Origin: an uncultured Planctomycetia bacterium
GTDB lineage: Bacteria > Omnitrophota > Gorgyraeia > 2-02-FULL-51-18 > JAGOUK01
Direction: 5' to 3'
Assembly: GCA_964430735.1 (NCBI GenBank)
Contig: CAYSFB010000002.1
Location: 222,027 to 286,026, forward strand
DNA: 64,000 bases
Position numbers and translations under genes: made by a program. The notes under the pieces were generated by a model. The model was not told the DNA's origin, made no database searches, and saw only the letters and a program-made list of their open reading frames with translations. Positions 1 through 64,000 of the stretch are shown piece by piece. Each line of letters begins with the position of its first letter. The first letter of the stretch is position 1.

Positions 1-307
1 CCGTAGGGTCGGCAAGCATCGGGTATTTGATTTTCTTGATCGTGTCGGAGGCCGTATGCCAGGCCTTGTGGGTGAAGTGCGTGTCCGTGCTGACCGAGTA
101 GACTTCGACGCCCATTTTCTGGAATTCGGCGTATTTGTCCGCCATGTCGCCGAGCTCCGTCGGACAGACAAAGGTGAAGTCCGCCGGGTAGAAGAAGAAA
201 ACGGACCACTTCCCCTTGAGGTCCGCGTTCGTCACCGTGACAAACTTGTCGTTGTGATAAGCCTGAACCTTGAAGTCGGGGATGGTCGTATTGATGATCG
301 TCTGCAT
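1..307 (-). CDS. ahpC: Peroxiredoxin AhpC (alkyl hydroperoxide reductase C), 5' part only; the gene continues past the window start
   Basis: Minus-strand translation reads [75 protein letters not shown]..., carrying the AhpC FTFVCPTE peroxidatic-Cys motif. A GGAGG RBS sits 7 nt upstream of the ATG (complement of 305-307). Confidence 0.85.
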
Positions 308-410
308 GGTCGTCGTTGCCTCCTGTTGTGATGAAAAAGTAAATCCGTCCAACGACACCCATCCTACCGGAAGCGGTGCATTAGTTGAAATTGATTGTTG
401 TTATGTTATT

Positions 411-432
411 GATAGTTAAATACTATTGATAG
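411..432. promoter_or_regulatory. Candidate OxyR-type (LysR-family) operator half-sites ATAG-N7-CTAT-N2-ATAG in the ahpC upstream region
   Basis: The sequence gATAGttaaataCTATtgATAG lies in the AT-rich 308-483 intergenic region upstream of the minus-strand ahpC. ATTGAT is repeated three times (about 391-430). Confidence 0.3.
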
Positions 433-483
433 CTAGGGATGGCGGAACGCGGCGGAATCAAAACAACGGCCGGGCTCGAGAAA

Positions 484-1305
484 TCAACGGGCCAAAATGC
501 GTTCGCACTCCTGAATGAGCTCGGCGGGGTCGTCGGATTCCACGGCGCGGCTGGCGCCGGACTTTTCGCAGATCTGGTCGAGGACGGTGCGGTCGGTTCC
601 GGCGAACTTCGAGTTGTACAGGACGACGGGGATGCTGGAGGTGGCGGCGTAACCGCGGATGCGGCGCGCAACCAGGTCGCCGGACAGGTCGCGAAGCGGG
701 ATTTTGGCCAAAACGAGGTCCGGCACTTCGCGCTTCACGCGCTCGATGCCTGCGGCGCCGGATTTTTCGGCCGACACCGTAAAGCCGGCGGCGGCAAACT
801 GCGCCACGATCGCCGCAAAAGGCTTTTCGGCGTCCTCAATCACAAGAATGTGGCGCGGAGCGCGGGACGAGCCGGAGGCCGGGACGGACCCGGCGACCGC
901 GGCGGATTTGGCAGCTTGGGGGGCGCGGGCCTTTCTCACAAGGATTGCGTCAACTTCTTCAAGAAACTGATCGTTATCGAACGGCTTGGTCATGAAGCCG
1001 TCGACGTCCAGATCGCGAAAAAGCTGTTCGAGTCCCGCCCGCGCCGTCAGAACGAGCACCCGCGGCTCAGGCCTGCCCTTCCCCGACCGGCGGCTGATTT
1101 CGTTGTAGAACTCGACGCCTCCCATCTTCGGCATATTCATGTCGAGCACGATGAGATCAGGCTTCTCAGTCTTAAGAACTTCCAGTCCTTCGAGTCCATT
1201 CGAAGCCGTGAGTGTCCGGTGCCCGCGGCTCTCGACCGCGGCCGACAGAAGCATCGTCAGGTCCGGTTCGTCGTCGATAATGAGAACCAGTTTGGAATCG
1301 CTCAT
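484..1305 (-). CDS. Response regulator with two tandem receiver (REC) domains and no output domain
   Basis: Two REC-like halves (LVLIIDDEPDL...LDMNMP...KP and ILVIEDAEKP...). It overlaps the upstream gene by 4 nt (ATGA). Confidence 0.8.
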   Translation of the reverse strand: MSDSKLVLIIDDEPDLTMLLSAAVESRGHRTLTASNGLEGLEVLKTEKPDLIVLDMNMPKMGGVEFYNEISRRSGKGRPEPRVLVLTARAGLEQLFRDLDVDGFMTKPFDNDQFLEEVDAILVRKARAPQAAKSAAVAGSVPASGSSRAPRHILVIEDAEKPFAAIVAQFAAAGFTVSAEKSGAAGIERVKREVPDLVLAKIPLRDLSGDLVARRIRGYAATSSIPVVLYNSKFAGTDRTVLDQICEKSGASRAVESDDPAELIQECERILAR

Positions 1306-2492
1306 GATTGCGCTCCTTTCGGCGTCGCCTTGACGGGCAGGCGAAAGATGAAGGCGCTCCCCTTACCCATTTCGGATTCGGCCCACAGACGGCCGCCGTG
1401 CTGTTGAACGATCTCGCGGCAAATGGAAAGCCCCAGGCCGGTCCCGCCGACACGGTCTTCCGCGCTGCCGAGCTGGCAGAATTTTTCGAAGATCTTCTCG
1501 AGGCTTTCGGGGGGCATGCCGCGGCCGGTGTCGCGAACGGCGACTTCGACCTGCCCTTCGGCCGGCACATTCCGTGTCTCCACGGTTATGCAGCCCCGTT
1601 CGGTGAATTTGACAGCGTTGTTGAACAGGTTGTTCAGCACCTGCTGGAGCCGGTCGGCGTCCACTTCCGCCTGCGGCAGCGAAGGGTCGGCCTTGACGGC
1701 AAACTCCAGCCCTTTGCCGCGCGCCGCCAGCTCCTGCACTTCGGCCGCCTCGCGGACGATGCGGTTCAGGTCGTCCGGCTTGCGCACCAGCGGATCCGCT
1801 CCCGCCTGCAGTTTGCTCAATCCCAGGATGTCGCTGACGAGGCGTGCCAACCGGTCGACGTTCTTCCGCGCGATCTCGAGGAACTTAGTCGACTGCGCAT
1901 CCGCCGCGGCCGCTGGACGGGCGCCCGCCAGATCGACGGCCATCCGGATCGCGGTGAGCGGCGTTCGCAGTTCGTGCGAAACGGTGGATGAAAAATTCTT
2001 TTCCTTTTCATACGCCTGCCGGATGGCGGCGTTCGCCGACGTCAATTGTTCGTTCTGGAGACGGGTCACCTCGGTGAGCCGGCGGTTTTCGACGACGAGA
2101 TCAAAGTTGCGAATGGCGTCGCGCACCAGAGCCTTGAGCCCCTCGTCGTCCCAAGGCTTGGCGACATACCGGTACACCTCCCCTTTGTTGATCGCATCCT
2201 GCGTGGCCTGGATGTCGGCGTAGCCGGTAAAGAGGATGCGAACGGCATCGGGCCGCACCGCCTTGGACTTCGTGAGCAGCTCCACGCCTGTCACCTGCGG
2301 CATGCGCTGATCGCTCACGATGACCTTGATGTTCTCTGCAGCCATGATCTCGAGCGCGCGCTTGGGATCGGACGTCGTCACGACCGAAAAGGGCTCGTCC
2401 ATAAACAACCGGGTCAGGGACCGCAGGATGTTTTCTTCGTCGTCGATGAAAAGAACGGTCGGTCCGGTGGAAGCGGGTGCGGGGTTCGTCAT
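1302..2492 (-). CDS. Hybrid signalling protein: N-terminal REC domain fused to a HisKA/HATPase_c histidine kinase core
   Basis: REC part: VLFIDDEENILRSL...VSDQRMP...KPW. H-box: STVSHELRTPLTAI. N/G boxes: NLFNNAVKFT, DTGRGMPPE, GGTGLGLSICREIV. It overlaps both neighbouring genes by 4 nt. Confidence 0.85.
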   Translation of the reverse strand: MTNPAPASTGPTVLFIDDEENILRSLTRLFMDEPFSVVTTSDPKRALEIMAAENIKVIVSDQRMPQVTGVELLTKSKAVRPDAVRILFTGYADIQATQDAINKGEVYRYVAKPWDDEGLKALVRDAIRNFDLVVENRRLTEVTRLQNEQLTSANAAIRQAYEKEKNFSSTVSHELRTPLTAIRMAVDLAGARPAAAADAQSTKFLEIARKNVDRLARLVSDILGLSKLQAGADPLVRKPDDLNRIVREAAEVQELAARGKGLEFAVKADPSLPQAEVDADRLQQVLNNLFNNAVKFTERGCITVETRNVPAEGQVEVAVRDTGRGMPPESLEKIFEKFCQLGSAEDRVGGTGLGLSICREIVQQHGGRLWAESEMGKGSAFIFRLPVKATPKGAQS

Positions 2493-3097
2493 TTGGAACC
2501 TTTCCGGCTCAACAGGCGCGTCACGCGCATCTTGAGCTCTTCTTCTTCGAACGGCTTGGGCAGGAAGTCGTCGGCGCCCTGGGCGATCGTCCGCTCGCGC
2601 TCCGCCGCCGGTATCAGCGCCGACATCACGAGAACCTGGATGTGTCGGGTGTCGGGATTTTGCCGGATCTTGGCCAGCACGCCGAATCCGTCGAGCTTGG
2701 GCATGAGAACGTCGAGCAGGATAAGGTCGGGTTTGAACGCGGCGATCTTGTTGCCGGCGTCAAATCCATCTTCGGCAAACTCAAAGTCATATGCGTCGGC
2801 CGGATACGCCAGCGCCCGGCGGATGGAACGGCTGATGGAGGGTTCGTCGTCGACGATGAGGATACGGGGGCGGGTCAGGTGCCGGTGCTCTTCGGCCAAC
2901 GGAATCTTGTGCGCCCGGAGAAATGTCAAAAAGTCTTCTATGCAAACGCGCTTGAAGCCCGTCACCGGCAGCTCATAGGCTTTGAGGATGCCCTCGTCGA
3001 TCCAGCGATTCACCGTCCGCGGATCAACCCGGCAAATTTTGGCAATCTGCCCAGTCGTGAGAATCTCGGCTACACTATTTTTTTGCTTGTCTAACAT
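2489..3097 (-). CDS. Response regulator with an N-terminal excisionase/MerR-type HTH (HTH_17-like) followed by a REC domain
   Basis: HTH: LTTGQIAKICRVDPRTVNRWIDEGILKAYELP. REC: ILIVDDEPSISRSIRRAL...LILLDVLMPKLDG...KPF. Confidence 0.75.
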   Translation of the reverse strand: MLDKQKNSVAEILTTGQIAKICRVDPRTVNRWIDEGILKAYELPVTGFKRVCIEDFLTFLRAHKIPLAEEHRHLTRPRILIVDDEPSISRSIRRALAYPADAYDFEFAEDGFDAGNKIAAFKPDLILLDVLMPKLDGFGVLAKIRQNPDTRHIQVLVMSALIPAAERERTIAQGADDFLPKPFEEEELKMRVTRLLSRKGSK

Positions 3098-3211
3098 CGT
3101 TTTTCCTCAAACTACGCATTCTGCGCATACTCCACATCTAAGGGATGTATGGCATGCCAAACCGCAAAATTCAAGAGCCTGAGAAGATTGTTGGAGATGG
3201 GAAAGGGATTT

Positions 3212-6200
3212 TTAGGAGATCGAGCAGTACGAGATAGGGAGAAAAACCGTGAACTTGGTACCCTGGCCAACTTGGGTGGAAACTTCGATGCGGCCATTGT
3301 GCTTTTTGACGATATCGTAACTGATGCCCAGGCCAAGGCCCGTCCCCTTGCCCACCTCCTTGGTGGTGAAGAACGGGTCAAAGATATGGTCAATCACGTG
3401 GGCAGGAATACCTTCGCCGGTATCCTCGATTTCGACCTCCACCGCGTCTTGGGTCGCCCGGGTCCGGACCGTGATGGTTCCCCGTTCCGGGATCGCTTGG
3501 GCCGCGTTCACCAGCATATTGATAAAAACCTGACCGATCTGTTGCGGGTTGCAATTGATCTTGGGGAGGGGCTGAAGCTCTTTGACGATCTCCGCCTTGT
3601 ATTTGAGTTCGTTCCAGACAATGCCGACGGCGGATTCCAAGATCTGGTTCAGATCCGCAAGATCCATTCCTTCTTTGCTGTCGGCGCGAACAAAAGTCTT
3701 GAGGTCGATGATGATTTTTTTGACGCGGTCGAGGCCCGACTGCGATTCCTGAATTAGCGGCGCGATGTCAGTGAAGATGTAATCCACCTTGAGCCGCTCC
3801 CCGAGCGCGGTCACCTCGTCCGCGAGCCGGAGAACTTCGCCCGCCGCCGCGCCGGCGCGTATGCCGTCGAGCAGCTTTTGAACCGCCTCACGGTATGACG
3901 CCAGCGCCGTTCCGTACTTGCCGAGTGTCGAAAGGTTGCTGTTCACGAAGCCGATGGGGTTGTTGATCTCGTGCGCGATGCCGGCGGCCAGCTGACCGAT
4001 CGCGGACAACCGATCGGCTTGAATGAGCTGCGTCTGGGTGCGCTTGAGCTCCTCGTTGGCGACGCGGGCCTGGTCCAACGCGCCCTTCAACTGGGCTTCA
4101 GCCGCCTTGCGGTCGGAGATGTCGTGAATGAACGCACTGAAGATCACGCTCGGCCCCTGGCGGACAGGCCAAATCGTAAGCTCAATCGGAAACTCTCCCT
4201 TCGTCCGATGGAGAGCCGAGATTTCGATACGCTTGTTCAGCACCGGGCCCGCCCCGGTCTGCATAAATTTGAGCATGCCGGCCCGGTGCGCGTCCCGGAA
4301 CTGATGCGGAACGATCGTATTGGCAAGGCTCTTGCCGATCAATTCGCTCCGAGGCCATCCGAACAACACCTCGGCGTTGTGATTGATGTCGAGGATGTCG
4401 CCCTTCGAATCGATGGTGATGAAGGCGTCGTTGGCCGTTTCGACAATGGATCGGCTGCGCTCGGCGAGCTGCTCGTACCTCGCGGTGTGCCGCAACAGCA
4501 TCCACAGATAAGCCGCCAGCCCCAGCGTCAGGAAGAACCCCGAGGCAAACGTGATCCAGGCGTTCGTATCTCTCCAGGGATCGGGCATGTCAACCGGCGT
4601 CACGGTCAACTCCCAGCTCCGGTCGCAGAACCTGAACCGCTCGGTGATTTGCCACGCGCCGCCGGCCCTTCTGCCCGCGGGCAGCGGAAGACCGGAGTTC
4701 TTCTCGCCGGAATCTTGGGTCGACAGGATGGGGAACGCAAGCCGGGTCGTGACGTCGCTCAGGTCGAACCTCATATTCGCGGGATCGAAGCCCTGAAGCG
4801 AAGTTTGTAGAAGATCGTCGATATTAAAAACGCCGGTCAGGATCCCGGTAAATTCGCGTCCGGGACCGCTAAAAAACGGCTTCAGGATAAGGACGTCGGA
4901 CTGCGCGACCTTTCGCCCGTTCTCAAAGAAAATGCCCGGCGTCACCACCTCCGCACCGGTCTCGCGCGCCTTGAGGATGGCCGCACGCCGCACCGGGTCG
5001 GCCCCGTGGTCGTACCCGATCAGGATGCGGTTTTTCTCCACCGGCTCGGTGTAGATGACGGGATAGTAATCCGGCCGCGCAGCCGCTGGAACGAGCCGTC
5101 CGCCGGCGTCGAGCTCCTTGATTTCAAATCCCTCATAGCCCTCGGTTCGCAACTCGGCTTCTAGGGATGCGCGGTCCGCGGCATCGACCCGGGGAACCCA
5201 TTGGAGGCTCTTGATTTCCTGATCCTTTTCGAGAAACGTCCGGGTGAAGGTTTTAAACCCGTCCCTGTCGACGGCCGGCGACGACGCGTAGAAGGATTCG
5301 ACGGTGGTGAGGATTTGGAGGTGCTCCTTGAGCGTCGCCATGAACCAGTTGATCCGTTCGGTTGCCTTGAGCCGGAAGGCCTGCTCGCGGGACTGGTCCT
5401 CCCGCACGTGGACCCTCCAGGCGGCGAACGACGAGAGCGCCATCCCGAAGACCAGCACGAGCACGAGCGACGAATACCGCTTGAGCGTGATGGAAAAAAG
5501 GGCGATGAGCAGAATAACCAGCGTGAGGCCGGCCACACCGAGGCGCTTTTCGAGAACCGCGGCCTGCATCCGCGAGGCGTCGTAATCGACCCCCAGAACC
5601 CCGATGACGCTGCCGTCCTCGCCGCGCAGAGGATGAAACGCACTGACCCAGGTTCCCCACGGGTCGGTGTAAGGCACGCCGTCGAACACGCTCCGGCCCT
5701 CGAAGGCCTTGAGCATGGCCGGACTGGCCTCGTACGGTTCACCAATCGGAGTCCGGCCCTCGCGCTCGCCAGCGAAGCTGCCGTCGCGGTCGTAATCCGT
5801 CTCGGAATCGATGAGCAGCACGACTGAGCCATCCGGCTTACGCATGAAGGTATAGATATCATTGACGGCGGGGTTGAGTTCGAGCCACTGTTTCTGGAGT
5901 TCGATGAGGCGTAGATAAAGGAAATCGTCGGCGGAAGTCTGGAGCGAGATTTTTTCGATGCCTTCGGAGACCATCATGCGCGCGTAGCTGGGTGCGTAGC
6001 CGGAAAGGGACTCGCGGATGCGTGTGTTTTCCGTCTTCCCGTTGAGCTCCATGAGCACGCCCGTCAGAGCGGCGATCACTAGCCAGGCCCCGGCGATCCG
6101 GGCGCCGATGCGCTTGCGCTCCTCGGGCTTCCGGCTCCAAAAAAGAGCCGCGCCCAATGCCGCTACAATCACGGCAAAGAGAAGCAGGTCCAACCGCCAG

Positions 6201-6220
6201 GCCAAAACTAAGCTCAACAT
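3212..6220 (-). CDS. Multi-domain sensor histidine kinase: TM-Cache-TM-TM-CHASE-TM-PAS-HisKA-HATPase_c, with two separate periplasmic sensor domains
   Basis: Cache-like segment: [20 protein letters not shown]...[15 protein letters not shown]...[15 protein letters not shown] hallmark: LQWVPRV...[24 protein letters not shown]: [20 protein letters not shown]-box: [15 protein letters not shown]. ATPase: [16 protein letters not shown]. Four predicted TM helices. Confidence 0.85.
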
Positions 6221-6253
6221 AGAATACTATTGTACGTCTTTTTAGGAGAGAAA

Positions 6254-6327
6254 TGGTTGGGGAACTAGGGCTCGAACCTAGACTAAGTGATTCAGAGTCA
6301 CTCGTGCTACCATTACACTATTCCCCA
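6254..6327 (-). tRNA. tRNA-Gln (anticodon CUG)
   Basis: Folded by hand: acceptor UGGGGAA/UUCCCCA with the U1:A72 pair typical of bacterial tRNA-Gln. U8 is present. D-stem GUGU/GCAC. Anticodon stem AGUGA/UCACU with loop CUCUGAA (anticodon CUG). T-arm CUAGG-UUCGAGC-CCUAG. Discriminator A followed by an encoded CCA. Confidence 0.85.
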
Positions 6328-6368
6328 ATGAAGGCAGGAAATTTTTCCGGCGGCGGCCGGTGCGTCGG

Positions 6369-7679
6369 CTAGACGGCGGCGGACTTGAGCTTTTCGGCGG
6401 CGGCGCGGAGGCGTTTGACGACGCGGTCCTTGCCCACCAGCGAAACGGTCTCGAAAAATCCGGGGCTCACCATCCGGCCCGTCACCGCGATGCGGCACGG
6501 GTGGATGAACTGCTTGCCGGATACTCCGATCGAGGTCATGAACTCGCGCGAAGCTTTTTCGACGGATTCGTGTCCGAAGTCCGAAAGGCCTGCCAGACAG
6601 TCCGCGTATTTTACAAAAATTTCGGGCAATTTGGCATCTTTCTTCAGAACCGCGTCCCCTTCCTCGCCCCAGGGAGCATCGTCCTGGAAGAAGAAGGTCG
6701 TGTCCGCCGGCAGGTCCTTCATTACGAACACGCGCTCACGATAGAGGGCCGTAAACCGGTCCATCCACTCCGCGGCCGGCTCCTCCTGGATCAGACCCGC
6801 CGTCTTGAGCGCTTCGACGAAGAGGCGCTTGAGCTCCGCGGGCGCAAACGCCCGGATGTACTCGCCGTTCACCCAATCCATCTTCTTGATGTTGAAGATC
6901 GCGCCCGTCGACTGCACGCGCTCGAGCGTGAACTTTTCGACCATCTCCTGAAGTCCGATGATCTCCTGGTTGTTCCCGGGCGACCAGCCGAGCAGGGCCA
7001 GATAGTTCACGATCGCCTGCGGCAGGTAGCCGGCGAGCTTGTAATCGCGCACGCTCGTCGCGCCGTGGCGCTTGGACAACCGTGAGCGGTCTTCGCCCAG
7101 GATCAGCGGAATATGCGCGAACTTGGGCATTTCGAAGCCCAGCGCCGCGTAGAGCGGAATCTGTTTGGGGGTGTTCGAGATATGGTCCTCGCCGCGGATG
7201 ACGTGCGTGATGCCCATCTCGTGGTCGTCGACGACCACCGCGAAGTTGTACGTCGGCGTGCCGTCGGACTTCATGAGGACGAGGTCACCCAGAAGCTTGC
7301 CGTCAAACTCGATGCGGCCGCGGATCACGTCGTCCCAGCCGATCGTCACTTGAGGGCTCTTGAACCGCACTGCCTGGCCTTCGCCTTCGCGCACGGCCTT
7401 GCCTTCCGCGATCAGCTTTTCCGCGTACTGCTTGTACACGTCCAGCCGGCTCATCTGGTGCACGAGCGGCGCGTCCCAATTCATGCCGAGCCACTTGAGC
7501 GACTCGATAATCTCCTCTTCAAACTCCTTTTTGGAGCGCTCGCGGTCGGTGTCCTCGATGCGCAGGATGAACTCGCCGCCGTGATGGCGCGCGAACAACC
7601 AGTTAAAAAGCGCCGTCCGGGCGGATCCCATGTGAAGGTAACCGGTCGGGCTGGGGGCAAAACGCGTTTTGACTTTCAT
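6369..7679 (-). CDS. gltX: Glutamyl-tRNA synthetase (glutamate--tRNA ligase)
   Basis: RFAPSPTGYLHMGSARTALFNWLFAR (HIGH region), IEDTD and KLSKRHG (KMSKS-type motif). Overall GluRS length and order. Confidence 0.9.
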   Translation of the reverse strand: MKVKTRFAPSPTGYLHMGSARTALFNWLFARHHGGEFILRIEDTDRERSKKEFEEEIIESLKWLGMNWDAPLVHQMSRLDVYKQYAEKLIAEGKAVREGEGQAVRFKSPQVTIGWDDVIRGRIEFDGKLLGDLVLMKSDGTPTYNFAVVVDDHEMGITHVIRGEDHISNTPKQIPLYAALGFEMPKFAHIPLILGEDRSRLSKRHGATSVRDYKLAGYLPQAIVNYLALLGWSPGNNQEIIGLQEMVEKFTLERVQSTGAIFNIKKMDWVNGEYIRAFAPAELKRLFVEALKTAGLIQEEPAAEWMDRFTALYRERVFVMKDLPADTTFFFQDDAPWGEEGDAVLKKDAKLPEIFVKYADCLAGLSDFGHESVEKASREFMTSIGVSGKQFIHPCRIAVTGRMVSPGFFETVSLVGKDRVVKRLRAAAEKLKSAAV

Positions 7680-7711
7680 GATGGGCCTTATTTAAGGAAA
7701 AGGTTACAGGG

Positions 7712-10700
7712 TTAGCCGAGTTCGCAGTCGATCCGGCGGATCTGGCCGTCGCGCAGCGCTTTGGCATGAACCGGGCCGAGCGTGTTGCCGTCGACGATGA
7801 CCTGCTTTTTCTGGGCGTCCAGGAACACCATGCGCTTGACGACCGCGCGGCGCGGGCCGAACGTGCTCGCGTGCTTGGGGTTCATGTACGTGATGAGCGT
7901 CTGGCTCATGAAGACGAAGGCGTAGGCGTTTTTCGGCAGCGTGATCGTCTGCGTCGAGCCGTCGCGCAGCTGGATCCGGCGCGGCGTCTCCTCCTTGGTG
8001 AACATCCAATCCGGGAGGACGGGGTTCAGACTGAATTCGAGCTGGCCCTTGGCGTCCAGGCGGAACGGCTCATGCCCCAGGTTCATCCGCAGCCACATGT
8101 CGAGGAATTCGGCCGTCGAGCCCGAAAGGCGCGCGACGAAGCCGGTTCCGTGAACCTTGCGGTTGGAGAACGCGGAGCTGGCGATGAACGAGCTGTTCTC
8201 GAAGATGCTGCGGCCGTAGACCTTGGGGTCCTGGAACGGCACGAGCGCCGCCTGCAGGTCCGTGAAGAACTCGCTGGTGAGCCCGCGCTTCAGCGTCTCG
8301 AGCAGCCATTTGTATTCCATGTGAAGGAAGACGGACTGGTTCTCGAGCCAGCCGGGGCTGAAGATGCGCGCGCGGCCGATCTCGGGCGATTCCTTCTCGA
8401 GGTTGGACGTGACCGTGTACATGCTGAGCTTGCGATCGAAGAGGTCGGAGCTGCGCACGTGATCGTAGATCTGTTTGGCGCGGACCGGATCCTTCTCGAC
8501 GCGCAGCGCGTGCATCGGACCCTCGAGGAAGGCCGCCAAACGACGCTGGCGGAACTTCTTCGGCACGATGACCTCGCGGCCGCCCTTCTTGCCCGGAACG
8601 GTCTTGTACTCGACCATCTCGTTTTCAAAATACGTGGGGCAGGTTTCTTTGGCCGGGTCGTACGCGCGGCCGATGCCCTCTTCGAGCTTGGCCGAGAACG
8701 CGGCGAGCATTTTCTTGAGCGCCTTGAACGGGATCTTGACCTCGCGTCCCTGGAAGCCCAGTCGCGTCGCGGCCCAGTATTTTTCCTTCGCAGTGTGCGT
8801 CGCGTCCCAGAAGTCCTGATGTTTGGACGGCGCCTTGGAGGCCAGGCAGCGGCGCGCGAGAAGTTCGTTCTTGCGCAGCAGCTCGGCGAGTTCCGCCGGG
8901 ACCGCCACCCTGGCTTCGCGCGCCTTGACGCGCGAGCGCCGAAGAGCGCTCTCGAGGAAACGCACCCAGCGGAGCAATTCGTACGTTTCCGACAGCGAGG
9001 AGCCGAGCAGGCCCGGAAGACCGTTCAGCGCGTCGTACCAGTCGGGCTTGTCCGATTCCATTTCGACACCGGCGCCGAACGGATCGAGCGACGCGAACTT
9101 GTTGGCGATGACGCAGAGCATCTTGGCGGCGAGCGTCGAGTGAGCGACCTTGCCCTTGCCGCGGTTCAGCCGAACCTTGTGCGGCTCCGACGCGCGCGAA
9201 CGGATGAGCTCGGCTTTTTCGGCGTCGCGGGCCGTCGCGCCGAACTGGCGGATCTTGTCCCCGGCGATTTTGACGTATTTCTGGCTACGGGGCCGGACGA
9301 TGTGGTCACTCTCGTAATAGGTGTAGCTCGCATCGCGCCAGAGCGCGTTGTCGAGTTCTTCCGGATAAACGGCCAGATAGCTTTCGAGAAGATCCAGGTT
9401 GTAGGTCCAGTGGTCGATCCAGAACCCTTCGCCGTGGCGGGCGGTGTCGAGGCGCTTGAGCGACCCGAAGATCACGGGCAGCGCCGCGTCGCGGGACTTG
9501 GCGACGGACGGAAGCTTTTCGGCGAACTTGGCAATCTCGCCGGGCGTGCGCGGCTTGGCGAGGAAGGCCTCGAGCTCCGCAAGTTCGGCTGCGGCGAGGA
9601 TCTTACCGGCGGCCTTGCGGAAGTCGCGCGGAGATTCGAGCGTCAGCACGAGCTGTTCGACGACGAGCGGATTGTACCCGTCCGGCTGGATCAGGTTGAA
9701 AAAGGTGCGGACGTTCAAGTCCTTGACCTTGGGCTCGAACCACACGTCGCTGCGGCGGTTCTGGTTCACGTCGCGGAAGTTGCCCTCTCCTTGAGAGAAG
9801 TAGGTCGGCTGCACGACGAAGCGGTTGTAATCGCGTTCGAGGTCACCGTGCTTGCGCGAATAAATGTGGAACACGAAGTCGCCCGACGGTCCCGTCATCC
9901 GGTGCGGGAAGCCGCCGCGCAACACGTTGTCCAAAAAGGTCTGACGGCAGTAATCGTCGAAGCGGCTCGATCCGCTGACCGTGGTGATCGGGTCCTGCAG
10001 GCGCTGCACGACCTCGCGCGCCTCGCGCTCCTTGGCGGCGAAGAACTTGGGATCGCGCACGCGGGCGATGCCCTTGGAGAACTTCGTCCCTTCGGCGGCC
10101 TCGCCGATCAGCGTGTACAGGGTGACGGTCTCTTCGGGCTCGAGGGTGAGCTTGTAGAAGCTGAACGCGCACGGCGTCTTGTTTTCGAGCACCTGCGCGT
10201 CAGGCGCGAACGGCGTGCGGCCGATGAATTCCTGCGGTTCGGTGAAGTCCAGGCGCGTGCCGAACAGCACCTCCGGATCGACGATGATGGACGGCTGGAA
10301 CAGCTTGCCGCGGTGCTTGAGCGACGAGCTCTCGCCGAACGAGGTGTAGAAGTGCGTGCCGTCGACGGCCTGATATTCGGGGCGGTCTTCGGGGTCGGCC
10401 TTGAGCTTGAAGTGCGCGACGGGATCCTTGCCGGGCGTGATCTCGCATTTCATCCACGCTTCGACGGTGCGGCTCATGTCCTTGAGGAACCATTCTTTGA
10501 GGCCAAACGGCACGACGGCCGGCAGACCGTCGGCGATCTCGATCTCGGTCGGAACGACGAGCTTGTTCTGGATCACGACTTTGCGCGCGAGGGCCGCGAA
10601 CGGCTCGCCGGGCACGCCGAAATAGCTGACCTTGATGTCGAGGCCCAGCGACTGGTTGCTCTCTTCGATCGAGAACCCCTGCGCCTGGACGCGCATGGCC

Positions 10701-11047
10701 TGGCGCGTGTCGTACTTTTGCTGCGGGATCGTGTTCTGGAACGGCTCGTAGTAATGCGTCTCTTTGCGCTGATTCACTTTGAGGAAGGTGCGGAAGCCGC
10801 GCAGCGACGTCATCTCGTAAGAACGGTTGGCGGGATAAAACTGCAGGATCGCGTGGTCCTTGTCCGAAACGCCGAAGCTCGCGATACCCTGGCCGCGATT
10901 CACATAAAACGCCCACAGCGGAATTCCGAACGGACCGGCGACGCCGGGCAAAAAGTTCGAAAACGGCTTCGCCTCGTTGTAATTTTCGATGACAAACGAG
11001 CCGTTCGGTTCGGACGCGTACTGGGGTTTCTTGTCTCGGGGGTTCAT
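7712..11047 (-). CDS. Large cytoplasmic protein, 1111 aa; candidate GH94-superfamily (GH94/GH149/GH161-like) glycoside phosphorylase or six-hairpin glycosidase
   Basis: Long unbroken ORF with no signal peptide. The DWYDALNGLPGLLG segment resembles the catalytic DWND(A/G)LN region of GH94 phosphorylases. The size matches ~1100-aa GH149/GH161 enzymes. The family assignment is tentative. Confidence 0.4.
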   Translation of the reverse strand: MNPRDKKPQYASEPNGSFVIENYNEAKPFSNFLPGVAGPFGIPLWAFYVNRGQGIASFGVSDKDHAILQFYPANRSYEMTSLRGFRTFLKVNQRKETHYYEPFQNTIPQQKYDTRQAMRVQAQGFSIEESNQSLGLDIKVSYFGVPGEPFAALARKVVIQNKLVVPTEIEIADGLPAVVPFGLKEWFLKDMSRTVEAWMKCEITPGKDPVAHFKLKADPEDRPEYQAVDGTHFYTSFGESSSLKHRGKLFQPSIIVDPEVLFGTRLDFTEPQEFIGRTPFAPDAQVLENKTPCAFSFYKLTLEPEETVTLYTLIGEAAEGTKFSKGIARVRDPKFFAAKEREAREVVQRLQDPITTVSGSSRFDDYCRQTFLDNVLRGGFPHRMTGPSGDFVFHIYSRKHGDLERDYNRFVVQPTYFSQGEGNFRDVNQNRRSDVWFEPKVKDLNVRTFFNLIQPDGYNPLVVEQLVLTLESPRDFRKAAGKILAAAELAELEAFLAKPRTPGEIAKFAEKLPSVAKSRDAALPVIFGSLKRLDTARHGEGFWIDHWTYNLDLLESYLAVYPEELDNALWRDASYTYYESDHIVRPRSQKYVKIAGDKIRQFGATARDAEKAELIRSRASEPHKVRLNRGKGKVAHSTLAAKMLCVIANKFASLDPFGAGVEMESDKPDWYDALNGLPGLLGSSLSETYELLRWVRFLESALRRSRVKAREARVAVPAELAELLRKNELLARRCLASKAPSKHQDFWDATHTAKEKYWAATRLGFQGREVKIPFKALKKMLAAFSAKLEEGIGRAYDPAKETCPTYFENEMVEYKTVPGKKGGREVIVPKKFRQRRLAAFLEGPMHALRVEKDPVRAKQIYDHVRSSDLFDRKLSMYTVTSNLEKESPEIGRARIFSPGWLENQSVFLHMEYKWLLETLKRGLTSEFFTDLQAALVPFQDPKVYGRSIFENSSFIASSAFSNRKVHGTGFVARLSGSTAEFLDMWLRMNLGHEPFRLDAKGQLEFSLNPVLPDWMFTKEETPRRIQLRDGSTQTITLPKNAYAFVFMSQTLITYMNPKHASTFGPRRAVVKRMVFLDAQKKQVIVDGNTLGPVHAKALRDGQIRRIDCELG

Positions 11048-11252
11048 TGGGGTTCTCCCTAAAGTCCCCTATTATACGGAAAAAGTTCGTAATTTCTACG
11101 ACAAAAAGCGCTCATAAGTCATTCAAAATCAAGCAGATAAGTCATTATTTGTTATTTTTTCATGTGATTATTGAATCTTTGATAATCTTGATGTATGGTT
11201 CATGTTGTTAGATACAGGAGTAAACGATTGATAACTAAGGATGGGTTGAGCA

Positions 11253-11762
11253 ATGAAGAAACTAAATATTGCAGCATTAACAACTCTCGCCCTTTTCCTG
11301 ACGGTGCCGGCCCTGGCCAATAACACCACCGTCAGCGTCAACGTCTCCTGCACGATCCTCCCCTTATTTGAGATGGAAGTGATCAGCCCCGTCAACGGGA
11401 TCGAATTCGGCGCGATCCAAAAGAATCCGGACGCCAACGTAGATGTCAGCGCGCCGGAAATCACCATCCGCGCCAAGACCAATATGGGCCAACCCTATAT
11501 CATCAAGCACGAACTTCTGACGCCCCTCGCCAGCGATAACGGCGCAATCCTTCCGGACGGCTCCATGAGCGTTGATGCCACCAGCGGCAACGGCTCAACG
11601 GCGCAAGGCCAGGCGGTCGGCACCGACCCGGAGGTTTTGTACCAATCCGACGCCAACGGCCAAAGCGATACGATTACGGCACGCTACAACCTGAACGTGC
11701 ATCCCGATCAGGACGCCGGTCAGTACCAGTCCAAACTGCTCTATACGATTGTGACGGCCTAG
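11253..11762 (+). CDS. Secreted spore-coat-protein-U (SCPU)/Csu-pilin-like subunit, 169 aa
   Basis: Signal peptide MKKLNIAALTTLALFLTVPALA. N-terminal TVSVNVSCTILP matches the SCPU V-x-a-x-V-x-x-C-x-i motif. C-terminal GQYQSKLLYTIVTA matches the SCPU G-x-Y-x-(S/D)-x-x-T-(Y/F)-x-I motif. RBS AAGGATGGG. Confidence 0.6.
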   Translation: MKKLNIAALTTLALFLTVPALANNTTVSVNVSCTILPLFEMEVISPVNGIEFGAIQKNPDANVDVSAPEITIRAKTNMGQPYIIKHELLTPLASDNGAILPDGSMSVDATSGNGSTAQGQAVGTDPEVLYQSDANGQSDTITARYNLNVHPDQDAGQYQSKLLYTIVTA

Positions 11763-11775
11763 CGGACGCTAGGTT

Positions 11776-12570
11776 TTAAGCGGAGACGGGCTCGAGACGA
11801 ACCGAACTTCCCTCGCGGAAGCTTCGGGCATCGCCCTCGAGGATGGAAGCGGTCGAGATACGCTCGTACAATGTTCCGATTTGAACCCTGCCGATCTTGC
11901 GATCCCCTGCAAATAAGTCGAATTTGGAATCCTGCTTGAGGCCGTTCTGCGAGCCCTGGCTCAGCACCACAAAACGGTGCTGTTCGTTCACGGTCAGGAC
12001 CTGGGCGCCGCTCTCTTTGAGTGAATCGAAGAATTTGGTCGGAGCGGGCGTCGCCACCGGCGCGGCCGCAATCGCGGCCTGCTGCATGACGGCCGGCATC
12101 GCCTGCTGTTCCACCTGAACCTGCCGAAGACCGGCGGCCGGGGCCTTCATCATGGCTGCGGCGGAACCGGCGCTCATCGGGCTTTGGGCCGTGATGTTGC
12201 GCAATTCGTTCTGAACCCCGTCCCAGGCGCCCGGCTGCTGGGTCCGAACCATCACCTCGCCCAGATCAACCGAACCCGAACCCGAAAGAAGTTTGATCAT
12301 CTCGGCCAGCAGACGGCGGATATGCTCGTCGCGCTCGCCCATCTGCTGGATCAGGAAACGCTTTTCGTTATTGGCCGCTTCGGCTTCCTGTTTCGCTTCG
12401 GCGAGGTCAGCCTGGCTCTTCACGAGCTGTTCGGAGACGGTTTTTAATCTTTTTTCAGCCTGGAGACGGATCTGTTTTTCGTATTTCCAGAAGAAGCCGG
12501 CGGAAAGAATGAGGACGATCGGAAGGATGCGGGCGATCATGAGGTAGGACGACCGATTCATCAATGACAT
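11776..12570 (-). CDS. Membrane-anchored coiled-coil protein with a small C-terminal beta domain; pilus-locus accessory protein of unknown function
   Basis: N-terminal TM helix ILPIVLILSAGFFW. Coiled coil QIRLQAEKRLKTVSEQLVKSQADLAEAKQEAEAANNEKRF. Ala/Gln-rich linker. It ends 31 nt downstream of the 12602..15526 outer-membrane protein gene on the same strand. Confidence 0.55.
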   Translation of the reverse strand: MSLMNRSSYLMIARILPIVLILSAGFFWKYEKQIRLQAEKRLKTVSEQLVKSQADLAEAKQEAEAANNEKRFLIQQMGERDEHIRRLLAEMIKLLSGSGSVDLGEVMVRTQQPGAWDGVQNELRNITAQSPMSAGSAAAMMKAPAAGLRQVQVEQQAMPAVMQQAAIAAAPVATPAPTKFFDSLKESGAQVLTVNEQHRFVVLSQGSQNGLKQDSKFDLFAGDRKIGRVQIGTLYERISTASILEGDARSFREGSSVRLEPVSA

Positions 12571-12601
12571 GCTCCTTTATATCACCCGCTCAGGCCTGTG
12601 G

Positions 12602-15526
12602 TCAAGAAACGGTGACCGGCAAGTCCTCGGAGCGCTGCGCCGGCGCAGCCGTAAACGTGAGATCCTTTGCAAAATCCGTCGTATAACCCGGCGCGGATCC
12701 GGGAACCAGCGTGAGCGTGTGCGTTCCGGCGGGAACGCGTTCGAACAAATAATATCCCTCGTCGTCCGCTTCAGCCTCCAGCGCGCCCAGTCGCACCTTC
12801 GCCTTCGCGACACCGGCCTCTTCCTTTTCCGCGTGGTTATTGCCGTTCGCGTCGACAAAGACGCGGCCGTTCACCGTGCGTTCGGCGGTCACCGCAAAGT
12901 CGAACCGGTACTGGACGCCCTCGCTCAACTCCAGCTGCTTGCGGATGGAGCCGACCGGCAGGTACCCGATGGGCAGCGACTTCAAGTCCAGTGTCATCGC
13001 GTGCGGGCCGGTCGCGACTTCGTCGAACCGGAAACGCCCGGACGCGTCAGAAACGCGCTGTTCCTTGCCGTCGAGGATGACTTTGACGCGGCCGACGGCC
13101 GTGTCGGTCGGATCGTACTTGCCGTTGCCGTTCAGGTCGTTGAACACAAGGCCCGCGATCGACGAACGCGACACGAGGCCAAAGTCCACGGACTTTCCGG
13201 CTTCGGCCAGTTCGACGTCGCGGCGCAGCGACCCGGTGACGGTATGTCCGTACGGAATTTTGTTGGGATCCAGGATGATCGTGGCGCGCTTGCCCCCGAT
13301 CGACGGCGTCTGGTAATTGCCCTGGGCGTCCGTCGTCACCTCCGTCCCGTTCGCGCGCACGATGAGGCCCGGCACGCCCGCTTCTTCCGGCTGGCGGCGT
13401 CCGTCGCCGTTCTTGTCCAGGTACACCGCGCCGAAGAATTTGGCCTGCGGCTCCCACCGGATCCCGGTGTCGTAGAGATACCGGACGCCGGTGACGATTT
13501 CGGCTTCGGCGCGCGCCTCGTTGATGCGGTTTTCGCCGCGCATGGCCGCGTACCGGCCGTCCAGGAAGAACTCCATATTCTCGAGCGTGTACGTCACCGA
13601 CCCCTGAAGCTCGAAGCGGTCTTCGCCGATCATGAAGCTGCGAAGGGATTCCGTCTCTTCCTCGTCGGTGTAACGCGCCGTGAGATCGGTCGTGAACGGC
13701 GTGTCCGCCAGCCGCGACCGGCGCGAAATCGCATACACCATCGACCGCGGGTGCGACACATCGTGGTTCAGGGTTTCTTCGAGCAGACTGATGTTGTGCT
13801 GATACGAAAAATACGTGTCCTTGAACAGCAGCGTCTGCATGCCGAGTCCGAGCGTGTTGCGGCGGTAGTTTGACTCCGGGTTCGACAGACTCTCGGTGTC
13901 GTCGTTCGAGAACCGGCTGTACAGCGAAACGCGGCGGTCGCCGATCGGGATGCCCTGCGTGTACGTGAGCGCCTGGCTCTTGGTGCGGTACGGGGAGATG
14001 AGGGCCGTTTCCTCATAATCCTTGAGGTCCGCCTGCAGCGACGACAAAGACGAAATCCGCCACTGGAGACTCGCGTCCTGCCGGGTGTTGAACCGGTCGT
14101 ACTCCGACGGCAGGAAAAACTGCCGGTCGCGGTACACGTCGAGCGCGAACCGCGCGTTGACCGAATCCGAAATATTCCACAAGAGGTCCGAGTTGATGCC
14201 CTGCTCGCCCTGGCCGCCGGGGTTGCCGACGACGGTGAAAAAACGCTTGGATGTGTCGCGCAGCTCGGACTTGAACTGCAGCCCCGGATAACGCCACGTC
14301 CCCGCGACGCGGTTCGAAAAATGGTCGCTGTCGTATCCCGTGTGGGTCGTCACGCCGAAATGGTCCGTCACCTTGTAGGCCTGGTCAAATTCAAAAGCCA
14401 TGTCGTTCAAGTCCTCCACCCGCGACTGGCCGTGCGCCTGCACGTAACCGAAGCGGTACTTGGCCGCCGGGTTGAGTTCGTAATCCACGAACCCGCCGCC
14501 CGCGTACGAATCGAGCGTCTCCTGCCCTCCGCCGAGACCGGTCGTCCCGAGCGTTCCCAGAATGCTGGTGAGTTCACGGCCGTAAAACGCGGTGTAGATA
14601 AACGGCTTTTTTTTGGGACGGTGATCCCATTGGACGCCGCGGAACCGGTACTGGGGCAAAATGAGCATGTCGGTCCTCATCTGCGTGTCGATCATCGACA
14701 GATCCGCGTCCTCGATCGCACCGTAATGAAAATCACTGATCCGCGCGGAGATCTGGCTGAGCTCGGGCTTGTTGTCGATCTCGCGGATTTCGGCATTGCC
14801 CGAAAATGCGCCGACCGGCGTGTCGCCGGTGACCTTGAAGCCCTGGCTGTAAGCAAGCGAGCTCTGGGCCAGCGTTTCGAAGTCGTTGCCCTGATAGTAC
14901 TGGGAACGGTTGTTGGTGTATTCGACCTTGAAGCTGTCGGCGCGTTCGATACGCTCTTCACGGCGTTTGACATACTGGGCGATGGATTTTTGCGGGATGA
15001 CGCGGATTTGGAGCGTCACGCGTCCTTCGACTTCCCAGATATGGACCACGGTGGTTCCGATCGCGGTGGCCTTCATCTGAAGCGCGCCCGGATTGATCAG
15101 GAAAAATTCGACTTTGTCTTCCGTCGTCGCGAGATAACGCTGAATGCCCCGGCCTTCGACCGTGGCGACCTGACCCAGCTCGAGGTCCAGCGGCCGCGTC
15201 ACGTTGCGAAGCTCGTCCATCGAGACCGTCACCGGATCCGGAACGCGGATGACCATTTCGTCCTGGTCGGCTTCGGTGGGCTCGAAGTATTTGGCGATGG
15301 GTCCGGAGGACTTCGTCTTGGTGCCTTCAAGAAACCCTTGAGGCCGAGTTTCGGCGGCTTCTTCGGGACCGCCGGAAGAGAACCGGTCGTTCCAGACGCT
15401 GTCCATTTTAAAAAACCGGGTGTTGGAGTCGGCAAAAGCGGGCCTTGCGGCGGCCAGAACCAAAAGGAACAGGAACGCAGCCGTTGAAGGAAGAAACAGC
15501 CGGAGGGGCCGGTGTTGCTGGATCAC
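12602..15526 (-). CDS. Large outer-membrane protein (usher-like candidate) with three C-terminal Cna-B/CarboxypepD_reg-like repeats
   Basis: The likely start is a GTG whose TG overlaps the chaperone TGA stop (GAGTGATCC), immediately before the signal peptide RPLRLFLPSTAAFLFLLVLAAARPAFA. The track's ATG at 15625 would overlap the chaperone gene by 100 nt. The middle region is beta-rich. The C-terminus has repeats GLVFNDLNGNGKYDPTD...GRVKVIL, GRVFVDANGNNHAEKEE...AKVRL, and YLDKNGDGRRQPEE. Confidence 0.6.
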   Translation of the reverse strand: MIQQHRPLRLFLPSTAAFLFLLVLAAARPAFADSNTRFFKMDSVWNDRFSSGGPEEAAETRPQGFLEGTKTKSSGPIAKYFEPTEADQDEMVIRVPDPVTVSMDELRNVTRPLDLELGQVATVEGRGIQRYLATTEDKVEFFLINPGALQMKATAIGTTVVHIWEVEGRVTLQIRVIPQKSIAQYVKRREERIERADSFKVEYTNNRSQYYQGNDFETLAQSSLAYSQGFKVTGDTPVGAFSGNAEIREIDNKPELSQISARISDFHYGAIEDADLSMIDTQMRTDMLILPQYRFRGVQWDHRPKKKPFIYTAFYGRELTSILGTLGTTGLGGGQETLDSYAGGGFVDYELNPAAKYRFGYVQAHGQSRVEDLNDMAFEFDQAYKVTDHFGVTTHTGYDSDHFSNRVAGTWRYPGLQFKSELRDTSKRFFTVVGNPGGQGEQGINSDLLWNISDSVNARFALDVYRDRQFFLPSEYDRFNTRQDASLQWRISSLSSLQADLKDYEETALISPYRTKSQALTYTQGIPIGDRRVSLYSRFSNDDTESLSNPESNYRRNTLGLGMQTLLFKDTYFSYQHNISLLEETLNHDVSHPRSMVYAISRRSRLADTPFTTDLTARYTDEEETESLRSFMIGEDRFELQGSVTYTLENMEFFLDGRYAAMRGENRINEARAEAEIVTGVRYLYDTGIRWEPQAKFFGAVYLDKNGDGRRQPEEAGVPGLIVRANGTEVTTDAQGNYQTPSIGGKRATIILDPNKIPYGHTVTGSLRRDVELAEAGKSVDFGLVSRSSIAGLVFNDLNGNGKYDPTDTAVGRVKVILDGKEQRVSDASGRFRFDEVATGPHAMTLDLKSLPIGYLPVGSIRKQLELSEGVQYRFDFAVTAERTVNGRVFVDANGNNHAEKEEAGVAKAKVRLGALEAEADDEGYYLFERVPAGTHTLTLVPGSAPGYTTDFAKDLTFTAAPAQRSEDLPVTVS

Positions 15527-16329
15527 TCGATCGTAATCTTTTTTTCCTCGACCAGCAGCGCGCCTTCGCCCATGTCGAAGGTGAACACGCCGTCGTAAAC
15601 TCCGGGAGCGAGGCGGCCGGCCCATTCGGTTTCTTGCGAGACGACGGCTCCGGCGCGGGCGTAGATCGTGGTGAGTTTGCCGCGGGCTTTCACGCCGCCC
15701 TCGAAGTCCATCAGGACGAATTCACCTTCCAGAGCGACCGCCGTGTTGCCGGTGTTGTGAAAAACGGTCTTGATCACCGCGGGACGGTTGCCTTTTCCGG
15801 GTGTGAGGGTCAATTCCTTGATTTTTCCTTCGCGCCGGATCGAGCCGGCGATGTCGACGTAAAAGAGCGATCCGATGCGTCCCGCGACCGTGACGCTTGC
15901 GCCCTCTTCGTTCTGCCCCATGCCGAGCGACGTCTCGAAAAACAGGATCGAGTACCGGGTGCCCGTCGAAGCGTCCGCGTCCGCCGGAACCGCGACGGTG
16001 TAATCGACGGTCTGCCGGCCGAAGGGTTCGATGGTCAGCTGACTGGGGTTGTAGGTGATCCAGGGCGAGGCGCTGTTCGGAAGCGTGCCGGCCGGAAAAA
16101 AGTCCTTGTCGCCGTTTCCGGTGTCGAGATATTCCCAGTCTTCGGTATAAACCTTCACGGTCACCGTGCCGTCGGTCGGATTCGAAATATGGATCTGTCC
16201 GGTTTTGGTTTCTCCGGCGGCGGCCTCGATCCGCACGCGCGCCTCGTCGATCCGGATCGTCGCCGCTTGCGCGGACGAAGCAGCCCACAGCAGGACCGCA
16301 AAAACCGCAAATATCCGATGTCGCATCAT
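15523..16329 (-). CDS. PapD-like periplasmic pilus-assembly chaperone
   Basis: Start chosen at ATGATG after a GGAG RBS, giving signal peptide MMRHRIFAVFAVLLWAASSAQA. The track's longer ORF starts at 16428. N-domain pattern RIDEARVRIEAAAGETKTGQIHISNPTDGTVTVKVYTEDW and IGSLFYV resembles PapD/FimC (..RVIF...L.I.N......L.Q.W...KLFYRP). It has two Ig-like halves. Confidence 0.55.
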   Translation of the reverse strand: MMRHRIFAVFAVLLWAASSAQAATIRIDEARVRIEAAAGETKTGQIHISNPTDGTVTVKVYTEDWEYLDTGNGDKDFFPAGTLPNSASPWITYNPSQLTIEPFGRQTVDYTVAVPADADASTGTRYSILFFETSLGMGQNEEGASVTVAGRIGSLFYVDIAGSIRREGKIKELTLTPGKGNRPAVIKTVFHNTGNTAVALEGEFVLMDFEGGVKARGKLTTIYARAGAVVSQETEWAGRLAPGVYDGVFTFDMGEGALLVEEKKITIE

Positions 16330-16408
16330 GATGAATCTCCTTATAAAACTTAAGTGCATTTTAGCAAAAATACACCGGTCATACACGGAGCAAATCGGGT
16401 CCAAAAGG

Positions 16409-16443
16409 AGAAGCGCCCCCCGGACCATTCCGGGAGGCGCTTC
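16409..16443 (-). terminator. Strong near-palindromic hairpin followed by a short U-run after subunit gene A1; candidate attenuating terminator ahead of the chaperone gene
   Basis: GAAGCGCCCCCCGGA-CCAT-TCCGGGAGGCGCTTC forms a 15-bp stem with one mismatch. On the minus strand it is followed by CCTTTTGG. It lies 52 nt after the A1 stop and 80 nt before the chaperone start. Confidence 0.4.
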
Positions 16444-16494
16444 TGGGTTACCCCCAGGGCCGCGGTTGCGGCCGAAGGAGAGAGTGGAGTTGCG

Positions 16495-17094
16495 TTAGGC
16501 CAGTGCGATCGTGTAGGTCGCCGAGGCGCTGTAGCTGCCCTGAGCCTGATCGAGCAGGATGGGCTGCCAACCGGTGAACGGAGGAGTGACACCGCCGCCG
16601 CTGATACCGTAAACGAGCTGGATCGTGGCCGCAGTACCCGCCGTGTTGGAGGTGTAGATCGTGGTGTTGTTCATCACCGCGTTCTGACCGCCGGCCGGGA
16701 ACACGTCACCCGTGATGTCGTTGTTGCCCGACTTGGCCGAAACCACCGTGCAGACCATCGCATGAGGAAGGGTCTGGGCGCCATTGGTCAGAGCCGGCAT
16801 CGTCGCCTTCACCGTGTAGGCACGGCTGGACGTGTTCGTGGACAGGTACACCGTGTAAGGATCCGCACCGCGCATGACACCGTTGACCGTATCACGGACC
16901 AGCTGGCCGAAGGGCATCGACGAACCGAGATTCGCACCGGTGGGAACACCGTTCGCATCCAGCTTATAGGTGGCCATCGTGATGTCGAGGACCTGATCCA
17001 CGCTCGCCGCAGCCGTCACCGTCTGGGAAGTGGCCGCCAGAGCGGGCATCGAGATCGCAAGAGACGTCGCAAGAATCGCAATTACCTTCTTCAT
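16495..17094 (-). CDS. SCPU/Csu-like secreted fibre subunit, type A (copy A1)
   Basis: Signal peptide MKKVIAILATSLAISMPALA. C-terminal GSYSASATYTIALA. About 50% identical to 18179..18781. GGAGG RBS. Confidence 0.6.
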   Translation of the reverse strand: MKKVIAILATSLAISMPALAATSQTVTAAASVDQVLDITMATYKLDANGVPTGANLGSSMPFGQLVRDTVNGVMRGADPYTVYLSTNTSSRAYTVKATMPALTNGAQTLPHAMVCTVVSAKSGNNDITGDVFPAGGQNAVMNNTTIYTSNTAGTAATIQLVYGISGGGVTPPFTGWQPILLDQAQGSYSASATYTIALA

Positions 17095-17146
17095 ATGAAC
17101 CTCCGTTATTCTTTAATGCCTGATTTTTTAACCGCTTAAATTGGGT

Positions 17147-17194
17147 ATAAAAAACCGGGCTGCCTAACCGTTTGATTGGCCTTGGCAGCCCGGC
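17147..17194 (-). terminator. Hairpin plus U6 (intrinsic-terminator-like) 53 nt upstream of the A1 start; candidate leader attenuator, or a terminator for B1
   Basis: Minus strand reads CCGGGCUGCC-N20-GGCAGCCCGG-UUUUUU. A putative sigma70-like promoter (TTGATA-N17-TATACA) lies further upstream at about 17380-17420, immediately after the B1 stop. That promoter would put this hairpin inside a ~250-nt 5' leader. Confidence 0.4.
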
Positions 17195-17421
17195 TGACCT
17201 TGAACACCTCAAGGTTCCTGGAGCTTTGCGTCCCACCCTTACGGATGGTTTGCCTTTTCAGTCCCGTATTCGTCTTTTGAATGAACCGCTTTGCTTACGA
17301 ACCGGACGAATATCTGTTTGAAGTCTACCCTACGCGATACGAGATTTCAAGAGTCTACAGAAACTTTTTTTATATGTTATATGATAAATGTTTGTATAAA
17401 TGTCGATTAACACGATATCAA

Positions 17422-18027
17422 TTAAGCGGTCAATTCGATCTGAAAGGTAATGGTCGAAGAGTAGGTGCCGCCGGCCTGGTCAAAAGGGACGAATTCCGTG
17501 GCGCCGGCATTAGGATCGTTGGTGATGGCGTAGGTAAAAGCGACCGGGGTATAGCTGCCGGCCGGTTCACTCTGATAGATGATTTTGTTGTTGGCGATGA
17601 AGCTTCCGCGGGTACCAATGGAAGCGCCGGCAGGATAAGCTTGGCCGTCCTTATTGACGGGCCAAGGAGTCACGATGCAGGATCCGGCCGGAAGGGTCTT
17701 GGTGCCGTTGCTGAGGGCCGTCGCGGACTGGGTGAGGCGGAAGGGGCGGCCGGAAGAATTGGGATGTAGATAAACGTCGAAGTAATTCTCCCCTCTCATC
17801 GGGCCCTGGCCGGCGTCGGCCTTAAGGGTGCCGAAATTCATGGCGCTGGCGCCCCAGTTCGTCACAACCCCATCCTTATACTGGCGGATTTCGACGCCCA
17901 ATTCCAACACCGACTGGACCGTTGCCGAAAGCGGCACGGTGACCGAGCCTCCCGCCGCGTGGGCGGAAGCAGCCAGGAACAGCGAGGCTGCGAAGAGTTG
18001 GAGGGTTTTGAGCGTCTGCTTCATCAT
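17422..18027 (-). CDS. SCPU/Csu-like secreted fibre subunit, type B (copy B1)
   Basis: Signal peptide MMKQTLKTLQLFAASLFLAASAHA. C-terminal GGTYSSTITFQIELTA. About 60% identical to 18848..19480. Confidence 0.6.
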   Translation of the reverse strand: MMKQTLKTLQLFAASLFLAASAHAAGGSVTVPLSATVQSVLELGVEIRQYKDGVVTNWGASAMNFGTLKADAGQGPMRGENYFDVYLHPNSSGRPFRLTQSATALSNGTKTLPAGSCIVTPWPVNKDGQAYPAGASIGTRGSFIANNKIIYQSEPAGSYTPVAFTYAITNDPNAGATEFVPFDQAGGTYSSTITFQIELTA

Positions 18028-18098
18028 GACTTCCTTGGTTGAAGATAAATCCTAACGGAAATCTACATGACGCAGGGACCTGTTTCAAGACCGTCCCA

Positions 18099-18136
18099 AA
18101 ATAAAAACACCCCCGGGGTCGCCCCCGAGGGTGTTT
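18099..18136 (-). terminator. Rho-independent terminator after subunit gene A2
   Basis: Minus strand reads AAACACCCUCGGGGGCGACCCCGGGGGUGUUUUUAUUUUGGG: a GC-rich stem followed by a U-rich tract. It lies 43 nt after the A2 stop. Confidence 0.65.
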
Positions 18137-18178
18137 AAAGTTCCGGAGTTTTTCCGAAGAAAACCCCGAATCGACCGT

Positions 18179-18781
18179 TTAGAGGGTCGCGATCGTGTAA
18201 GTGATCGTGGACGAGTAGCTGCCAGCGGCCTGATCCGGCTGCACGGGCTGGAAACCCGAGAACGGAGCGGCGCCGCCCGCGGCGAAGCCCGCGATACCGT
18301 ACCACATTTCGATCGTGGCGCCGGTGCCGGAAGTGTTCGAGCGGTAGATTTCGACGCTGCTCATGATCGCGTTGCGAAGCGAGATCATGGTGTCGCCGGT
18401 GATATCGTTGCCGAGAGAGTCCTTCGCCGAAACGATCGACGCACCCATCGCCGGAGGCAGGGTGTTCGCGCCGCTGGTGAGGGCCGACATCGAGGAAACG
18501 ATGTTGTACGGACGGCTGGACGTGTTGGCGCCCAGGTACACGGCGTAGTTCTTCGGGCTCACAAGGGCGCTGAAGCCGTTGTTCACGAGCTGACCGAAGG
18601 CCATGGAAGCCGCCGGGGTGGTCAAGGGCAGGTCGGTGCCGACAGCGCGCTCGAACACACCCATCGTCAGGTCAAGGGTCTGACCGACGCTGGCTGAAAC
18701 GGCAACGCTTTGGGTGGTGGCCGCGAACGCCGGCATCGTCATCGATACCGCCGCTGCAAGCGCGATAAGGGTCTTCTTCAT
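18179..18781 (-). CDS. SCPU/Csu-like secreted fibre subunit, type A (copy A2)
   Basis: Signal peptide MKKTLIALAAAVSMTMPAFA. C-terminal GSYSSTITYTIATL. Paralogue of A1. Confidence 0.6.
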   Translation of the reverse strand: MKKTLIALAAAVSMTMPAFAATTQSVAVSASVGQTLDLTMGVFERAVGTDLPLTTPAASMAFGQLVNNGFSALVSPKNYAVYLGANTSSRPYNIVSSMSALTSGANTLPPAMGASIVSAKDSLGNDITGDTMISLRNAIMSSVEIYRSNTSGTGATIEMWYGIAGFAAGGAAPFSGFQPVQPDQAAGSYSSTITYTIATL

Positions 18782-18847
18782 TTCATTCCTCCTGGTGTAC
18801 TGACTAAGGTCCGTGACTGTTTAAAACAAACTTTTCCGAAACGGCCG

Positions 18848-19480
18848 TTACGATGCCAGCTCGATCTGGAACGTGATCGAGGACAGATAATTGCCCCCCG
18901 CCTGGTCCGCAGGGACGATCTGCGTCGATCCCAGCCCGCTGTCGCTCGTCACCGCGTAGGTCATCGCCACCGGTGCATAAAGCCCTGACGGGCCGCTCTC
19001 GTACAGAACTTTTCGCGTCGAAACAAAACTTCCTCGGCTGCCGATCGTCGCGCCGGACGGATACGCGGCGCCGTTCTTGTCCACCGGCCACGGCGTCACG
19101 ACACAGGCGCCGGCAGGGATCGTCGTCGTCCCGTTGCTGAGAGCCGCGGCGGCCTGGGTCAGCCGGTAAGGCCGCTGGGACGAATTCGGGTGCAAATAAA
19201 CGTCAAAGTAATACTCGCCGCGCATAGGGCCGTTCGTGACGTCGCTTTTCAGCAGGCCGAAGGCGATCTGCGATGCGCCGTAGTTGATCACGGTTCCGTC
19301 TTTGATCTGACGAATCTCGATCCCCAGCTCCAGCTGGGACTGAATGCTGGCCGACATCGGAACCGTGACGGTATCCGCTGCCAAAACGCATGCGCTGCTG
19401 TTCAGAAATAAGCTGAAGGCAGCAATTCCGGAACAGATTAAAAAAGCTCGATTAAAAGGGGTCAACATTAGCTTCATCAT
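18848..19480 (-). CDS. SCPU/Csu-like secreted fibre subunit, type B (copy B2)
   Basis: Signal-peptide-like N-terminus. C-terminal GGNYLSSITFQIELAS. Shares the internal motifs MRGE(N/Y)YFDVYLHPNSS and TPWPV(N/D)K(D/N)G with B1. An AT-rich promoter-like region lies upstream at 19481..19612. Confidence 0.6.
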   Translation of the reverse strand: MMKLMLTPFNRAFLICSGIAAFSLFLNSSACVLAADTVTVPMSASIQSQLELGIEIRQIKDGTVINYGASQIAFGLLKSDVTNGPMRGEYYFDVYLHPNSSQRPYRLTQAAAALSNGTTTIPAGACVVTPWPVDKNGAAYPSGATIGSRGSFVSTRKVLYESGPSGLYAPVAMTYAVTSDSGLGSTQIVPADQAGGNYLSSITFQIELAS

Positions 19481-19612
19481 TCAATTTGGAGATAGGGCAT
19501 TCTACTGCTTCGCCCCAAAAATAACAAGAAAATCTATTTTCTAAATAGTCATGTTATTTGGATAAATACTAAACTCGGTCGGAGGGATATTGGGGGTCAA
19601 ACAGGCTGCGAA

Positions 19613-20998
19613 CTACGAGAGAGAAGAGAGGGAGTACGTGGTCTCGGAGGTGTACTCGCCGCCGCTGGTGTCGCGGGGAAGCGTGAGGGTGTAATCGATC
19701 ATAAAATCGTCCGAACTGCCTTCCGAATCGGAAGTAAAGATGGCGGTGTCCCCTGCCTGAACGGGCTTCACGCTCATGACGGCCATTTCGCCCGTCCGGG
19801 CGCCGCTCATCACCAGCGTGAAGTTGTCCGGCGGCAGAATGCGGCCGCTTTCGTTGGTGAAGAGGCGCGACACTCGCTGAATCACCTGGTAGCGCTGCCC
19901 CGTATTGTTGTGGGCCTGAATATGCACCCGCCGAGTCTGCGCATCCCCTTCGTTCTTGAATTTGCCGAAGTTGAGGCCGCCGGCTGATTCATGCTCCACG
20001 TCGAGATAAAACAGGGTTTCGATTTCGAGGTCCAACGGCACCGTCACCGGCACGGCGAAGTCGGCCGATGCGTCGGATTCGACAAAGAATTCGATCGTGG
20101 ACCGGTACGGCCCGGCCGTAGCGGAAGCCACTTCTTCGCCGGTCCGGTACGCCACAGTAAAGGAGGCGGCGGAACCAGCGTCATCCGATTCATAAACCAG
20201 CGTCTGAGTTGTCGACAGCGGCTGCTCCTGTGCGACCACCTGCCCGGCATCCGCACGGGAGGCCAGCGCCAGGATGCCGCCCTCATTCATAGCTTGGCCC
20301 ATGGGACCGGACAGGCGGTCCGTCAGCCGCTGATACACCCGGTAACGGCCGCCGAGTCCGGCTCCGATGCGCACTTCGAGAGCGCCCGTGCCTTCCGGCC
20401 GCTGGCGCGTGATCCGGCCGAGACTCAAGGAGGATCCGCCGTTGACATTTTTGACGTCGAGGAAAAAGTCGGGACGAACTTCGGCGGTCACCTGAAGCAC
20501 CCGCGTCACCGTGGAGGCGCCTCCGTCGACGGGCTCCATCTGATACACGAGCTCGGAGCGGTAAACGCCCGCGGCATCCGTGGGTTGGGATTCGAGCGCG
20601 AAGACGAGCGCAAATGTCTCGGCCGAACCGCCGTTGTCGGAATCGAAGATCACCGTCTGACCGGGTTCCAACGCCGTCGGAAAAATGATCCCGAGACGCC
20701 CCCCGACCGAGCTGGGGCTGAACACCTTGACCGCTCCCGGAGACAGGGTCTGGCCGCGCTCATTGAGGAAAGGGCTCATCTGCTGCTGGACGATCCGGTA
20801 GCGCCGGCCCTCGTCGTTGGCGACCGTCAGTGTCACTTCTTCGTTGCGGGTGGGCTGGCCGGGTTTGGCCGGGGTAAAACGGACATCGCGTCCCCCGCGG
20901 TCGGGAAGGACCGAAAAGTCGAACTGCGCCCATGCCGTCTGGGCAAAGCCCGCGCAGGCGCACAGCAGAAGCAGGAGGGATTTGAAAGGAAGCTTCAT
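19613..20998 (-). CDS. Secreted protein built from three tandem SCPU-like domains; candidate tip adhesin or pre-polymerised subunit
   Basis: Start at MKLPFKSLLLLLCACAGFAQTAWA after an AAGG RBS; the track ORF starts 12 codons earlier. There are three ~150-aa repeats. Each carries an RYR(I/V)(V/Y)Q motif and ends in an SCPU-like G-x-Y-x-S motif (AGVYRSELVYQME, AGPYRSTIEFFVE, GGEYTSETTYSLS). Confidence 0.55.
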   Translation of the reverse strand: MKLPFKSLLLLLCACAGFAQTAWAQFDFSVLPDRGGRDVRFTPAKPGQPTRNEEVTLTVANDEGRRYRIVQQQMSPFLNERGQTLSPGAVKVFSPSSVGGRLGIIFPTALEPGQTVIFDSDNGGSAETFALVFALESQPTDAAGVYRSELVYQMEPVDGGASTVTRVLQVTAEVRPDFFLDVKNVNGGSSLSLGRITRQRPEGTGALEVRIGAGLGGRYRVYQRLTDRLSGPMGQAMNEGGILALASRADAGQVVAQEQPLSTTQTLVYESDDAGSAASFTVAYRTGEEVASATAGPYRSTIEFFVESDASADFAVPVTVPLDLEIETLFYLDVEHESAGGLNFGKFKNEGDAQTRRVHIQAHNNTGQRYQVIQRVSRLFTNESGRILPPDNFTLVMSGARTGEMAVMSVKPVQAGDTAIFTSDSEGSSDDFMIDYTLTLPRDTSGGEYTSETTYSLSSLS

Positions 20999-21041
20999 GA
21001 CTACAACCTTACCTTGTAAAAGGCCGGCTTGCAAGGGAGGA

Positions 21042-23897
21042 CTAGAATTCTCCGTCGAGGCTGAAGCGGAACAGATGCTCCGTGTCGACCGTGGGAAGCG
21101 AGAAGGTAGTGACGGAATAGGCGGACACCGGAAGCGCGTCGGAGCCTTCGTAGAAGGTCTGGCCGAACACGCCGTACTCCATGGTCAGACGCGTGTTGGT
21201 GTTGATCCGATAACGCAGACGCGTGTAAATGTTGTGGTTGTCCTCGAATTCAAGCTCGGTGTAACCGGACGCGATCAGCTTGGGGATATCCCCCAGATGG
21301 CTGTGGGTGTAATCGAAGAAAGCCGACCACCGGTCGTCGATCTGCCAATCGATGCTGATTCCCTGATGTTCGACGTTATCGTCGATCGGACCCCAGAGCG
21401 TGTACGTGTTCTGCGCCGCGTGGAAGATGAACTGCAGGTCTTCGGTATGGCGGTACGTGATGCGCTCCTTGACGATCGAGAAGTAGTCGTAGGGAGGCAG
21501 GTCAAAAATGTCCTGACGGTACAAAAACGCCTGGTTGCGGTACAGCCACCAGCTGGGCGTGTTCGGGTCCTGGAACATCGTGGTCGCGTACACGTTGTTG
21601 AGCAGGCCGCGCGGAAAGTCCGGAATGTCATTGGTGTATTCGAAGGTTCCGGAGAGCGTCCACTGATGGGTCGGCTCCCACTGGAGCCCCTGGCCGAAGG
21701 AACGGCGGTTCGCGTTGAGACCCGGATCGATCATGCTGTTCTCGTAGTAGATCCCCTCCTTGAGCGCAGGGTCGTTCAGCGCCGGCGAGTTGAAGCCGGA
21801 GATAAAAGGCTCGCGGTCGCTGAGCGTCTTGGGAAGGATGTGGAAACGCATGAAGTTCTTGAACGTCCAGTCCTGCGCGAACTTCCAAGTGGTCTCGTCG
21901 CGGATGACGTTTTCGATGAAGCTGTTGGAATCGGTGTCGCGGACGTGGCGCAAGTCGAACAGGTTGTCCACGCCTTTGTCCGGGCTCGACGTCGCCAGAT
22001 TCAACCGCGCGACATAACGGCCGTAATCGACGCCGGTTCCGATCTTAAACGGTTCGACGTCGGGCGGAATCTTCGCCCAGGTGATGTGCGTCCCCCAGAA
22101 TTCGTCGTCCCGGAGCGAAGTGTAATTGGACAGCGTTTCTTTGAACTCCGTGTCCACCCACGTGAAGTCGCCGTTGACACGGGTGATGCCGGATTTGGAA
22201 TCGCCGACGTGCGAAACGAATCCGCCCACATAAGCCTGGCCTTCGTAAGCCGTCTGGAACGAGCTCAAGCGGTCGAGGTCGTCGCGCGAACCGGCCATCT
22301 GGCCGTACATGTAATCGGTTTCGTTGGTGTAATACTTGGTGTCGATCGAAATCACCTGGTTGTACGCGTCCGGTTCCCGGTCGATCAATCCCACCCGGTA
22401 GGTGTAGGTCGATCCGAGCATCCACTGCTCGGTGACCTGATGCTTCAGCCGCACCACGCCCGGAATGTTATCGAATTCCTGATAATCGTCCCACAGGCCG
22501 TACCGGGACGCGATCATCATTCCCAGATAAGTTCTGCCGAAATCGGCTTCGACCGCACCGCCGCGGAGCAGCGTCAGGTAATTGCCCTCGGAATCCTTGG
22601 CATAAAACGCTTCTTCGTCGCTGTAATAGCCGCGGCGGATCACCGGAGACCGGGCGATCGGCACGCCGATCGGGTTGAACTTTTGAAGCGGCTCCCACTG
22701 TTCCAACCACGCCGAGTGCTCCCAGAAGTCTTTGCGGTTCGACAGCTGCAGCGGATCGTCCGTCGTCATCACCTGGTTCTGATCCGCCAGCGCGAAGAGC
22801 CGCACATGCCAGATGTCGCCCTCGTGATCCCACCAGGCCTTGCGCAGCGGACGGAACTCGTAGTCGATATCCTGGGCCGGCACGTTGTACGTGTTGAAGT
22901 TGCTGCCGATCCCGAACGCGTCGTAAATACCGTGGACGGTGTAGGGCTGAGTGGCGCCGTTTTCGGCCTCGAGCTCCGGCGTCGCCATGGAATTACCGGC
23001 ACGGCTCTTGACGATCGTGGGGATCGTGGAGTTGTTGGGGCCCCAGTATTTCTGTTTGATGCGGAAGGAATCGGCTCCGCCGACGCTGGGGACTTCGATT
23101 TCGCTGGTCTGACCCACATACGACCAGGGATCGGCGACGATCTGGACAAAAACGGAATCCTGCTTCGTCACCTGCGAGTCGATGTCGAGACGGTACTGGC
23201 TGTAAATCGCCGGATCGAAGGTGTTGTACTGGCGGTCGCCGAACAGGTAGTGGAAGTCGCGGTCCTGAAGGTCGGAGTTGGAATCGTTGAGCGAAAAGTT
23301 CCGGTTGCGGCCCGCGCCGAACGCCGCGCGGTAAGTTCCCGAAACGCGCGTGCGGGAAGCGATTTCGCGGTCGATCGCGTCCATGTCTTCATAGTTCTGG
23401 TCGATCACTTGCTTGGGATCGGGCGCAGGCACGGCGGCGGCAGGCTTGGCGGCGACAGGATTGACTGCGGCCGGCCTGACTGCGGCCGGGGCCTGGACGT
23501 TGCGGACCGGAGCGGATTCCGTCGCCGGACTCTTGGCCGGCGTTATATTAGAGGAGGAGGTGGCGGCTGTCGACTTGGGCGCAACCGCGGGCGATGCTGA
23601 TTTGACCGAAACCGGCGTACCTTGGCTTGCAGCCGGCGCGGAAGCGGTTACCGCGGGCTTGCCAGGCTGTGCCGCGGTGTGTTCGGGCTTCCAAAATGCG
23701 GCTTCACGCGCGCGCTTGAGATGATCCTGAATTTTGGAATCGAGGTCGTTGAGCTCTTTATCGAATTCTTCGAACTCGGCGTTGGATTGAGCCGCTGAGA
23801 CGGGAGCGGCACCGACTGCCTGCCACAGGAAACAGGCCGCCAGCAAGAAGCTGAAAGATTTGAGCGGACGAATGGAAAAAGAAGTTCCGGAGTTCAT
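21042..23897 (-). CDS. Large outer-membrane beta-barrel protein, ~951 aa, with an N-terminal coiled coil and an Ala/Pro/Ser-rich linker
   Basis: Start chosen at MNSGTSFSIRPLKSFSFLLAACFLWQAVGAAPVSAAQS (signal peptide). The track's 23941..24071 extension would overlap the upstream gene. The C-terminus ...FRFSLDGEF ends in Phe, as outer-membrane barrels usually do. The protein is rich in aromatic/Gly beta-strand patterns. Confidence 0.55.
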   Translation of the reverse strand: MNSGTSFSIRPLKSFSFLLAACFLWQAVGAAPVSAAQSNAEFEEFDKELNDLDSKIQDHLKRAREAAFWKPEHTAAQPGKPAVTASAPAASQGTPVSVKSASPAVAPKSTAATSSSNITPAKSPATESAPVRNVQAPAAVRPAAVNPVAAKPAAAVPAPDPKQVIDQNYEDMDAIDREIASRTRVSGTYRAAFGAGRNRNFSLNDSNSDLQDRDFHYLFGDRQYNTFDPAIYSQYRLDIDSQVTKQDSVFVQIVADPWSYVGQTSEIEVPSVGGADSFRIKQKYWGPNNSTIPTIVKSRAGNSMATPELEAENGATQPYTVHGIYDAFGIGSNFNTYNVPAQDIDYEFRPLRKAWWDHEGDIWHVRLFALADQNQVMTTDDPLQLSNRKDFWEHSAWLEQWEPLQKFNPIGVPIARSPVIRRGYYSDEEAFYAKDSEGNYLTLLRGGAVEADFGRTYLGMMIASRYGLWDDYQEFDNIPGVVRLKHQVTEQWMLGSTYTYRVGLIDREPDAYNQVISIDTKYYTNETDYMYGQMAGSRDDLDRLSSFQTAYEGQAYVGGFVSHVGDSKSGITRVNGDFTWVDTEFKETLSNYTSLRDDEFWGTHITWAKIPPDVEPFKIGTGVDYGRYVARLNLATSSPDKGVDNLFDLRHVRDTDSNSFIENVIRDETTWKFAQDWTFKNFMRFHILPKTLSDREPFISGFNSPALNDPALKEGIYYENSMIDPGLNANRRSFGQGLQWEPTHQWTLSGTFEYTNDIPDFPRGLLNNVYATTMFQDPNTPSWWLYRNQAFLYRQDIFDLPPYDYFSIVKERITYRHTEDLQFIFHAAQNTYTLWGPIDDNVEHQGISIDWQIDDRWSAFFDYTHSHLGDIPKLIASGYTELEFEDNHNIYTRLRYRINTNTRLTMEYGVFGQTFYEGSDALPVSAYSVTTFSLPTVDTEHLFRFSLDGEF

Positions 23898-23940
23898 GGA
23901 TATTGAGAATTTTACAACAGTGTTCGGAATAATGCGATAA

Positions 23941-25890
23941 CTATCTATCGTCAAAAGGGTTAAAACCCTTCCACGCAAAAATGCCGTACGCCGTGCCCGC
24001 GACGGAACCGGTGCGGTTGCCGGCCGGCGTACGCCAGCCGTGGCCCGTTTCGACGTCTCCGGCAGTGGCATATGGCAGACATCCGCGGCCCTGGCCGACG
24101 CGCGACAGGCTCGAGATGATCATTTTTTGCAATTCGTTGAGATAGAAGTTGATTTTGTCCCGGTAATACGCCGCTTTTTCCGCGTTGCCCGCCGCTTCAA
24201 AATATTTTTCCAGAATCCGGAACGTGACGACGGCCTGCGCCGTCCACTCGGACGACACGACGCCGCCGCGGCCCTGGTTCTGCGGCTTGGCGAAGTCGAA
24301 TCCCGTGACGCGCACCGAGCGTCCGTCAGGCCGGTCAAAGTTGACCTCGACGCGGCAATGCTCTTCCGCGAATTCCATGATCCCTTCCGGGTCGAACTGC
24401 GCTTCGGCCAGCCGCGCCGGGCCGATCGCAGCGATCGACCAGCTGAACGTGTCAGTCGCAATGGTTGCGTCCCCTTTACCGCGCTTGAACGCGCCGCTCG
24501 TGCGGTCGGCCGCATGCTTCATCAGCCACGCGAACAATTCCTCCTGCGCCTTGAGATAACGCGCGTCCTGCGTGAGCCGGTGCAGCATCCCGAAAAACGC
24601 GTACGCGTCCAGGTTGTGCTCGGTGCTGAACCACTCGGTCTTCGGCCCGCCGCGCAGTCCGCGCTCCGGGTCGCGCGCCTGCAGCTCAAGCAGCCAATTC
24701 CCGATCGACTGCGCCAAGCCCTGAAACGCGGTGTCGCCCGTCATCCGCTGGTATTGCAGAGCGGCGATGCCGATCCAGACGTTGGGACCGACGTGCACAT
24801 TCCACTCGACCGGCTCGCCCGAGGGAGCGTCGTACGACGAGATATAAGCTCCCTCGGATTTCTTGGCGCGATCCCGGTAAAACGTCAGAATGCGACGCGC
24901 GTTGTCATTTTTTTGAAAAAGTGTGAACGCGATCGCCGCGACGGCCTGGTCATAGGTGTACGCGATCCCCTCGAGCTTCGGATCCCCTTCGTAGCTGGGC
25001 AAAAGACCTGTCTGCGTGTTCGCGTGGCGCTCAAGCCAGGAAACAAGCTGGGTGAGAACGGCTTCCTCTTTAAGACCCGAGGATTCGGACGCGGAATGGA
25101 GCGTGACGCGTCGGTCGGCGCTTTCTTTCTGGATCAGCGTGAGCTGGTTGCGCAGATCACTCTCGCGCTTGAGCGCCGCTTCGAGTTCCTGGTGAAAAAA
25201 TTCCGCCTGGTCTTCCGTCACGCCCTCCGCCGACATCGCCTGCGTGCTGCGCGCCTGCTGTTCCTTGGCCGCCTTGAGATCGAGCGCGAGTTTGCGCTGG
25301 CGCGACGCCATTTCTTCGAGCCCGCGGATGAGATCGTCGCGCCCTTCGGCCGACGTGACGATCGAAGAGACGAGGCGGCGGTTTTCCATCAGCAGATGAA
25401 TCTGGTTGAACGCCTGTCCGACGACGACCGCGCACAGGAACAGCACCGTGCCGATGAAAAACCGCGGGATGAAGCGGCGGATGCGCGCGTAACGAAAGAT
25501 TTTTTGGGCGACCCAGGATTCGGCGGTTTCGTACTGGACGCCGACCAGGTGGACGGAGCGGCCGTCTTCGTCTTTGCGGGAGAGCCATGCGACATGCGAA
25601 GTGACGGCGATGGGTTTGGGCCGGAACGGGGCGTGAACCAGGAGATCGAGCGTTGCCTGCCGCGATTCGAGGTCGGCGGCTTCGGTCGGCGGAAGCGAAC
25701 GGAATTCGAGCATCATGCCGCCAAGACTGACGTTGCGCGTAAAGCCCTGAAGCGAAACGGACGGCGCGGACTGACGGGGATGCCGGAGAACCATCTCGAC
25801 GGGAAAAACGGTGTCCATCCGGACATACCGGCGGCGCTCGGGTCCGGAGGCGTTGGGGTCGATCGCGCGCGGCTCGTCGGAGGTCGGCAT
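23941..25890 (-). CDS. PilZ-domain (c-di-GMP receptor) protein fused through one TM helix and a coiled coil to an (alpha/alpha)6 glycoside-hydrolase-like periplasmic domain
   Basis: PilZ motifs RRYVRMDT and NVSLGGMMLEF (RxxxR ... D/NxSxGG). TM helix FFIGTVLFLCAVVVGQAF. Coiled coil at residues ~180-260. The C-terminal 380 aa have a six-hairpin glycosidase-like pattern (GIAYTYDQAVAAIAF, WIGIAALQY, NLDAYAFFGM). The exact GH family is unresolved. Confidence 0.6.
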   Translation of the reverse strand: MPTSDEPRAIDPNASGPERRRYVRMDTVFPVEMVLRHPRQSAPSVSLQGFTRNVSLGGMMLEFRSLPPTEAADLESRQATLDLLVHAPFRPKPIAVTSHVAWLSRKDEDGRSVHLVGVQYETAESWVAQKIFRYARIRRFIPRFFIGTVLFLCAVVVGQAFNQIHLLMENRRLVSSIVTSAEGRDDLIRGLEEMASRQRKLALDLKAAKEQQARSTQAMSAEGVTEDQAEFFHQELEAALKRESDLRNQLTLIQKESADRRVTLHSASESSGLKEEAVLTQLVSWLERHANTQTGLLPSYEGDPKLEGIAYTYDQAVAAIAFTLFQKNDNARRILTFYRDRAKKSEGAYISSYDAPSGEPVEWNVHVGPNVWIGIAALQYQRMTGDTAFQGLAQSIGNWLLELQARDPERGLRGGPKTEWFSTEHNLDAYAFFGMLHRLTQDARYLKAQEELFAWLMKHAADRTSGAFKRGKGDATIATDTFSWSIAAIGPARLAEAQFDPEGIMEFAEEHCRVEVNFDRPDGRSVRVTGFDFAKPQNQGRGGVVSSEWTAQAVVTFRILEKYFEAAGNAEKAAYYRDKINFYLNELQKMIISSLSRVGQGRGCLPYATAGDVETGHGWRTPAGNRTGSVAGTAYGIFAWKGFNPFDDR

Positions 25891-25906
25891 GCGTTTATCT
25901 TAACAT

Positions 25907-25924
25907 TGGTATAATGCGGCCATG
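25907..25924 (+). promoter_or_regulatory. Extended -10 promoter (TGgTATAAT) only 6 nt upstream of the ATG of the DUF481 gene; predicted leaderless mRNA
   Basis: ttGGTATAATgcggccATG. There is no Shine-Dalgarno sequence. The spacing from the -10 element to the ATG fits a transcription start at or next to the start codon. Confidence 0.4.
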
Positions 25925-26905
25925 CAAATCATTTTGATCCAAAAAATCCGCCGCGCGGCGCTGGCGGCGGCATGCTCCGCACTCCTCTGTTCCGGAGCGG
26001 ACGCGGACGAGATTTTTCTTCAAAACGGTGATCGGATCACCGGCGAAGTGGTCGAAGCGACCGACACGACGGTGACGCTCCGGACCGAAAGCCTGGGGAC
26101 CGTGGTGATCGACCGGGCTTTTGTCCGCGAAGAGCTGCCGGCCGCGGAACACGAGATCCCCGACCCGCCGGCGGACCCCGCTCCCGAACCGGAACCTCCC
26201 GCTCCCGCCGCACCGTCAGCCGAGACGCCCGAAGTCGTCGTCGAAAAGCCCTGGCACGGCAGCGTGTCCGCGGGCATCAACGCGCGCAAGGGCAACACGT
26301 CCAGCGAATCCGCGTCGGGCCGCTTCAACCTGAGTCGCCGCAAAGGGCCGGACGAGCTTTTTCTCAACGGTGACACTTACTTCGCGTCGTCCGAGCGCCG
26401 GATGACCGCGCTCAAGATGCTGGGCGGCGTGCGGTATGACCACTATTTTGAACCGGGCAACCGCGGCTGGTACGGGCTGGGCCGGTTCGAAGCGGACCAG
26501 GACCGCTTCGCGGACATCAACCAGCGTCTCATTCCGGGCGTGGGGCCGGGCTACGCTTTTTTCAACAGCGAGGACTTCAAGATCAAGTTCGAGACGGCGG
26601 CGGGTTTTTCGCAGACCAATTTCCGCGACACGACGGACAACCGGTTCGAGGCGATCCTGATCCCGCGGTTTTTCTTCGAATCCCGGATCTACGGCCAGTC
26701 GCGGTTCACGCAGGACGTGAACGTCTATGCGCCGCTCAACGAGGCCAACGGCTACCGCGTCCGGTCCGAAAGCACCGTGGAGGCGCCGTTCTTCGACCGG
26801 CTCAAGATACGCCTCTCGCTCATCGACGACTACAATTCCAACCCCTCCGCCGGCGCCGAAAAAAACGACATCCGCCTCATCTCCTCCGTCGCCTACTACC
26901 TCTAG
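25922..26905 (+). CDS. DUF481-family (YdiY-like) outer-membrane beta-barrel protein
   Basis: Signal peptide; Pro-rich linker PDPPADPAPEPEPPAPAAP; an acidic/aromatic beta-strand-rich C-terminal 230 aa typical of DUF481. Confidence 0.55.
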   Translation: MQIILIQKIRRAALAAACSALLCSGADADEIFLQNGDRITGEVVEATDTTVTLRTESLGTVVIDRAFVREELPAAEHEIPDPPADPAPEPEPPAPAAPSAETPEVVVEKPWHGSVSAGINARKGNTSSESASGRFNLSRRKGPDELFLNGDTYFASSERRMTALKMLGGVRYDHYFEPGNRGWYGLGRFEADQDRFADINQRLIPGVGPGYAFFNSEDFKIKFETAAGFSQTNFRDTTDNRFEAILIPRFFFESRIYGQSRFTQDVNVYAPLNEANGYRVRSESTVEAPFFDRLKIRLSLIDDYNSNPSAGAEKNDIRLISSVAYYL

Positions 26906-26958
26906 AATAAATAGGGACACGTACTATTTAAATTAAATAGTACGTGTCCCTATTTATT
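26906..26958. terminator. 53-nt perfect AT-rich palindrome (26-bp arms) starting right after the DUF481 stop codon; bidirectional terminator and/or operator
   Basis: AATAAATAGGGACACGTACTATTTAA-A-TTAAATAGTACGTGTCCCTATTTATT. Every position pairs. It is followed by TATAAT at 26963-26968 and the helicase ATG at 26974. Confidence 0.5.
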
Positions 26959-26962
26959 TGGC

Positions 26963-26976
26963 TATAATTTTGCATG
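26963..26976 (+). promoter_or_regulatory. -10 element TATAAT 5 nt upstream of the helicase ATG; predicted leaderless start
   Basis: ggcTATAATtttgcATG with no Shine-Dalgarno sequence. Confidence 0.4.
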
Positions 26977-28992
26977 CCCCCTACCTTTAAATACGATCCG
27001 TTCCAGCAGCAGGCCATCGACGCGGTCAACCAGAACATCTCCGTTCTCGTTTCCGCGCCGACCGGCTCGGGCAAAACCGCCATCGCCGAACACGCGATCG
27101 AGCGGTCGTTCCGCCGCGGCGAGCAGGTCGTGTACACCGCGCCGATCAAGGCGATCTCGAACCAGAAGTTTCGCGAATTCAACGCGATGTTCCCGGGACA
27201 AGTCGGCATCCTGACCGGCGACGTGGCGATCGAGCCCAACGCGCCGCTGCTCATCATGACGACCGAGATCTACCGGAACCAGCTTTTCGAAAATCCCGAG
27301 ATGCACGACAAGACGGCATGGGTCATCTTCGACGAAGTTCACTACCTCGACGATTACGAGCGCGGCACGGTCTGGGAAGAGGCGATCATGTTCACCCGCC
27401 CCAACACGCGCTTCCTCGCGCTGTCGGCGACCGCGCCCAACATCCAGGAACTCGCCGACTGGATCAAGTCGATCCACACGCACCCCGTCACGGTCATCCT
27501 CGAGAACCACCGGCCGGTACAGCTGACACAGCTTTTTCAATGCCAGAACGAGGTCTACACGGACCTGCGCGACCTCAAGAAGCACGGTTATCACAACCTG
27601 AACATCTGGTCGACTCCCCGAGGAATGCGCGGCGGCCATCACCAGAGCGGACATGCGTCCGGCGGCCGCCACGCGCGCCAGCACAACCGCGGTCCGCGCA
27701 ACTGGCAGCAGGAATTGCGCGCGAAGCCCAACTCGACGCGCGACCTCATGGTGCACCTCATCCAGTCCGACCGCATGCCGTGCCTGTACTTCGCCTTCGG
27801 CCGCAAGCGCGTCGAAGAGCTCGCGCAGGAACACACCGGCCTGCGTCTTCTGTCCAAGGAAGACCAGGTCGAGAACCTGAGGATTTACGACGAACTCATC
27901 GCGCAATTTGACCTGGGCAAGGAGCAGTCGGCCATCCAGATGGGCGAGCTCGTCGAGCACGGCATCGCGTACCACCACGCGGGCCTCCTGCCGACGCTCA
28001 AGGAAGTCGTCGAGCGGATGTTCACGATGAAAAAAATCCAGCTCATCTTCACGACCGAAACGTTCGCGCTCGGGATCAACATGCCGGCGCGCACCGTCGT
28101 GTTCGACGAGCTGCGCAAGTTCTACGGATTCGGGTTCGACTTTTTGACCAACCGAGACTACTTCCAGATGGCCGGACGCGCGGGCCGCCGCGGCATCGAC
28201 ACGGTCGGCTTCGTGTACGCGCGCACCAACCCGCACCTCATCCGCTTCGACGTGATCGAACGGATCATGTCCGGCAAGATGGAACCGATCATGAGCCAGT
28301 TCAACGCGTCGTACGCGACGCTGCTCAACCTCTACAAGAAGCTGGGAAAAAAGCTCATCGACATTTATCCGCGCTCCTTCCACTACTTCCAGTCCGGACA
28401 GAAGAAGCACAAGCGCGCCGTCGCTCTCATCGAGCGCAAGATCGACCTCCTGCGCGAAATGGGCTACCTGAACGACGACGGCCTCACGGAAAAGGGCGAA
28501 TTCGCGTCCTGGATGTACGGATATGAGCTGATGCTCTCGGAATTATGGGAGGCGGGCGATCTGGACCGGCTGAACCCGATGGAGCTCTGCGTGCTGCTCA
28601 TGGCGCTCGTCTACGAACCGCGCAAGAACGACACGATGACGTCGGTGCCGAAGAATTACAAGTATCTGGAAAAGAAGTGCCGCGAACTGCACCATCACAT
28701 TTATCAGCGCGAGGAACACCACCACGTGTTCCCCTTTGTAAAAAAGCCTTACTTCAACCTGTCGGAAGCCACCGAGGCCTGGGTCGGCGGCGCGCAATTT
28801 CATGAACTGTTCCGCCACACCGACGTGGACGAAGGCATCATCATCCGGTATTTCCGCATGGTGATCCAGCTCCTGCGCCAGCTCAAGACCGATCCGGGTC
28901 TCCCGCCCCAGCTCAAAGCCACGATCTCGAAGACGATCCCGCTCATCGACCGCGACATCGTCGACGCCGAACGCCTGCTCCGCGCCGCTTAA
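26974..28992 (+). CDS. Ski2-like (HelY/Mtr4-family) DExH-box RNA helicase
   Basis: Walker A APTGSGKT, DEVH box (FDEVHYL), SAT motif, HAGL, QMAGRAGRRG, and a C-terminal Ski2-type extension. Confidence 0.8.
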   Translation: MPPTFKYDPFQQQAIDAVNQNISVLVSAPTGSGKTAIAEHAIERSFRRGEQVVYTAPIKAISNQKFREFNAMFPGQVGILTGDVAIEPNAPLLIMTTEIYRNQLFENPEMHDKTAWVIFDEVHYLDDYERGTVWEEAIMFTRPNTRFLALSATAPNIQELADWIKSIHTHPVTVILENHRPVQLTQLFQCQNEVYTDLRDLKKHGYHNLNIWSTPRGMRGGHHQSGHASGGRHARQHNRGPRNWQQELRAKPNSTRDLMVHLIQSDRMPCLYFAFGRKRVEELAQEHTGLRLLSKEDQVENLRIYDELIAQFDLGKEQSAIQMGELVEHGIAYHHAGLLPTLKEVVERMFTMKKIQLIFTTETFALGINMPARTVVFDELRKFYGFGFDFLTNRDYFQMAGRAGRRGIDTVGFVYARTNPHLIRFDVIERIMSGKMEPIMSQFNASYATLLNLYKKLGKKLIDIYPRSFHYFQSGQKKHKRAVALIERKIDLLREMGYLNDDGLTEKGEFASWMYGYELMLSELWEAGDLDRLNPMELCVLLMALVYEPRKNDTMTSVPKNYKYLEKKCRELHHHIYQREEHHHVFPFVKKPYFNLSEATEAWVGGAQFHELFRHTDVDEGIIIRYFRMVIQLLRQLKTDPGLPPQLKATISKTIPLIDRDIVDAERLLRAA

Positions 28993-29013
28993 AATCTAAA
29001 AAAATCGAACCGG

Positions 29014-30066
29014 TCAGTCTTCTCGGCAATTCGAAGGCGAATCGCCGCAGCTGTCGGGAAGGAAGCCGTCGCCGCCGTCTTCGGAGACGTGGCGGGACGC
29101 GTGGGTGTGGAAGGTGTGGATGAGGTCGAACAGTTCGGCCGGAGTCGTGGCCAGGTTCACGCGGCTGCGCAGCTCGGCCGCTCCCGGAAAGCCCTTGAAA
29201 TACCAGCACGCGATCTTGCGGCACTTGAGGACGCCGAGCATCGGGCCTTCGTTCGCGATTTCGAGTTCCGCATGCTGGATGAAGGCCTGCTTGCGCTCGG
29301 TCAGCGTCGGCGCGTCCGGCGCCGGGCGGCCGTCGAGCACCGCCTGCACTTCGCGATAGATCCAGGGGTTGCCGAGCGCGCCGCGGCCCAGCATCACGCC
29401 GTCGCAGCCGGTGATGTCGAGCATCCGCTGCGCGTCCGCGCCCGAATTCACGTCGCCGTTGCCGAAGACCGGGATCTTGACCGCACGCTTCACGCGGCCG
29501 ATCGCCTCCCAGTTGGCCTTGCCCGTGTACGCCTGCTCGCGCGTGCGGCCGTGCACGCTCACCGCGGCCAAACCCTCGTCTTCGGCGATCTTCGCCATCC
29601 GGATCGCCTCGTCCCCCGAAGGATCGGCGAAGCCGAGACGCATCTTGGCCGTGAACGGCAAACGCTTCAGGTTTTTTTGGATCGCTTTAAAAATCTCGCG
29701 CGCCGTGTCCGGTTCCTTCAAGAGCGCCGAGCCGCCGCCGGGGCCGGTGATCTTGGGGACGGGGCAGCCGATGTTGATGTCGATGAGGTCGTAGCCCATG
29801 CCCTCGGCGATCGCGGCCGCCTCGCCCATCGCGTCCGCGCGGCAGCCGACGAGCTGGCAGCCCAGCGGCCTGTCCTTCTCGACGGTCTTCATGAGCTCGA
29901 GCGCTTTTTTATTGTTCCGCACCAGCGACTCGCACGAAATCATTTCCATGAACGCCATTTCCATCCCGTGCTCGCGCGCGACCAGGCGGAACGCCAAATC
30001 GGTGCAGCCGGCCATCGGCGACTGGATGATATTCGTCTTGAGTTGGAGGTCTTTGAGCTGGAGCAC
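29014..30066 (-). CDS. tRNA-dihydrouridine synthase (Dus family, DusB-like)
   Basis: SPMAGCTDLAFR, IDINIGCPVPK, and an FMN-binding TIM-barrel pattern. It is translationally coupled to nadA upstream, with a 3-nt gap. Confidence 0.8.
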   Translation of the reverse strand: MLQLKDLQLKTNIIQSPMAGCTDLAFRLVAREHGMEMAFMEMISCESLVRNNKKALELMKTVEKDRPLGCQLVGCRADAMGEAAAIAEGMGYDLIDINIGCPVPKITGPGGGSALLKEPDTAREIFKAIQKNLKRLPFTAKMRLGFADPSGDEAIRMAKIAEDEGLAAVSVHGRTREQAYTGKANWEAIGRVKRAVKIPVFGNGDVNSGADAQRMLDITGCDGVMLGRGALGNPWIYREVQAVLDGRPAPDAPTLTERKQAFIQHAELEIANEGPMLGVLKCRKIACWYFKGFPGAAELRSRVNLATTPAELFDLIHTFHTHASRHVSEDGGDGFLPDSCGDSPSNCRED

Positions 30067-30069
30067 GGA

Positions 30070-30996
30070 CTAGCCGATGGCGATCATGCGCTCGATGGAC
30101 AGACGGGCGCGGTCGGCGATTTCCTTGGGGACTTTGACTTCGGTGCGCATCGTTTCGAGGGAGCGGGCGATCTTCTCGAGCGTGTTCATCTTCATGTACT
30201 CGCAGGTCGCGCGGTCGCCGACCGGGCGGAAGATTTTTTCGGGATTGTGGGCGGCGAGCTGCTCGACGAGGCCCGTTTCGGTCGCGATGAGGAATTCTTT
30301 TTTCGGCGACTGCTCGACGTGCTTCACCATGCCGCCGGTCGAGAGGATCTTGTCGGCCAAGTGCATCGACTTCGTGAGACAGCCGCACTCGGGGTGCATG
30401 AGCAGCTCCGCGTCGGGATACTGCTTCTTCACCTGCTCGATATGCTCGCTGTTGATGCGCGCGTGGACGTGGCAGAAGCCGGGCCAGAGATGGAGCTTGC
30501 GGCCGGTCTGCCGCTGGGCGTAAAGGCCGAGGAAAAAATCCGGGATGAACAGGATGTCCTTGTCCGCCGGCAGCGACGAAACGACCTGCACCGCGTTGGC
30601 CGACGTGCAGGCGTAGTCACTCTCGGCCTTCACTTCGGCGGAGGTGTTCACGTAACAGACGACGAGTCCGCCGGGGTGTTCGTTCTTCCATTTGCGCACG
30701 TCCGGCGCCTGGACCATGCTCGCGAGCGAACAGCCCGCGTCCGGATCCGGCATGAGGACGGTTTTTTCGGGTGCGAGGATGCTGACCGTTTCGGCCATGA
30801 AGTGGACGCCGGAGAACAAAACGACCCGATTCGGGAGCTTGGCGGCGACGCGGGCCAGGTACAGGGAATCCCCGACGTGGTCGGCGACGCGCTGGATGTC
30901 CATCGTCTGGTAGTTGTGGGCCAGAATGACCGCGTCACGCTGCTTTTTGAGCGCGGCGATTTCTTCTTCGATGGTGTTGTAGAGGCGTTTTTCCAT
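30070..30996 (-). CDS. nadA: Quinolinate synthase A
   Basis: NadA pattern: ILAHNYQ, FMAETV, MPDPDAGCSL, CYVNTSAEVKA, HPECGC. Confidence 0.85.
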   Translation of the reverse strand: MEKRLYNTIEEEIAALKKQRDAVILAHNYQTMDIQRVADHVGDSLYLARVAAKLPNRVVLFSGVHFMAETVSILAPEKTVLMPDPDAGCSLASMVQAPDVRKWKNEHPGGLVVCYVNTSAEVKAESDYACTSANAVQVVSSLPADKDILFIPDFFLGLYAQRQTGRKLHLWPGFCHVHARINSEHIEQVKKQYPDAELLMHPECGCLTKSMHLADKILSTGGMVKHVEQSPKKEFLIATETGLVEQLAAHNPEKIFRPVGDRATCEYMKMNTLEKIARSLETMRTEVKVPKEIADRARLSIERMIAIG

Positions 30997-31002
30997 CGGA
31001 AG

Positions 31003-31040
31003 AGTATAGCAAAAAATCCATTGCGGTTCCGCCGGAACCG
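31003..31040 (-). promoter_or_regulatory. nadA promoter region: extended -10 TGcTATACT 6 nt from the ATG (leaderless), overlapped upstream by a perfect 8-1-8 palindrome CGGTTCCG-C-CGGAACCG that could be an operator
   Basis: Minus strand reads ...CATACGGTTCCGGCGGAACCGCAATGGATTTTTTGCTATACTCTTCCGATG. The palindrome covers the -35 region. No Shine-Dalgarno sequence. Confidence 0.4.
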
Positions 31041-31096
31041 TATGATAATATTGTTATAAAGTACTTAGTTTTTACTAATAAAGAGGAACGCGTATT

Positions 31097-31915
31097 ATGA
31101 AAATCTGGTCCAAAACTTTGGCCGTCCTGGCGGCCTTCCTCATCGGCGGCTCCCCCTGCGTCCTGGCCGAGAACGAAGGCGCCGACCTGCGCATCCTGAA
31201 CGCCAAAAAAATCTTCAACGAGATCGTTTCCTCGAACAAGCCCATTCCCAAAGAGATCCTGGCCGACTCCAACGTCATCATCATCTTCCCCCGGCTGGGC
31301 AAGGGCGGCTTCCTGTACGCGGGCCGGTTCGGCCTCGGCGTCGTCATGGTGCGCAACGCCGACAGCGGCCAGTGGAGCGCTCCGGCCTTCGTGCGGATCT
31401 CGGGCGGCAGCTTCGGCTTCCAGGCGGGCGCGCAGTTCACCGAACTCATCCTCGTCGGCAAGTCCAAATACAAGTTCGACAAATTCAACGGCGGGCCGGC
31501 GCTCAGCACCTCGATGTCGGCGACGGCCGGCTGGTGGGGACTGCATTCCGAAGTCGGCACCGGCTGGGAAGCGCCGAACAACATGCACTGGTACTCCCGC
31601 AACCAGGGGCTGTTCGGCTCCCTCTCGCTCGACGGCAACATCATGTCCTATGACCAGGGCGCCACGTCGGCCTACTACGGCCAGGGCGTGATCGCGCAGG
31701 ACGTGCTCTTCGGCAACGAAGTCCGTCCGTCCCCGACCGGCCAGATGCTGATCGACGACGTCAGCAAATACGAGGGCAAAACGACCGCCCAGGGTCAGTT
31801 CGGCAAAATGATGCAGATGGTTCCCAAGATCAGCTTCGCCCAACCCACCGAAGACCAAAAGCAAAAAGCCCAGCTCCGAGTCCCCAGCTGGATGCCCAAG
31901 TTCGGCAAAAAGTAA
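31097..31915 (+). CDS. Secreted SYLF (Ysc84/DUF500) lipid-binding-domain protein
   Basis: Signal peptide MKIWSKTLAVLAAFLIGGSPCVLA. SYLF-like pattern: IIIFPRLGKGGFLYAGRFGLGVVMVR...SGGSFGFQAGAQ...GKSKYKFDK. RBS AAAGAGGAA. Confidence 0.6.
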   Translation: MKIWSKTLAVLAAFLIGGSPCVLAENEGADLRILNAKKIFNEIVSSNKPIPKEILADSNVIIIFPRLGKGGFLYAGRFGLGVVMVRNADSGQWSAPAFVRISGGSFGFQAGAQFTELILVGKSKYKFDKFNGGPALSTSMSATAGWWGLHSEVGTGWEAPNNMHWYSRNQGLFGSLSLDGNIMSYDQGATSAYYGQGVIAQDVLFGNEVRPSPTGQMLIDDVSKYEGKTTAQGQFGKMMQMVPKISFAQPTEDQKQKAQLRVPSWMPKFGKK

Positions 31916-31946
31916 CACCGGCCGCAGCCGTCCGGAGGCAGGAGAA

Positions 31947-31968
31947 CCCTGTCTTCGCAGGGCTTTTT
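31947..31968 (+). terminator. Short hairpin plus T-run after the SYLF gene
   Basis: CCCTG-tcttcg-CAGGG followed by CTTTTTGT. Confidence 0.4.
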
Positions 31969-32112
31969 GTCCGAGGAGGCGTCCCCGCCGACGAGGACAA
32001 ATGGAGAAGGCGCGCCTCGTCTTAGACAGCGCGCCTTCGGCTATGCCCATTTCCGCACGCGAAGCGTGCAGGCGGCAGGATTTTTCCTGCCTCCGGACCG
32101 ATCGTATGCGGG

Positions 32113-33132
32113 TTATTTATTCAGAACGTAGCTGAAGATCAGCGGTGCGACGATGGACGCGTCGGACTCGATGATGAACTTCGGCGTGTCGACGTCCAGC
32201 TTGCCCCAGGTGATCTTCTCGTTGGGAACGGCGCCCGAATAGGAACCGTACGAGGTCGTGGAGTCGGAGATCTGACAGAAGTAGCCCCAGAGCTTGCAGC
32301 CTTCCTTCAAATCCTGCTGGATCATCGGAACGACGCAGATCGGGAAGTCACCGGCGATGCCGCCGCCGATCTGGAAGAACCCGATCGTGCCGTTCGCCGT
32401 CGTCTTGCGGTAATAGTCCGCCAGATAATGCATGTAGAAGAGGCCGCTCTTCACGGTGTTGAGCGACTTCACGTTGCCCTTCATGTGCTGGGCGACGAAG
32501 ACGTTTCCGATCGTGGAATCTTCCCAGCCGGGGACGATGATCGGGAGCTTTTTCTCGTACGCCGCGAGCATCCACGAATCCTTGGGATCGATGTCGTAGA
32601 ACTCCTTGAGCACACCGCTCTCGATGAGCTGGTACATGTACTCGTGCGGGAAATAGGCTTTTCCCTCCGCTTCAGCCTTCTGCCACAACGGCAGCAGGCG
32701 GTGTTCGATGCGGCGCATCGCTTCGTGTTCGGGGATGCAGGTGTCGGTCACGCGGTTGAAGCCCTGGCCGCAAAGGTCCATTTCTTCCTGCGCGGTGAGG
32801 TGACGGTAATTGGGGACACGGCGGTAATGCGTGTGCGCGACGAGATTGAAGATGTCCTCTTCGAGGTTGGCGCCGGTGCAGCAGATCGCGTGGACCTTGT
32901 CCTGGCGGATCATCTCGGCGAGCGAAATGCCGAGTTCGGCGGTCGACATGGCGCCGGCCAGCGTGACGAGCATTTTGTCCCCGTTCTCCAGGTGCTTGAT
33001 CCAGCCTTCGGCGGCGTCGATCACGACGGCGGCGTTGAAGTGCTTGTAGTTGCGCTGGATGAACTGCTTCACCGGGCCGTCGGCCTTCGAAAGTGAAGCG
33101 GTGCGGGTCAAAGTCTCTTGCTTGGTTGCCAT
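32113..33132 (-). CDS. Deoxyhypusine synthase-like (DHS/homospermidine-synthase family) protein
   Basis: 339 aa with the Rossmann-like, NAD-binding layout of DHS-family proteins: ICCTGANLEEDIF, GGGIAGDFPICVVPMIQQD, SYGSYSGAVPNEKITWGK. Confidence 0.6.
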   Translation of the reverse strand: MATKQETLTRTASLSKADGPVKQFIQRNYKHFNAAVVIDAAEGWIKHLENGDKMLVTLAGAMSTAELGISLAEMIRQDKVHAICCTGANLEEDIFNLVAHTHYRRVPNYRHLTAQEEMDLCGQGFNRVTDTCIPEHEAMRRIEHRLLPLWQKAEAEGKAYFPHEYMYQLIESGVLKEFYDIDPKDSWMLAAYEKKLPIIVPGWEDSTIGNVFVAQHMKGNVKSLNTVKSGLFYMHYLADYYRKTTANGTIGFFQIGGGIAGDFPICVVPMIQQDLKEGCKLWGYFCQISDSTTSYGSYSGAVPNEKITWGKLDVDTPKFIIESDASIVAPLIFSYVLNK

Positions 33133-33241
33133 CGTTACCTCTTTTTAATTCTGCGGACGATTGATGTCACGAGGATTTTAAAATATGATGGCCGTAGTGT
33201 AAAGCACGAATCGCCCAAAAAACGCCAAGGCGCCCCTCATT

Positions 33242-33712
33242 ATGAAAACCGTCCAGATCCTCTCGATCCGCAAGAACACCGATCCGCATATCGCCGCGCT
33301 CGAAGCGGATTACTTGAAGCGTCTCAAACCATTTTGCGGGATCGAACTGGCCGATATCCGCGCGACGTACGCGGACACGACGCCGGTTCCGCAGATCCTC
33401 GCCAAAGAGACCGAACTTTTTCAGAAAAAAATTCCGGCGCGGTCCGTCGTCGTCGCGCTGCACGAGACCGGAAAAGCCTATTCGAGCCGGGAATTCTCGG
33501 AATGGTTCGGACGCACCCTCGGAAACGCCGACGGACCGCTCGTGTTCGTGATCGGAAGCGCTTACGGGCTGTCGGACGAGCTTCTGAAGGGCGCCCGGGA
33601 GCGGGTTTCGCTGTCGCGGATGACGTTTACACACGAATTTGCACGGCTCATCCTGCTGGAACAGCTCTACCGGGCTGTCCAGATTACCCGGGGCACGGAC
33701 TACCACAAATAG
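33242..33712 (+). CDS. rlmH: 23S rRNA (pseudouridine1915-N3)-methyltransferase RlmH (SPOUT family)
   Basis: 156 aa. GSAYGLSDELLKGARERVSLSRMTFTHEFARLILLEQLYRA matches the RlmH C-terminal signature. Confidence 0.8.
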   Translation: MKTVQILSIRKNTDPHIAALEADYLKRLKPFCGIELADIRATYADTTPVPQILAKETELFQKKIPARSVVVALHETGKAYSSREFSEWFGRTLGNADGPLVFVIGSAYGLSDELLKGARERVSLSRMTFTHEFARLILLEQLYRAVQITRGTDYHK

Positions 33713-33839
33713 TTGTCCCCTTCGGTCCAAAACGCTTCAAATAGTGCCTTTCGTCCTATTGCAAAAATAAAAAGGTGTGGTAGTGTAGGGGTTCAAATTT
33801 TGGAATTTGTCCGGAATTATCAGTAAAAGGAGTACCCAC

Positions 33840-34088
33840 ATGGTCAAAGGTCACGTCAAATGGTTTTCGAACCCCAAGGGCTACGGATTCATCCTCATGG
33901 ACGACGGATCTGAAGTGTTCGTCCATCATTCCCTCATCCAGGGCGAAGGCTACAAGACGCTCAAAGAAGGCGAAGAGGTCGAATTCGAACTGATCGAGAC
34001 CGAAAAGGGTAAACAGGCACACAAAGTGACCCGCATGGCCGGCGCCGCCGAAGAAGCCCCCGTCCGCGAGGCCTCGCTCCAGCGCTAA
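33840..34088 (+). CDS. Cold-shock protein (CspA family) with a short C-terminal extension
   Basis: MVKGHVKWFSNPKGYGFILMDDGSEVFVHHSLIQGEGYKTLKEGEEVEFE, carrying RNP-1/RNP-2-like motifs. Start chosen after the AAAGGAG RBS; the track ORF begins 11 codons upstream. Confidence 0.85.
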   Translation: MVKGHVKWFSNPKGYGFILMDDGSEVFVHHSLIQGEGYKTLKEGEEVEFELIETEKGKQAHKVTRMAGAAEEAPVREASLQR

Positions 34089-34109
34089 CCGCGCTCTTTC
34101 CCCGAACTT

Positions 34110-34153
34110 AAAAAACAAAACCCCGCTCGGCTTGCGCCGGGCGGGGTTTTTTT
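34110..34153. terminator. Bidirectional Rho-independent terminator between convergent csp and the YD-repeat gene
   Basis: AAAAAACAAAA-CCCCGCTCGGC-ttgc-GCCGGGCGGGG-TTTTTTT. The GC-rich stem is flanked by A and T tracts. Confidence 0.7.
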
Positions 34154-34165
34154 AATTCCGGAAAC

Positions 34166-35539
34166 TTAGTTGGCCGTGTTGTTCTGGCCGGCGATCGAGA
34201 AGCTTTGGCCGACAGACTGGCTGCCCGAGAACTGGATGTTCTGCTGCGGCTGGCTGGACGTCTGTTGGACCTGGATCACGGCGTTGCGCTCCGTCACCCA
34301 CGACAAGTCGCCGCCGATCGGCGCCGAAAAAGATTGACCGAGAGTGATGGGCCCGAAGGATCCGCCCACAACGACGTGCGAGGCGCTGTCCATGAGAAGC
34401 GTCGCGTCCGGAGAGATGCCGATGTTCCCGCTGACGTAGAGCTTGAGGCCCTTCAGGTCCATCGTCCCCTTCGTGAGCTGCAGGTCGCCGGTCACGTAGA
34501 TGTCGTAGCCGTTGGGTTCGGATCCGACGGTGAGCGATCCCGAAACCTGCAGATTGAACTTGGAAAAATCCCAGGTCTTGGCCGAGCTGAAAACCACGTC
34601 GCCCTGAATGTTCAGGTACGCCGGGGCCAGGAGGTCTTTGAGGTCGTCGAGGATCTGAGTGGCGTCCCTGAAGCCGGCGCCGCTCAGCTCGGGGATGTCG
34701 ACCGGGACATACGCTCCTTCTTCCGCGGCATATGTGTGCGTGTATGTGACGTTTCCGGATGCGTTCAGATCATAGCTGACCGAATATTTACGGGTCACGG
34801 CACCGTCGACGACGGTCAGGTCGGCGGTCTTGGTGCGCAACTTGCCTGAGAGCTCGTACACGTCGTGCGTCTGGATGACGTCGCCGGTCAGGCGGTACGT
34901 GTACACATCCACCACGCGGCCGGACGCATCATTGATCACTTTTCCATCGGCGCCGGTGGTCCGGTAATTCCGCTCCTTGCGCGCCAGGGTGCCGTTCGTG
35001 TTGTAGGCGAATGTCTGGGAGTCCGTCATCCGCTGCACGATGCGGAACAAGTCGTAGGTCGTGTAAGTGGTGTTCTCGCTCTTCTTCCGCGATTTGGCGT
35101 CGTACTGGAAGGTCGAGGTGTAAGTCATGTGGGTCTTGCCTTTGGCGGGACGGCCGTTGGAGTCGTAGTAGAACGTGGTCCCCACGGCGTTCGTGAGAAT
35201 CCCGTTCCGGTCGTACCGCTTGGCGGTGGTGGTAGTCTGCGCGAGGCGGCCGTTGAACGTCCAGTAAAAGGGCTGATAGGTCATCACGACGGTCTGACCA
35301 AAACCCGACACCGTCAGGGTTTCGAGCTTGCCCGGCTGGAAAAGGTCGATGACGATGCCGCTCGTGAGCGAGTTCAGATTAATCTGAGATCCGACCGCGT
35401 TCAGCGGATTCAGGAGCGAGCTGTTCGAATTGTTGATCGTGATGGTGCCGGAAGAGGTCGGCGCGAGCGTGTCGATGGCGAGCGCGTTCCCGCCCATAAG
35501 AGAGAACGCCGTAAGAAGTGCCAAGATGCGCTGTTTCAT
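34166..35539 (-). CDS. Secreted YD/RHS-repeat-containing protein, ~457 aa, with a C-terminal beta-helix-like repeat region
   Basis: Start at MKQRILALLTAFSLMGGNALA after a GGAG RBS. YD-type repeats: FYYDSNGR, TFQYDAKSRK, YTYRLTGDV, YSVSYDLNASGNV. The C-terminus has V-x-G-x-L repeats. Confidence 0.55.
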   Translation of the reverse strand: MKQRILALLTAFSLMGGNALAIDTLAPTSSGTITINNSNSSLLNPLNAVGSQINLNSLTSGIVIDLFQPGKLETLTVSGFGQTVVMTYQPFYWTFNGRLAQTTTTAKRYDRNGILTNAVGTTFYYDSNGRPAKGKTHMTYTSTFQYDAKSRKKSENTTYTTYDLFRIVQRMTDSQTFAYNTNGTLARKERNYRTTGADGKVINDASGRVVDVYTYRLTGDVIQTHDVYELSGKLRTKTADLTVVDGAVTRKYSVSYDLNASGNVTYTHTYAAEEGAYVPVDIPELSGAGFRDATQILDDLKDLLAPAYLNIQGDVVFSSAKTWDFSKFNLQVSGSLTVGSEPNGYDIYVTGDLQLTKGTMDLKGLKLYVSGNIGISPDATLLMDSASHVVVGGSFGPITLGQSFSAPIGGDLSWVTERNAVIQVQQTSSQPQQNIQFSGSQSVGQSFSIAGQNNTAN

Positions 35540-35651
35540 GTTTGCTCCAATTTGGATGAATAGAAGAAGACGCAATTATACATGATAAATAAACATTTTT
35601 CTAGATCCAGCAACAGAGGGATCCAGCGCTGGAAAATGCGGTAGGACGGGA

Positions 35652-37100
35652 TTAAACGGAGAGGAGAGAGGACTGGCCGACCAGATAGAGGTCGACGCAG
35701 CGGGCGGCCTTGCGGCCTTCCTGGATGGCCCAGACGACCAGGGATTGGCCGCGAGTCATGTCGCCGGCGACAAAGACGCCGGGGACGGAAGTCATTTTGT
35801 TGGCGTCGGCCTTGACGTTGCCGCGCTCATCGAGCGCGACGCCGAGTTCTTCCAGCATGCCGTTCTTCACGGGTCCGAGGAAGCCCATCGCCAAGAGGAC
35901 CAGGTCGCATTCCAGCTCGAATTCGGAACCCGGAACTTCCTTCATCGCGGAGCGGCCGGTGGCCGGGTCCTTGGGTCCGAATTCGAGCTTTACGGCGTGG
36001 AGCTTCTTGAGCTTGCCGTTTTCGCCGGAGAACTTCTTGGTCGAGACAGAATAGAATTGTTCGACACCTTCCTCGTGGGAAGTCGACGTGCGCTTGATGA
36101 AGGCCCACTGGGGCCAGGGGTTGTCGGCCGCGCGTTCCTTGGGCGGTTCGGGCATGAGCTCGAACTGCTTCACGGAAACGGCGCCCTGACGGTTCGACGT
36201 ACCGAGGCAGTCGGAGCCGGTGTCGCCGCCGCCGAGAATGATGACCTTCTTCCCCTTCGCGGAGATCTGCTTGGTCGGGTCCTGCTTAAAGCCGCGGTTC
36301 GAAAGATTCTGCTGCGGAAGGAACTGCATCGCCTGGTAAATGCCTTCGAGTTCGCGGCCCGGGATCGGAAGATCGCGCGCCTGTTCGGCTCCGCCGCAAA
36401 GCACGACCGCGTCGTTCTGGCGGCGCAGATCCTGCGCGCTCATCGTGACGCCGATGTGGACGCCGGTCTTGAAGATCACGCCTTCGGCGCGCATCCGGTC
36501 CAGACGCCGTTCGACGACGGTCTTTTCCAGTTTGAAGTCGGGAATGCCGAGCGCCAGCAGGCCGCCGAGGACGGCGTTCTTTTCGTAAACGGTAACGGTG
36601 TGGCCGGCTTTGTTCAGCTGGTCGGCGCAGGCGAGGCCTGAGGGGCCGGAACCGACGACCGCGACCTTCTTGCCGGTGCGGTGCTTGGGCGGGTTGGGCT
36701 TGATCCAGCCCTGGCCGTACGCGTGTTCGACGATCGAGACTTCGATGTTCTTGATCGTGACGGCCGGCGCGTTGATGCCGAGCACGCAGGAGTTCTCGCA
36801 CGGAGCCGGACAAACGCGGCCGGTGAATTCGGGAAAATTATTGGTGCGGTGCAGGCGCTCGATCGCCTCTTCCCAGCGGTTGTTGAACACGAGGTCGTTC
36901 CAATCGGGAATCACGTTTCCGATCGGGCAGCCGGACATGCAGAACGGCACGCCGCAATCCATGCAGCGGGCTCCCTGCTTCTTCAACTCTTCTTCAGGCA
37001 GGAATTGCGTGAATTCGCGGTAATGCTTCACGCGCTCAAGCGGCTTCTCCTTGGAGAAGTCGACGCGGGTGAACTTCATGAACCCTTTGACGTCACCCAT
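35652..37100 (-). CDS. gltD: Glutamate synthase (NADPH) small subunit
   Basis: Fe-S Cys cluster CMDCGVPFCMSGCP...CPAPCENSC, and two dinucleotide-binding GxGxxG motifs (VAVVGSGPSGLACA, VIILGGGDTGSDC). Confidence 0.9.
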   Translation of the reverse strand: MGDVKGFMKFTRVDFSKEKPLERVKHYREFTQFLPEEELKKQGARCMDCGVPFCMSGCPIGNVIPDWNDLVFNNRWEEAIERLHRTNNFPEFTGRVCPAPCENSCVLGINAPAVTIKNIEVSIVEHAYGQGWIKPNPPKHRTGKKVAVVGSGPSGLACADQLNKAGHTVTVYEKNAVLGGLLALGIPDFKLEKTVVERRLDRMRAEGVIFKTGVHIGVTMSAQDLRRQNDAVVLCGGAEQARDLPIPGRELEGIYQAMQFLPQQNLSNRGFKQDPTKQISAKGKKVIILGGGDTGSDCLGTSNRQGAVSVKQFELMPEPPKERAADNPWPQWAFIKRTSTSHEEGVEQFYSVSTKKFSGENGKLKKLHAVKLEFGPKDPATGRSAMKEVPGSEFELECDLVLLAMGFLGPVKNGMLEELGVALDERGNVKADANKMTSVPGVFVAGDMTRGQSLVVWAIQEGRKAARCVDLYLVGQSSLLSV

Positions 37101-40100
37101 GGACGGGCTCCTTCGCTGACTGGCCGGCAGGCGCGTGGGCGGCCTTGGCGGCCTCTTCGAGCACGCGCTTGTAGTCGGTCGGATAAACCTTGGTGAATTC
37201 CTTGGCGGCGGCGGGCCAGCGGCTCAGGATCCCCTGCGCGACCGTGCTGCCGGTGAGCTGGGCGTGCTTTTCGATCAGGCCTTTGAGCTTGTTCAGGTCC
37301 GCCGCTTCGACGACGGGAACGAGCTCGACCATGCCCTTGTTGCAGCGCTTCTCAAAAGACTTGTCCTTGTCCCAGATGTACGCGATGCCGCCCGACATGC
37401 CGGCCGCGAAGTTGCGGCCCGTGGGACCGATGACGACAACGGTGCCGCCGGTCATGTATTCGCAGCCGTGGTCGCCCACGCCCTCGACGACCGTTTCGAC
37501 GCCCGAGTTGCGGACCGCGAAGCGTTCGCCGGCAAGGCCGCGCGCGAACAACTCGCCCTGAATGCCGCCGTAAAGAACGACGTTGCCGACGATCATGTTG
37601 TTTTCGGGGATGTACCGGGCGTTGCGGTCCGGGGCGACGACGATGCGTCCGCCGGAAAGGCCCTTGCCCACGTAATCGTTGGCGTCACCTTCGAGCTTGA
37701 GCGTCACGCCGCGCGACAAAAACGCGCCGAAGCTCTGACCGGCCGAACCGCGGAACTGGATCTCGATCGTGCCTTCCGGCAGGCCCTTCATCCCGTATTT
37801 CTTGGCGATGTCGGAGCTTAGGATCGTGCCGACGGTGCGGTTCGTGTTCTGAATCTTAAATTCGGCTTTGACCGGCTTCTGATGCTCGATCGCATCCTTG
37901 CAGGCTTCGAGCAGCTGCATGTCGAGCGCCTTGTCGAGCCCATGGTCCTGGCGGCCGGTGTGGCGGATCGCGACGGTCGCAGGGACGTCGGGGCGGTGCA
38001 GGATCTTGGAAAGGTCGAGGTGCTTGGCCTTCCAATGATCGACGTCGTCGCGCTGCTCGAGCCAGTCGACGCGGCCGACCAGGTCTTCAAATTTGCGGAC
38101 GCCGAGCTCGGCCATGATCTCGCGGACTTCTTCGGCGAGGTACATGAAGTAATTGACGACGTGTTCGGGTTTGCCGGTGAACTTCTTGCGGAGTTCCGGG
38201 TCCTGGGTCGCGATACCGACCGAGCAGGTGTTCAAATGGCATTTGCGGAGCAGGATGCAGCCCGACACGACCAGTGCCGAGGTCGAAAAGCCGAATTCGT
38301 CCGCGCCGAGCATGGCGGCGACCACAATGTCGCGGCCGGTCTTGAGCTGGCCGTCGGTCTGCACGCGGATGCGGCCGCGCAGGTCGTTGAGCACGAGCAC
38401 CTGCTGGGCTTCGGCGATGCCGAGCTCCATCGGAAGGCCCGCGTGCTTGATCGACGTCTGGGGCGAAGCACCCGTGCCACCTTCGAAGCCCGAGATGAGT
38501 ACGTGGTCGGACTTGCCCTTGGACACGCCCGCGGCGATGGTGCCGACGCCGATCTCGGACACGAGCTTCACCGACACGTCGGCGTGGCGGTTGGAATTCT
38601 TGAGGTCGTGGATGAGCTGCGCCAGATCTTCGATCGAATAAATGTCATGGTGCGGCGGGGGCGAAATGAGGCCGACACCCGGAGTCGTGAGACGGGTTCC
38701 GGCGATTTCTTTGGAGACCTTGTGGCCGGGCAGCTGACCGCCTTCGCCGGGCTTGGCGCCCTGCGCCATCTTGATCTGCAGCTGGTCGGCGTTGACGAGG
38801 TATTCGATCGTCACGCCGAAACGGCCTTGCGCGACCTGCTTGATGCGGCTGCGGCGCCAGTCTCCGTTGGCGTCTTTTTGATAACGCGCCGGATCTTCGC
38901 CGCCCTCGCCCGTGTTCGAGAAGCCGCCGAGGCGGTTCATCGCGATCGCGAGCGTTTCGTGCATTTCTTTGGAGATGGAGCCGTAGGACATGGCGCCCGT
39001 GGCGAAGCGCTTCACGATCTCCTTGGCCGGCTCGACCTGGTCGATGGCGATCGGCTCGCCCTTCTTGAAACGCAGGAGGCCGCGGATCGTCGCGATGTTC
39101 TGGGAATAGTTGTTCAGGACGGCGGTGTACTTTTTGAACGTCTTGTATTCGCCCGAGCGCACGGCGTGCTGGAGCAGCGCGATCGACTCGGGGTTGTACA
39201 TGTGGTGTTCGCCGTCGCGGCGCCAATGGTAGCTGCCGCCTTCTTCGAGTTCGGTCGGTCCGCCCTGCGTGTGCGGGTAGGCGCGTTCGTGCTTCAGGAG
39301 CGCTTCGCGCGCGACTTCCTCGATGCCGATGCCGCCGATGCGGGTCGGGGTCGCGGTAAAGTATTTTTCGATGAGCTTTTCGCTCAATCCCACGGCTTCG
39401 AAGATCTGCGCGCCGCAATAGGATTGGATGGTCGAGATGCCCATCTTGGACGTGATCTTGAAGAGACCTTTGCGCGCGGCCTTGACGAAGTTTTTCTTGG
39501 CGTGGGCGTAGTCGAGTTCCTTGCCGTAGTGGCCGACCTTGATCTCGTGCTCGATCGTCTCGAGCGCGAGGTAGGGGTTCACGGCGTTGGCGCCGTAACC
39601 GATGAGCGTCGCGAAATGGTGCATTTCGCGCGCTTCGCCGGTCTCGACGACGAGCGACACGCGGGTGCGGGTCCCCTTGCGGATGAAGTGGTGGTGCAGG
39701 CCGGCGGTCGCCAGGAGCGACGGGATCGCGGCGTGGCGCGCGTCGACTCCGCGGTCGGACAGGATGAGGATGGTCGCGCCGCGGCGTACGGCGTCGTCCG
39801 CGTCCTTAAAAAGCTTTTCCATCGCCGGCTCGAGGCCCTTGGTCCCCTGGTCGGCGCGGAACACGGTCTCGAGGGTCGCGGACTTGAGGCCCGGCGCTTC
39901 GAATTCGCGGATTTGCTCGAGCTCTTCGCTCGTCACGACCGGCAGCGGCAGGCGCAGGCGCCGCGCGTGCTCGGCCGTTTCGTCGAGCGTGTTCTGCTCG
40001 GCGCCGAGCATGACGTCCGAACCCATGATGATTTCTTCGCGGATCGCGTCGACGGGCGGATTCGTGACCTGGGCAAAAAGTTGCTTGAAGTAGTTGAACA

Positions 40101-41646
40101 GCGGCTGCGGCAGCTTCGAGAGCACCGCCAGCGGCGTGTCGTGGCCCATGGAACCGGTGGCTTCTTCGCCCTCGGCCATGGGCTTGAGGATGATCTTCAG
40201 GTCCTCGAGCGTGTAGCCAAACGCCATCTGCTTGGCGGACAGGTCGGCGGGCGCCGTGTGGCGCAGGTGCTTGGGCTTCGGAAGGTTCTGGAGGTCGGTG
40301 ATGTTTTTCTCGACCCACTGCTTGTAGGGCTTGCGGGTCGCAACCTCGTGCTTGATCTCGGCGTCTTCGACGATGCGGCCTTCATGCGTGTCGACGAGGA
40401 ACATCTTGCCCGGCTGCAGACGGCCGCGCGACAGGACGCGCGTCGGTTCGATGGGCAGCACGCCCGATTCGGACGCCATGACGACGAGGTCGTCGTCGGT
40501 CACGAGCCAGCGCGAGGGTCTGAGGCCGTTGCGGTCCAGGATGGCGCCGATGTAGCGGCCGTCCGTGAACGCGATCGCCGCGGGACCGTCCCACGGCTCC
40601 ATGAGGCAGGAATGGTATTCGTAAAACGCCTTCTTGTCGGCGTCCATCGACTCGTGTCCGCTCCAGGCTTCGGGCACCATCATCATGACGGCGTGCGGCA
40701 GCGAACGGCCCGAAAGGACGAGCAGCTCCAGCGCGTTGTCGAAGATCGCCGAGTCGGAACCGGCGAGGTTGAGCGTCGGGATGACTTTTTTGAGATCGTC
40801 GCCGAACTTGTCGCTGACGAACTGCTTTTCGCGGGCGCGCATCCAGTTGATGTTGCCGCGGAGCGTGTTGATTTCGCCGTTGTGCGCGATCATCCGGTAG
40901 GGATGCGCGAGCGACCAGCTCGGGAAGGTGTTCGTGCTGTAACGCGAGTGGACGAGCGCGATCGCCGAGACCATGTCCTCGTCGGACAGGTCCGGGAAGA
41001 AGCGGTCGACCTGCGGCGAGGTCAACTGCCCCTTGTAAATGAGCGTCCGGGCCGAAAGGGAGCATATATAGAAGTAGTCCCGCTGGCCGAGATTGGACTC
41101 GAGCACCTTGAGCTCGACGCGGCGGCGGATGACGTAGAGCTTGCGCTCGAATTCGAGGTCGTCACGGACGTCTTTGCCGCGGCCGATGAAGATCTGGCGG
41201 AATTCGGGTTCGACGGAGTGGGCCACATAACCGATCTGCTTGGAATCGTGCGGCACTTCGCGCCAGCCGAGGAAGCGCTGGCCTTCTTCGTGGATGACTT
41301 CTTCGAGCCACTCTTCGATGAGGTTCTTCTCGTCCTGGCGGGTCGGCAGGAACACAAGGCCGACGCCGTACTGGCCTTCTTTGGGAAGTTCGATGTGAAG
41401 CTTGGCGGCTTCGCGGCGGAGGAACTTGTCGGGCATCTGGATGAGGATGCCGGCGCCGTCGCCGGTGTTCGGATCGCAGCCGCAGGCGCCGCGATGCTCG
41501 AGATTTTCGAGGATCTGCAGACCGGACCGGACGATGCTGTGCGACTTCTTGCCCTTCAAATGCGCGACAAAGCCGACGCCGCAAGCGTCGTGCTCGTAGT
41601 AGGGATCGTAAAGGCCTTGTTTGGGGGGAAGTCCTGCGCCGGTCAT
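37093..41646 (-). CDS. gltB: Glutamate synthase large subunit
   Basis: Start at MTGAGLPPKQGLYDPYYEHDACGVGF (Ntn amidotransferase Cys). The track ORF adds 17 upstream codons. FMN and 3Fe-4S domain motifs are present. It overlaps gltD by 8 nt. Confidence 0.9.
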   Translation of the reverse strand: MTGAGLPPKQGLYDPYYEHDACGVGFVAHLKGKKSHSIVRSGLQILENLEHRGACGCDPNTGDGAGILIQMPDKFLRREAAKLHIELPKEGQYGVGLVFLPTRQDEKNLIEEWLEEVIHEEGQRFLGWREVPHDSKQIGYVAHSVEPEFRQIFIGRGKDVRDDLEFERKLYVIRRRVELKVLESNLGQRDYFYICSLSARTLIYKGQLTSPQVDRFFPDLSDEDMVSAIALVHSRYSTNTFPSWSLAHPYRMIAHNGEINTLRGNINWMRAREKQFVSDKFGDDLKKVIPTLNLAGSDSAIFDNALELLVLSGRSLPHAVMMMVPEAWSGHESMDADKKAFYEYHSCLMEPWDGPAAIAFTDGRYIGAILDRNGLRPSRWLVTDDDLVVMASESGVLPIEPTRVLSRGRLQPGKMFLVDTHEGRIVEDAEIKHEVATRKPYKQWVEKNITDLQNLPKPKHLRHTAPADLSAKQMAFGYTLEDLKIILKPMAEGEEATGSMGHDTPLAVLSKLPQPLFNYFKQLFAQVTNPPVDAIREEIIMGSDVMLGAEQNTLDETAEHARRLRLPLPVVTSEELEQIREFEAPGLKSATLETVFRADQGTKGLEPAMEKLFKDADDAVRRGATILILSDRGVDARHAAIPSLLATAGLHHHFIRKGTRTRVSLVVETGEAREMHHFATLIGYGANAVNPYLALETIEHEIKVGHYGKELDYAHAKKNFVKAARKGLFKITSKMGISTIQSYCGAQIFEAVGLSEKLIEKYFTATPTRIGGIGIEEVAREALLKHERAYPHTQGGPTELEEGGSYHWRRDGEHHMYNPESIALLQHAVRSGEYKTFKKYTAVLNNYSQNIATIRGLLRFKKGEPIAIDQVEPAKEIVKRFATGAMSYGSISKEMHETLAIAMNRLGGFSNTGEGGEDPARYQKDANGDWRRSRIKQVAQGRFGVTIEYLVNADQLQIKMAQGAKPGEGGQLPGHKVSKEIAGTRLTTPGVGLISPPPHHDIYSIEDLAQLIHDLKNSNRHADVSVKLVSEIGVGTIAAGVSKGKSDHVLISGFEGGTGASPQTSIKHAGLPMELGIAEAQQVLVLNDLRGRIRVQTDGQLKTGRDIVVAAMLGADEFGFSTSALVVSGCILLRKCHLNTCSVGIATQDPELRKKFTGKPEHVVNYFMYLAEEVREIMAELGVRKFEDLVGRVDWLEQRDDVDHWKAKHLDLSKILHRPDVPATVAIRHTGRQDHGLDKALDMQLLEACKDAIEHQKPVKAEFKIQNTNRTVGTILSSDIAKKYGMKGLPEGTIEIQFRGSAGQSFGAFLSRGVTLKLEGDANDYVGKGLSGGRIVVAPDRNARYIPENNMIVGNVVLYGGIQGELFARGLAGERFAVRNSGVETVVEGVGDHGCEYMTGGTVVVIGPTGRNFAAGMSGGIAYIWDKDKSFEKRCNKGMVELVPVVEAADLNKLKGLIEKHAQLTGSTVAQGILSRWPAAAKEFTKVYPTDYKRVLEEAAKAAHAPAGQSAKEPVHG

Positions 41647-41756
41647 AGATAGTTTAAGTCTGTCATTACTCCTGAAAAAGCAGGCATGAAAAACCAATTT
41701 GATATGAGCGGGTTATTCTACACATCCCCGAGCCGCCGACGCAAGCAAAAAGCTCG

Positions 41757-41938
41757 TTAAAACCCCTGAACGATGCCCAGCAGCTCTTCGAGATCGACCG
41801 GCTTCATCAGAATGGACGAAGCCCCGAGCTGGCGGAACCGGTCGTTCATCCGGTCGTCCCGGTAAGCCGTCATCAGGATGTACCGCGCATCCGGCCGGAG
41901 CGCCGCCGCGCGTTCCAAAAAGGCGTCCACATGTGGTT
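41757..41938 (-). pseudogene. 3' remnant of a response-regulator receiver-domain gene, truncated at the boundary of the low-GC patch
   Basis: It translates to ...AALRPDARYILMTAYRDDRMNDRFRQLGASSILMKPVDLEELLGIVQGF*, the alpha3-beta4-alpha4-beta5-alpha5 half of a REC domain ending KP...eL. There is no N-terminal half. Upstream sequence from ~41940 abruptly turns AT-rich. Confidence 0.6.
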
Positions 41939-41977
41939 GTAGTAGATATGATTCTTTTTAAAAATTGAGATCTGGGG

Positions 41978-42427
41978 CTAGGATGATGGCTGGGTCGCGA
42001 GCCTTTGACGGAGAGAATCGGCCTTAGATTTGAGAGCCTTTTGGCGATCTTCGTTCATTGTGGCAATCGAGGCGTATTCGTAATTGTCAGCGGCGTTATT
42101 TAGATCGCCCATCTCTTCGTAGGTTTGGGCGATGTAATCGAGAGCAATGGCCTGCGCAGGTCTGATTAGTGCATATTTTTTAAGGGCTTCTGTGTAAGCG
42201 CTAATCGCCATTTCATATTCACCAGTCTTTCGATAAGCATCACCCTGATGTTTTAACTCCAGGAAGCGGTCGGCTTGTTCATAATTATTTCTAAAATGAC
42301 TGGTCTTTTGATTTAAGCCGGTCGGTAGATTGGATTTTTTGTCGTTAGTCTGACTTCCGCTTGTGTTGCACCCAGCAAGAGCGCATAACTGAATCAGAAG
42401 TAGTCCGTGTATCAACCGATTTTTCAT
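41978..42427 (-). CDS. TPR-repeat lipoprotein, 149 aa
   Basis: Lipobox LCALAGC. TPR-like helices (YRKTGEYEMAISAYTEALKKYA...). Low-GC codon usage. Confidence 0.6.
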   Translation of the reverse strand: MKNRLIHGLLLIQLCALAGCNTSGSQTNDKKSNLPTGLNQKTSHFRNNYEQADRFLELKHQGDAYRKTGEYEMAISAYTEALKKYALIRPAQAIALDYIAQTYEEMGDLNNAADNYEYASIATMNEDRQKALKSKADSLRQRLATQPSS

Positions 42428-42440
42428 ACTGCCCTCTTGA

Positions 42441-42650
42441 AACCGGACACCCTCCCCTCCTAGCTAAAAAGGGAGGGATTACTGGGGAAAGTACCCGGTT
42501 TATACTTGCGGGCCATGAGGAACTCTTTTCATTATTTATATCACAGTTCATGGGCCGCGAAGGCGGGAGCTGTCACAAAATACTGTTAAGACTAGGGCCT
42601 GACTGCTGACCGCTCCCTTTTTGGGTTACTGGGGAGGGCGCCTAGTTTAC
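42441..42650. repeat. ~210-bp direct repeat, copy 1, immediately upstream of TPR lipoprotein gene 1
   Basis: About 96% identical to 43311..43520. It contains the hairpin CCCTCCC-N14-GGGAGGG and an identical 24-codon ORF (MRNSFHYLYHSSWAAKAGAVTKYC) on the plus strand. Confidence 0.8.
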
Positions 42651-42755
42651 AGTATCCATTAATTATCAAATAATTTTCAATACTTAACTTTAGCTACAAT
42701 CTATTACTTGTGGTACTTGAGTCTTTGGCTACAAGATGTGGAATCAAGCCCAATT

Positions 42756-43253
42756 TTAAATTTGGTTTGACTCTTGAGCCGATACAGAAGATCTAGATTG
42801 GCTGATGGCTTTGATTTTAAGGGCAGAAATTTTTGATTCGTACTCGGGGCGGGCGTAATCTTTTGGAGGGGAGGACTCTAAATGTTCAATAGCCTTTCCA
42901 TAATCACCAATGGCTTCATAGGAGGCCGCCAATCCTCGATGCGCTTCCCAGGCAACTCCAGGAAAAGCAAGTAAGGTTTTATAGTGCTCAATTGCCTCGA
43001 ACCATCTTTCTTGCTGCTCAAGCTCCCTGCCCTTCCGAAGTGGGGCATTCTCTTCATGAGCGGCTTGGACTAACTGAGTGAGATTGGTGGCCTGCTTTTC
43101 CGACGCGCCGCCCACGATTAAATGACTTCCTTCACCTGTGCGAGCCACATTATTTCCAGAACCAACTGACTCGCGCATATTTTCTTCTGGCAGATGCAAT
43201 GTGCACCCCGACAAAATCGACACTAAAATTATGAACGTAAGTATTTGTCGCAT
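42756..43253 (-). CDS. TPR-like lipoprotein, 165 aa
   Basis: Lipobox ILSGC. TPR-like helices (WFEAIEHYKTLLAF, AASYEAIGDYGKAIEHL). Low-GC codon usage. Confidence 0.55.
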   Translation of the reverse strand: MRQILTFIILVSILSGCTLHLPEENMRESVGSGNNVARTGEGSHLIVGGASEKQATNLTQLVQAAHEENAPLRKGRELEQQERWFEAIEHYKTLLAFPGVAWEAHRGLAASYEAIGDYGKAIEHLESSPPKDYARPEYESKISALKIKAISQSRSSVSAQESNQI

Positions 43254-43310
43254 AGCTCATTGCACCTTATCGGGATCAAGAATATACCGTTTTGATTCAC
43301 TGTCGTAAGA

Positions 43311-43520
43311 AACGGGACGCCCTCCCCTTCTAGCTAAAAAGGGAGGGATTGCTGGGGAAAGTACCCGGTTTATACTTGCTGGCCATGAGGAACTCTTTTC
43401 ATTATTTATATCACAGTTCATGGGCCGCGAAGGCGGGAGCTGTCACAAAATACTGTTAAGACTAGGGCCTGACTGCTGACCGCTCCCTTTTTGGGTTACT
43501 GGGGAGGGCGTCTGGTTTAC
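43311..43520. repeat. ~210-bp direct repeat, copy 2, immediately upstream of TPR lipoprotein gene 2 and 4 nt downstream of the TolB-like gene
   Basis: Near-identical to 42441..42650. Confidence 0.8.
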
Positions 43521-43523
43521 GGC

Positions 43524-44558
43524 TTACTCGCTCCAGTGCGGGGTCTCGTCAGTAGCCCAGCCGCGGCCAGGATCTTTAGCGTGGCTCGGGAGCTTCTTGG
43601 CGGGAGTAATTTGGACTTCTTCGCCGGTTTCAAGGTTCAGGGCATAGAGCTCAGCCCCTGCATAGGGATAGATATGTCGATAGGATACATAGCAAATCCA
43701 TTTGCCATCCGGAGAAAAAACGGCATCCTGATCACTCCAGGGACCAAAAGTGACTTGTCTAGCGTCGCCTGATTCAAAATCATAGATGAATATTTTTGAC
43801 TGCTCATGTATACGCTCGCCTTGTTGGTTTAGGGGTGAGGCGTAGGCGAGTTTCTTGCCGTCCGGAGAGAATGCACCTCCATGAGCTGCTCTAGCAATAA
43901 GCCTGTTGTCAGTGCCATTAGATTTAATAGTCCAAACGCTGAACACTCCATATTCTTTCTCGCCCATCATTGCATATGACAATAGTCCTCTCGCATCGTT
44001 GAAGTTGAGCTGTGTAATTTGCCTGCTGCCGGGCATTGGTGTTAGGTTTGATATTTTAGTTAAATTATTGTCTTGTAAGTAATAGATGTTATCGCTTCCG
44101 CCGGCGGGTTCTGACGCATCAAAACGCACGACATACGCACCGCCGCGGGTCAAGATTGCTCTACTCCCATCAAGATAGTAATTTGCCTTCTCCGGCTGTC
44201 TCAAATCAACAACACCGAACTTGCGTCCGGATCTCACCAATACTTCATTGCCCCCTGAAGTCAAACGCGGTTGTTCGTACCCCCCAAATGCTCCGCCGAG
44301 GAAAGATGGGACCCCTTGTGGCATTGGGTTTTCAGAATCACTCTTGGATAAAACCTTCTTGATGGCACCTTTCTCGAAGAGCCACACTTCCCCCCTGCCC
44401 CCATCTCGATTAGAGATAAAAACAATTTTGCCAGAGAGCTCTGCCGCTCTCGAATCCACAGCTTCTTTGGGCAATCCTTTGATCTCGGACTTATCGCTCT
44501 TGGCACATCCCGCTGTAAAAAAAATGGCGACTGCCAAAACTACTCTTAAATAAATCAT
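43524..44558 (-). CDS. TolB-like beta-propeller lipoprotein (PD40/WD40-like repeats)
   Basis: Start at MIYLRVVLAVAIFFTAGC (lipobox), 4 nt after the stop of the giant gene. PD40-like repeats FSPDGKKLAYAS and FSPDGKWICYVS. Confidence 0.65.
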   Translation of the reverse strand: MIYLRVVLAVAIFFTAGCAKSDKSEIKGLPKEAVDSRAAELSGKIVFISNRDGGRGEVWLFEKGAIKKVLSKSDSENPMPQGVPSFLGGAFGGYEQPRLTSGGNEVLVRSGRKFGVVDLRQPEKANYYLDGSRAILTRGGAYVVRFDASEPAGGSDNIYYLQDNNLTKISNLTPMPGSRQITQLNFNDARGLLSYAMMGEKEYGVFSVWTIKSNGTDNRLIARAAHGGAFSPDGKKLAYASPLNQQGERIHEQSKIFIYDFESGDARQVTFGPWSDQDAVFSPDGKWICYVSYRHIYPYAGAELYALNLETGEEVQITPAKKLPSHAKDPGRGWATDETPHWSE

Positions 44559-44562
44559 ATGG

Positions 44563-47500
44563 TTAAGATCTCTCAGTTGACTCGATCCATTTATCAATAG
44601 CATGCTTGAGATCCACAGGACTTAACAACCCATCTTCTGCATAGGCGCTTAAGTCCACCTGAAGACTATCTCTGATTATATCAGTGACAACCTCACTACA
44701 GAATTTACGTAGAGCAGGGTCTCCGAATGCCTTGGTTCTTTCCGATAGGAGGTACGCCCACCAGTACGACTGACCTATGATGGGCTTTGAGGGGTCAGCA
44801 CTCACTAGGGCGCCGGGATAGTCATAGTTAAGAATGGTGTTGGGATGCATTGTTGATTCGTCTATATACGCTTTAGACAGGTGGGATTGTATTGTTCTTG
44901 CACTTTCAATATCGATCGGCAACTCCTGCACCTCAATATCTAAATACTTCCCGTGCCAGTCATCAAATGGCATCACAACAAGATCGGTCTGCAAATCAAC
45001 TCCCATTGACTGATTGACCTGTCTGCCCGTGTTCTGAACCTCAATGATATATGGCTTTCCGTCCGACGCTGCGAATAGCATCGCCGAATGGTTGTAACCC
45101 ACTGCGTCCCGCCCCGGGATCGTCGACCCTTGTCTGATCACAAGACCTGTTGCGTCTGCTCCAACCACATGAATAACGGCCACTTTGCCTTGGGCAGCAA
45201 GAGCCAATGCTTTTTGCACATGATCATTCTTATGCTGCTTGATCTCTGATTCGGTTCTGGCCCCGTATCGGTTCCAGATCTGATTGAATATCCTCTCGTA
45301 TGATTCGGATGCAGAGAGGCCGGCGTCTTTGATTTTTTGATTAACCACGGCTAATTTTGCTGCGGCGATTTCATTTGATGCGCTCAGGTTAAGCTTGATG
45401 CGGTCGCCAAGCTTTTCCCATTCGAGCCGAAGGCCGTCCAGGTCGCTTGCTTTGATATCGGCCTGTTCGATGATTACTTCTTCCGGAGCCACCGCCCTGA
45501 ATAGCGTGTTCTGCTTGGTGATATCGCCATCCGTGATCTTGATGTGAATATCATTGGATTCGATGTCCCAATCAAGCTCGTCTTGAGGCGATTCGCTGAC
45601 AATGCTTCCGTCGGATGACCAGGCTAGATCCGAGCCTGGCGTGAAGCGGACTTCTTGGGCTGCGCCGCCCGGGACTTGGGGTGGATGCTGCATCAGAATG
45701 TGGACGATAATTCCATTTGAGACTTGATAAGTTCTCCGCGTGCCGTCCGGATCCAGATAGACCGCCTCGCCCTCCCAAAGCCGCACTTGCCCGTCAGGAT
45801 CCAGCGTCATGACGCCGCTCAAGAGACGATTGGGGCCACTCAACTCCACGATCTTATCGGTCGCGAGATCGACCAGAATATACTCGTTCGCCGCTGAGTC
45901 CGGATTGATCGAGACTTTGCGGTAGTTCCGGCCTCCGATCTCAACGCGCGTGGCTGGATCGGTCAGCTGGTAATTGATGTAGCTTTTAATGGAGTCATAC
46001 GTCTCAAGAATCCTCTCCATCAATTGCTGGCGGAGAATTGTCGTCGCGTGTTGTTCGAGAACTTCCGCAAGACCCCCTTGGGTCTTAAGTACCAGGTCTG
46101 TGAAGAGCCTAATGCCGCTCAAGCCTTGAAAAGTTTCAGCGAACCGGATCGTGAATTGGGTTACGGAATCTTTAAGACCGTCGAACACCCTTGCAAAAAC
46201 ATTCCGCTGGTCGCCGGACCCGTTTTTTACAAGACCGCTGACGGCACCCAAAAATAGCTCGGAGCCGAGCGCGCTCTCGAAGGGATCAAGGCCTGCCGTC
46301 TCACCGACCTTGTCGAGACTGATTTGAACGAGCTTGGTTGCGATGGTCCGTAATCCGTCTTCGACCGATGCGATGGTGCCGCGGATGAGTCCTGCAGGAT
46401 CGAAGATTCCTCCGAAAACGCCTCCTGCGACTGAACCAACAATGCTCGTGATCCGAGGATCGAGTCCAATGGAGCTGCCGAGCTTGTTGATGCCATAGGC
46501 TGTGAGCTCCTGCGCCAAGAACGGCCGGATCGTCGTGAATATCTCTCCGATCTTCCCCTGCCATGCTCCGCCAGCGAGGGCTCCGGCTGTGACTGAGAGA
46601 ATGTCAGTCAAAGAGGAATCCATACCTGAGGCTGATAAGAGCGTCTTGGCTCCGGCCTGGACTGCACCCCTCAATCCCGCCTGCAGAAAAAGACTCGAGC
46701 TGAACCCCGTAGGCGAGATTCCGCCTAGGAAGCCTCCGGTCAAAAACCCTGTGAGGACGCTCGAGATGCCCGGGTTTACTCCAAGGGCATCCAGTCCCCT
46801 CTGCAGCCCGTAGTTCAACCCCACCGTGATGGCCGACTTAAACAATGACCCTGCGGTCAGACTATTCAAGCTCAGGCCAAAGAACCCGCCTTGAGTGGCC
46901 GGGGCGAAGAGACTGGTCAGCCCTCCTCCGAACAGATGCGTCCCTGCGAACTTAAGGCCCGTAAAAGCCGCCTTAGCGAGAGTCCCGATACCCTGGATCA
47001 CCCCGCCCAGGATCTGCCCCAGAGAGATGATGATGTTTCCGATGATAGCCCCGATCGAGGCGATGATGCCTCCGATGGCGGCAAGGATGCCTCCGATGGC
47101 GGCGGTGATGCTCGTGATGGCTCCGATGATGGCGGGGATGAGGAAGAAAAAGGCGCCTTTGATCTCCTTGGACTCTCGGACAGAGATCTTCTGGTTGGCC
47201 AAGGCCGGCGGCGCATGGGCATCCGGAAGCAGAGAGGTTCCTTGCCAGATCTTGAGGAATTCTTCTTTGGAGAGGACTTTGACTTCCCCGTTATCCAGGA
47301 AGGTGACTTCCGACTGCGTGGCTTTGACGAGATTCACATAGTGCTTGCCGTCGACGTGGAGGACGGGTCTGGCGGAGTCGTTGTTGAGCGAGAAGACCCT
47401 AAGGTCCTCATAAGTCAGCTTGAAGCCCGAAGCGGGCGCGCCGTAGAGAGCGGCGGTGCGGCTCATTGCGAAGAGACTCACGAGCATCTCTTCGCCGGGC

Positions 47501-50500
47501 TTAAGGAACGGGTGGATCTGACCGGTGAGGATGTCGACGAGGATCATCCGGGAAGCCAGCTCCGTGCGGTCGGACTCGGTAAAGGTCTGGCCGCGTGACT
47601 TTAAGAGCTCGATCAAGGGATCGATGGCGCTTTCTGCGAAGTGAAGGGATTGGGATTCCAGAAAGGCCTTGAGCTTGGCGACTTCCGAGGCGGTGAGGCT
47701 CACCGCTTCGGCCGACGTGAGGCCAAGCGATGTTAGAACGGCTTGGCGCTGAGAAGCGTCCAGCAGCGCGTCGAGGCGGCCGAAGATCGACTGAGTGATC
47801 GCGGCCTTGCGTGACGCGCGGCTCGTGCGCTCCGAAGACTGTGTGAGAGAAGTCCTCAGCGCCGAAGGTGCAGCAGCCTGCGTTTGAGCAGCAGCCAGCT
47901 CCGACGCGGACGGATCCCGACCCAGGATCTCGCGGTACACGTGGATCGTCACAGCCTTCTTCTCCTCGGTCCGGATCGAAACCTGGGATTTGGCGAACTC
48001 CGCGTCGAGATGCGCGAAGGCGCGGTCAAAGTCGGATTCGATCTGAAGCTTTTTTTGATCCAGCGCGGCAGAAAGCGCCGCCAGCTGACGGGACCTTTCC
48101 TCTTCGATCGCGGCCTTGGCCTCATCGATTTTGCGGATCACGTCACGGTAAGCGTCGAGCGTGGCGGACTTTTGCTTCTTTCCCGCGGAACCTTTGGCCT
48201 TTTGGCCTTCGAGCTCATTCAGGAGATTCTGATAGTGATTGCGCTGGTTGTTGAGATCCGCCTGCTGGAGATCGACCTGCGCCATAAAGTCCGACGTGAT
48301 GAGGGCCGCCTCCAGCGCCTGATCGGTGAGCGCTTCGAACTTTTGTCGCTCCGCCTGGATCTTCGCGTCAAAAAGCGCCTCGTCCAGCGCCCGGCGCTGG
48401 CCTTCGTTGCGGATCTCGACGAGCGCGTCCGACGCGTCGTAGACGTACTGCGTGAGCGTGTAGCCCTTTAAGTCATACACCGCGTCGATGCGGTCTGTGC
48501 CGGGAATATACGTCAGCACCGTCTTGTCCGCACGCGCGAGCGAAACCATCCGTCCGGCCGCGTCGTATGTCGAGACGATGGGCGTTTCGGCCTTGAGGGC
48601 CGAGCCGACCTGGGACTTCACCGCCTGCCAATTGACCTGACGGAAATTGAGATCGGTGTCATACACCAGCTTCGAACGGTCCAAGGGCGCTGCCCCTGAG
48701 GCGGCGGCATGCGTCTTCGTGAGCGTGAGAGCGGTCGAAGCTTTTTCCGCGCGGAGCTCGAATCCCGACGTGCCCAGGAGCGCTGACCGGCCGGCGGCGG
48801 CTTCGGCGAAGAACACACCCTCGAGCGACTTGGGATGGTTCAGGCGAACGGTCATCCTGTCGGGGCGCGCAGCGCCCTGCGGATAAACATACACTTCCGT
48901 GAAGTCGCCTTTGGCGAAAAATTCCACCGTGTACGGCTTGCCTGCCTCGTAGCGCATTCCGGTGGCGAACCAGCCGCTGCCGCTGTCGGCGCGGACCGTG
49001 CCGTCGGCGTCGAACTGAATGGCGATGCGGTGACTTGAGCCGTTGACAACGGTGAGGTCGTAACCAACAGTGAGACGCGATTGGGCTTCGACCTGGACGT
49101 CCGCCTTGCGCGCGAGCGCGTCAAAGAATGCGAGCTCATCCGCCGAATCTTCGGTAAGCGCCCGAACTCCGGAAGGCGCCTGACCCGGGGCGACGTCGAA
49201 CCGGGCCGTCAATGCCTGCTCGTACTCGTAACGCTTCATGACAGTCAAACGCGATGTCGGGATCACGCCCAGCATTTTGCGGACGCCCGGTTCGCCGATC
49301 ACGGTTTTTTCACCGTTCTTGCGCGCCACGTAATAAAACGGAAGGTCGTGCGAAGCGACGATCGTGCCGCCGCGTTCCATGTACTCGCGGGGGATATTCC
49401 GGGTCGAAATCGACAGCGGGCTCGAAGGATCGTAAACCGTCTCGGGCATCGCGCTCTGCAGCATCATGACCGCGGTCCCCTCTCCGCGCGTCGTGAAGAA
49501 TTCCTTGAGGTCCTGCGCCGAAAGGACCTTGAAGCCCTTCGCCGTGAGAATCTGCTTCATCATCAGAGCGAATCCGCCGCCCGTGCCGCCGTAGTATTCG
49601 GGATCGAAGTAAACGTACCGCTCGGACTCCTCCGCGTGCGAGGCCAGCGCGGCATAATCCGCCAAACGCGAAGGGTCGTTGTAGTAATTGGGGTCGTTTG
49701 CGCCGCCCCAGAGATAAACGAATCCCGAATCCGGATGCGCGGGAGAAAAATTCTTCTTCCATCCCGCCGCACCTCCGTCCGCCGACGCAAAAACCTCGAG
49801 CTCCGGCTCCTCCTCGAACTGGTACGCGGATCTCCATCCCGCGCCCGGAGCGTCCGCAAAATCGTCATAAGCGATCGAACGACCGGCGGCGTCGTAATAA
49901 CGGATGTCGCTCTTCACGTTCGAAAGAATCACGGCGCCTTCGCCGACGCGCTTCAGATCCTCGATGGCGCTGCCGGACATGCCGCCCTTGCGTCCGATCA
50001 TGGCGAAGCTGTCGCGATAACCGATCCCGCGGATCTTGGCGCTGCCCAGACTCTCGATCGCCTTCATAGCGCGCTCCGTCAGGTTCTTCGAACCTTCGTC
50101 CGCGACGGCCAGGGCCACGATATCCCCCGCCGGAACGCCTTCGATGAAGTCCGCCATCCGTTCGGCGTCCTGCGGACCGACGATGTAGGGATCGAACCAG
50201 TCTTTTTTGACCACTTTGCCGGACGCGTCCAGATGGACCAGCGCCCAGCCGCGCGTGAGGGAACGGTTCTGGGTCGACGTCTTTTCGATGTCAAAAGGGA
50301 TCAGGTCCTCGCCGTTCACCGTGATGGAAGCGTTCCATCCGTCCAGATAACCGTACGAGGCGACGCGCACGTCTGACGGGAGCCCGAGTCCCGCAACAGG
50401 CACGCGCTCGCTGTGGACGGAGCGGGTGTGCGTGATATTCCCCTGCGCGTCTTCGCGGAATCCGAAGTCAGTCGTGACACCCCTCGCGGCGTCCGTGATC

Positions 50501-53500
50501 CGCAGAAGACGCCCGGTCTTGTCGTATCGATAAACCTCGACGCCGCGCGTGACGTCGATGAAGGTGACGCGGCCGGCCGCGTCGCGCAGATATTTGGCGC
50601 GCGAGCCGTCGTCATGCGTCACTTCGTCGACAAGCCCTTCCTTGAGAAGCACGTTCTGATAACGGCCCGCGTCGGCCGCGACGTCGATCGACGTTCCGTC
50701 CTTGAGCAGGATCTTTTGGACGGTGTCGTCTTTGTAAAAAAGTGTCATGCCGTCGGCGGTCTTGGCCGAATAGAGCGCATGCTCCTCAAAAACCGCTCCC
50801 GCGTCGCCGGCGAGATCCGACTTCTTGTAGCGCAGCCCTTCAGCCGTCTCGATGAAGATCAGCTTGCCGGAAGGGTCGTAGATCTTGGCGAGTCCGGCCT
50901 CGTCGGTGATGCGCGTTTCGTTCCCCTCGTAGGAATAAGTAAACTTGGAAAGCTGCCGGCCCTTCCACGTCACGGCGGAGTGAGCGATCCGGTCGCCGTG
51001 CTCGGCGGTGTAACCGTAGGTCGTCAGAAGTCCCTCGGCGTCAGCGCTGGTGAGGAGCCGTCCCGCGTCGTATCGCTTCACCTCGTGTGTTTTGGCGTCC
51101 TCGATCACGGTGATCTCGCGGTCTCCCTCAAATTCGTAAGAGTAACGGTAAAGCGCCGCTCCGGTCTCGGACGCGACCTCGCGGATCTTCCCGTATTCGT
51201 ATCGCGTGATCGTGCGCGCTCCGCCCGCGGGACGCGTCGCCGTTTCCTTCACGCGGCCGTCGGCGTCGTAGACATACTCAGTCTCGGTGCCGTCCGCGGA
51301 CATCACACGGCTCGACCGCCCGTTCGCATACGCATAGGCCGACCCGTCCGCGCGCACGGAGCTGACCGCCTCGCCCGCCGTATTCACCGTCATCCGAATA
51401 TCCGCCGAACCCGGTGCGGAGACGCGGTTGAACGCGAGAGCCCTGGCCGGCCATCCGGAACCTCCGGGAAGCCGCGACAAAGACGGTTGACCCAGAACAT
51501 TCGCCGCATCCTGAGGCGTTAGAAAAAGCTCTGACTGATGCGCCTTGGCCTGCGCGGTATCCAGTTCAAAAAATCCCGCCTGCTCGACCTTGATCGTCCA
51601 CGTATCGGCCGCCTTTTGCGGCGGAATGAAGTCGATCGCCATGCTGAAAATGGGTGTCGTGACATCGCGGTCGACCGGAATGAGGACGGTCATGGGACCG
51701 CCAGTCACCTGCACTTCCCGGGCAAGTGCATCGAGCTCTGTGGCAGAACTGCCGAACGTCGGATGAATTCTCACAGTCGAGAGAAGCGGTGCGTTCTCCA
51801 CCCGCAGCTTGACGTAGATGTAACCGCCTTTTTTGACCTTCAAGTCCTGGAAATTGTCGAATTCGAACCGGACACCGGTCCGATCCGCAGCTGCGTTGAT
51901 CATCGTGGAGGAGATGATGATTTTGGATGCGGTATCGTCCTTCGGCTGGTTCAGATAAACTGCCTTGCCGGTCCCGTCGGCCAGCCGCACGCCGCTTTGA
52001 GAGTTGTATCGCGTCAGCAGGTTCCACCCGCCCTGCCCCTTCACCGGCCAATAGCCCGGATTCGCTCGTCCGTTGATCCAATCCACGAAGTCCACGCGCG
52101 CAAATCCGTAGTTGAATGCGGCCGCGCGCGTCACGAGGCCCGACGCGTCCCTGGCGAATTCAAAGGTCGTCAATTTGCCGTTCTCGGTGATGCTCGACAC
52201 CGTTCCGGATACATCGAACCGCACCTCCGTTCCGTCCGGCCGCAGTGTGCGTTCGAGCCGGCCTTCGGTGAGCGTGTGCAAGGTCCCGTCCTCGGTCAGG
52301 ATTTGACCGGAACGGAGCCTCCCCTCCGCATCCAAGACAGGATAAAAATAAGAGATACTGCCGTTCGAGACGGATTCGAGCCCGTTCTCGCCGTATGCGG
52401 CCGTGATCCCCTCGGCTTCGTAGCACACCAACCGCGACTGCGCATCGAAGGTCCGTTTTTCGAGGCCTTGCGCCGCATGCGTCTTGAGAATGCTGCCGTC
52501 GGGCGCAGTCTCATAAGTCAGGAGCGTCACCGTTCCGCCGGCGTCGATGCTCCGGACGAGCCGTCCGTTCTCAAAAAAGGTCTTTTCCCCGGACGCGGAA
52601 GACGCCTCGGTCAGGACTTTGTTCTCGAACCGGAGCTCCCAAGATACGCCCTGAGCGTCCCGCGCAAGCAACCGGTAGTCGTCCAGATCTCCCGACGCAT
52701 CGAACCCAAGTTCCGTGAGCATGTCGCCGTTTTCGCGCGTGATGCGGAACGGTTGTCCGGTCGCAGCGTCCAGTTCGACCATGTCTCCGGAAGCCGTGCG
52801 GTATTGCGTCAACACCATCTCATAACCGCCACTTCCGTTCGCCGCCGCTGCAATCGGATGATAGTCGTATTTGCGGCCGTCGGACATGCGCGTTTGAATG
52901 GGCTTCCCCAAATCGAAGCTCGTCACCGTTCCGTCGGGCTTGCGCTCTTCGACGGGCTGTCCGTCTTGATACCGGCGAACCGAGCCGTCCGGCAACCGCA
53001 CCGAAGCGTTCCGGATCTCCGTTCCGGACGCGCCGCCGAACACGATATTTTCGATGCGCGTGCCGTCGGCTTTTTCGACGCGGACCACTTTTTGGTCCTG
53101 ATAAAAAACCGTCTGCGCTTCCGCCGTGCCGGCGCCCGTCGTCACCGAACGGATCCCGCCCTGCGCGTCGTACGCCGTCTCAAGACCCGCGCGCTTCATC
53201 GTCATTCCGGCCAGATTCCCGTAAGCGCTTTCTTCAAATAAAAAGTCCGTCGTCCCCGACTGCCCGGTCGAGCGTTTGAGCAACCCGTCCTCAAATTCGG
53301 AGATGGAACCGTCCCTCAGGACCGTCCGCAGGATCTGCCCGTCGGCGTCATAGTCGGCGGAAAGAAGCTCGGGCAGACTGACGCCGGACAAGAGGGCGGC
53401 TGACGATGCGGCGGACGCAAGCGCCGTCCGCGCGGCGGCATCGGACGCGAGGACCGGCGCGGTCAAAGTCTTCGGATCGACCGACGCGACGTTCCTGGAT

Positions 53501-55572
53501 GCTTCCGTTCGGGCTGTCGCGTTGGTGAGCGTCGCGGAAATAGCGGCGCTCGACACCAGGACCGCCGACGACATCGTCGCCGCAGCCGGCCGCGCAATGG
53601 CGGCGTCATAAACAAAAAGATTGATCTTCCCGTTCTCGATCCGGAGCTCGGCCGCATAGTCGCGGCCGGCCGAGAGCGCCTGGTTGAACGTGGTCGTCGT
53701 ATTCGTGATCTTGCCGGTCGACGTATTTTTGGACGCCTTCACCAACGTCCAGCGGCCCGAAACCCAGGTGAACGTGTAAGTATTTTGCGTGGTGCCGGAA
53801 GCCGGCTGGACAGCGGTCAGCACGATCTTGTTGGTTGAGCTCGCAGTGTCGAACTTCAAAGTCGTCTTATGAACCGGGTTGCCCGCAAGCTGTGCGGAAG
53901 TTTTTTCCGTGATCTGGACGGTCTTGGCGACGGTTCCGGCGGACGGCGTGAACGACAGGACCGACGCGTTCGTCGCGGTCATATCGAATCGGGGGTTCCA
54001 GTTCTTGGTCGTGATCCGCGCCTGCGGGACGGAAGGGCGGACTTTGCCCTGTTCATACACATAGATGCCGATGCCGGCCGCTTCCCAGCGGATCTCTCCG
54101 GTGTAGGTCTTGGTCCCGTCGAGCGTCAATCCCAGACTCTTGGCTGCAGCGGTTCCGTATTTCCAGGTCGAACCGGAACCGGGAACCAGATCCAGCGCGA
54201 TATTCGCCGCGGCCGTGTTGGCCGCGTTCACCTGCACCCGCCGTCCGGCCGCATTGTCACCGAAACGGATATTAAAAACAGCCGACGGATTGCTGCTGTA
54301 ACCGATCGCGGCCGACGTGGTGTAAGTCGCCACGTCCTGCAACGTCGTCACGGTCTCGCGACGGATCGCCGTCACCTGACCCGCAGTCGTCGCGTAATCG
54401 TACAACGCCGTCACGCCCTGAGCCGAAACGCTCTGGGCCGGATATCCCTTGTAAGTCCCGGCCGTGTGATAGGTCCAGACCGTTCCGTCCGCAGCCGTGC
54501 TCCGCAACGGGTCGCCTGCCAACGAGTACTCCGTAGTCCGCCCCTGAGAAGCCGCGGTGATCCGGTCCGCCGCATAGGTATAAACGGTCTGAATCCCCTG
54601 CGCGTCGGTCGAGCGGATCAATTGAGACGAAAGATAAACGAACACACGGCCGTCGGCAAACCGGACCTCCGCATCGGCAATCGCGCCGGACTGCCAACGG
54701 ATCGCGCGGATCTCCGTTCCGCCGGCAAGACGCACAGCCGTCACGCCCCCTTGAGCGTCCAGCGTCCAACGGTTCCCCGCCGCGTCCGTCACCGACTCCA
54801 GCCGCACCCGGACGCCGGCGCCTTCCGGCGAAGCCGCGTACTGATAGATTTTTCCACTCTCTTCAATGCGGTCCAGACGGCCGGCCGTATAAACGACCTT
54901 TTTCCCCGACGCATATGCCGTTTCGATCAAACGGTTCTGCGCGTCGTATTTGGAAACGCTGTCCGAGGATGCGGCGGTCGTTTGAGTCACGGCTCCAGAC
55001 GCATCGAGCAGGTAGGTGTACACGATCTCTTTGCCGGAAGGCAGGATCGCTTTTTCTGCGCGGCCGGCGGAATTATAAAAGATCTGCGTTCCGTCCGGCA
55101 GACTCGCTGCGATCGCAGCTCCGCCCTGGATCACCTGAATCGTGCCGTCGTTCAGCCGCAGGTTTGCATCGACGATCTTCCCGTCGGCGTCAAATTGCAG
55201 ACCGGTGAGAATGGTTCCATCCGCGCGCGTGATGCCGGTGATCGCGCCATCCTGCAGCGTGAGCAGATCTCCGGCGGATGTCTTGAGCGTCATTTCGGGG
55301 GCGGGGGCGGCCTGGGAGGCGGTCTGGCTATTTTGGGCTTCGAGATCCTGAAGGGCGGTCTGGGAATCGATCACCGCTTCGTTCTGCGATATAAGGGTTT
55401 GCTGCTGTTCGGAAGACGGAGACGGAGCTCCGGCTTGCAACTCGAGGAATTTTTTGGCGTCGTCGAGCAACTTTTGACGGGGATCCAGCGCCCACACCAC
55501 GTCCATCCAGAATACGGACAGCGCCACCGTAAGTGCGATCGCCTTGAACCGAACCGAGAATCGCTTTTTCAT
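44563..55572 (-). CDS. Giant secreted RHS/YD-repeat (teneurin-like) protein, 3669 aa, with an ILEI/PANDER-like domain, a long coiled coil, a Cys-less peptidase-C39-like domain, a glycine-zipper hydrophobic region and a C-terminal domain I cannot assign
   Basis: Signal peptide MKKRFSVRFKAIALTVALSVFWMDVVWA. Dozens of YD repeats (TYEYDADGRV, RYEYGKIREV, VYRYDKTGRLLRITD, TYIPGTDRIDAVYD...). ILEI-like segment DWFDPYIVGPQDAERMADFIEGVPAGDIVALAVADEGSKNLTERAMKAIESLGSAKIRGIGYRDSFAMIGRKG. C39-like segment RPVLHVDGKHYVNLVKATQSEVTFLDNGEVKVLSKEEFLKIWQG, which lacks the catalytic Cys. Glycine-zipper segment IPAIIGAITSITAAIGGILAAIGGIIASIGAIIGNIIISLGQILGGVIQGIG. Confidence 0.75.
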   Translation of the reverse strand: MKKRFSVRFKAIALTVALSVFWMDVVWALDPRQKLLDDAKKFLELQAGAPSPSSEQQQTLISQNEAVIDSQTALQDLEAQNSQTASQAAPAPEMTLKTSAGDLLTLQDGAITGITRADGTILTGLQFDADGKIVDANLRLNDGTIQVIQGGAAIAASLPDGTQIFYNSAGRAEKAILPSGKEIVYTYLLDASGAVTQTTAASSDSVSKYDAQNRLIETAYASGKKVVYTAGRLDRIEESGKIYQYAASPEGAGVRVRLESVTDAAGNRWTLDAQGGVTAVRLAGGTEIRAIRWQSGAIADAEVRFADGRVFVYLSSQLIRSTDAQGIQTVYTYAADRITAASQGRTTEYSLAGDPLRSTAADGTVWTYHTAGTYKGYPAQSVSAQGVTALYDYATTAGQVTAIRRETVTTLQDVATYTTSAAIGYSSNPSAVFNIRFGDNAAGRRVQVNAANTAAANIALDLVPGSGSTWKYGTAAAKSLGLTLDGTKTYTGEIRWEAAGIGIYVYEQGKVRPSVPQARITTKNWNPRFDMTATNASVLSFTPSAGTVAKTVQITEKTSAQLAGNPVHKTTLKFDTASSTNKIVLTAVQPASGTTQNTYTFTWVSGRWTLVKASKNTSTGKITNTTTTFNQALSAGRDYAAELRIENGKINLFVYDAAIARPAAATMSSAVLVSSAAISATLTNATARTEASRNVASVDPKTLTAPVLASDAAARTALASAASSAALLSGVSLPELLSADYDADGQILRTVLRDGSISEFEDGLLKRSTGQSGTTDFLFEESAYGNLAGMTMKRAGLETAYDAQGGIRSVTTGAGTAEAQTVFYQDQKVVRVEKADGTRIENIVFGGASGTEIRNASVRLPDGSVRRYQDGQPVEERKPDGTVTSFDLGKPIQTRMSDGRKYDYHPIAAAANGSGGYEMVLTQYRTASGDMVELDAATGQPFRITRENGDMLTELGFDASGDLDDYRLLARDAQGVSWELRFENKVLTEASSASGEKTFFENGRLVRSIDAGGTVTLLTYETAPDGSILKTHAAQGLEKRTFDAQSRLVCYEAEGITAAYGENGLESVSNGSISYFYPVLDAEGRLRSGQILTEDGTLHTLTEGRLERTLRPDGTEVRFDVSGTVSSITENGKLTTFEFARDASGLVTRAAAFNYGFARVDFVDWINGRANPGYWPVKGQGGWNLLTRYNSQSGVRLADGTGKAVYLNQPKDDTASKIIISSTMINAAADRTGVRFEFDNFQDLKVKKGGYIYVKLRVENAPLLSTVRIHPTFGSSATELDALAREVQVTGGPMTVLIPVDRDVTTPIFSMAIDFIPPQKAADTWTIKVEQAGFFELDTAQAKAHQSELFLTPQDAANVLGQPSLSRLPGGSGWPARALAFNRVSAPGSADIRMTVNTAGEAVSSVRADGSAYAYANGRSSRVMSADGTETEYVYDADGRVKETATRPAGGARTITRYEYGKIREVASETGAALYRYSYEFEGDREITVIEDAKTHEVKRYDAGRLLTSADAEGLLTTYGYTAEHGDRIAHSAVTWKGRQLSKFTYSYEGNETRITDEAGLAKIYDPSGKLIFIETAEGLRYKKSDLAGDAGAVFEEHALYSAKTADGMTLFYKDDTVQKILLKDGTSIDVAADAGRYQNVLLKEGLVDEVTHDDGSRAKYLRDAAGRVTFIDVTRGVEVYRYDKTGRLLRITDAARGVTTDFGFREDAQGNITHTRSVHSERVPVAGLGLPSDVRVASYGYLDGWNASITVNGEDLIPFDIEKTSTQNRSLTRGWALVHLDASGKVVKKDWFDPYIVGPQDAERMADFIEGVPAGDIVALAVADEGSKNLTERAMKAIESLGSAKIRGIGYRDSFAMIGRKGGMSGSAIEDLKRVGEGAVILSNVKSDIRYYDAAGRSIAYDDFADAPGAGWRSAYQFEEEPELEVFASADGGAAGWKKNFSPAHPDSGFVYLWGGANDPNYYNDPSRLADYAALASHAEESERYVYFDPEYYGGTGGGFALMMKQILTAKGFKVLSAQDLKEFFTTRGEGTAVMMLQSAMPETVYDPSSPLSISTRNIPREYMERGGTIVASHDLPFYYVARKNGEKTVIGEPGVRKMLGVIPTSRLTVMKRYEYEQALTARFDVAPGQAPSGVRALTEDSADELAFFDALARKADVQVEAQSRLTVGYDLTVVNGSSHRIAIQFDADGTVRADSGSGWFATGMRYEAGKPYTVEFFAKGDFTEVYVYPQGAARPDRMTVRLNHPKSLEGVFFAEAAAGRSALLGTSGFELRAEKASTALTLTKTHAAASGAAPLDRSKLVYDTDLNFRQVNWQAVKSQVGSALKAETPIVSTYDAAGRMVSLARADKTVLTYIPGTDRIDAVYDLKGYTLTQYVYDASDALVEIRNEGQRRALDEALFDAKIQAERQKFEALTDQALEAALITSDFMAQVDLQQADLNNQRNHYQNLLNELEGQKAKGSAGKKQKSATLDAYRDVIRKIDEAKAAIEEERSRQLAALSAALDQKKLQIESDFDRAFAHLDAEFAKSQVSIRTEEKKAVTIHVYREILGRDPSASELAAAQTQAAAPSALRTSLTQSSERTSRASRKAAITQSIFGRLDALLDASQRQAVLTSLGLTSAEAVSLTASEVAKLKAFLESQSLHFAESAIDPLIELLKSRGQTFTESDRTELASRMILVDILTGQIHPFLKPGEEMLVSLFAMSRTAALYGAPASGFKLTYEDLRVFSLNNDSARPVLHVDGKHYVNLVKATQSEVTFLDNGEVKVLSKEEFLKIWQGTSLLPDAHAPPALANQKISVRESKEIKGAFFFLIPAIIGAITSITAAIGGILAAIGGIIASIGAIIGNIIISLGQILGGVIQGIGTLAKAAFTGLKFAGTHLFGGGLTSLFAPATQGGFFGLSLNSLTAGSLFKSAITVGLNYGLQRGLDALGVNPGISSVLTGFLTGGFLGGISPTGFSSSLFLQAGLRGAVQAGAKTLLSASGMDSSLTDILSVTAGALAGGAWQGKIGEIFTTIRPFLAQELTAYGINKLGSSIGLDPRITSIVGSVAGGVFGGIFDPAGLIRGTIASVEDGLRTIATKLVQISLDKVGETAGLDPFESALGSELFLGAVSGLVKNGSGDQRNVFARVFDGLKDSVTQFTIRFAETFQGLSGIRLFTDLVLKTQGGLAEVLEQHATTILRQQLMERILETYDSIKSYINYQLTDPATRVEIGGRNYRKVSINPDSAANEYILVDLATDKIVELSGPNRLLSGVMTLDPDGQVRLWEGEAVYLDPDGTRRTYQVSNGIIVHILMQHPPQVPGGAAQEVRFTPGSDLAWSSDGSIVSESPQDELDWDIESNDIHIKITDGDITKQNTLFRAVAPEEVIIEQADIKASDLDGLRLEWEKLGDRIKLNLSASNEIAAAKLAVVNQKIKDAGLSASESYERIFNQIWNRYGARTESEIKQHKNDHVQKALALAAQGKVAVIHVVGADATGLVIRQGSTIPGRDAVGYNHSAMLFAASDGKPYIIEVQNTGRQVNQSMGVDLQTDLVVMPFDDWHGKYLDIEVQELPIDIESARTIQSHLSKAYIDESTMHPNTILNYDYPGALVSADPSKPIIGQSYWWAYLLSERTKAFGDPALRKFCSEVVTDIIRDSLQVDLSAYAEDGLLSPVDLKHAIDKWIESTERS

Positions 55573-55827
55573 CCTGCCCCCAATCTTCCGGCCGCTGAAT
55601 CACAAGATGCGGCGCAGAGTGAGTCAAGGTTTACCGGCAGAAGTGAAGAGATTCAAGGGGGCGATTTTTCAAAAGTATTAGAAAGAGCTTGTTAAATCGG
55701 TTCAGGTCAATTTTTGAAGAAAAGCTTAGAAAGGTGCTTGTGCGGAGATGGCGGGATGCTATCGCTGCTTAATCGGGCTTGATTAAGCTAAGAGAAATCA
55801 CGAATTACTCGGTGAGATATTAAAAGT

Positions 55828-56241
55828 TTATTCCCAATCCACTCGCCGGCGGAGGGATTTTTTCTCACCGGTGTGGTGCTTGGAATCGAGCATCTTGTCC
55901 TTGGCGCGGCGGGAACGGCGGCGCTTTTGGCGGCGGATCTTGGACGCTTCCTGCTCGCGGCGGCTGCGCTCGCCCAGGATCTGGGATTCGATTTTGTCGA
56001 CGAGAATTCGGCGGGCGATGAAGCGGTTCATCTCGCGCGAGCGCTCCTGCTGGCATTTGACCGACAGGCCGGTTGGACGATGGACGAGCTGGACGCACGT
56101 CTCGACTTTGTTGACGTTCTGTCCGCCCTTACCGCCGGACCGGGTGAAGCTTTCTTCGAAGTCAGCGGGGCGCAGGCCCAACCGGGCCATCCGCGCTTCG
56201 AGTTCCGCGATCTTCGATGGAGAGATGAGGTAGTGGGACAT
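55828..56241 (-). CDS. arfB: Alternative ribosome-rescue factor ArfB (peptidyl-tRNA hydrolase, YaeJ-like)
   Basis: 137 aa. GGQ motif ([14 protein letters not shown]) and a basic C-terminal tail ([14 protein letters not shown]). Confidence 0.8.
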
Positions 56242-56242
56242 T

Positions 56243-57076
56243 TTATTTTTTCACCGCGCAGGCCTGGAAGGCGGCGTAGAAGAACATGGCTGCGGGGTTC
56301 TTGGCCAGGGCCGACAGGTGCCGGCGCATCACGTCGACCTCGTCCGCGTCGACCTTCCCCTGCCGGCACAGCGTCTCCGCCGGTCCGCAAAAAAGATCGT
56401 GCCAGATCCGCATGAAGCGGCGGCGGGTCGCCGGACTTTTCATCCGGCGGTCCATCATCGGGCCCACGGACTCGAACGCCTCCATCTCGAACCCGGCCTC
56501 GGTCAGCAACGCCGGAAGTTTGACGCCGACGTCCGGGTCGCCTCCGAGCGTGCGTTGCTGCTCATTGAACGCGGCCCAATACTTCTCGACCACGGGGCTG
56601 TGCGGATACAGGTAGACGCCCGAATTGAATACTTCCGTCGCGTACAACCGCCCGCCCTTCTTCAGCACCCGGCGCGCCTCGCGCAGGACTTCCGGCGCGT
56701 TCGGCAGATGCTCGAGCACAAAACAGATGAAGACCGCGTCGAAGGACTCGTCCTTGAACGGCAGCGCGGCCGCGTCGGCCTTTTGCAAAATGCAGCGGCC
56801 GGTGCGCACGGCGACGCGCAACAGCCGCTCGGCGGCGGCCAGCTGCTCGGACGATGCATCGACGCCGGTCACGACGGACTTGGGCCACTTCTTCAACAGG
56901 ATCGCCGTCTGGGCTCCGACGCCGCAGCCGAGGTCCAGCACGCGCGCGCATCCGGCGAGATCTATTTTTTTAAAAATGTTGGGTTCGAGCATCCGGGCCT
57001 GCTCGAGAAGACGCGACTGCTCGGTCGCCGAAAAACCGTGAATGTACCGGGGGTTTTGGGGCTTATTGGGCCGCAC
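56243..57076 (-). CDS. Class I SAM-dependent methyltransferase
   Basis: Motif [13 protein letters not shown], and an acidic post-I residue (GVDAS). Confidence 0.75.
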
Positions 57077-58202
57077 CGGCTGCGGGCCCGTCTTGCGTGA
57101 GCGGCGCGTTGACCGCCTCGCTCATCAGGTTCCACTGCCAGCGCTGAAAAAGCGATTCCGGGCGGACCGACGGGTCCTCGTCCGAAACGATCGCTTCGAG
57201 CACCGCGTTGGTGCAGATGAGCGACGCGTCCATCTTGAGTTCTTCGGAAAGGCGCTTGCGCGCGTCCTTGAGCTTCTGCAAACGCGTTTCCTGTTCGTTG
57301 GTCCAGCGGCGAAAAACACCTTTTTTCTTGGCGCGCTGAAGCGTCGCCGGATCGGTCGCGAACGCGCGGGCGACGGCTTCCTGCAGGGAGACGGGCTTGC
57401 GTTCGCGCACGCCCATCGGCAGAACGCCGCATTCCCAGAGCGGCTGGTCCGGGTGCTGGTCGATCCACAGGGCGATCGGAATGATCTGCTCGGTCGAGAG
57501 GACCTTGAAGCGCGGGCGGTCGCGGCGCTTGGCTTCTTCTTCGCGCCAGTGCCAGATTTCTTTGACGAGCGCGAGCGCGCGGCCGCGCACGTCCTTGGAG
57601 CCCTTGATGCGCCAGAGTTCGTCCGGGTCGCTTTCGCGCGTGCGCGAAGTCTGGGCGACCATCGCTTCGCACATCTCCTGATACCAGGACATGCGGCCGA
57701 GCTCTTCGAGTTGGGCGGTCAGGATTTCTTTGATCTTGAGCAGGTAGCGCGTGTCGTTGACCGCGTAATCGAGCATCGACTGCGTGAGGGGGCGCTTGGA
57801 CCAGTCGGCCTTCTGATTGGCCTTGGAAAGCACGACTCCGAAGTGCTGCTCGACGAGCGCGGCCAGGCTCGGACGCGGATAACCCGCGAACTGGGCGGCG
57901 AGCATTGTGTCGAACACGCGGCCCGGCTCGAATCCGCCGAATTTGCGCAGCATCCGGATGTCGAAGTCCGCACCGTGGCACAGGATTTCGCGCTGGCTGA
58001 GCATCTGCGTGAGCGGCGTGAGGTCGATCCCGGTCAAGGGATCGATCACGAAGTTCTGCTCGGGCGAGCTGATCTGGATGAGGCAGAGCTTTTCGAAGTA
58101 GTGGTGCAAGCTGTCCGCTTCCGTGTCGATGGGGATCGACGGGAAGCGGGTCAGATGCGCGACCGCCGCGTTCAATTCTTCAGCGGTCGCGACGAATTGC
58201 AT
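57063..58202 (-). CDS. rnd: Ribonuclease D (3'-5' exonuclease with an HRDC domain)
   Basis: DEDDy exonuclease motifs (IPIDTEADSL, HGADFDIRML, YAVNDTRYLL) and a C-terminal HRDC-like region. ATG at 58202 overlaps the upstream stop as TAATG. The track's longer ORF starts at a GTG at 58214. Confidence 0.8.
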   Translation of the reverse strand: MQFVATAEELNAAVAHLTRFPSIPIDTEADSLHHYFEKLCLIQISSPEQNFVIDPLTGIDLTPLTQMLSQREILCHGADFDIRMLRKFGGFEPGRVFDTMLAAQFAGYPRPSLAALVEQHFGVVLSKANQKADWSKRPLTQSMLDYAVNDTRYLLKIKEILTAQLEELGRMSWYQEMCEAMVAQTSRTRESDPDELWRIKGSKDVRGRALALVKEIWHWREEEAKRRDRPRFKVLSTEQIIPIALWIDQHPDQPLWECGVLPMGVRERKPVSLQEAVARAFATDPATLQRAKKKGVFRRWTNEQETRLQKLKDARKRLSEELKMDASLICTNAVLEAIVSDEDPSVRPESLFQRWQWNLMSEAVNAPLTQDGPAAGAAQ

Positions 58203-59953
58203 TAGAACGGCCACCAGAAGGGTTTTTTCTTCTGGGGAGCGGCGTTCGGTGCGGGCTTCTGCGCGGGACGCGGACCGGACGACGGGCCACCGCGGTGTTC
58301 GCCGCGCTGCTGACCCTGTTGACCGCCGCGGCCGTGGCCGGACGGACCCTGGCCTTGACCCTGACCGCCGGAACGCGGACCGTCGTGGCGCCGGGGCTGG
58401 CCGCCGCGGTAATCGTTGCGGGGACCTCTCGGACCGCGCGGAGCGCTGTTCGGGTCGCGCGGCCCGTTGAATTCACGGGGCGCGGCCTGCTCGCGCGGAG
58501 CGGGGGCGGAAGACGGCTGACCGCCGGCCGGCGCGGCCGGTTGCTGATCGCGGGGGCCGTCATGCGGATCGCGCGGAGCGCCGCCGGAATGTTCACGGGG
58601 ACCCCGGTAATCGCGGCCGCCGCGGGACGGGCCGGATGAATGGGAGCGAGGGCCTTGGCCTTGCGGGCGCGGGCCGTCGTGACGCGAAGGACCGGAACCC
58701 TGGCCTTGACGCGGGCCCTGACCCTGGCCGCCCTGACGGGGACCGGAGCCCTGACCCTGGCGCGGACCGTCGTGACGCGAAGGACCGCCCTGGGGACGGC
58801 CGCCGCGGTACGAATCCTGGCGCGCCGGACGGGCGGCGACTTCGAATCCGGGGACCACCACACGCGGCACGTCTTTGCCGATGAGCGTTTCGATCGTGTG
58901 CACGCGTTCGGCGTCCTCGTGCGTGATGAAGCTGAGCGCTTCGCCCGACTCCCCTGCGCGCGCGGTGCGGCCGATGCGGTGAACGTAGCTGTCGGGGTCG
59001 GGAGGCATGTCGAAGTTGATGACGTGCGTGATGCCGTCGACGTCGATGCCGCGCGAAGCGACATCGGTCGCGACGAGGACTTTGACCTTGCCGGAGCGGA
59101 AGTCGAGCAGAACCTTGTCGCGCTCGGCCTGTTCGCGGTCGCCGTGGATGACGCCGACCGGAAAGCCGCGCTCCTGGAGCGCGCGGTACAGACGGTCCGC
59201 GCCGATCTTCGTGGAAACGAAGATGATCGACGAGCTCATGTCCTTCTGTTTCATGAGTTCAAGCAGCAGCTTGAGCTTGTCGGCCGAATCCACCGGGTAG
59301 AACACCTGATTGATCGTCGATGGGGGCTTGGCGATGTCGATCTTGATGTGGACGGGCTCGTGCATCACGGTCTTGGCGAGCTCCATGATCGGCTGGGGCA
59401 TCGTCGCCGAGAAGAGCAGCATCTGCTTCTTTTCGGGGAGCTTGGCCAGGATCGCCTGAATGTCGGGCCAGAATCCCATGTCGAGCATGCGGTCGGCTTC
59501 GTCGAGCACGACGGCCGTGATCTCGTCAAAACGCCAGCTGCCGTACTTATGATGATCGAGAAGGCGCCCGGGGGTCGCGACGATGATCGCGGTGCCGTCC
59601 TTGAGCGCCTGTTCCTGCAATTCCATGCGGACGCCGCCGTAGACGCAGGCGGACTTCAGGTGCGTGTGATAGCCGAATCCGAGCGCCTGCTCGTCGATCT
59701 GGCTGGCCAGTTCGCGCGTCGGCGCGAGCACGAGGACGCGGGTCTTGCCTTCCGGAAGGTCGATGATGCGGTGCATCAGGGGCAGAATAAAGGCGGCGGT
59801 TTTGCCGCTGCCGGTCTGCGCGTTGGCGATGACGTCCTTGCCTTCCATGGCCGGGGGGATCGACTGCTGCTGGATCGGAGTCGGGATCTCGTAACGCATG
59901 TCACGGATGCCCTTCATGATGTCGGGGTGAAAATTAAATTCTTCGAATGTCAT
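58202..59953 (-). CDS. DEAD-box ATP-dependent RNA helicase (RhlE/DeaD-like) with a ~200-aa Gly/Arg/Gln/Pro-rich repetitive C-terminal tail
   Basis: Q-motif; AQTGSGKTAAF; DEAD (VLDEADRML); SAT; HRIGRTARAG. The tail has repeats PRQGQGSGP and SRHDGPR, and ends ...KKKPFWWPF. Confidence 0.85.
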   Translation of the reverse strand: MTFEEFNFHPDIMKGIRDMRYEIPTPIQQQSIPPAMEGKDVIANAQTGSGKTAAFILPLMHRIIDLPEGKTRVLVLAPTRELASQIDEQALGFGYHTHLKSACVYGGVRMELQEQALKDGTAIIVATPGRLLDHHKYGSWRFDEITAVVLDEADRMLDMGFWPDIQAILAKLPEKKQMLLFSATMPQPIMELAKTVMHEPVHIKIDIAKPPSTINQVFYPVDSADKLKLLLELMKQKDMSSSIIFVSTKIGADRLYRALQERGFPVGVIHGDREQAERDKVLLDFRSGKVKVLVATDVASRGIDVDGITHVINFDMPPDPDSYVHRIGRTARAGESGEALSFITHEDAERVHTIETLIGKDVPRVVVPGFEVAARPARQDSYRGGRPQGGPSRHDGPRQGQGSGPRQGGQGQGPRQGQGSGPSRHDGPRPQGQGPRSHSSGPSRGGRDYRGPREHSGGAPRDPHDGPRDQQPAAPAGGQPSSAPAPREQAAPREFNGPRDPNSAPRGPRGPRNDYRGGQPRRHDGPRSGGQGQGQGPSGHGRGGQQGQQRGEHRGGPSSGPRPAQKPAPNAAPQKKKPFWWPF

Positions 59954-59992
59954 GTTCTGTTTACTTCTTTGCTTCGCTTCTAGCGAGTTATT

Positions 59993-60436
59993 TTATGATT
60001 GGGACTGAGTAGCAGGTGATGCCGCTTGGCTGGCGGCGATGGAACGTTCCTTGAGGTCTGTAAAGTACAGACCTGCGATGATCGTAAGCAGATAAACCGT
60101 GTTGTCGGCGGCGACGGAGTACTTGCGGGCCACGCTGATTCCGAAAATCAGCACGATCATCTGGATCGAACTGACGATCCAGGCGGTCTTGAGACGGAAG
60201 CCGCTTAAGAGCCACAGGGCCAGAAGCGCTTCGACGAACGGGATCGTGGACGCCGCGAACTCGACCACGGGCAGCGGGAGCCACGATCCGGCAAACACCT
60301 CGCGGAAGATCTTCACGATCTCGTCCATGCCGCCGGCGAACTTGTTGATGGACGCGACGCCGAAGACGACGCCCATGTTCACGCGGAGGAGGAGACAGAT
60401 CCAGCGGAGGGTTTGATTCTTGTTGAATTCTGACAA
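59993..60436 (-). CDS. DoxX-family integral membrane protein
   Basis: 147 aa with four predicted TM helices, the DoxX-like layout. Confidence 0.55.
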   Translation of the reverse strand: MSEFNKNQTLRWICLLLRVNMGVVFGVASINKFAGGMDEIVKIFREVFAGSWLPLPVVEFAASTIPFVEALLALWLLSGFRLKTAWIVSSIQMIVLIFGISVARKYSVAADNTVYLLTIIAGLYFTDLKERSIAASQAASPATQSQS

Positions 60437-60438
60437 GG

Positions 60439-60639
60439 TCAGGCTTTTTTCTTGTTCACAAAGACAAGGTCGCCCTTGTCGTTCTGGCGGATGTCGAGCT
60501 CACCCTTGGCCAGCATTTTTTTGTGAATTTGGCAGAGCAGCACCGGGAACATTTCGTCCCTCACGGGAGTGACGTTGGTCACGGTCTCGATTTCTACTTT
60601 TTCCTTGGTGCCGCAGACATCGCAGGTCTTGTCGAGCAT
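60439..60639 (-). CDS. Small CxxC-containing protein (66 aa), zinc-ribbon-like, unknown function
   Basis: MLDKTCDVCGTKEK...VLLCQIHKK. Its start lies 5 nt after the stop of the upstream small ORF. Confidence 0.4.
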   Translation of the reverse strand: MLDKTCDVCGTKEKVEIETVTNVTPVRDEMFPVLLCQIHKKMLAKGELDIRQNDKGDLVFVNKKKA

Positions 60640-60643
60640 CGGT

Positions 60644-60817
60644 CTAGAGGGTCTTGAGAGCCTCGCGAAGCGCCATGGCGTCGAGCTTGGCCACTTTTTC
60701 CTTCGACCAGCCGGCTTTGACGAGGCGCTGCATCTGAGCCTTCATGCGCTGACGGCGCAGGCCGGGCGACTTGAGAGGGCGGGCTTTAAACTTGGTACCG
60801 TATTTGATGTTTCCCAT
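60644..60817 (-). CDS. Unannotated small basic protein (57 aa; below the ORF-track length cutoff)
   Basis: Minus-strand ORF MGNIKYGTKFKARPLKSPGLRRQRMKAQMQRLVKAGWSKEKVAKLDAMALREALKTL. AAGGAA RBS 8 nt upstream. Tightly coupled to 60439..60639. Confidence 0.4.
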   Translation of the reverse strand: MGNIKYGTKFKARPLKSPGLRRQRMKAQMQRLVKAGWSKEKVAKLDAMALREALKTL

Positions 60818-60874
60818 GAGTGTTCCTTGATTTTCCTTTAAGTTAAGGCCTTTATTCTAACAGACCGGCCGGGG

Positions 60875-61822
60875 TTAGGCCAGCGCGAGCTGGTCGAGGA
60901 AGGCGTCGATCTGGCCGCGGTGCTGGAGGGGTTTGACCGCTTCGAAGCAAGGCGCGTACCGGGGGTCCCCCGCGGCGATCTGCTTCACGAACTGCTTGAG
61001 GCGGCCGACGGTCGGCTCCCCGTCCGGATAATGCCGGTCGCACAGGCCGACGAAGCGGCGCAGCAGAGCCGGCAGGTCGGTGTCCAGAGGGGCCGCTCCC
61101 CCGTTCCGGATACGGGCGAAGATCCAGGGGTCGCGCAGGATGGCGCGGCCGATCATGAAGCTTGAGCAGCCGGTCTCGGAGCGGCAACGGTCGAAGTCGG
61201 CCGGCGTAAAGATGTCGCCGTTGGCGATGAGCGGGGTTGTGAGCGTCTTCTGCAGCAGCGCGAGACGGTTCCAGTGCGCGGGCGGGCGGTACATCTCTTC
61301 CTTGGTGCGCGCGTGAACGGCGATCCAGCGGGGCTTGAGCTCGTCGACCATTCGCGCGATCGCGAACACGTCGTCGGGGTTCTCCCAGCCGAGCCGCATC
61401 TTCACCGAGACCGGAATCTTCACGGCGGCCTGCACTGCCTGAATCACGTCGCGCATGGCCTCGGGTTTTTTGAGCATCGCGGCGCCGCCTTCGTTGCGGT
61501 TCACGGTCTTGGCCGGACAGCCGAAGTTGAGGTCGATGCCGGTCGCGCCCATCCGTTCGAGGGTCTTCGAGGTGAGCGCCATGCGTTCGGGATGACTGCC
61601 GAGCAGCTGCGGAAGGATCGGCGTGCCGGCCGGCGTTTTCCAGCCGTCCTTGGCTTCGGGAACGTATTTGCGGATGACTTTTTCGGGAACGACATGGATG
61701 GAAACGCGAATGAACTCGGACACGCACAGGTCCACGCCGCCGAGCGACGTGATGAGATCGCGGATCACCACATCCGTCACGCCCTCCATGGGGGCGAGCA
61801 TCAAATGCGGCGCGGAACTCAT
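60875..61822 (-). CDS. tRNA-dihydrouridine synthase (Dus family, DusA/DusC-like); second Dus paralogue in the window
   Basis: LAPMEGVTDVVIRDL, IDLNFGCPAKTV, a Lys in the active-site region and the TIM-barrel pattern. Confidence 0.8.
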   Translation of the reverse strand: MSSAPHLMLAPMEGVTDVVIRDLITSLGGVDLCVSEFIRVSIHVVPEKVIRKYVPEAKDGWKTPAGTPILPQLLGSHPERMALTSKTLERMGATGIDLNFGCPAKTVNRNEGGAAMLKKPEAMRDVIQAVQAAVKIPVSVKMRLGWENPDDVFAIARMVDELKPRWIAVHARTKEEMYRPPAHWNRLALLQKTLTTPLIANGDIFTPADFDRCRSETGCSSFMIGRAILRDPWIFARIRNGGAAPLDTDLPALLRRFVGLCDRHYPDGEPTVGRLKQFVKQIAAGDPRYAPCFEAVKPLQHRGQIDAFLDQLALA

Positions 61823-62062
61823 TTATTCGGGTTCGCCGTACATGTCGGCCCAGTCGTTCAGGTGCTTGGCGACCATGCGGATCGCCTCGACCGTGAGCCC
61901 CGGGAATCCGGACTTGGAATAATTGGCGGTGCGGAATTCCCCTTCCTCGGACACGGCGATGAACATCAGATGTGAGAACGGCATCCCCATCTGATCGCCG
62001 AAGTTCTGGATCAGGCTTTCCGCGCTCTCACGGACGGGTTCGTTCAAAATACCTTCCTGCAT
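61823..62062 (-). CDS. Small hypothetical protein (79 aa), immediately upstream of dus
   Basis: An ORF whose stop abuts the dus start. No domain I can recognise. Confidence 0.35.
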   Translation of the reverse strand: MQEGILNEPVRESAESLIQNFGDQMGMPFSHLMFIAVSEEGEFRTANYSKSGFPGLTVEAIRMVAKHLNDWADMYGEPE

Positions 62063-62075
62063 GGACTCTCCTTGG

Positions 62076-62537
62076 TTAGGCGGACGCGAGGTCGTCGTCG
62101 GTGATGTCCTGGCGGATAAAAAACCGCCGGTCGTCGAATTCTTCGATGAGACGCAGCTCTTCTTCGACGGTGAGCGGCGCTTTGCGGAAAACGGCGGCCG
62201 GAGCCGGGACGGCCTGGGTCATGACGGCCGGAATCGAGGCGACCTGGGCGGGCCTGGGCTTTTCCATGACCAGCACCGAGAGCGACGCGATGAGCAGGCA
62301 TGCTAGAGCGCCCGCGCCGATGGAAAGTCCGACCGGCAGCTTGAAGCCCGATGCGAACCAGCGGCCCGGCTTCGGGCGCGCGGCGGCGCGGTCCGCTTCG
62401 ATGCGGCGCATCACGTCGTCTTTGAATCCTTTGAGCACGTCGGCGGGAACCGGCTTCATCCGGGCTTCCTCCAGCATTTTTTCGATCTCCCGTTCGTCGG
62501 GCCCGGGCTCGGGGGTGCGGTCAGACGGCATTTCCAA
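62076..62537 (-). CDS. Putative anti-sigma factor (single-pass membrane protein)
   Basis: Overlaps the ECF sigma gene by 17 nt. One TM helix (LPVGLSIGAGALACLLIASLSVLVM). Small N-terminal cytoplasmic domain. Confidence 0.5.
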   Translation of the reverse strand: MEMPSDRTPEPGPDEREIEKMLEEARMKPVPADVLKGFKDDVMRRIEADRAAARPKPGRWFASGFKLPVGLSIGAGALACLLIASLSVLVMEKPRPAQVASIPAVMTQAVPAPAAVFRKAPLTVEEELRLIEEFDDRRFFIRQDITDDDLASA

Positions 62538-63093
62538 GTCCCTCCCTGTTGCTGAAAAACTTCTTTAAATTCCCGATCGCCTGAAAACACGTCGCCTTCA
62601 CCGTTCCCGACGCGACTTCCATCGACGCGGCCGTGTCCTCGACGGACAGGCCCGCGAAGTACCGCAGCGTGACCGCCTTGCGCTGGTTCGGCGGCAGCTG
62701 ACTCACCGCTTCGGTGAGCGCGGTCTTGAGTTCCTCGTCACGCATCAGCTGCTCCATCGGGACCGACCCGTCCTCGACGGATTCGAAGATGCTCATATCT
62801 TCCTGCGTCGTCTCGCGGCGCCTGCGCACGAAGTCGAGCGCCTGATTCGTCACGATCCGGTACAGCCACGTCGTGAACTTGGACCGGCTCTCAAAACGCG
62901 CGAGCGCGGAGTAGGCCTTCACAAACGCGTCCTGAGCCACGTCGCGCGCGTCGGCGTAATTGCGCGTGATCGTGTAAGCGAGGCCGATCGCTTTTTCCTG
63001 ATGGCGCAGGACCAATTCACCGAACGCGGCCGTATCGCCGGACCGCGCCCGCACCGCCAATGCTTCGTCCGTGACCCGCTTCAGATCGGACAA
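62521..63093 (-). CDS. ECF-family RNA polymerase sigma-70 factor
   Basis: Region 2: FGELVLRHQEKAIGLAYTITRNYADARDVAQDAFVKAY...TWLYRIVTNQALD. Region 4: QRKAVTLRYFAGLSVEDTAASMEVASGTVK. Confidence 0.85.
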   Translation of the reverse strand: MSDLKRVTDEALAVRARSGDTAAFGELVLRHQEKAIGLAYTITRNYADARDVAQDAFVKAYSALARFESRSKFTTWLYRIVTNQALDFVRRRRETTQEDMSIFESVEDGSVPMEQLMRDEELKTALTEAVSQLPPNQRKAVTLRYFAGLSVEDTAASMEVASGTVKATCFQAIGNLKKFFSNREGLGNAV

Positions 63094-63684
63094 CTAACGC
63101 CCGTCCTGCTGCCGGCGCGGTCCGTCCCGTCTCGGGCGCGGCCGATCCTCCGGACGGGGTCCGGGGCGGTAGATCTCCTGCCGGAATTCCTGACGGATCA
63201 TACGCGGCTGCTGCAGATCCGGGTTTGCCGGACCGGAAAAGCGATATTCCGCATGACTGCGGCGCAGCTCGATCTGCTGAAATGACTCGGGGTCATGTTC
63301 GCGCATCCAATTGCGACGCTTCTCGATCAAACTCTCGCGGTGCTGCTGCATCCGCTCGAACGCTTCGGGATTTTCCTCGCGTAAATGCTCGAAGCGGGGT
63401 TTCATGCGCTTTTGGCGCCGCTCCAGCACCCGTTGATAGGTCTCCGGATCCTTCTCCTTGAGCTCATCCAACCGCTTCTGCGCGCTGTTCCGGAGCTCGG
63501 TCACCTTGGCCTTAAACGCCTCCGGATCCTTCTCCTTAAGCTCCATCAGCTCCCGCCGCCGCTCCATATAAGCCGAGCGAGCAGCTTCCCTGTTGCCCCC
63601 ATCGTCAGCTAGAGCTGTAAATGGCATGGAGACAGTTAATAGAAAAAGTATCCAGATTACTGAGGTCTTAAATTTAATCTTCAT
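63094..63684 (-). CDS. Secreted alpha-helical repeat protein, first gene of the ECF sigma operon (Spy/CpxP-like periplasmic stress protein candidate)
   Basis: Signal peptide MKIKFKTSVIWILFLLTVSMPFTALA. Repeated EKDPEAF/EKDPETY/EENPEAF/EHDPESF helical units. Basic Pro/Arg-rich C-terminus. Confidence 0.5.
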   Translation of the reverse strand: MKIKFKTSVIWILFLLTVSMPFTALADDGGNREAARSAYMERRRELMELKEKDPEAFKAKVTELRNSAQKRLDELKEKDPETYQRVLERRQKRMKPRFEHLREENPEAFERMQQHRESLIEKRRNWMREHDPESFQQIELRRSHAEYRFSGPANPDLQQPRMIRQEFRQEIYRPGPRPEDRPRPRRDGPRRQQDGR

Positions 63685-63746
63685 CTCACTAGTTTAGACG
63701 ACTTACCGGTAAAAAAGTTTACCCGCCCCAAAGCCTTATTTTGGAC

Positions 63747-63893
63747 CGCCGTCCGGAGGAAAGAACGTCGTCGAAGGGCTTTTGCTCCGACGAGACGTCC
63801 CCGCCGAGGAGGAGCAAGGAGCGAGCGCGCGTTACCTTAGGCCGCGCGCGAGCGGCTCCGCCCGGAGATGACGTTCTTTCCTCCGGACGGCGG
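63747..63893. repeat. 24-bp perfect inverted repeat (CCGCCGTCCGGAGGAAAGAACGTC) flanking a 99-bp GC-rich spacer; MITE-like or large RNA hairpin
   Basis: The arm at 63747-63770 pairs with its reverse complement at 63870-63893. The spacer holds a further palindrome GGCCGCGCGCGAGCGGC. The two small ORFs the track calls here mirror each other because of the inverted repeat. Confidence 0.6.
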
Positions 63894-63914
63894 CCGATCA
63901 CGAGCTTACGCTCG

Positions 63915-64000
63915 TTAGAGTTTTTTGCCAGTCAGCTGTTCGTACGCGCTCTTGTAGGCTTCTGAGGTCTTAGTCACGACATCCGCAGGCAACTGGGGGG
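63915..64000 (-). CDS. 3' end of a gene running off the window (possibly purC-like SAICAR synthetase)
   Basis: The C-terminal peptide ...QLPADVVTKTSEAYKSAYEQLTGKKL* resembles PurC C-termini (...EAY...LTGK). Only 28 codons are visible. Confidence 0.3.
   Translation of the reverse strand, partial: PQLPADVVTKTSEAYKSAYEQLTGKKL

Follow-up and report, generated by a model that had tools for sequence, protein, structure and literature searches.

The question raised by this locus is what a secreted protein of 3669 residues built on YD repeats might do for its producer, and by what means its C-terminal part could be set free. The gene lies in the window, by which we mean the whole 64,000-nt stretch of DNA that was analysed, and runs as a single open frame from ATG to stop with no interruption (Table 1). 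An identical copy of the ORF was found on a separately assembled contig from sequencing run SRR14271366, and the 11-kb frame proposed in the initial annotation is intact. Nearly all of the modules named there were also recovered: Pfam gave the four YD/RHS blocks and the ILEI domain, and AlphaFold (AF2) with Foldseek gave the C39 fold.

Table 1. Position of the features of the giant gene, and of the genes behind it, in the window
Feature	Residues (aa)	Nucleotides	Strand	Basis or remark
Whole ORF	3669 aa + stop codon	44563..55572	-	
Putative Sec-type signal peptide (MKKRFSVRFKAIALTVALSVFWMDVVWA, followed by LD)	1-28	55489..55572	-	Sequence reading, hydropathy peak
YD/RHS repeat block 1	100-425	54298..55275	-	PF05593, 60.1 bits, 5 stretches
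Two copies of beta-rich domain	425-705	53458..54300	-	Internal similarity, E 5e-5 to 0.02
YD/RHS repeat block 2	740-1165	52078..53355	-	PF05593, 31.5 bits
Beta-rich segment	1165-1400	51373..52080	-	No Pfam match; in only 2 family members
YD/RHS repeat block 3	1400-1745	50338..51375	-	PF05593, 57.4 bits; TIGR01643
ILEI/FAM3-type domain	1774-1864	49981..50253	-	PF15711, E 7.6e-22, full profile length
Segment without family match	1875-2135	49168..49950	-	In 11-13 family members
Third copy of beta-rich domain	2140-2300	48673..49155	-	Internal similarity
YD/RHS repeat block 4	2300-2400	48373..48675	-	PF05593, 23.6 bits
Probable helical/coiled-coil segment	2395-2540	47953..48390	-	Charged, no Pro
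DUF4214-like segment (VYREILGRDPS motif)	2540-2612	47737..47955	-	Via homologue P0003
C39-fold peptidase-like domain	2612-2790	47203..47739	-	Pfam, AF2, Foldseek, family conservation
Double-glycine-leader-like motif (ISVRESKEIKGA)	2796-2807	47152..47187	-	Column conservation; proposed cleavage after A2807
Glycine/small-residue zipper	2808-2870	46963..47151	-	Hydropathy, family conservation, AF2
Gly/Ser/Ala-rich region, four LG(V/L)(D/N)P..(S/T) units	2871-3130	46183..46962	-	
Conserved junction helices	3131-3196	45985..46182	-	Similarity to closest homologue stops here
Beta-rich first half of swappable tip	3197-3422	45307..45984	-	AF2 pLDDT about 80
Predicted permuted NlpC/P60 (YaeF/YiiX, C92)-like effector domain	3423-3669	44566..45306	-	
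PD40/Tricorn-like beta-propeller lipoprotein, lipobox FTAGC	344 aa	43524..44558	-	Pfam PD40, E 6e-13
TPR lipoprotein, lipobox LSGC	165 aa	42756..43253	-	Candidate orphan immunity gene
TPR lipoprotein, lipobox LAGC	149 aa	41978..42427	-	Candidate orphan immunity gene

The protein appears to begin, as had been predicted, with a signal peptide. Kyte-Doolittle hydropathy rises above 1.6 at only two places in the whole chain, aa ~10-30, which has the look of a signal segment, and aa 2805-2865. RHS_repeat matches the whole protein with E 2.2e-20 (Pfam) and the YD repeat TIGR01643 with E 3e-10 (NCBIfam), and each of the four YD/RHS blocks alone is above the Pfam cut-off. Together the repeats make up about 1200 residues, split among the blocks by other domains, three of which are copies of one beta-rich domain. 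The beta-rich segments had been labelled as carbohydrate-binding, a label for which only sub-threshold Pfam matches speak (GH43_C and sialidase CBM for aa 425-705). The ILEI/PANDER-like assignment is clear, scoring 78.1 bits where the cut-off asks for 27 and aligning to profile positions 1-90 of 90. A coiled coil of ~330 aa had also been proposed, but the probable helical part is only about 150 aa long (72% A/E/L/K/Q/R/D) and is followed by a DUF4214-like segment, for which homologue P0003 matches PF13946 with E 7e-4, under the cut-off.

Identification of the next domain as a C39 fold comes from several directions. With a Pfam cut-off of 22, Peptidase_C39 (aa 2699-2784) scores 19.3 bits when the whole protein is searched and 24 bits when the segment is searched alone. 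The AF2 model of the region has a pLDDT of 84.4, and its best PDB matches in Foldseek are all C39 domains of PCAT1, ComA or LahT (LahT150; TMt up to 0.72, 155 columns). In addition, the family profile finds the PCAT1 sequence with E 1.8e-7, in an alignment that pairs H2744 with 'AHFVVI', D/E2760 with 'ADPGKG' and the W-x-G with 'IWTG'. The His/'WQG' motif noticed earlier is thus a family trait: H2744 is kept in 142 of 142 rows, position 2760 is E in 71 and D in 65, and W2776-x-G2778 is conserved across the family. The domain is internal to the chain, and no ABC exporter was found fused to it or beside it, the flanking genes scanned being housekeeping genes.

The domain had been described as Cys-less and, implicitly, dead. 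The catalytic Cys of peptidase family C39 is indeed missing and Ser2648 stands at its place, the two positions being equated by motif and by helix position rather than by a residue-level structural alignment. However, the family has Ser here in 131 of 135 rows and Cys in the other 4, and this conserved Ser, the invariant His, the Asp/Glu and the adjoining double-glycine-type site all speak against a dead enzyme. The only two Cys residues of the protein, C1050 and C3625, lie in other parts of the chain. The AF2 model places S2648 where a helix begins and H2744 where a strand begins, the arrangement known from papain-like enzymes. The candidate triad would be S2648/H2744/D2760, with H2644 and Q2641 in addition; we infer that Ser2648 could act as nucleophile with His2744 and Asp2760 as its partners. 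Of 122 rows, 113 have the combination H-S-H-(E/D)-G and 4 have N-C-H-(E/D)-G, which means that His2644 covaries with the Ser nucleophile.

Directly C-terminal of the C39 domain, and adjoining the glycine zipper, is the motif LSxxExxxIxG(A/S/G). The consensus of double-glycine leaders is LSXXELXXIXGG (PMC1538908), and the window motif fits it at positions -12, -11, -8, -4, -2 and -1. Across the family these positions are L/I, S/T, E/Q, I/V, G and A/S/G, respectively, whereas position -7 is A/T and not the consensus L. The Gly at -2, G2806, is present in 146 of 146 rows. The full leader pattern is matched at this site in 97 of 143 rows, and it is otherwise rare, with 115 matches in total in the 420,984 residues of 151 proteins and a single one in the window protein. 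The NCBIfam leader models match the motif weakly (E 0.035-0.086). AF2 models the segment with a pLDDT that falls from about 90 to 72 and gives residues 2805-2806 a beta-bridge conformation. A conserved motif directly behind the C39 domain, with the zipper abutting it, suggests cleavage in cis.

The glycine-zipper stretch of ~60 residues claimed in the annotation was found as such. Apart from the N-terminal signal segment, it is the only strongly hydrophobic stretch of the protein (hydropathy above 1.6). Within it, aa 2817-2863 carry a small residue at every third or fourth position, a feature kept as a class across the family, and AF2 models the stretch as a long helix.

The ~780 residues beyond the zipper had been treated as one region with His/Cys motifs, but they are divided into repeats, a junction helix, a beta-rich part and the C92 part. 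In homologue P0001 the Gly-rich region gives a faint DUF637 match (E 0.067), and a fold search with the beta-rich half of the tip returns generic beta-meander matches only. Judged by its sequence profile, the C-terminal stretch of ~245 aa probably forms a permuted NlpC/P60 (YaeF/YiiX, C92) domain. A profile of five homologous tips matches 3kw0 (E 4.9e-5) and YiiX 2if6 (E 9.7e-4) in the PDB, with both the His and the Cys motif aligned. Among these five tips N3494, H3495, Y3583 and C3625 are invariant, and the His motif lies upstream of the Cys motif with the Tyr between them, i.e. in the permuted order; invariant His, Tyr and Cys are a described trait of permuted NlpC/P60 enzymes (PMC3142127). 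Among single sequences, PF05708 matches only one of the five homologues (E 0.002), and the window tip by itself has no Pfam or PDB match. Where AF2 models the C92 portion of the tip its confidence is low, with a pLDDT of about 40-55, and fold searches recovered no convincing NlpC/P60 match.

The protein is a member of a large, previously undescribed family of predicted toxins with swappable tips from Omnitrophota-like bacteria. Searching with a profile of the module formed by aa 2538-3198 yields 637 representatives at E<=1e-3. Pfam and NCBIfam searches with the module gave no above-threshold family match beyond the partial C39, and since no other match appears despite 637 cluster representatives, the module could be defined as a new family. 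Members mostly measure 2300-5000 aa, and their module lies 400-600 aa short of the C-terminus. Among 103 full-length members, the C39-like domain is present in 102, YD regions in about 88 and the DUF4214-like segment in 65, and ILEI is an accessory domain, seen in only about 10% of the family. By contrast, the last 230 aa fall into unrelated tip classes of 62, 10, 5, 3 and so on, plus 28 singletons, one of the classes having a weak RES match. For example, the window protein and its homologue in locus L002 are 51-56% identical over aa 1-3191, with no similarity beyond that point. Homology to the closest homologue and GC content both break at the tip boundary; GC falls from about 0.61 to 0.46-0.56 from roughly nt 46200 downstream, a shift that marks the tip and its partner genes as a horizontally exchanged unit.

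The genes behind the tips follow the tip class. A PD40 gene lies behind the C92 tips in 6 of 6 loci, and in the window it starts 4 nt after the giant gene. A small TPR gene lies behind tips of class 1, the commonest, in 4 of 4 loci, so that the pairing is based on 10 loci in all. Orphan cassettes are also found: locus L003 has three short forms in tandem, with partner genes, and L002 has an orphan module fragment with a tip, followed by a TPR gene. The two TPR genes of the window have no tip next to them. The product of the longer is homologous to TPR proteins encoded behind class-1 tips in loci L017 and L007, and that of the shorter matches, with E 9e-38, the TPR gene product behind the orphan class-1 cassette of L002. 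No secretion or translocation machinery was seen near the giant gene, the scanned genes on either side being housekeeping genes. The unrelated tips, the tip-partner pairing, the orphan cassettes and the breaks at the boundary sustain the annotators' reading as a polymorphic toxin with repeats, processing, membrane segment and effector in that order; what they do not support is the teneurin/Rhs-type shell.

In the canonical arrangement of Rhs, Tc and teneurin proteins, that shell would be a cocoon of YD repeats enclosing the C-terminal toxin, which an aspartyl autoprotease in the RHS core sets free. The total of YD-repeat residues and a faint precomputed TEN_YD-shell match on record would agree with this. 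The reading was nevertheless rejected because no RHS-associated core (TIGR03696) was detected at E<=1 when the whole protein was scanned against NCBIfam. Moreover, the repeats are interrupted, more than 1000 residues (helical segment, C39, zipper and Gly-rich region) separate the last of them from the effector, and a different processing module is conserved instead. We therefore hold a cocoon toxin to be very improbable here. It is also conceivable that the C39-like domain binds its leader without cutting it, as in the haemolysin transporter HlyB, and serves as an intramolecular clamp or chaperone in a protein that stays one chain. The canonical Cys is, after all, missing from nearly the whole family, inactive C39-like domains that bind substrates are mentioned in the type I secretion literature, and Ser-for-Cys papain-like families include no demonstrated natural protease, the published examples being only conjectured to be active (PMC10318531). 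A pure binding module, though, has no use for an invariant His and a conserved Asp/Glu, nor for a nucleophile position that admits Ser and Cys alone and changes in step with a His or Asn close by, and the invariant Gly at -2 with a small residue at -1 are requirements of cleavage that go beyond the binding of a helix. We give this alternative little weight.

A further possibility is that the protein is a surface adhesin. The hydrophobic stretch of 60 residues might just as well hold the protein in the inner membrane of the producer as a stop-transfer anchor, with the YD and ILEI parts displayed for attachment and the C39 domain at most engaged in shedding. The C-terminal enzyme and the downstream lipoproteins might then jointly serve the envelope of the producer, for instance in LnsA-type remodelling of lipid or lipoprotein acyl groups; permuted NlpC/P60 enzymes include lipoprotein N-acyltransferases (PMC7387801). 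West-Roberts et al. report C39-like domains, ILEI and C-terminal TM anchors in giant proteins of Omnitrophota, for which they favour adhesion and processing at the cell surface. That the protein has just one such stretch besides the signal segment, that all three downstream genes encode lipoproteins and that delivery machinery is missing nearby would fit as well. However, a housekeeping enzyme of the envelope would not be expected to be swapped for unrelated domains, including a RES-like one, while the 3190 residues upstream stay collinear. Orphans, whether tip-partner cassettes or partner genes by themselves, are characteristic of toxin/immunity loci, and the GC shift sets tip and partner genes apart as an exchanged unit. 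An adhesin is thus unlikely in our view.

Our preferred explanation, for which we estimate a probability of roughly 55%, is a Sec-exported polymorphic toxin of an Omnitrophota-like bacterium that processes itself through its C39 domain, is equipped with the zipper and a C92 tip, and is countered by the PD40 protein as immunity factor. The ~2400 N-terminal residues (YD, beta-rich and ILEI parts) would most likely serve outside the cell as a stalk or for binding. The C39-fold domain would cut its own chain or that of a neighbouring molecule behind A2807 and so free a fragment of ~860 residues with the 60-residue zipper as its new N-terminus. The zipper could then insert into the target membrane, where it would probably oligomerise, and carry the Gly-rich 'LGxDP' repeats, the beta-rich domain and the swappable enzymatic tip along. 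By analogy with Tox-Act1 and TseH, which are precedents for phospholipase toxins acting in the periplasm (PMC12994826), the C92 tip with its putative His3495/Cys3625 dyad would most likely attack membrane lipids from the periplasmic side. The PD40 propeller lipoprotein is the likely cognate immunity protein, and the two TPR lipoproteins would be orphan immunity genes against the commonest tip class. A bolder proposal, which we put forward as tentative and somewhat doubtful, is that a Ser-switched C39 with a cis leader is an undescribed, self-contained release device, a single cut turning a giant YD-repeat surface protein into a bacteriocin-like zipper pore or translocator for exchangeable lipid-attacking tips, and that this is a main contact weapon of ultra-small, host-dependent Omnitrophota, with more than 600 sequence clusters.

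If true, this would add a new type of releasing peptidase for polymorphic toxins and tie the double-glycine processing of bacteriocins to Rhs-type toxins, two fields that have so far been separate. It would also offer a natural test case for a papain-fold enzyme that works with a Ser nucleophile, in which the covariation of Ser/His and Cys/Asn names the residues to swap. For the uncultured Omnitrophota, which are suspected predators or parasites, the C92 tip and the PD40 lipoprotein are a concrete candidate effector-immunity system, and each is small enough for expression in E. coli.

Parts of this arrangement can be recognised in known systems. The C39 peptidases of PCAT/AMS transporters (PCAT1, ComA, LahT150) share the fold, the His, the Asp/Glu and the W-x-G. 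They differ in that the family nucleophile is Ser in 97% of rows, not Cys, and in that the domain here lies inside a giant secreted protein and not in an ABC transporter fusion; the 'leader' comes behind the peptidase within one chain, and a protein of 860 residues, not a short peptide, follows it. With the Rhs/YD polymorphic toxins (Zhang et al. 2012, PMC3482391) the window protein shares the long YD N-terminal part, C-terminal toxin domains swapped by recombination, and downstream immunity-type genes of the cognate kind with orphan cassettes. Among the variants catalogued are Sec-dependent ones and ones with NlpC/P60 tips; release is assigned to HINT, ZU5, PrsW, caspase, MCF1-SHE, PVC-metallopeptidase and OTU peptidases, and C39-like domains appear only as toxin tips (PMC3482391). 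In contrast, the window protein is without RHS core or aspartyl autoprotease and has a C39-fold domain at the position of the releasing peptidase, followed by the glycine zipper. What appears to be new, as far as can be read from the sequence, is a polymorphic-toxin variant that has its own bacteriocin-type cutting enzyme beside a matching cut site.

A C39-family domain within a large polymorphic-toxin protein is also found in the CdiA-like effector StbD, whose C-terminal toxin, a C39 peptidase, processes its own chain and recognises Gly-Gly sites (bioRxiv 10.64898/2026.05.07.723447). In StbD, though, the C39 domain is the toxin, lies at the extreme C-terminus, uses Cys and cleaves topoisomerases, while that of the window protein is internal, would be Ser-based, is kept across all tip classes and is followed by a separate effector. 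The giant proteins of Omnitrophota, 'Archaeovorins' and dockerin-type (West-Roberts et al. 2023, bioRxiv 10.1101/2023.11.21.568195), come from the same phylum, by named relatives, and have been discussed as cell-wall-degrading coats. They share C39-like domains, ILEI, beta-helical repeat regions and C-terminal transmembrane segments, but are 30,000-85,000 aa long and have SecA-like, glycosyltransferase or dockerin domains; a Ser nucleophile, a cis double-glycine site, tip polymorphism and immunity pairing do not figure in that paper. The tip resembles Tox-Act1, TseH and YaeF/YiiX (PMC12994826, PMC3142127) in the His-before-Cys order with an invariant Tyr between, its profile matching YiiX and the YaeF of B. 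cereus, and resembles the two toxins in having a downstream partner gene. It differs from them in being carried by a YD-repeat, Sec-exported protein and not by a T6SS, its activity being predicted, and in having a PD40 beta-propeller lipoprotein as partner in place of a two-helix membrane protein.

Glycine zippers are a feature of membrane-active toxins, such as the transmembrane zippers of VacA, and of Cdz and class II bacteriocins. The window zipper has the same small-xxx-small periodicity over about 60 hydrophobic residues and follows a double-glycine-type site directly, as it does in class II bacteriocins; the difference is that this putative pore segment heads a large multi-domain fragment that bears an enzyme.

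The 3669-aa protein is real and, on closer analysis, more specific than the initial annotation had described. Its ORF is intact, a single frame of 3669 codons with an ATG start, and an independent assembly of sequencing run SRR14271366 contains a contig coding for exactly this protein. The protein is best placed among the polymorphic toxins and not in a category of its own; the processing and membrane module that sets it apart is undescribed though widespread, and lends itself directly to testing. A self-cutting, Sec-exported YD-repeat polymorphic toxin best accounts for the domains identified, the conservation patterns, the polymorphism and the pairing of tips with downstream genes set out below; from these we infer catalysis, the cut, the membrane insertion, the substrate and the immunity. 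The conserved module would cleave itself at G2806-A2807. The cut would expose the N-terminus of the glycine zipper, which would then take the tip (the swappable extreme C-terminus) into the membrane of a target. Probably a hydrolase directed at lipids, the tip would be neutralised in the producer by the PD40 lipoprotein encoded next to it.

Coordinates of the features discussed (nucleotides refer to the window unless a contig is named; aa numbers refer to the giant protein)
Feature	Coordinates	Strand	Remark
Giant gene	44563-55572	-	
YD blocks	aa 100-425, 740-1165, 1400-1745, 2300-2400		each above the Pfam cut-off when scanned alone
ILEI domain	aa 1774-1864		
Codon of H2644	47683-47685	-	
Codon of S2648	47671-47673	-	
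Glycine zipper	aa 2808-2870		
Gly/Ser/Ala-rich region	aa 2871-3130		four 'LG(V/L)(D/N)P' units
Conserved helical junction	aa 3131-3196		
PD40 gene	43524-44558	-	
TPR lipoprotein genes	42756-43253, 41978-42427	-	
GltB gene	37093-41697		
Low-GC island	41978-46200		
Locus L003	1-9848		MAG contig CAZSGP010000003.1, contig end; tandem array of three short family members
Split gene of locus L002	2952-14542		MAG contig CAZHID010000009.1

A word-indexed search with aa 2600-3669 returned only three relatives, probably because low-complexity words crowded the candidate list. A family profile of aa 2538-3198, built from these three and run exhaustively against 1.84 billion cluster representatives, retrieved 637 representatives at E<=1e-3 (219 at E<=1e-30). 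In most members, which span 2300-5000 aa, the module stops 400-600 aa short of the C-terminus. Of 103 full-length representatives, 102 have a recognisable C39-like domain and about 88 have YD regions; ILEI, present in only 9-12 family members, is therefore an accessory domain. Named relatives come from Omnitrophota MAGs, one of which carries three paralogues, and from two MAGs labelled 'uncultured Planctomycetia'. The nearest named proteins of the helicase neighbouring the giant gene are likewise from Omnitrophota (58% identity), so an Omnitrophota-like bacterium is the probable source of the window. In surveys of giant proteins in Omnitrophota, C39 domains, ILEI and C-terminal membrane anchors figure as domain lists only (bioRxiv 10.1101/2023.11.21.568195).

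When the whole protein was searched against Pfam, ILEI was matched over its full profile (E 7.6e-22) along with RHS_repeat (E 2.2e-20); NCBIfam added the YD repeat TIGR01643 (E 3e-10) and found no RHS-associated core. The YD repeats total ~1200 aa across four blocks, whose limits were taken from Pfam scans of single blocks, as neither a YD regular expression nor a self-iterated HMM delimited the repeats. Between the blocks lie one beta-rich domain in three copies (mutual E 5e-5 to 0.02) and two further, unassigned segments. The carbohydrate-binding label of the initial annotation drew sub-threshold matches only. The ~330-aa coiled coil of that annotation shrinks to ~150 aa: residues 2395-2540 are proline-free, charged and probably helical, and a DUF4214-like segment follows directly.

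The C39-like assignment was borne out by a complete C39 fold. Modelled with AlphaFold2 from 28 family sequences, aa 2612-2878 reach a mean pLDDT of 84.4 (>90 across the domain), and the top-ranking PDB structures are without exception peptidase domains of the double-glycine type (PCAT1, ComA and LahT150; TM-score up to 0.72, 155 columns). The family profile matches the PCAT1 sequence with an E-value of 1.8e-7, aligning H2744 with 'AHFVVI', D/E2760 with 'ADPGKG' and W2776-x-G2778 with 'IWTG', and the family motif 'HFGxSAFLxL' occupies the place of the 'xCGxAxLxxxL' of C39 enzymes. The domain had been described as lacking the catalytic Cys; this holds for the window protein, which has S2648, but the position is not simply empty, with Ser in 131 rows of the family alignment and Cys in four. 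H2744 is invariant (142/142 rows), and position 2760 is Glu in 71 rows and Asp in 65. The combination H-S-H-(E/D) is present in 113 of 122 rows and N-C-H-(E/D) in 4. In the model, S2648 lies at a helix N-terminus and H2744 opens a beta-strand, a papain-like arrangement. Whether Ser can drive catalysis on a papain fold has yet to be settled in published work (PMC10318531). Covariation in the alignment is perfect: where the nucleophile is Ser, the residue four positions upstream is His (HFGxS), and where it is the rare Cys, that residue is Asn (NFGxC), the four Cys rows being exactly those with Asn instead of His2644. This suggests that His2644 helps to activate Ser2648.

The putative cleavage site resembles a bacteriocin leader. 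Columns 2796-2807 of the family alignment consist of L/I, S/T, x, x, E/Q, A/T, x, x, I/V, R/K, G (146/146) and A/S/G, agreeing with the class II consensus LSXXELXXIXGG (PMC1538908) at positions -12, -11, -8, -4, -2 and -1. Of 143 rows, 97 satisfy the leader regular expression at this site; the whole set (151 proteins, 420,984 residues) yields only 115 matches, and the window protein a single one, aa 2796-2807; NCBIfam leader-peptide models gave weak matches only. Directly after column 2807 begins the glycine zipper, which is the sole strongly hydrophobic part besides the signal peptide. It has a small residue every 3-4 positions family-wide, and is modelled as a single long helix.

A subfamily with members such as P0044, P0051 and P0063 has no glycine zipper; what follows the G-[S/A] site there is amphipathic and rich in Trp and Lys (GSGWWxKFWKGIV...), recalling cationic membrane-active peptides. 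In the family member P0001, aa 722-931 (window aa ~2900-3110, the 'LGxDP' region) faintly match DUF637 (Pfam, E 0.067), a domain of CdiA/FhaB-type proteins; the match could be compositional or a distant tie to the pre-toxin region of contact-dependent inhibition.

The main rivals to a self-cutting toxin concern these same elements. In one, the C39-like domain only binds a leader-like helix. The site segment, modelled with fair confidence, has beta-bridge geometry at residues 2805-2806, which is compatible with docking onto the C39-like domain but no proof of it. The conservation pattern, as read from the alignment, fits a working nucleophile and not a degenerate binding domain. An auto-processing C39 domain has recently been reported within a CdiA-like toxin (bioRxiv 10.64898/2026.05.07.723447); the classic polymorphic-toxin catalogue lists C39-like domains as toxin tips only, never as releasing peptidases (PMC3482391). 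In the other main rival, the hydrophobic stretch would be the anchor of an adhesin in the producer's own membrane. We rejected a classical Rhs cocoon as unlikely, given the lack of an RHS core in the NCBIfam scan, the domain order and the distance of the effector from the repeats.

The window protein and its closest homologue, at locus L002, are collinear over aa 1-3191 with 51-56% identity; beyond this point there is zero similarity. Most of the 116 family tips are related to one another over their first ~220 aa. By their last 230 aa the tips sort into 28 singletons and classes of 62, 10, 5, 3 and so on; one class weakly matches the RES domain. In the window tip class (5, later 7 members), N3494-H3495, Y3583 and C3625 are invariant, C3625 being among only two cysteines in 3669 residues. 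As a single sequence, the last 290 aa had no match in Pfam, PDB or the protein database. A 5-sequence tip profile matched B. cereus YaeF (3kw0, E 4.9e-5) and E. coli YiiX (2if6, E 9.7e-4) in the PDB, with alignments covering both the His and the Cys motif, and one of the five aligned tips matched PF05708 (E 0.002). P0003 had shown no BLAST similarity to the window tip and was linked to it later by profile. The AlphaFold2 tip model is confident only over its first ~300 residues, and its fold-search matches are generic beta-sheet. On the profile evidence, the window tip is a predicted permuted NlpC/P60 (C92) enzyme. In enzymes of this type a Cys/His triad is accompanied by a conserved Tyr and a pocket that binds lipid (PMC3142127), and two of them, both T6SS effectors, act in the periplasm as phospholipases (PMC12994826).

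The commonest tip class (62 of the 116; for example, P0001 aa ~1270-1513) is a ~230-aa domain with the motif '(A/Y)(H/Y)SG...P ... G..H.D(Y/F)', in which Ser, Gly, Pro, Pro and His are invariant. It has no sequence match in Pfam or PDB and is a candidate for a new family of hydrolase-type toxins; that it is a lipase would be a guess. One singleton tip, that of P0033, ends in the His-rich motif '...KPHYHPNGREPHIHIWY', which resembles the signature of HNH/colicin-type nucleases.

The gene that comes next can be predicted from the tip type. A PD40/Tricorn-like beta-propeller gene directly follows the C92 tip in every locus examined (the window, L003, L004, L010, L014 and L015), all homologous to that of the window (E 1e-40 to 3e-20), and a small TPR gene follows the commonest tip class in every locus examined (L002, L007, L016 and L017). 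Locus L002 also holds an orphan module fragment with a tip of the commonest class, followed by a TPR gene related to the window's second (E 9e-38). In the window, the PD40 gene starts 4 nt after the giant gene, and both it and the two TPR genes encode lipoboxes. From the pairings and orphan cassettes, the window locus can therefore be read as a C92-tip toxin, its PD40 partner and two orphan TPR lipoprotein genes. The L003 array comprises a form truncated by the contig end and short forms of 985 and ~881-1006 aa, each with a downstream gene, the first two PD40-like. Both complete short forms begin within the C39-like domain (module position ~213); one of them, P0002, has its own signal peptide and retains a G-G site. 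Without the peptidase's catalytic half, they would need cleavage in trans. At L002 the giant gene is split into ORFs of 2268-2295 and 1513 aa by a ~160-nt gap within the third beta-rich domain. Both halves are collinear with the window protein, and the split gene is either a pseudogene or an assembly error.

The genes scanned on both sides of the giant gene include none for a secretion system. A ~250-bp gap separates it from an upstream RF-1-domain gene, and the outer neighbours are housekeeping genes (GltB downstream; a DEAD-box helicase, Dus and an ECF sigma factor upstream). A low-GC island (0.43-0.56 versus ~0.61) spans the swappable tip and the three lipoprotein genes. GC is back up at GltB, and its drop, from ~0.61 to 0.46-0.56, roughly coincides with the end of homology to the L002 homologue.
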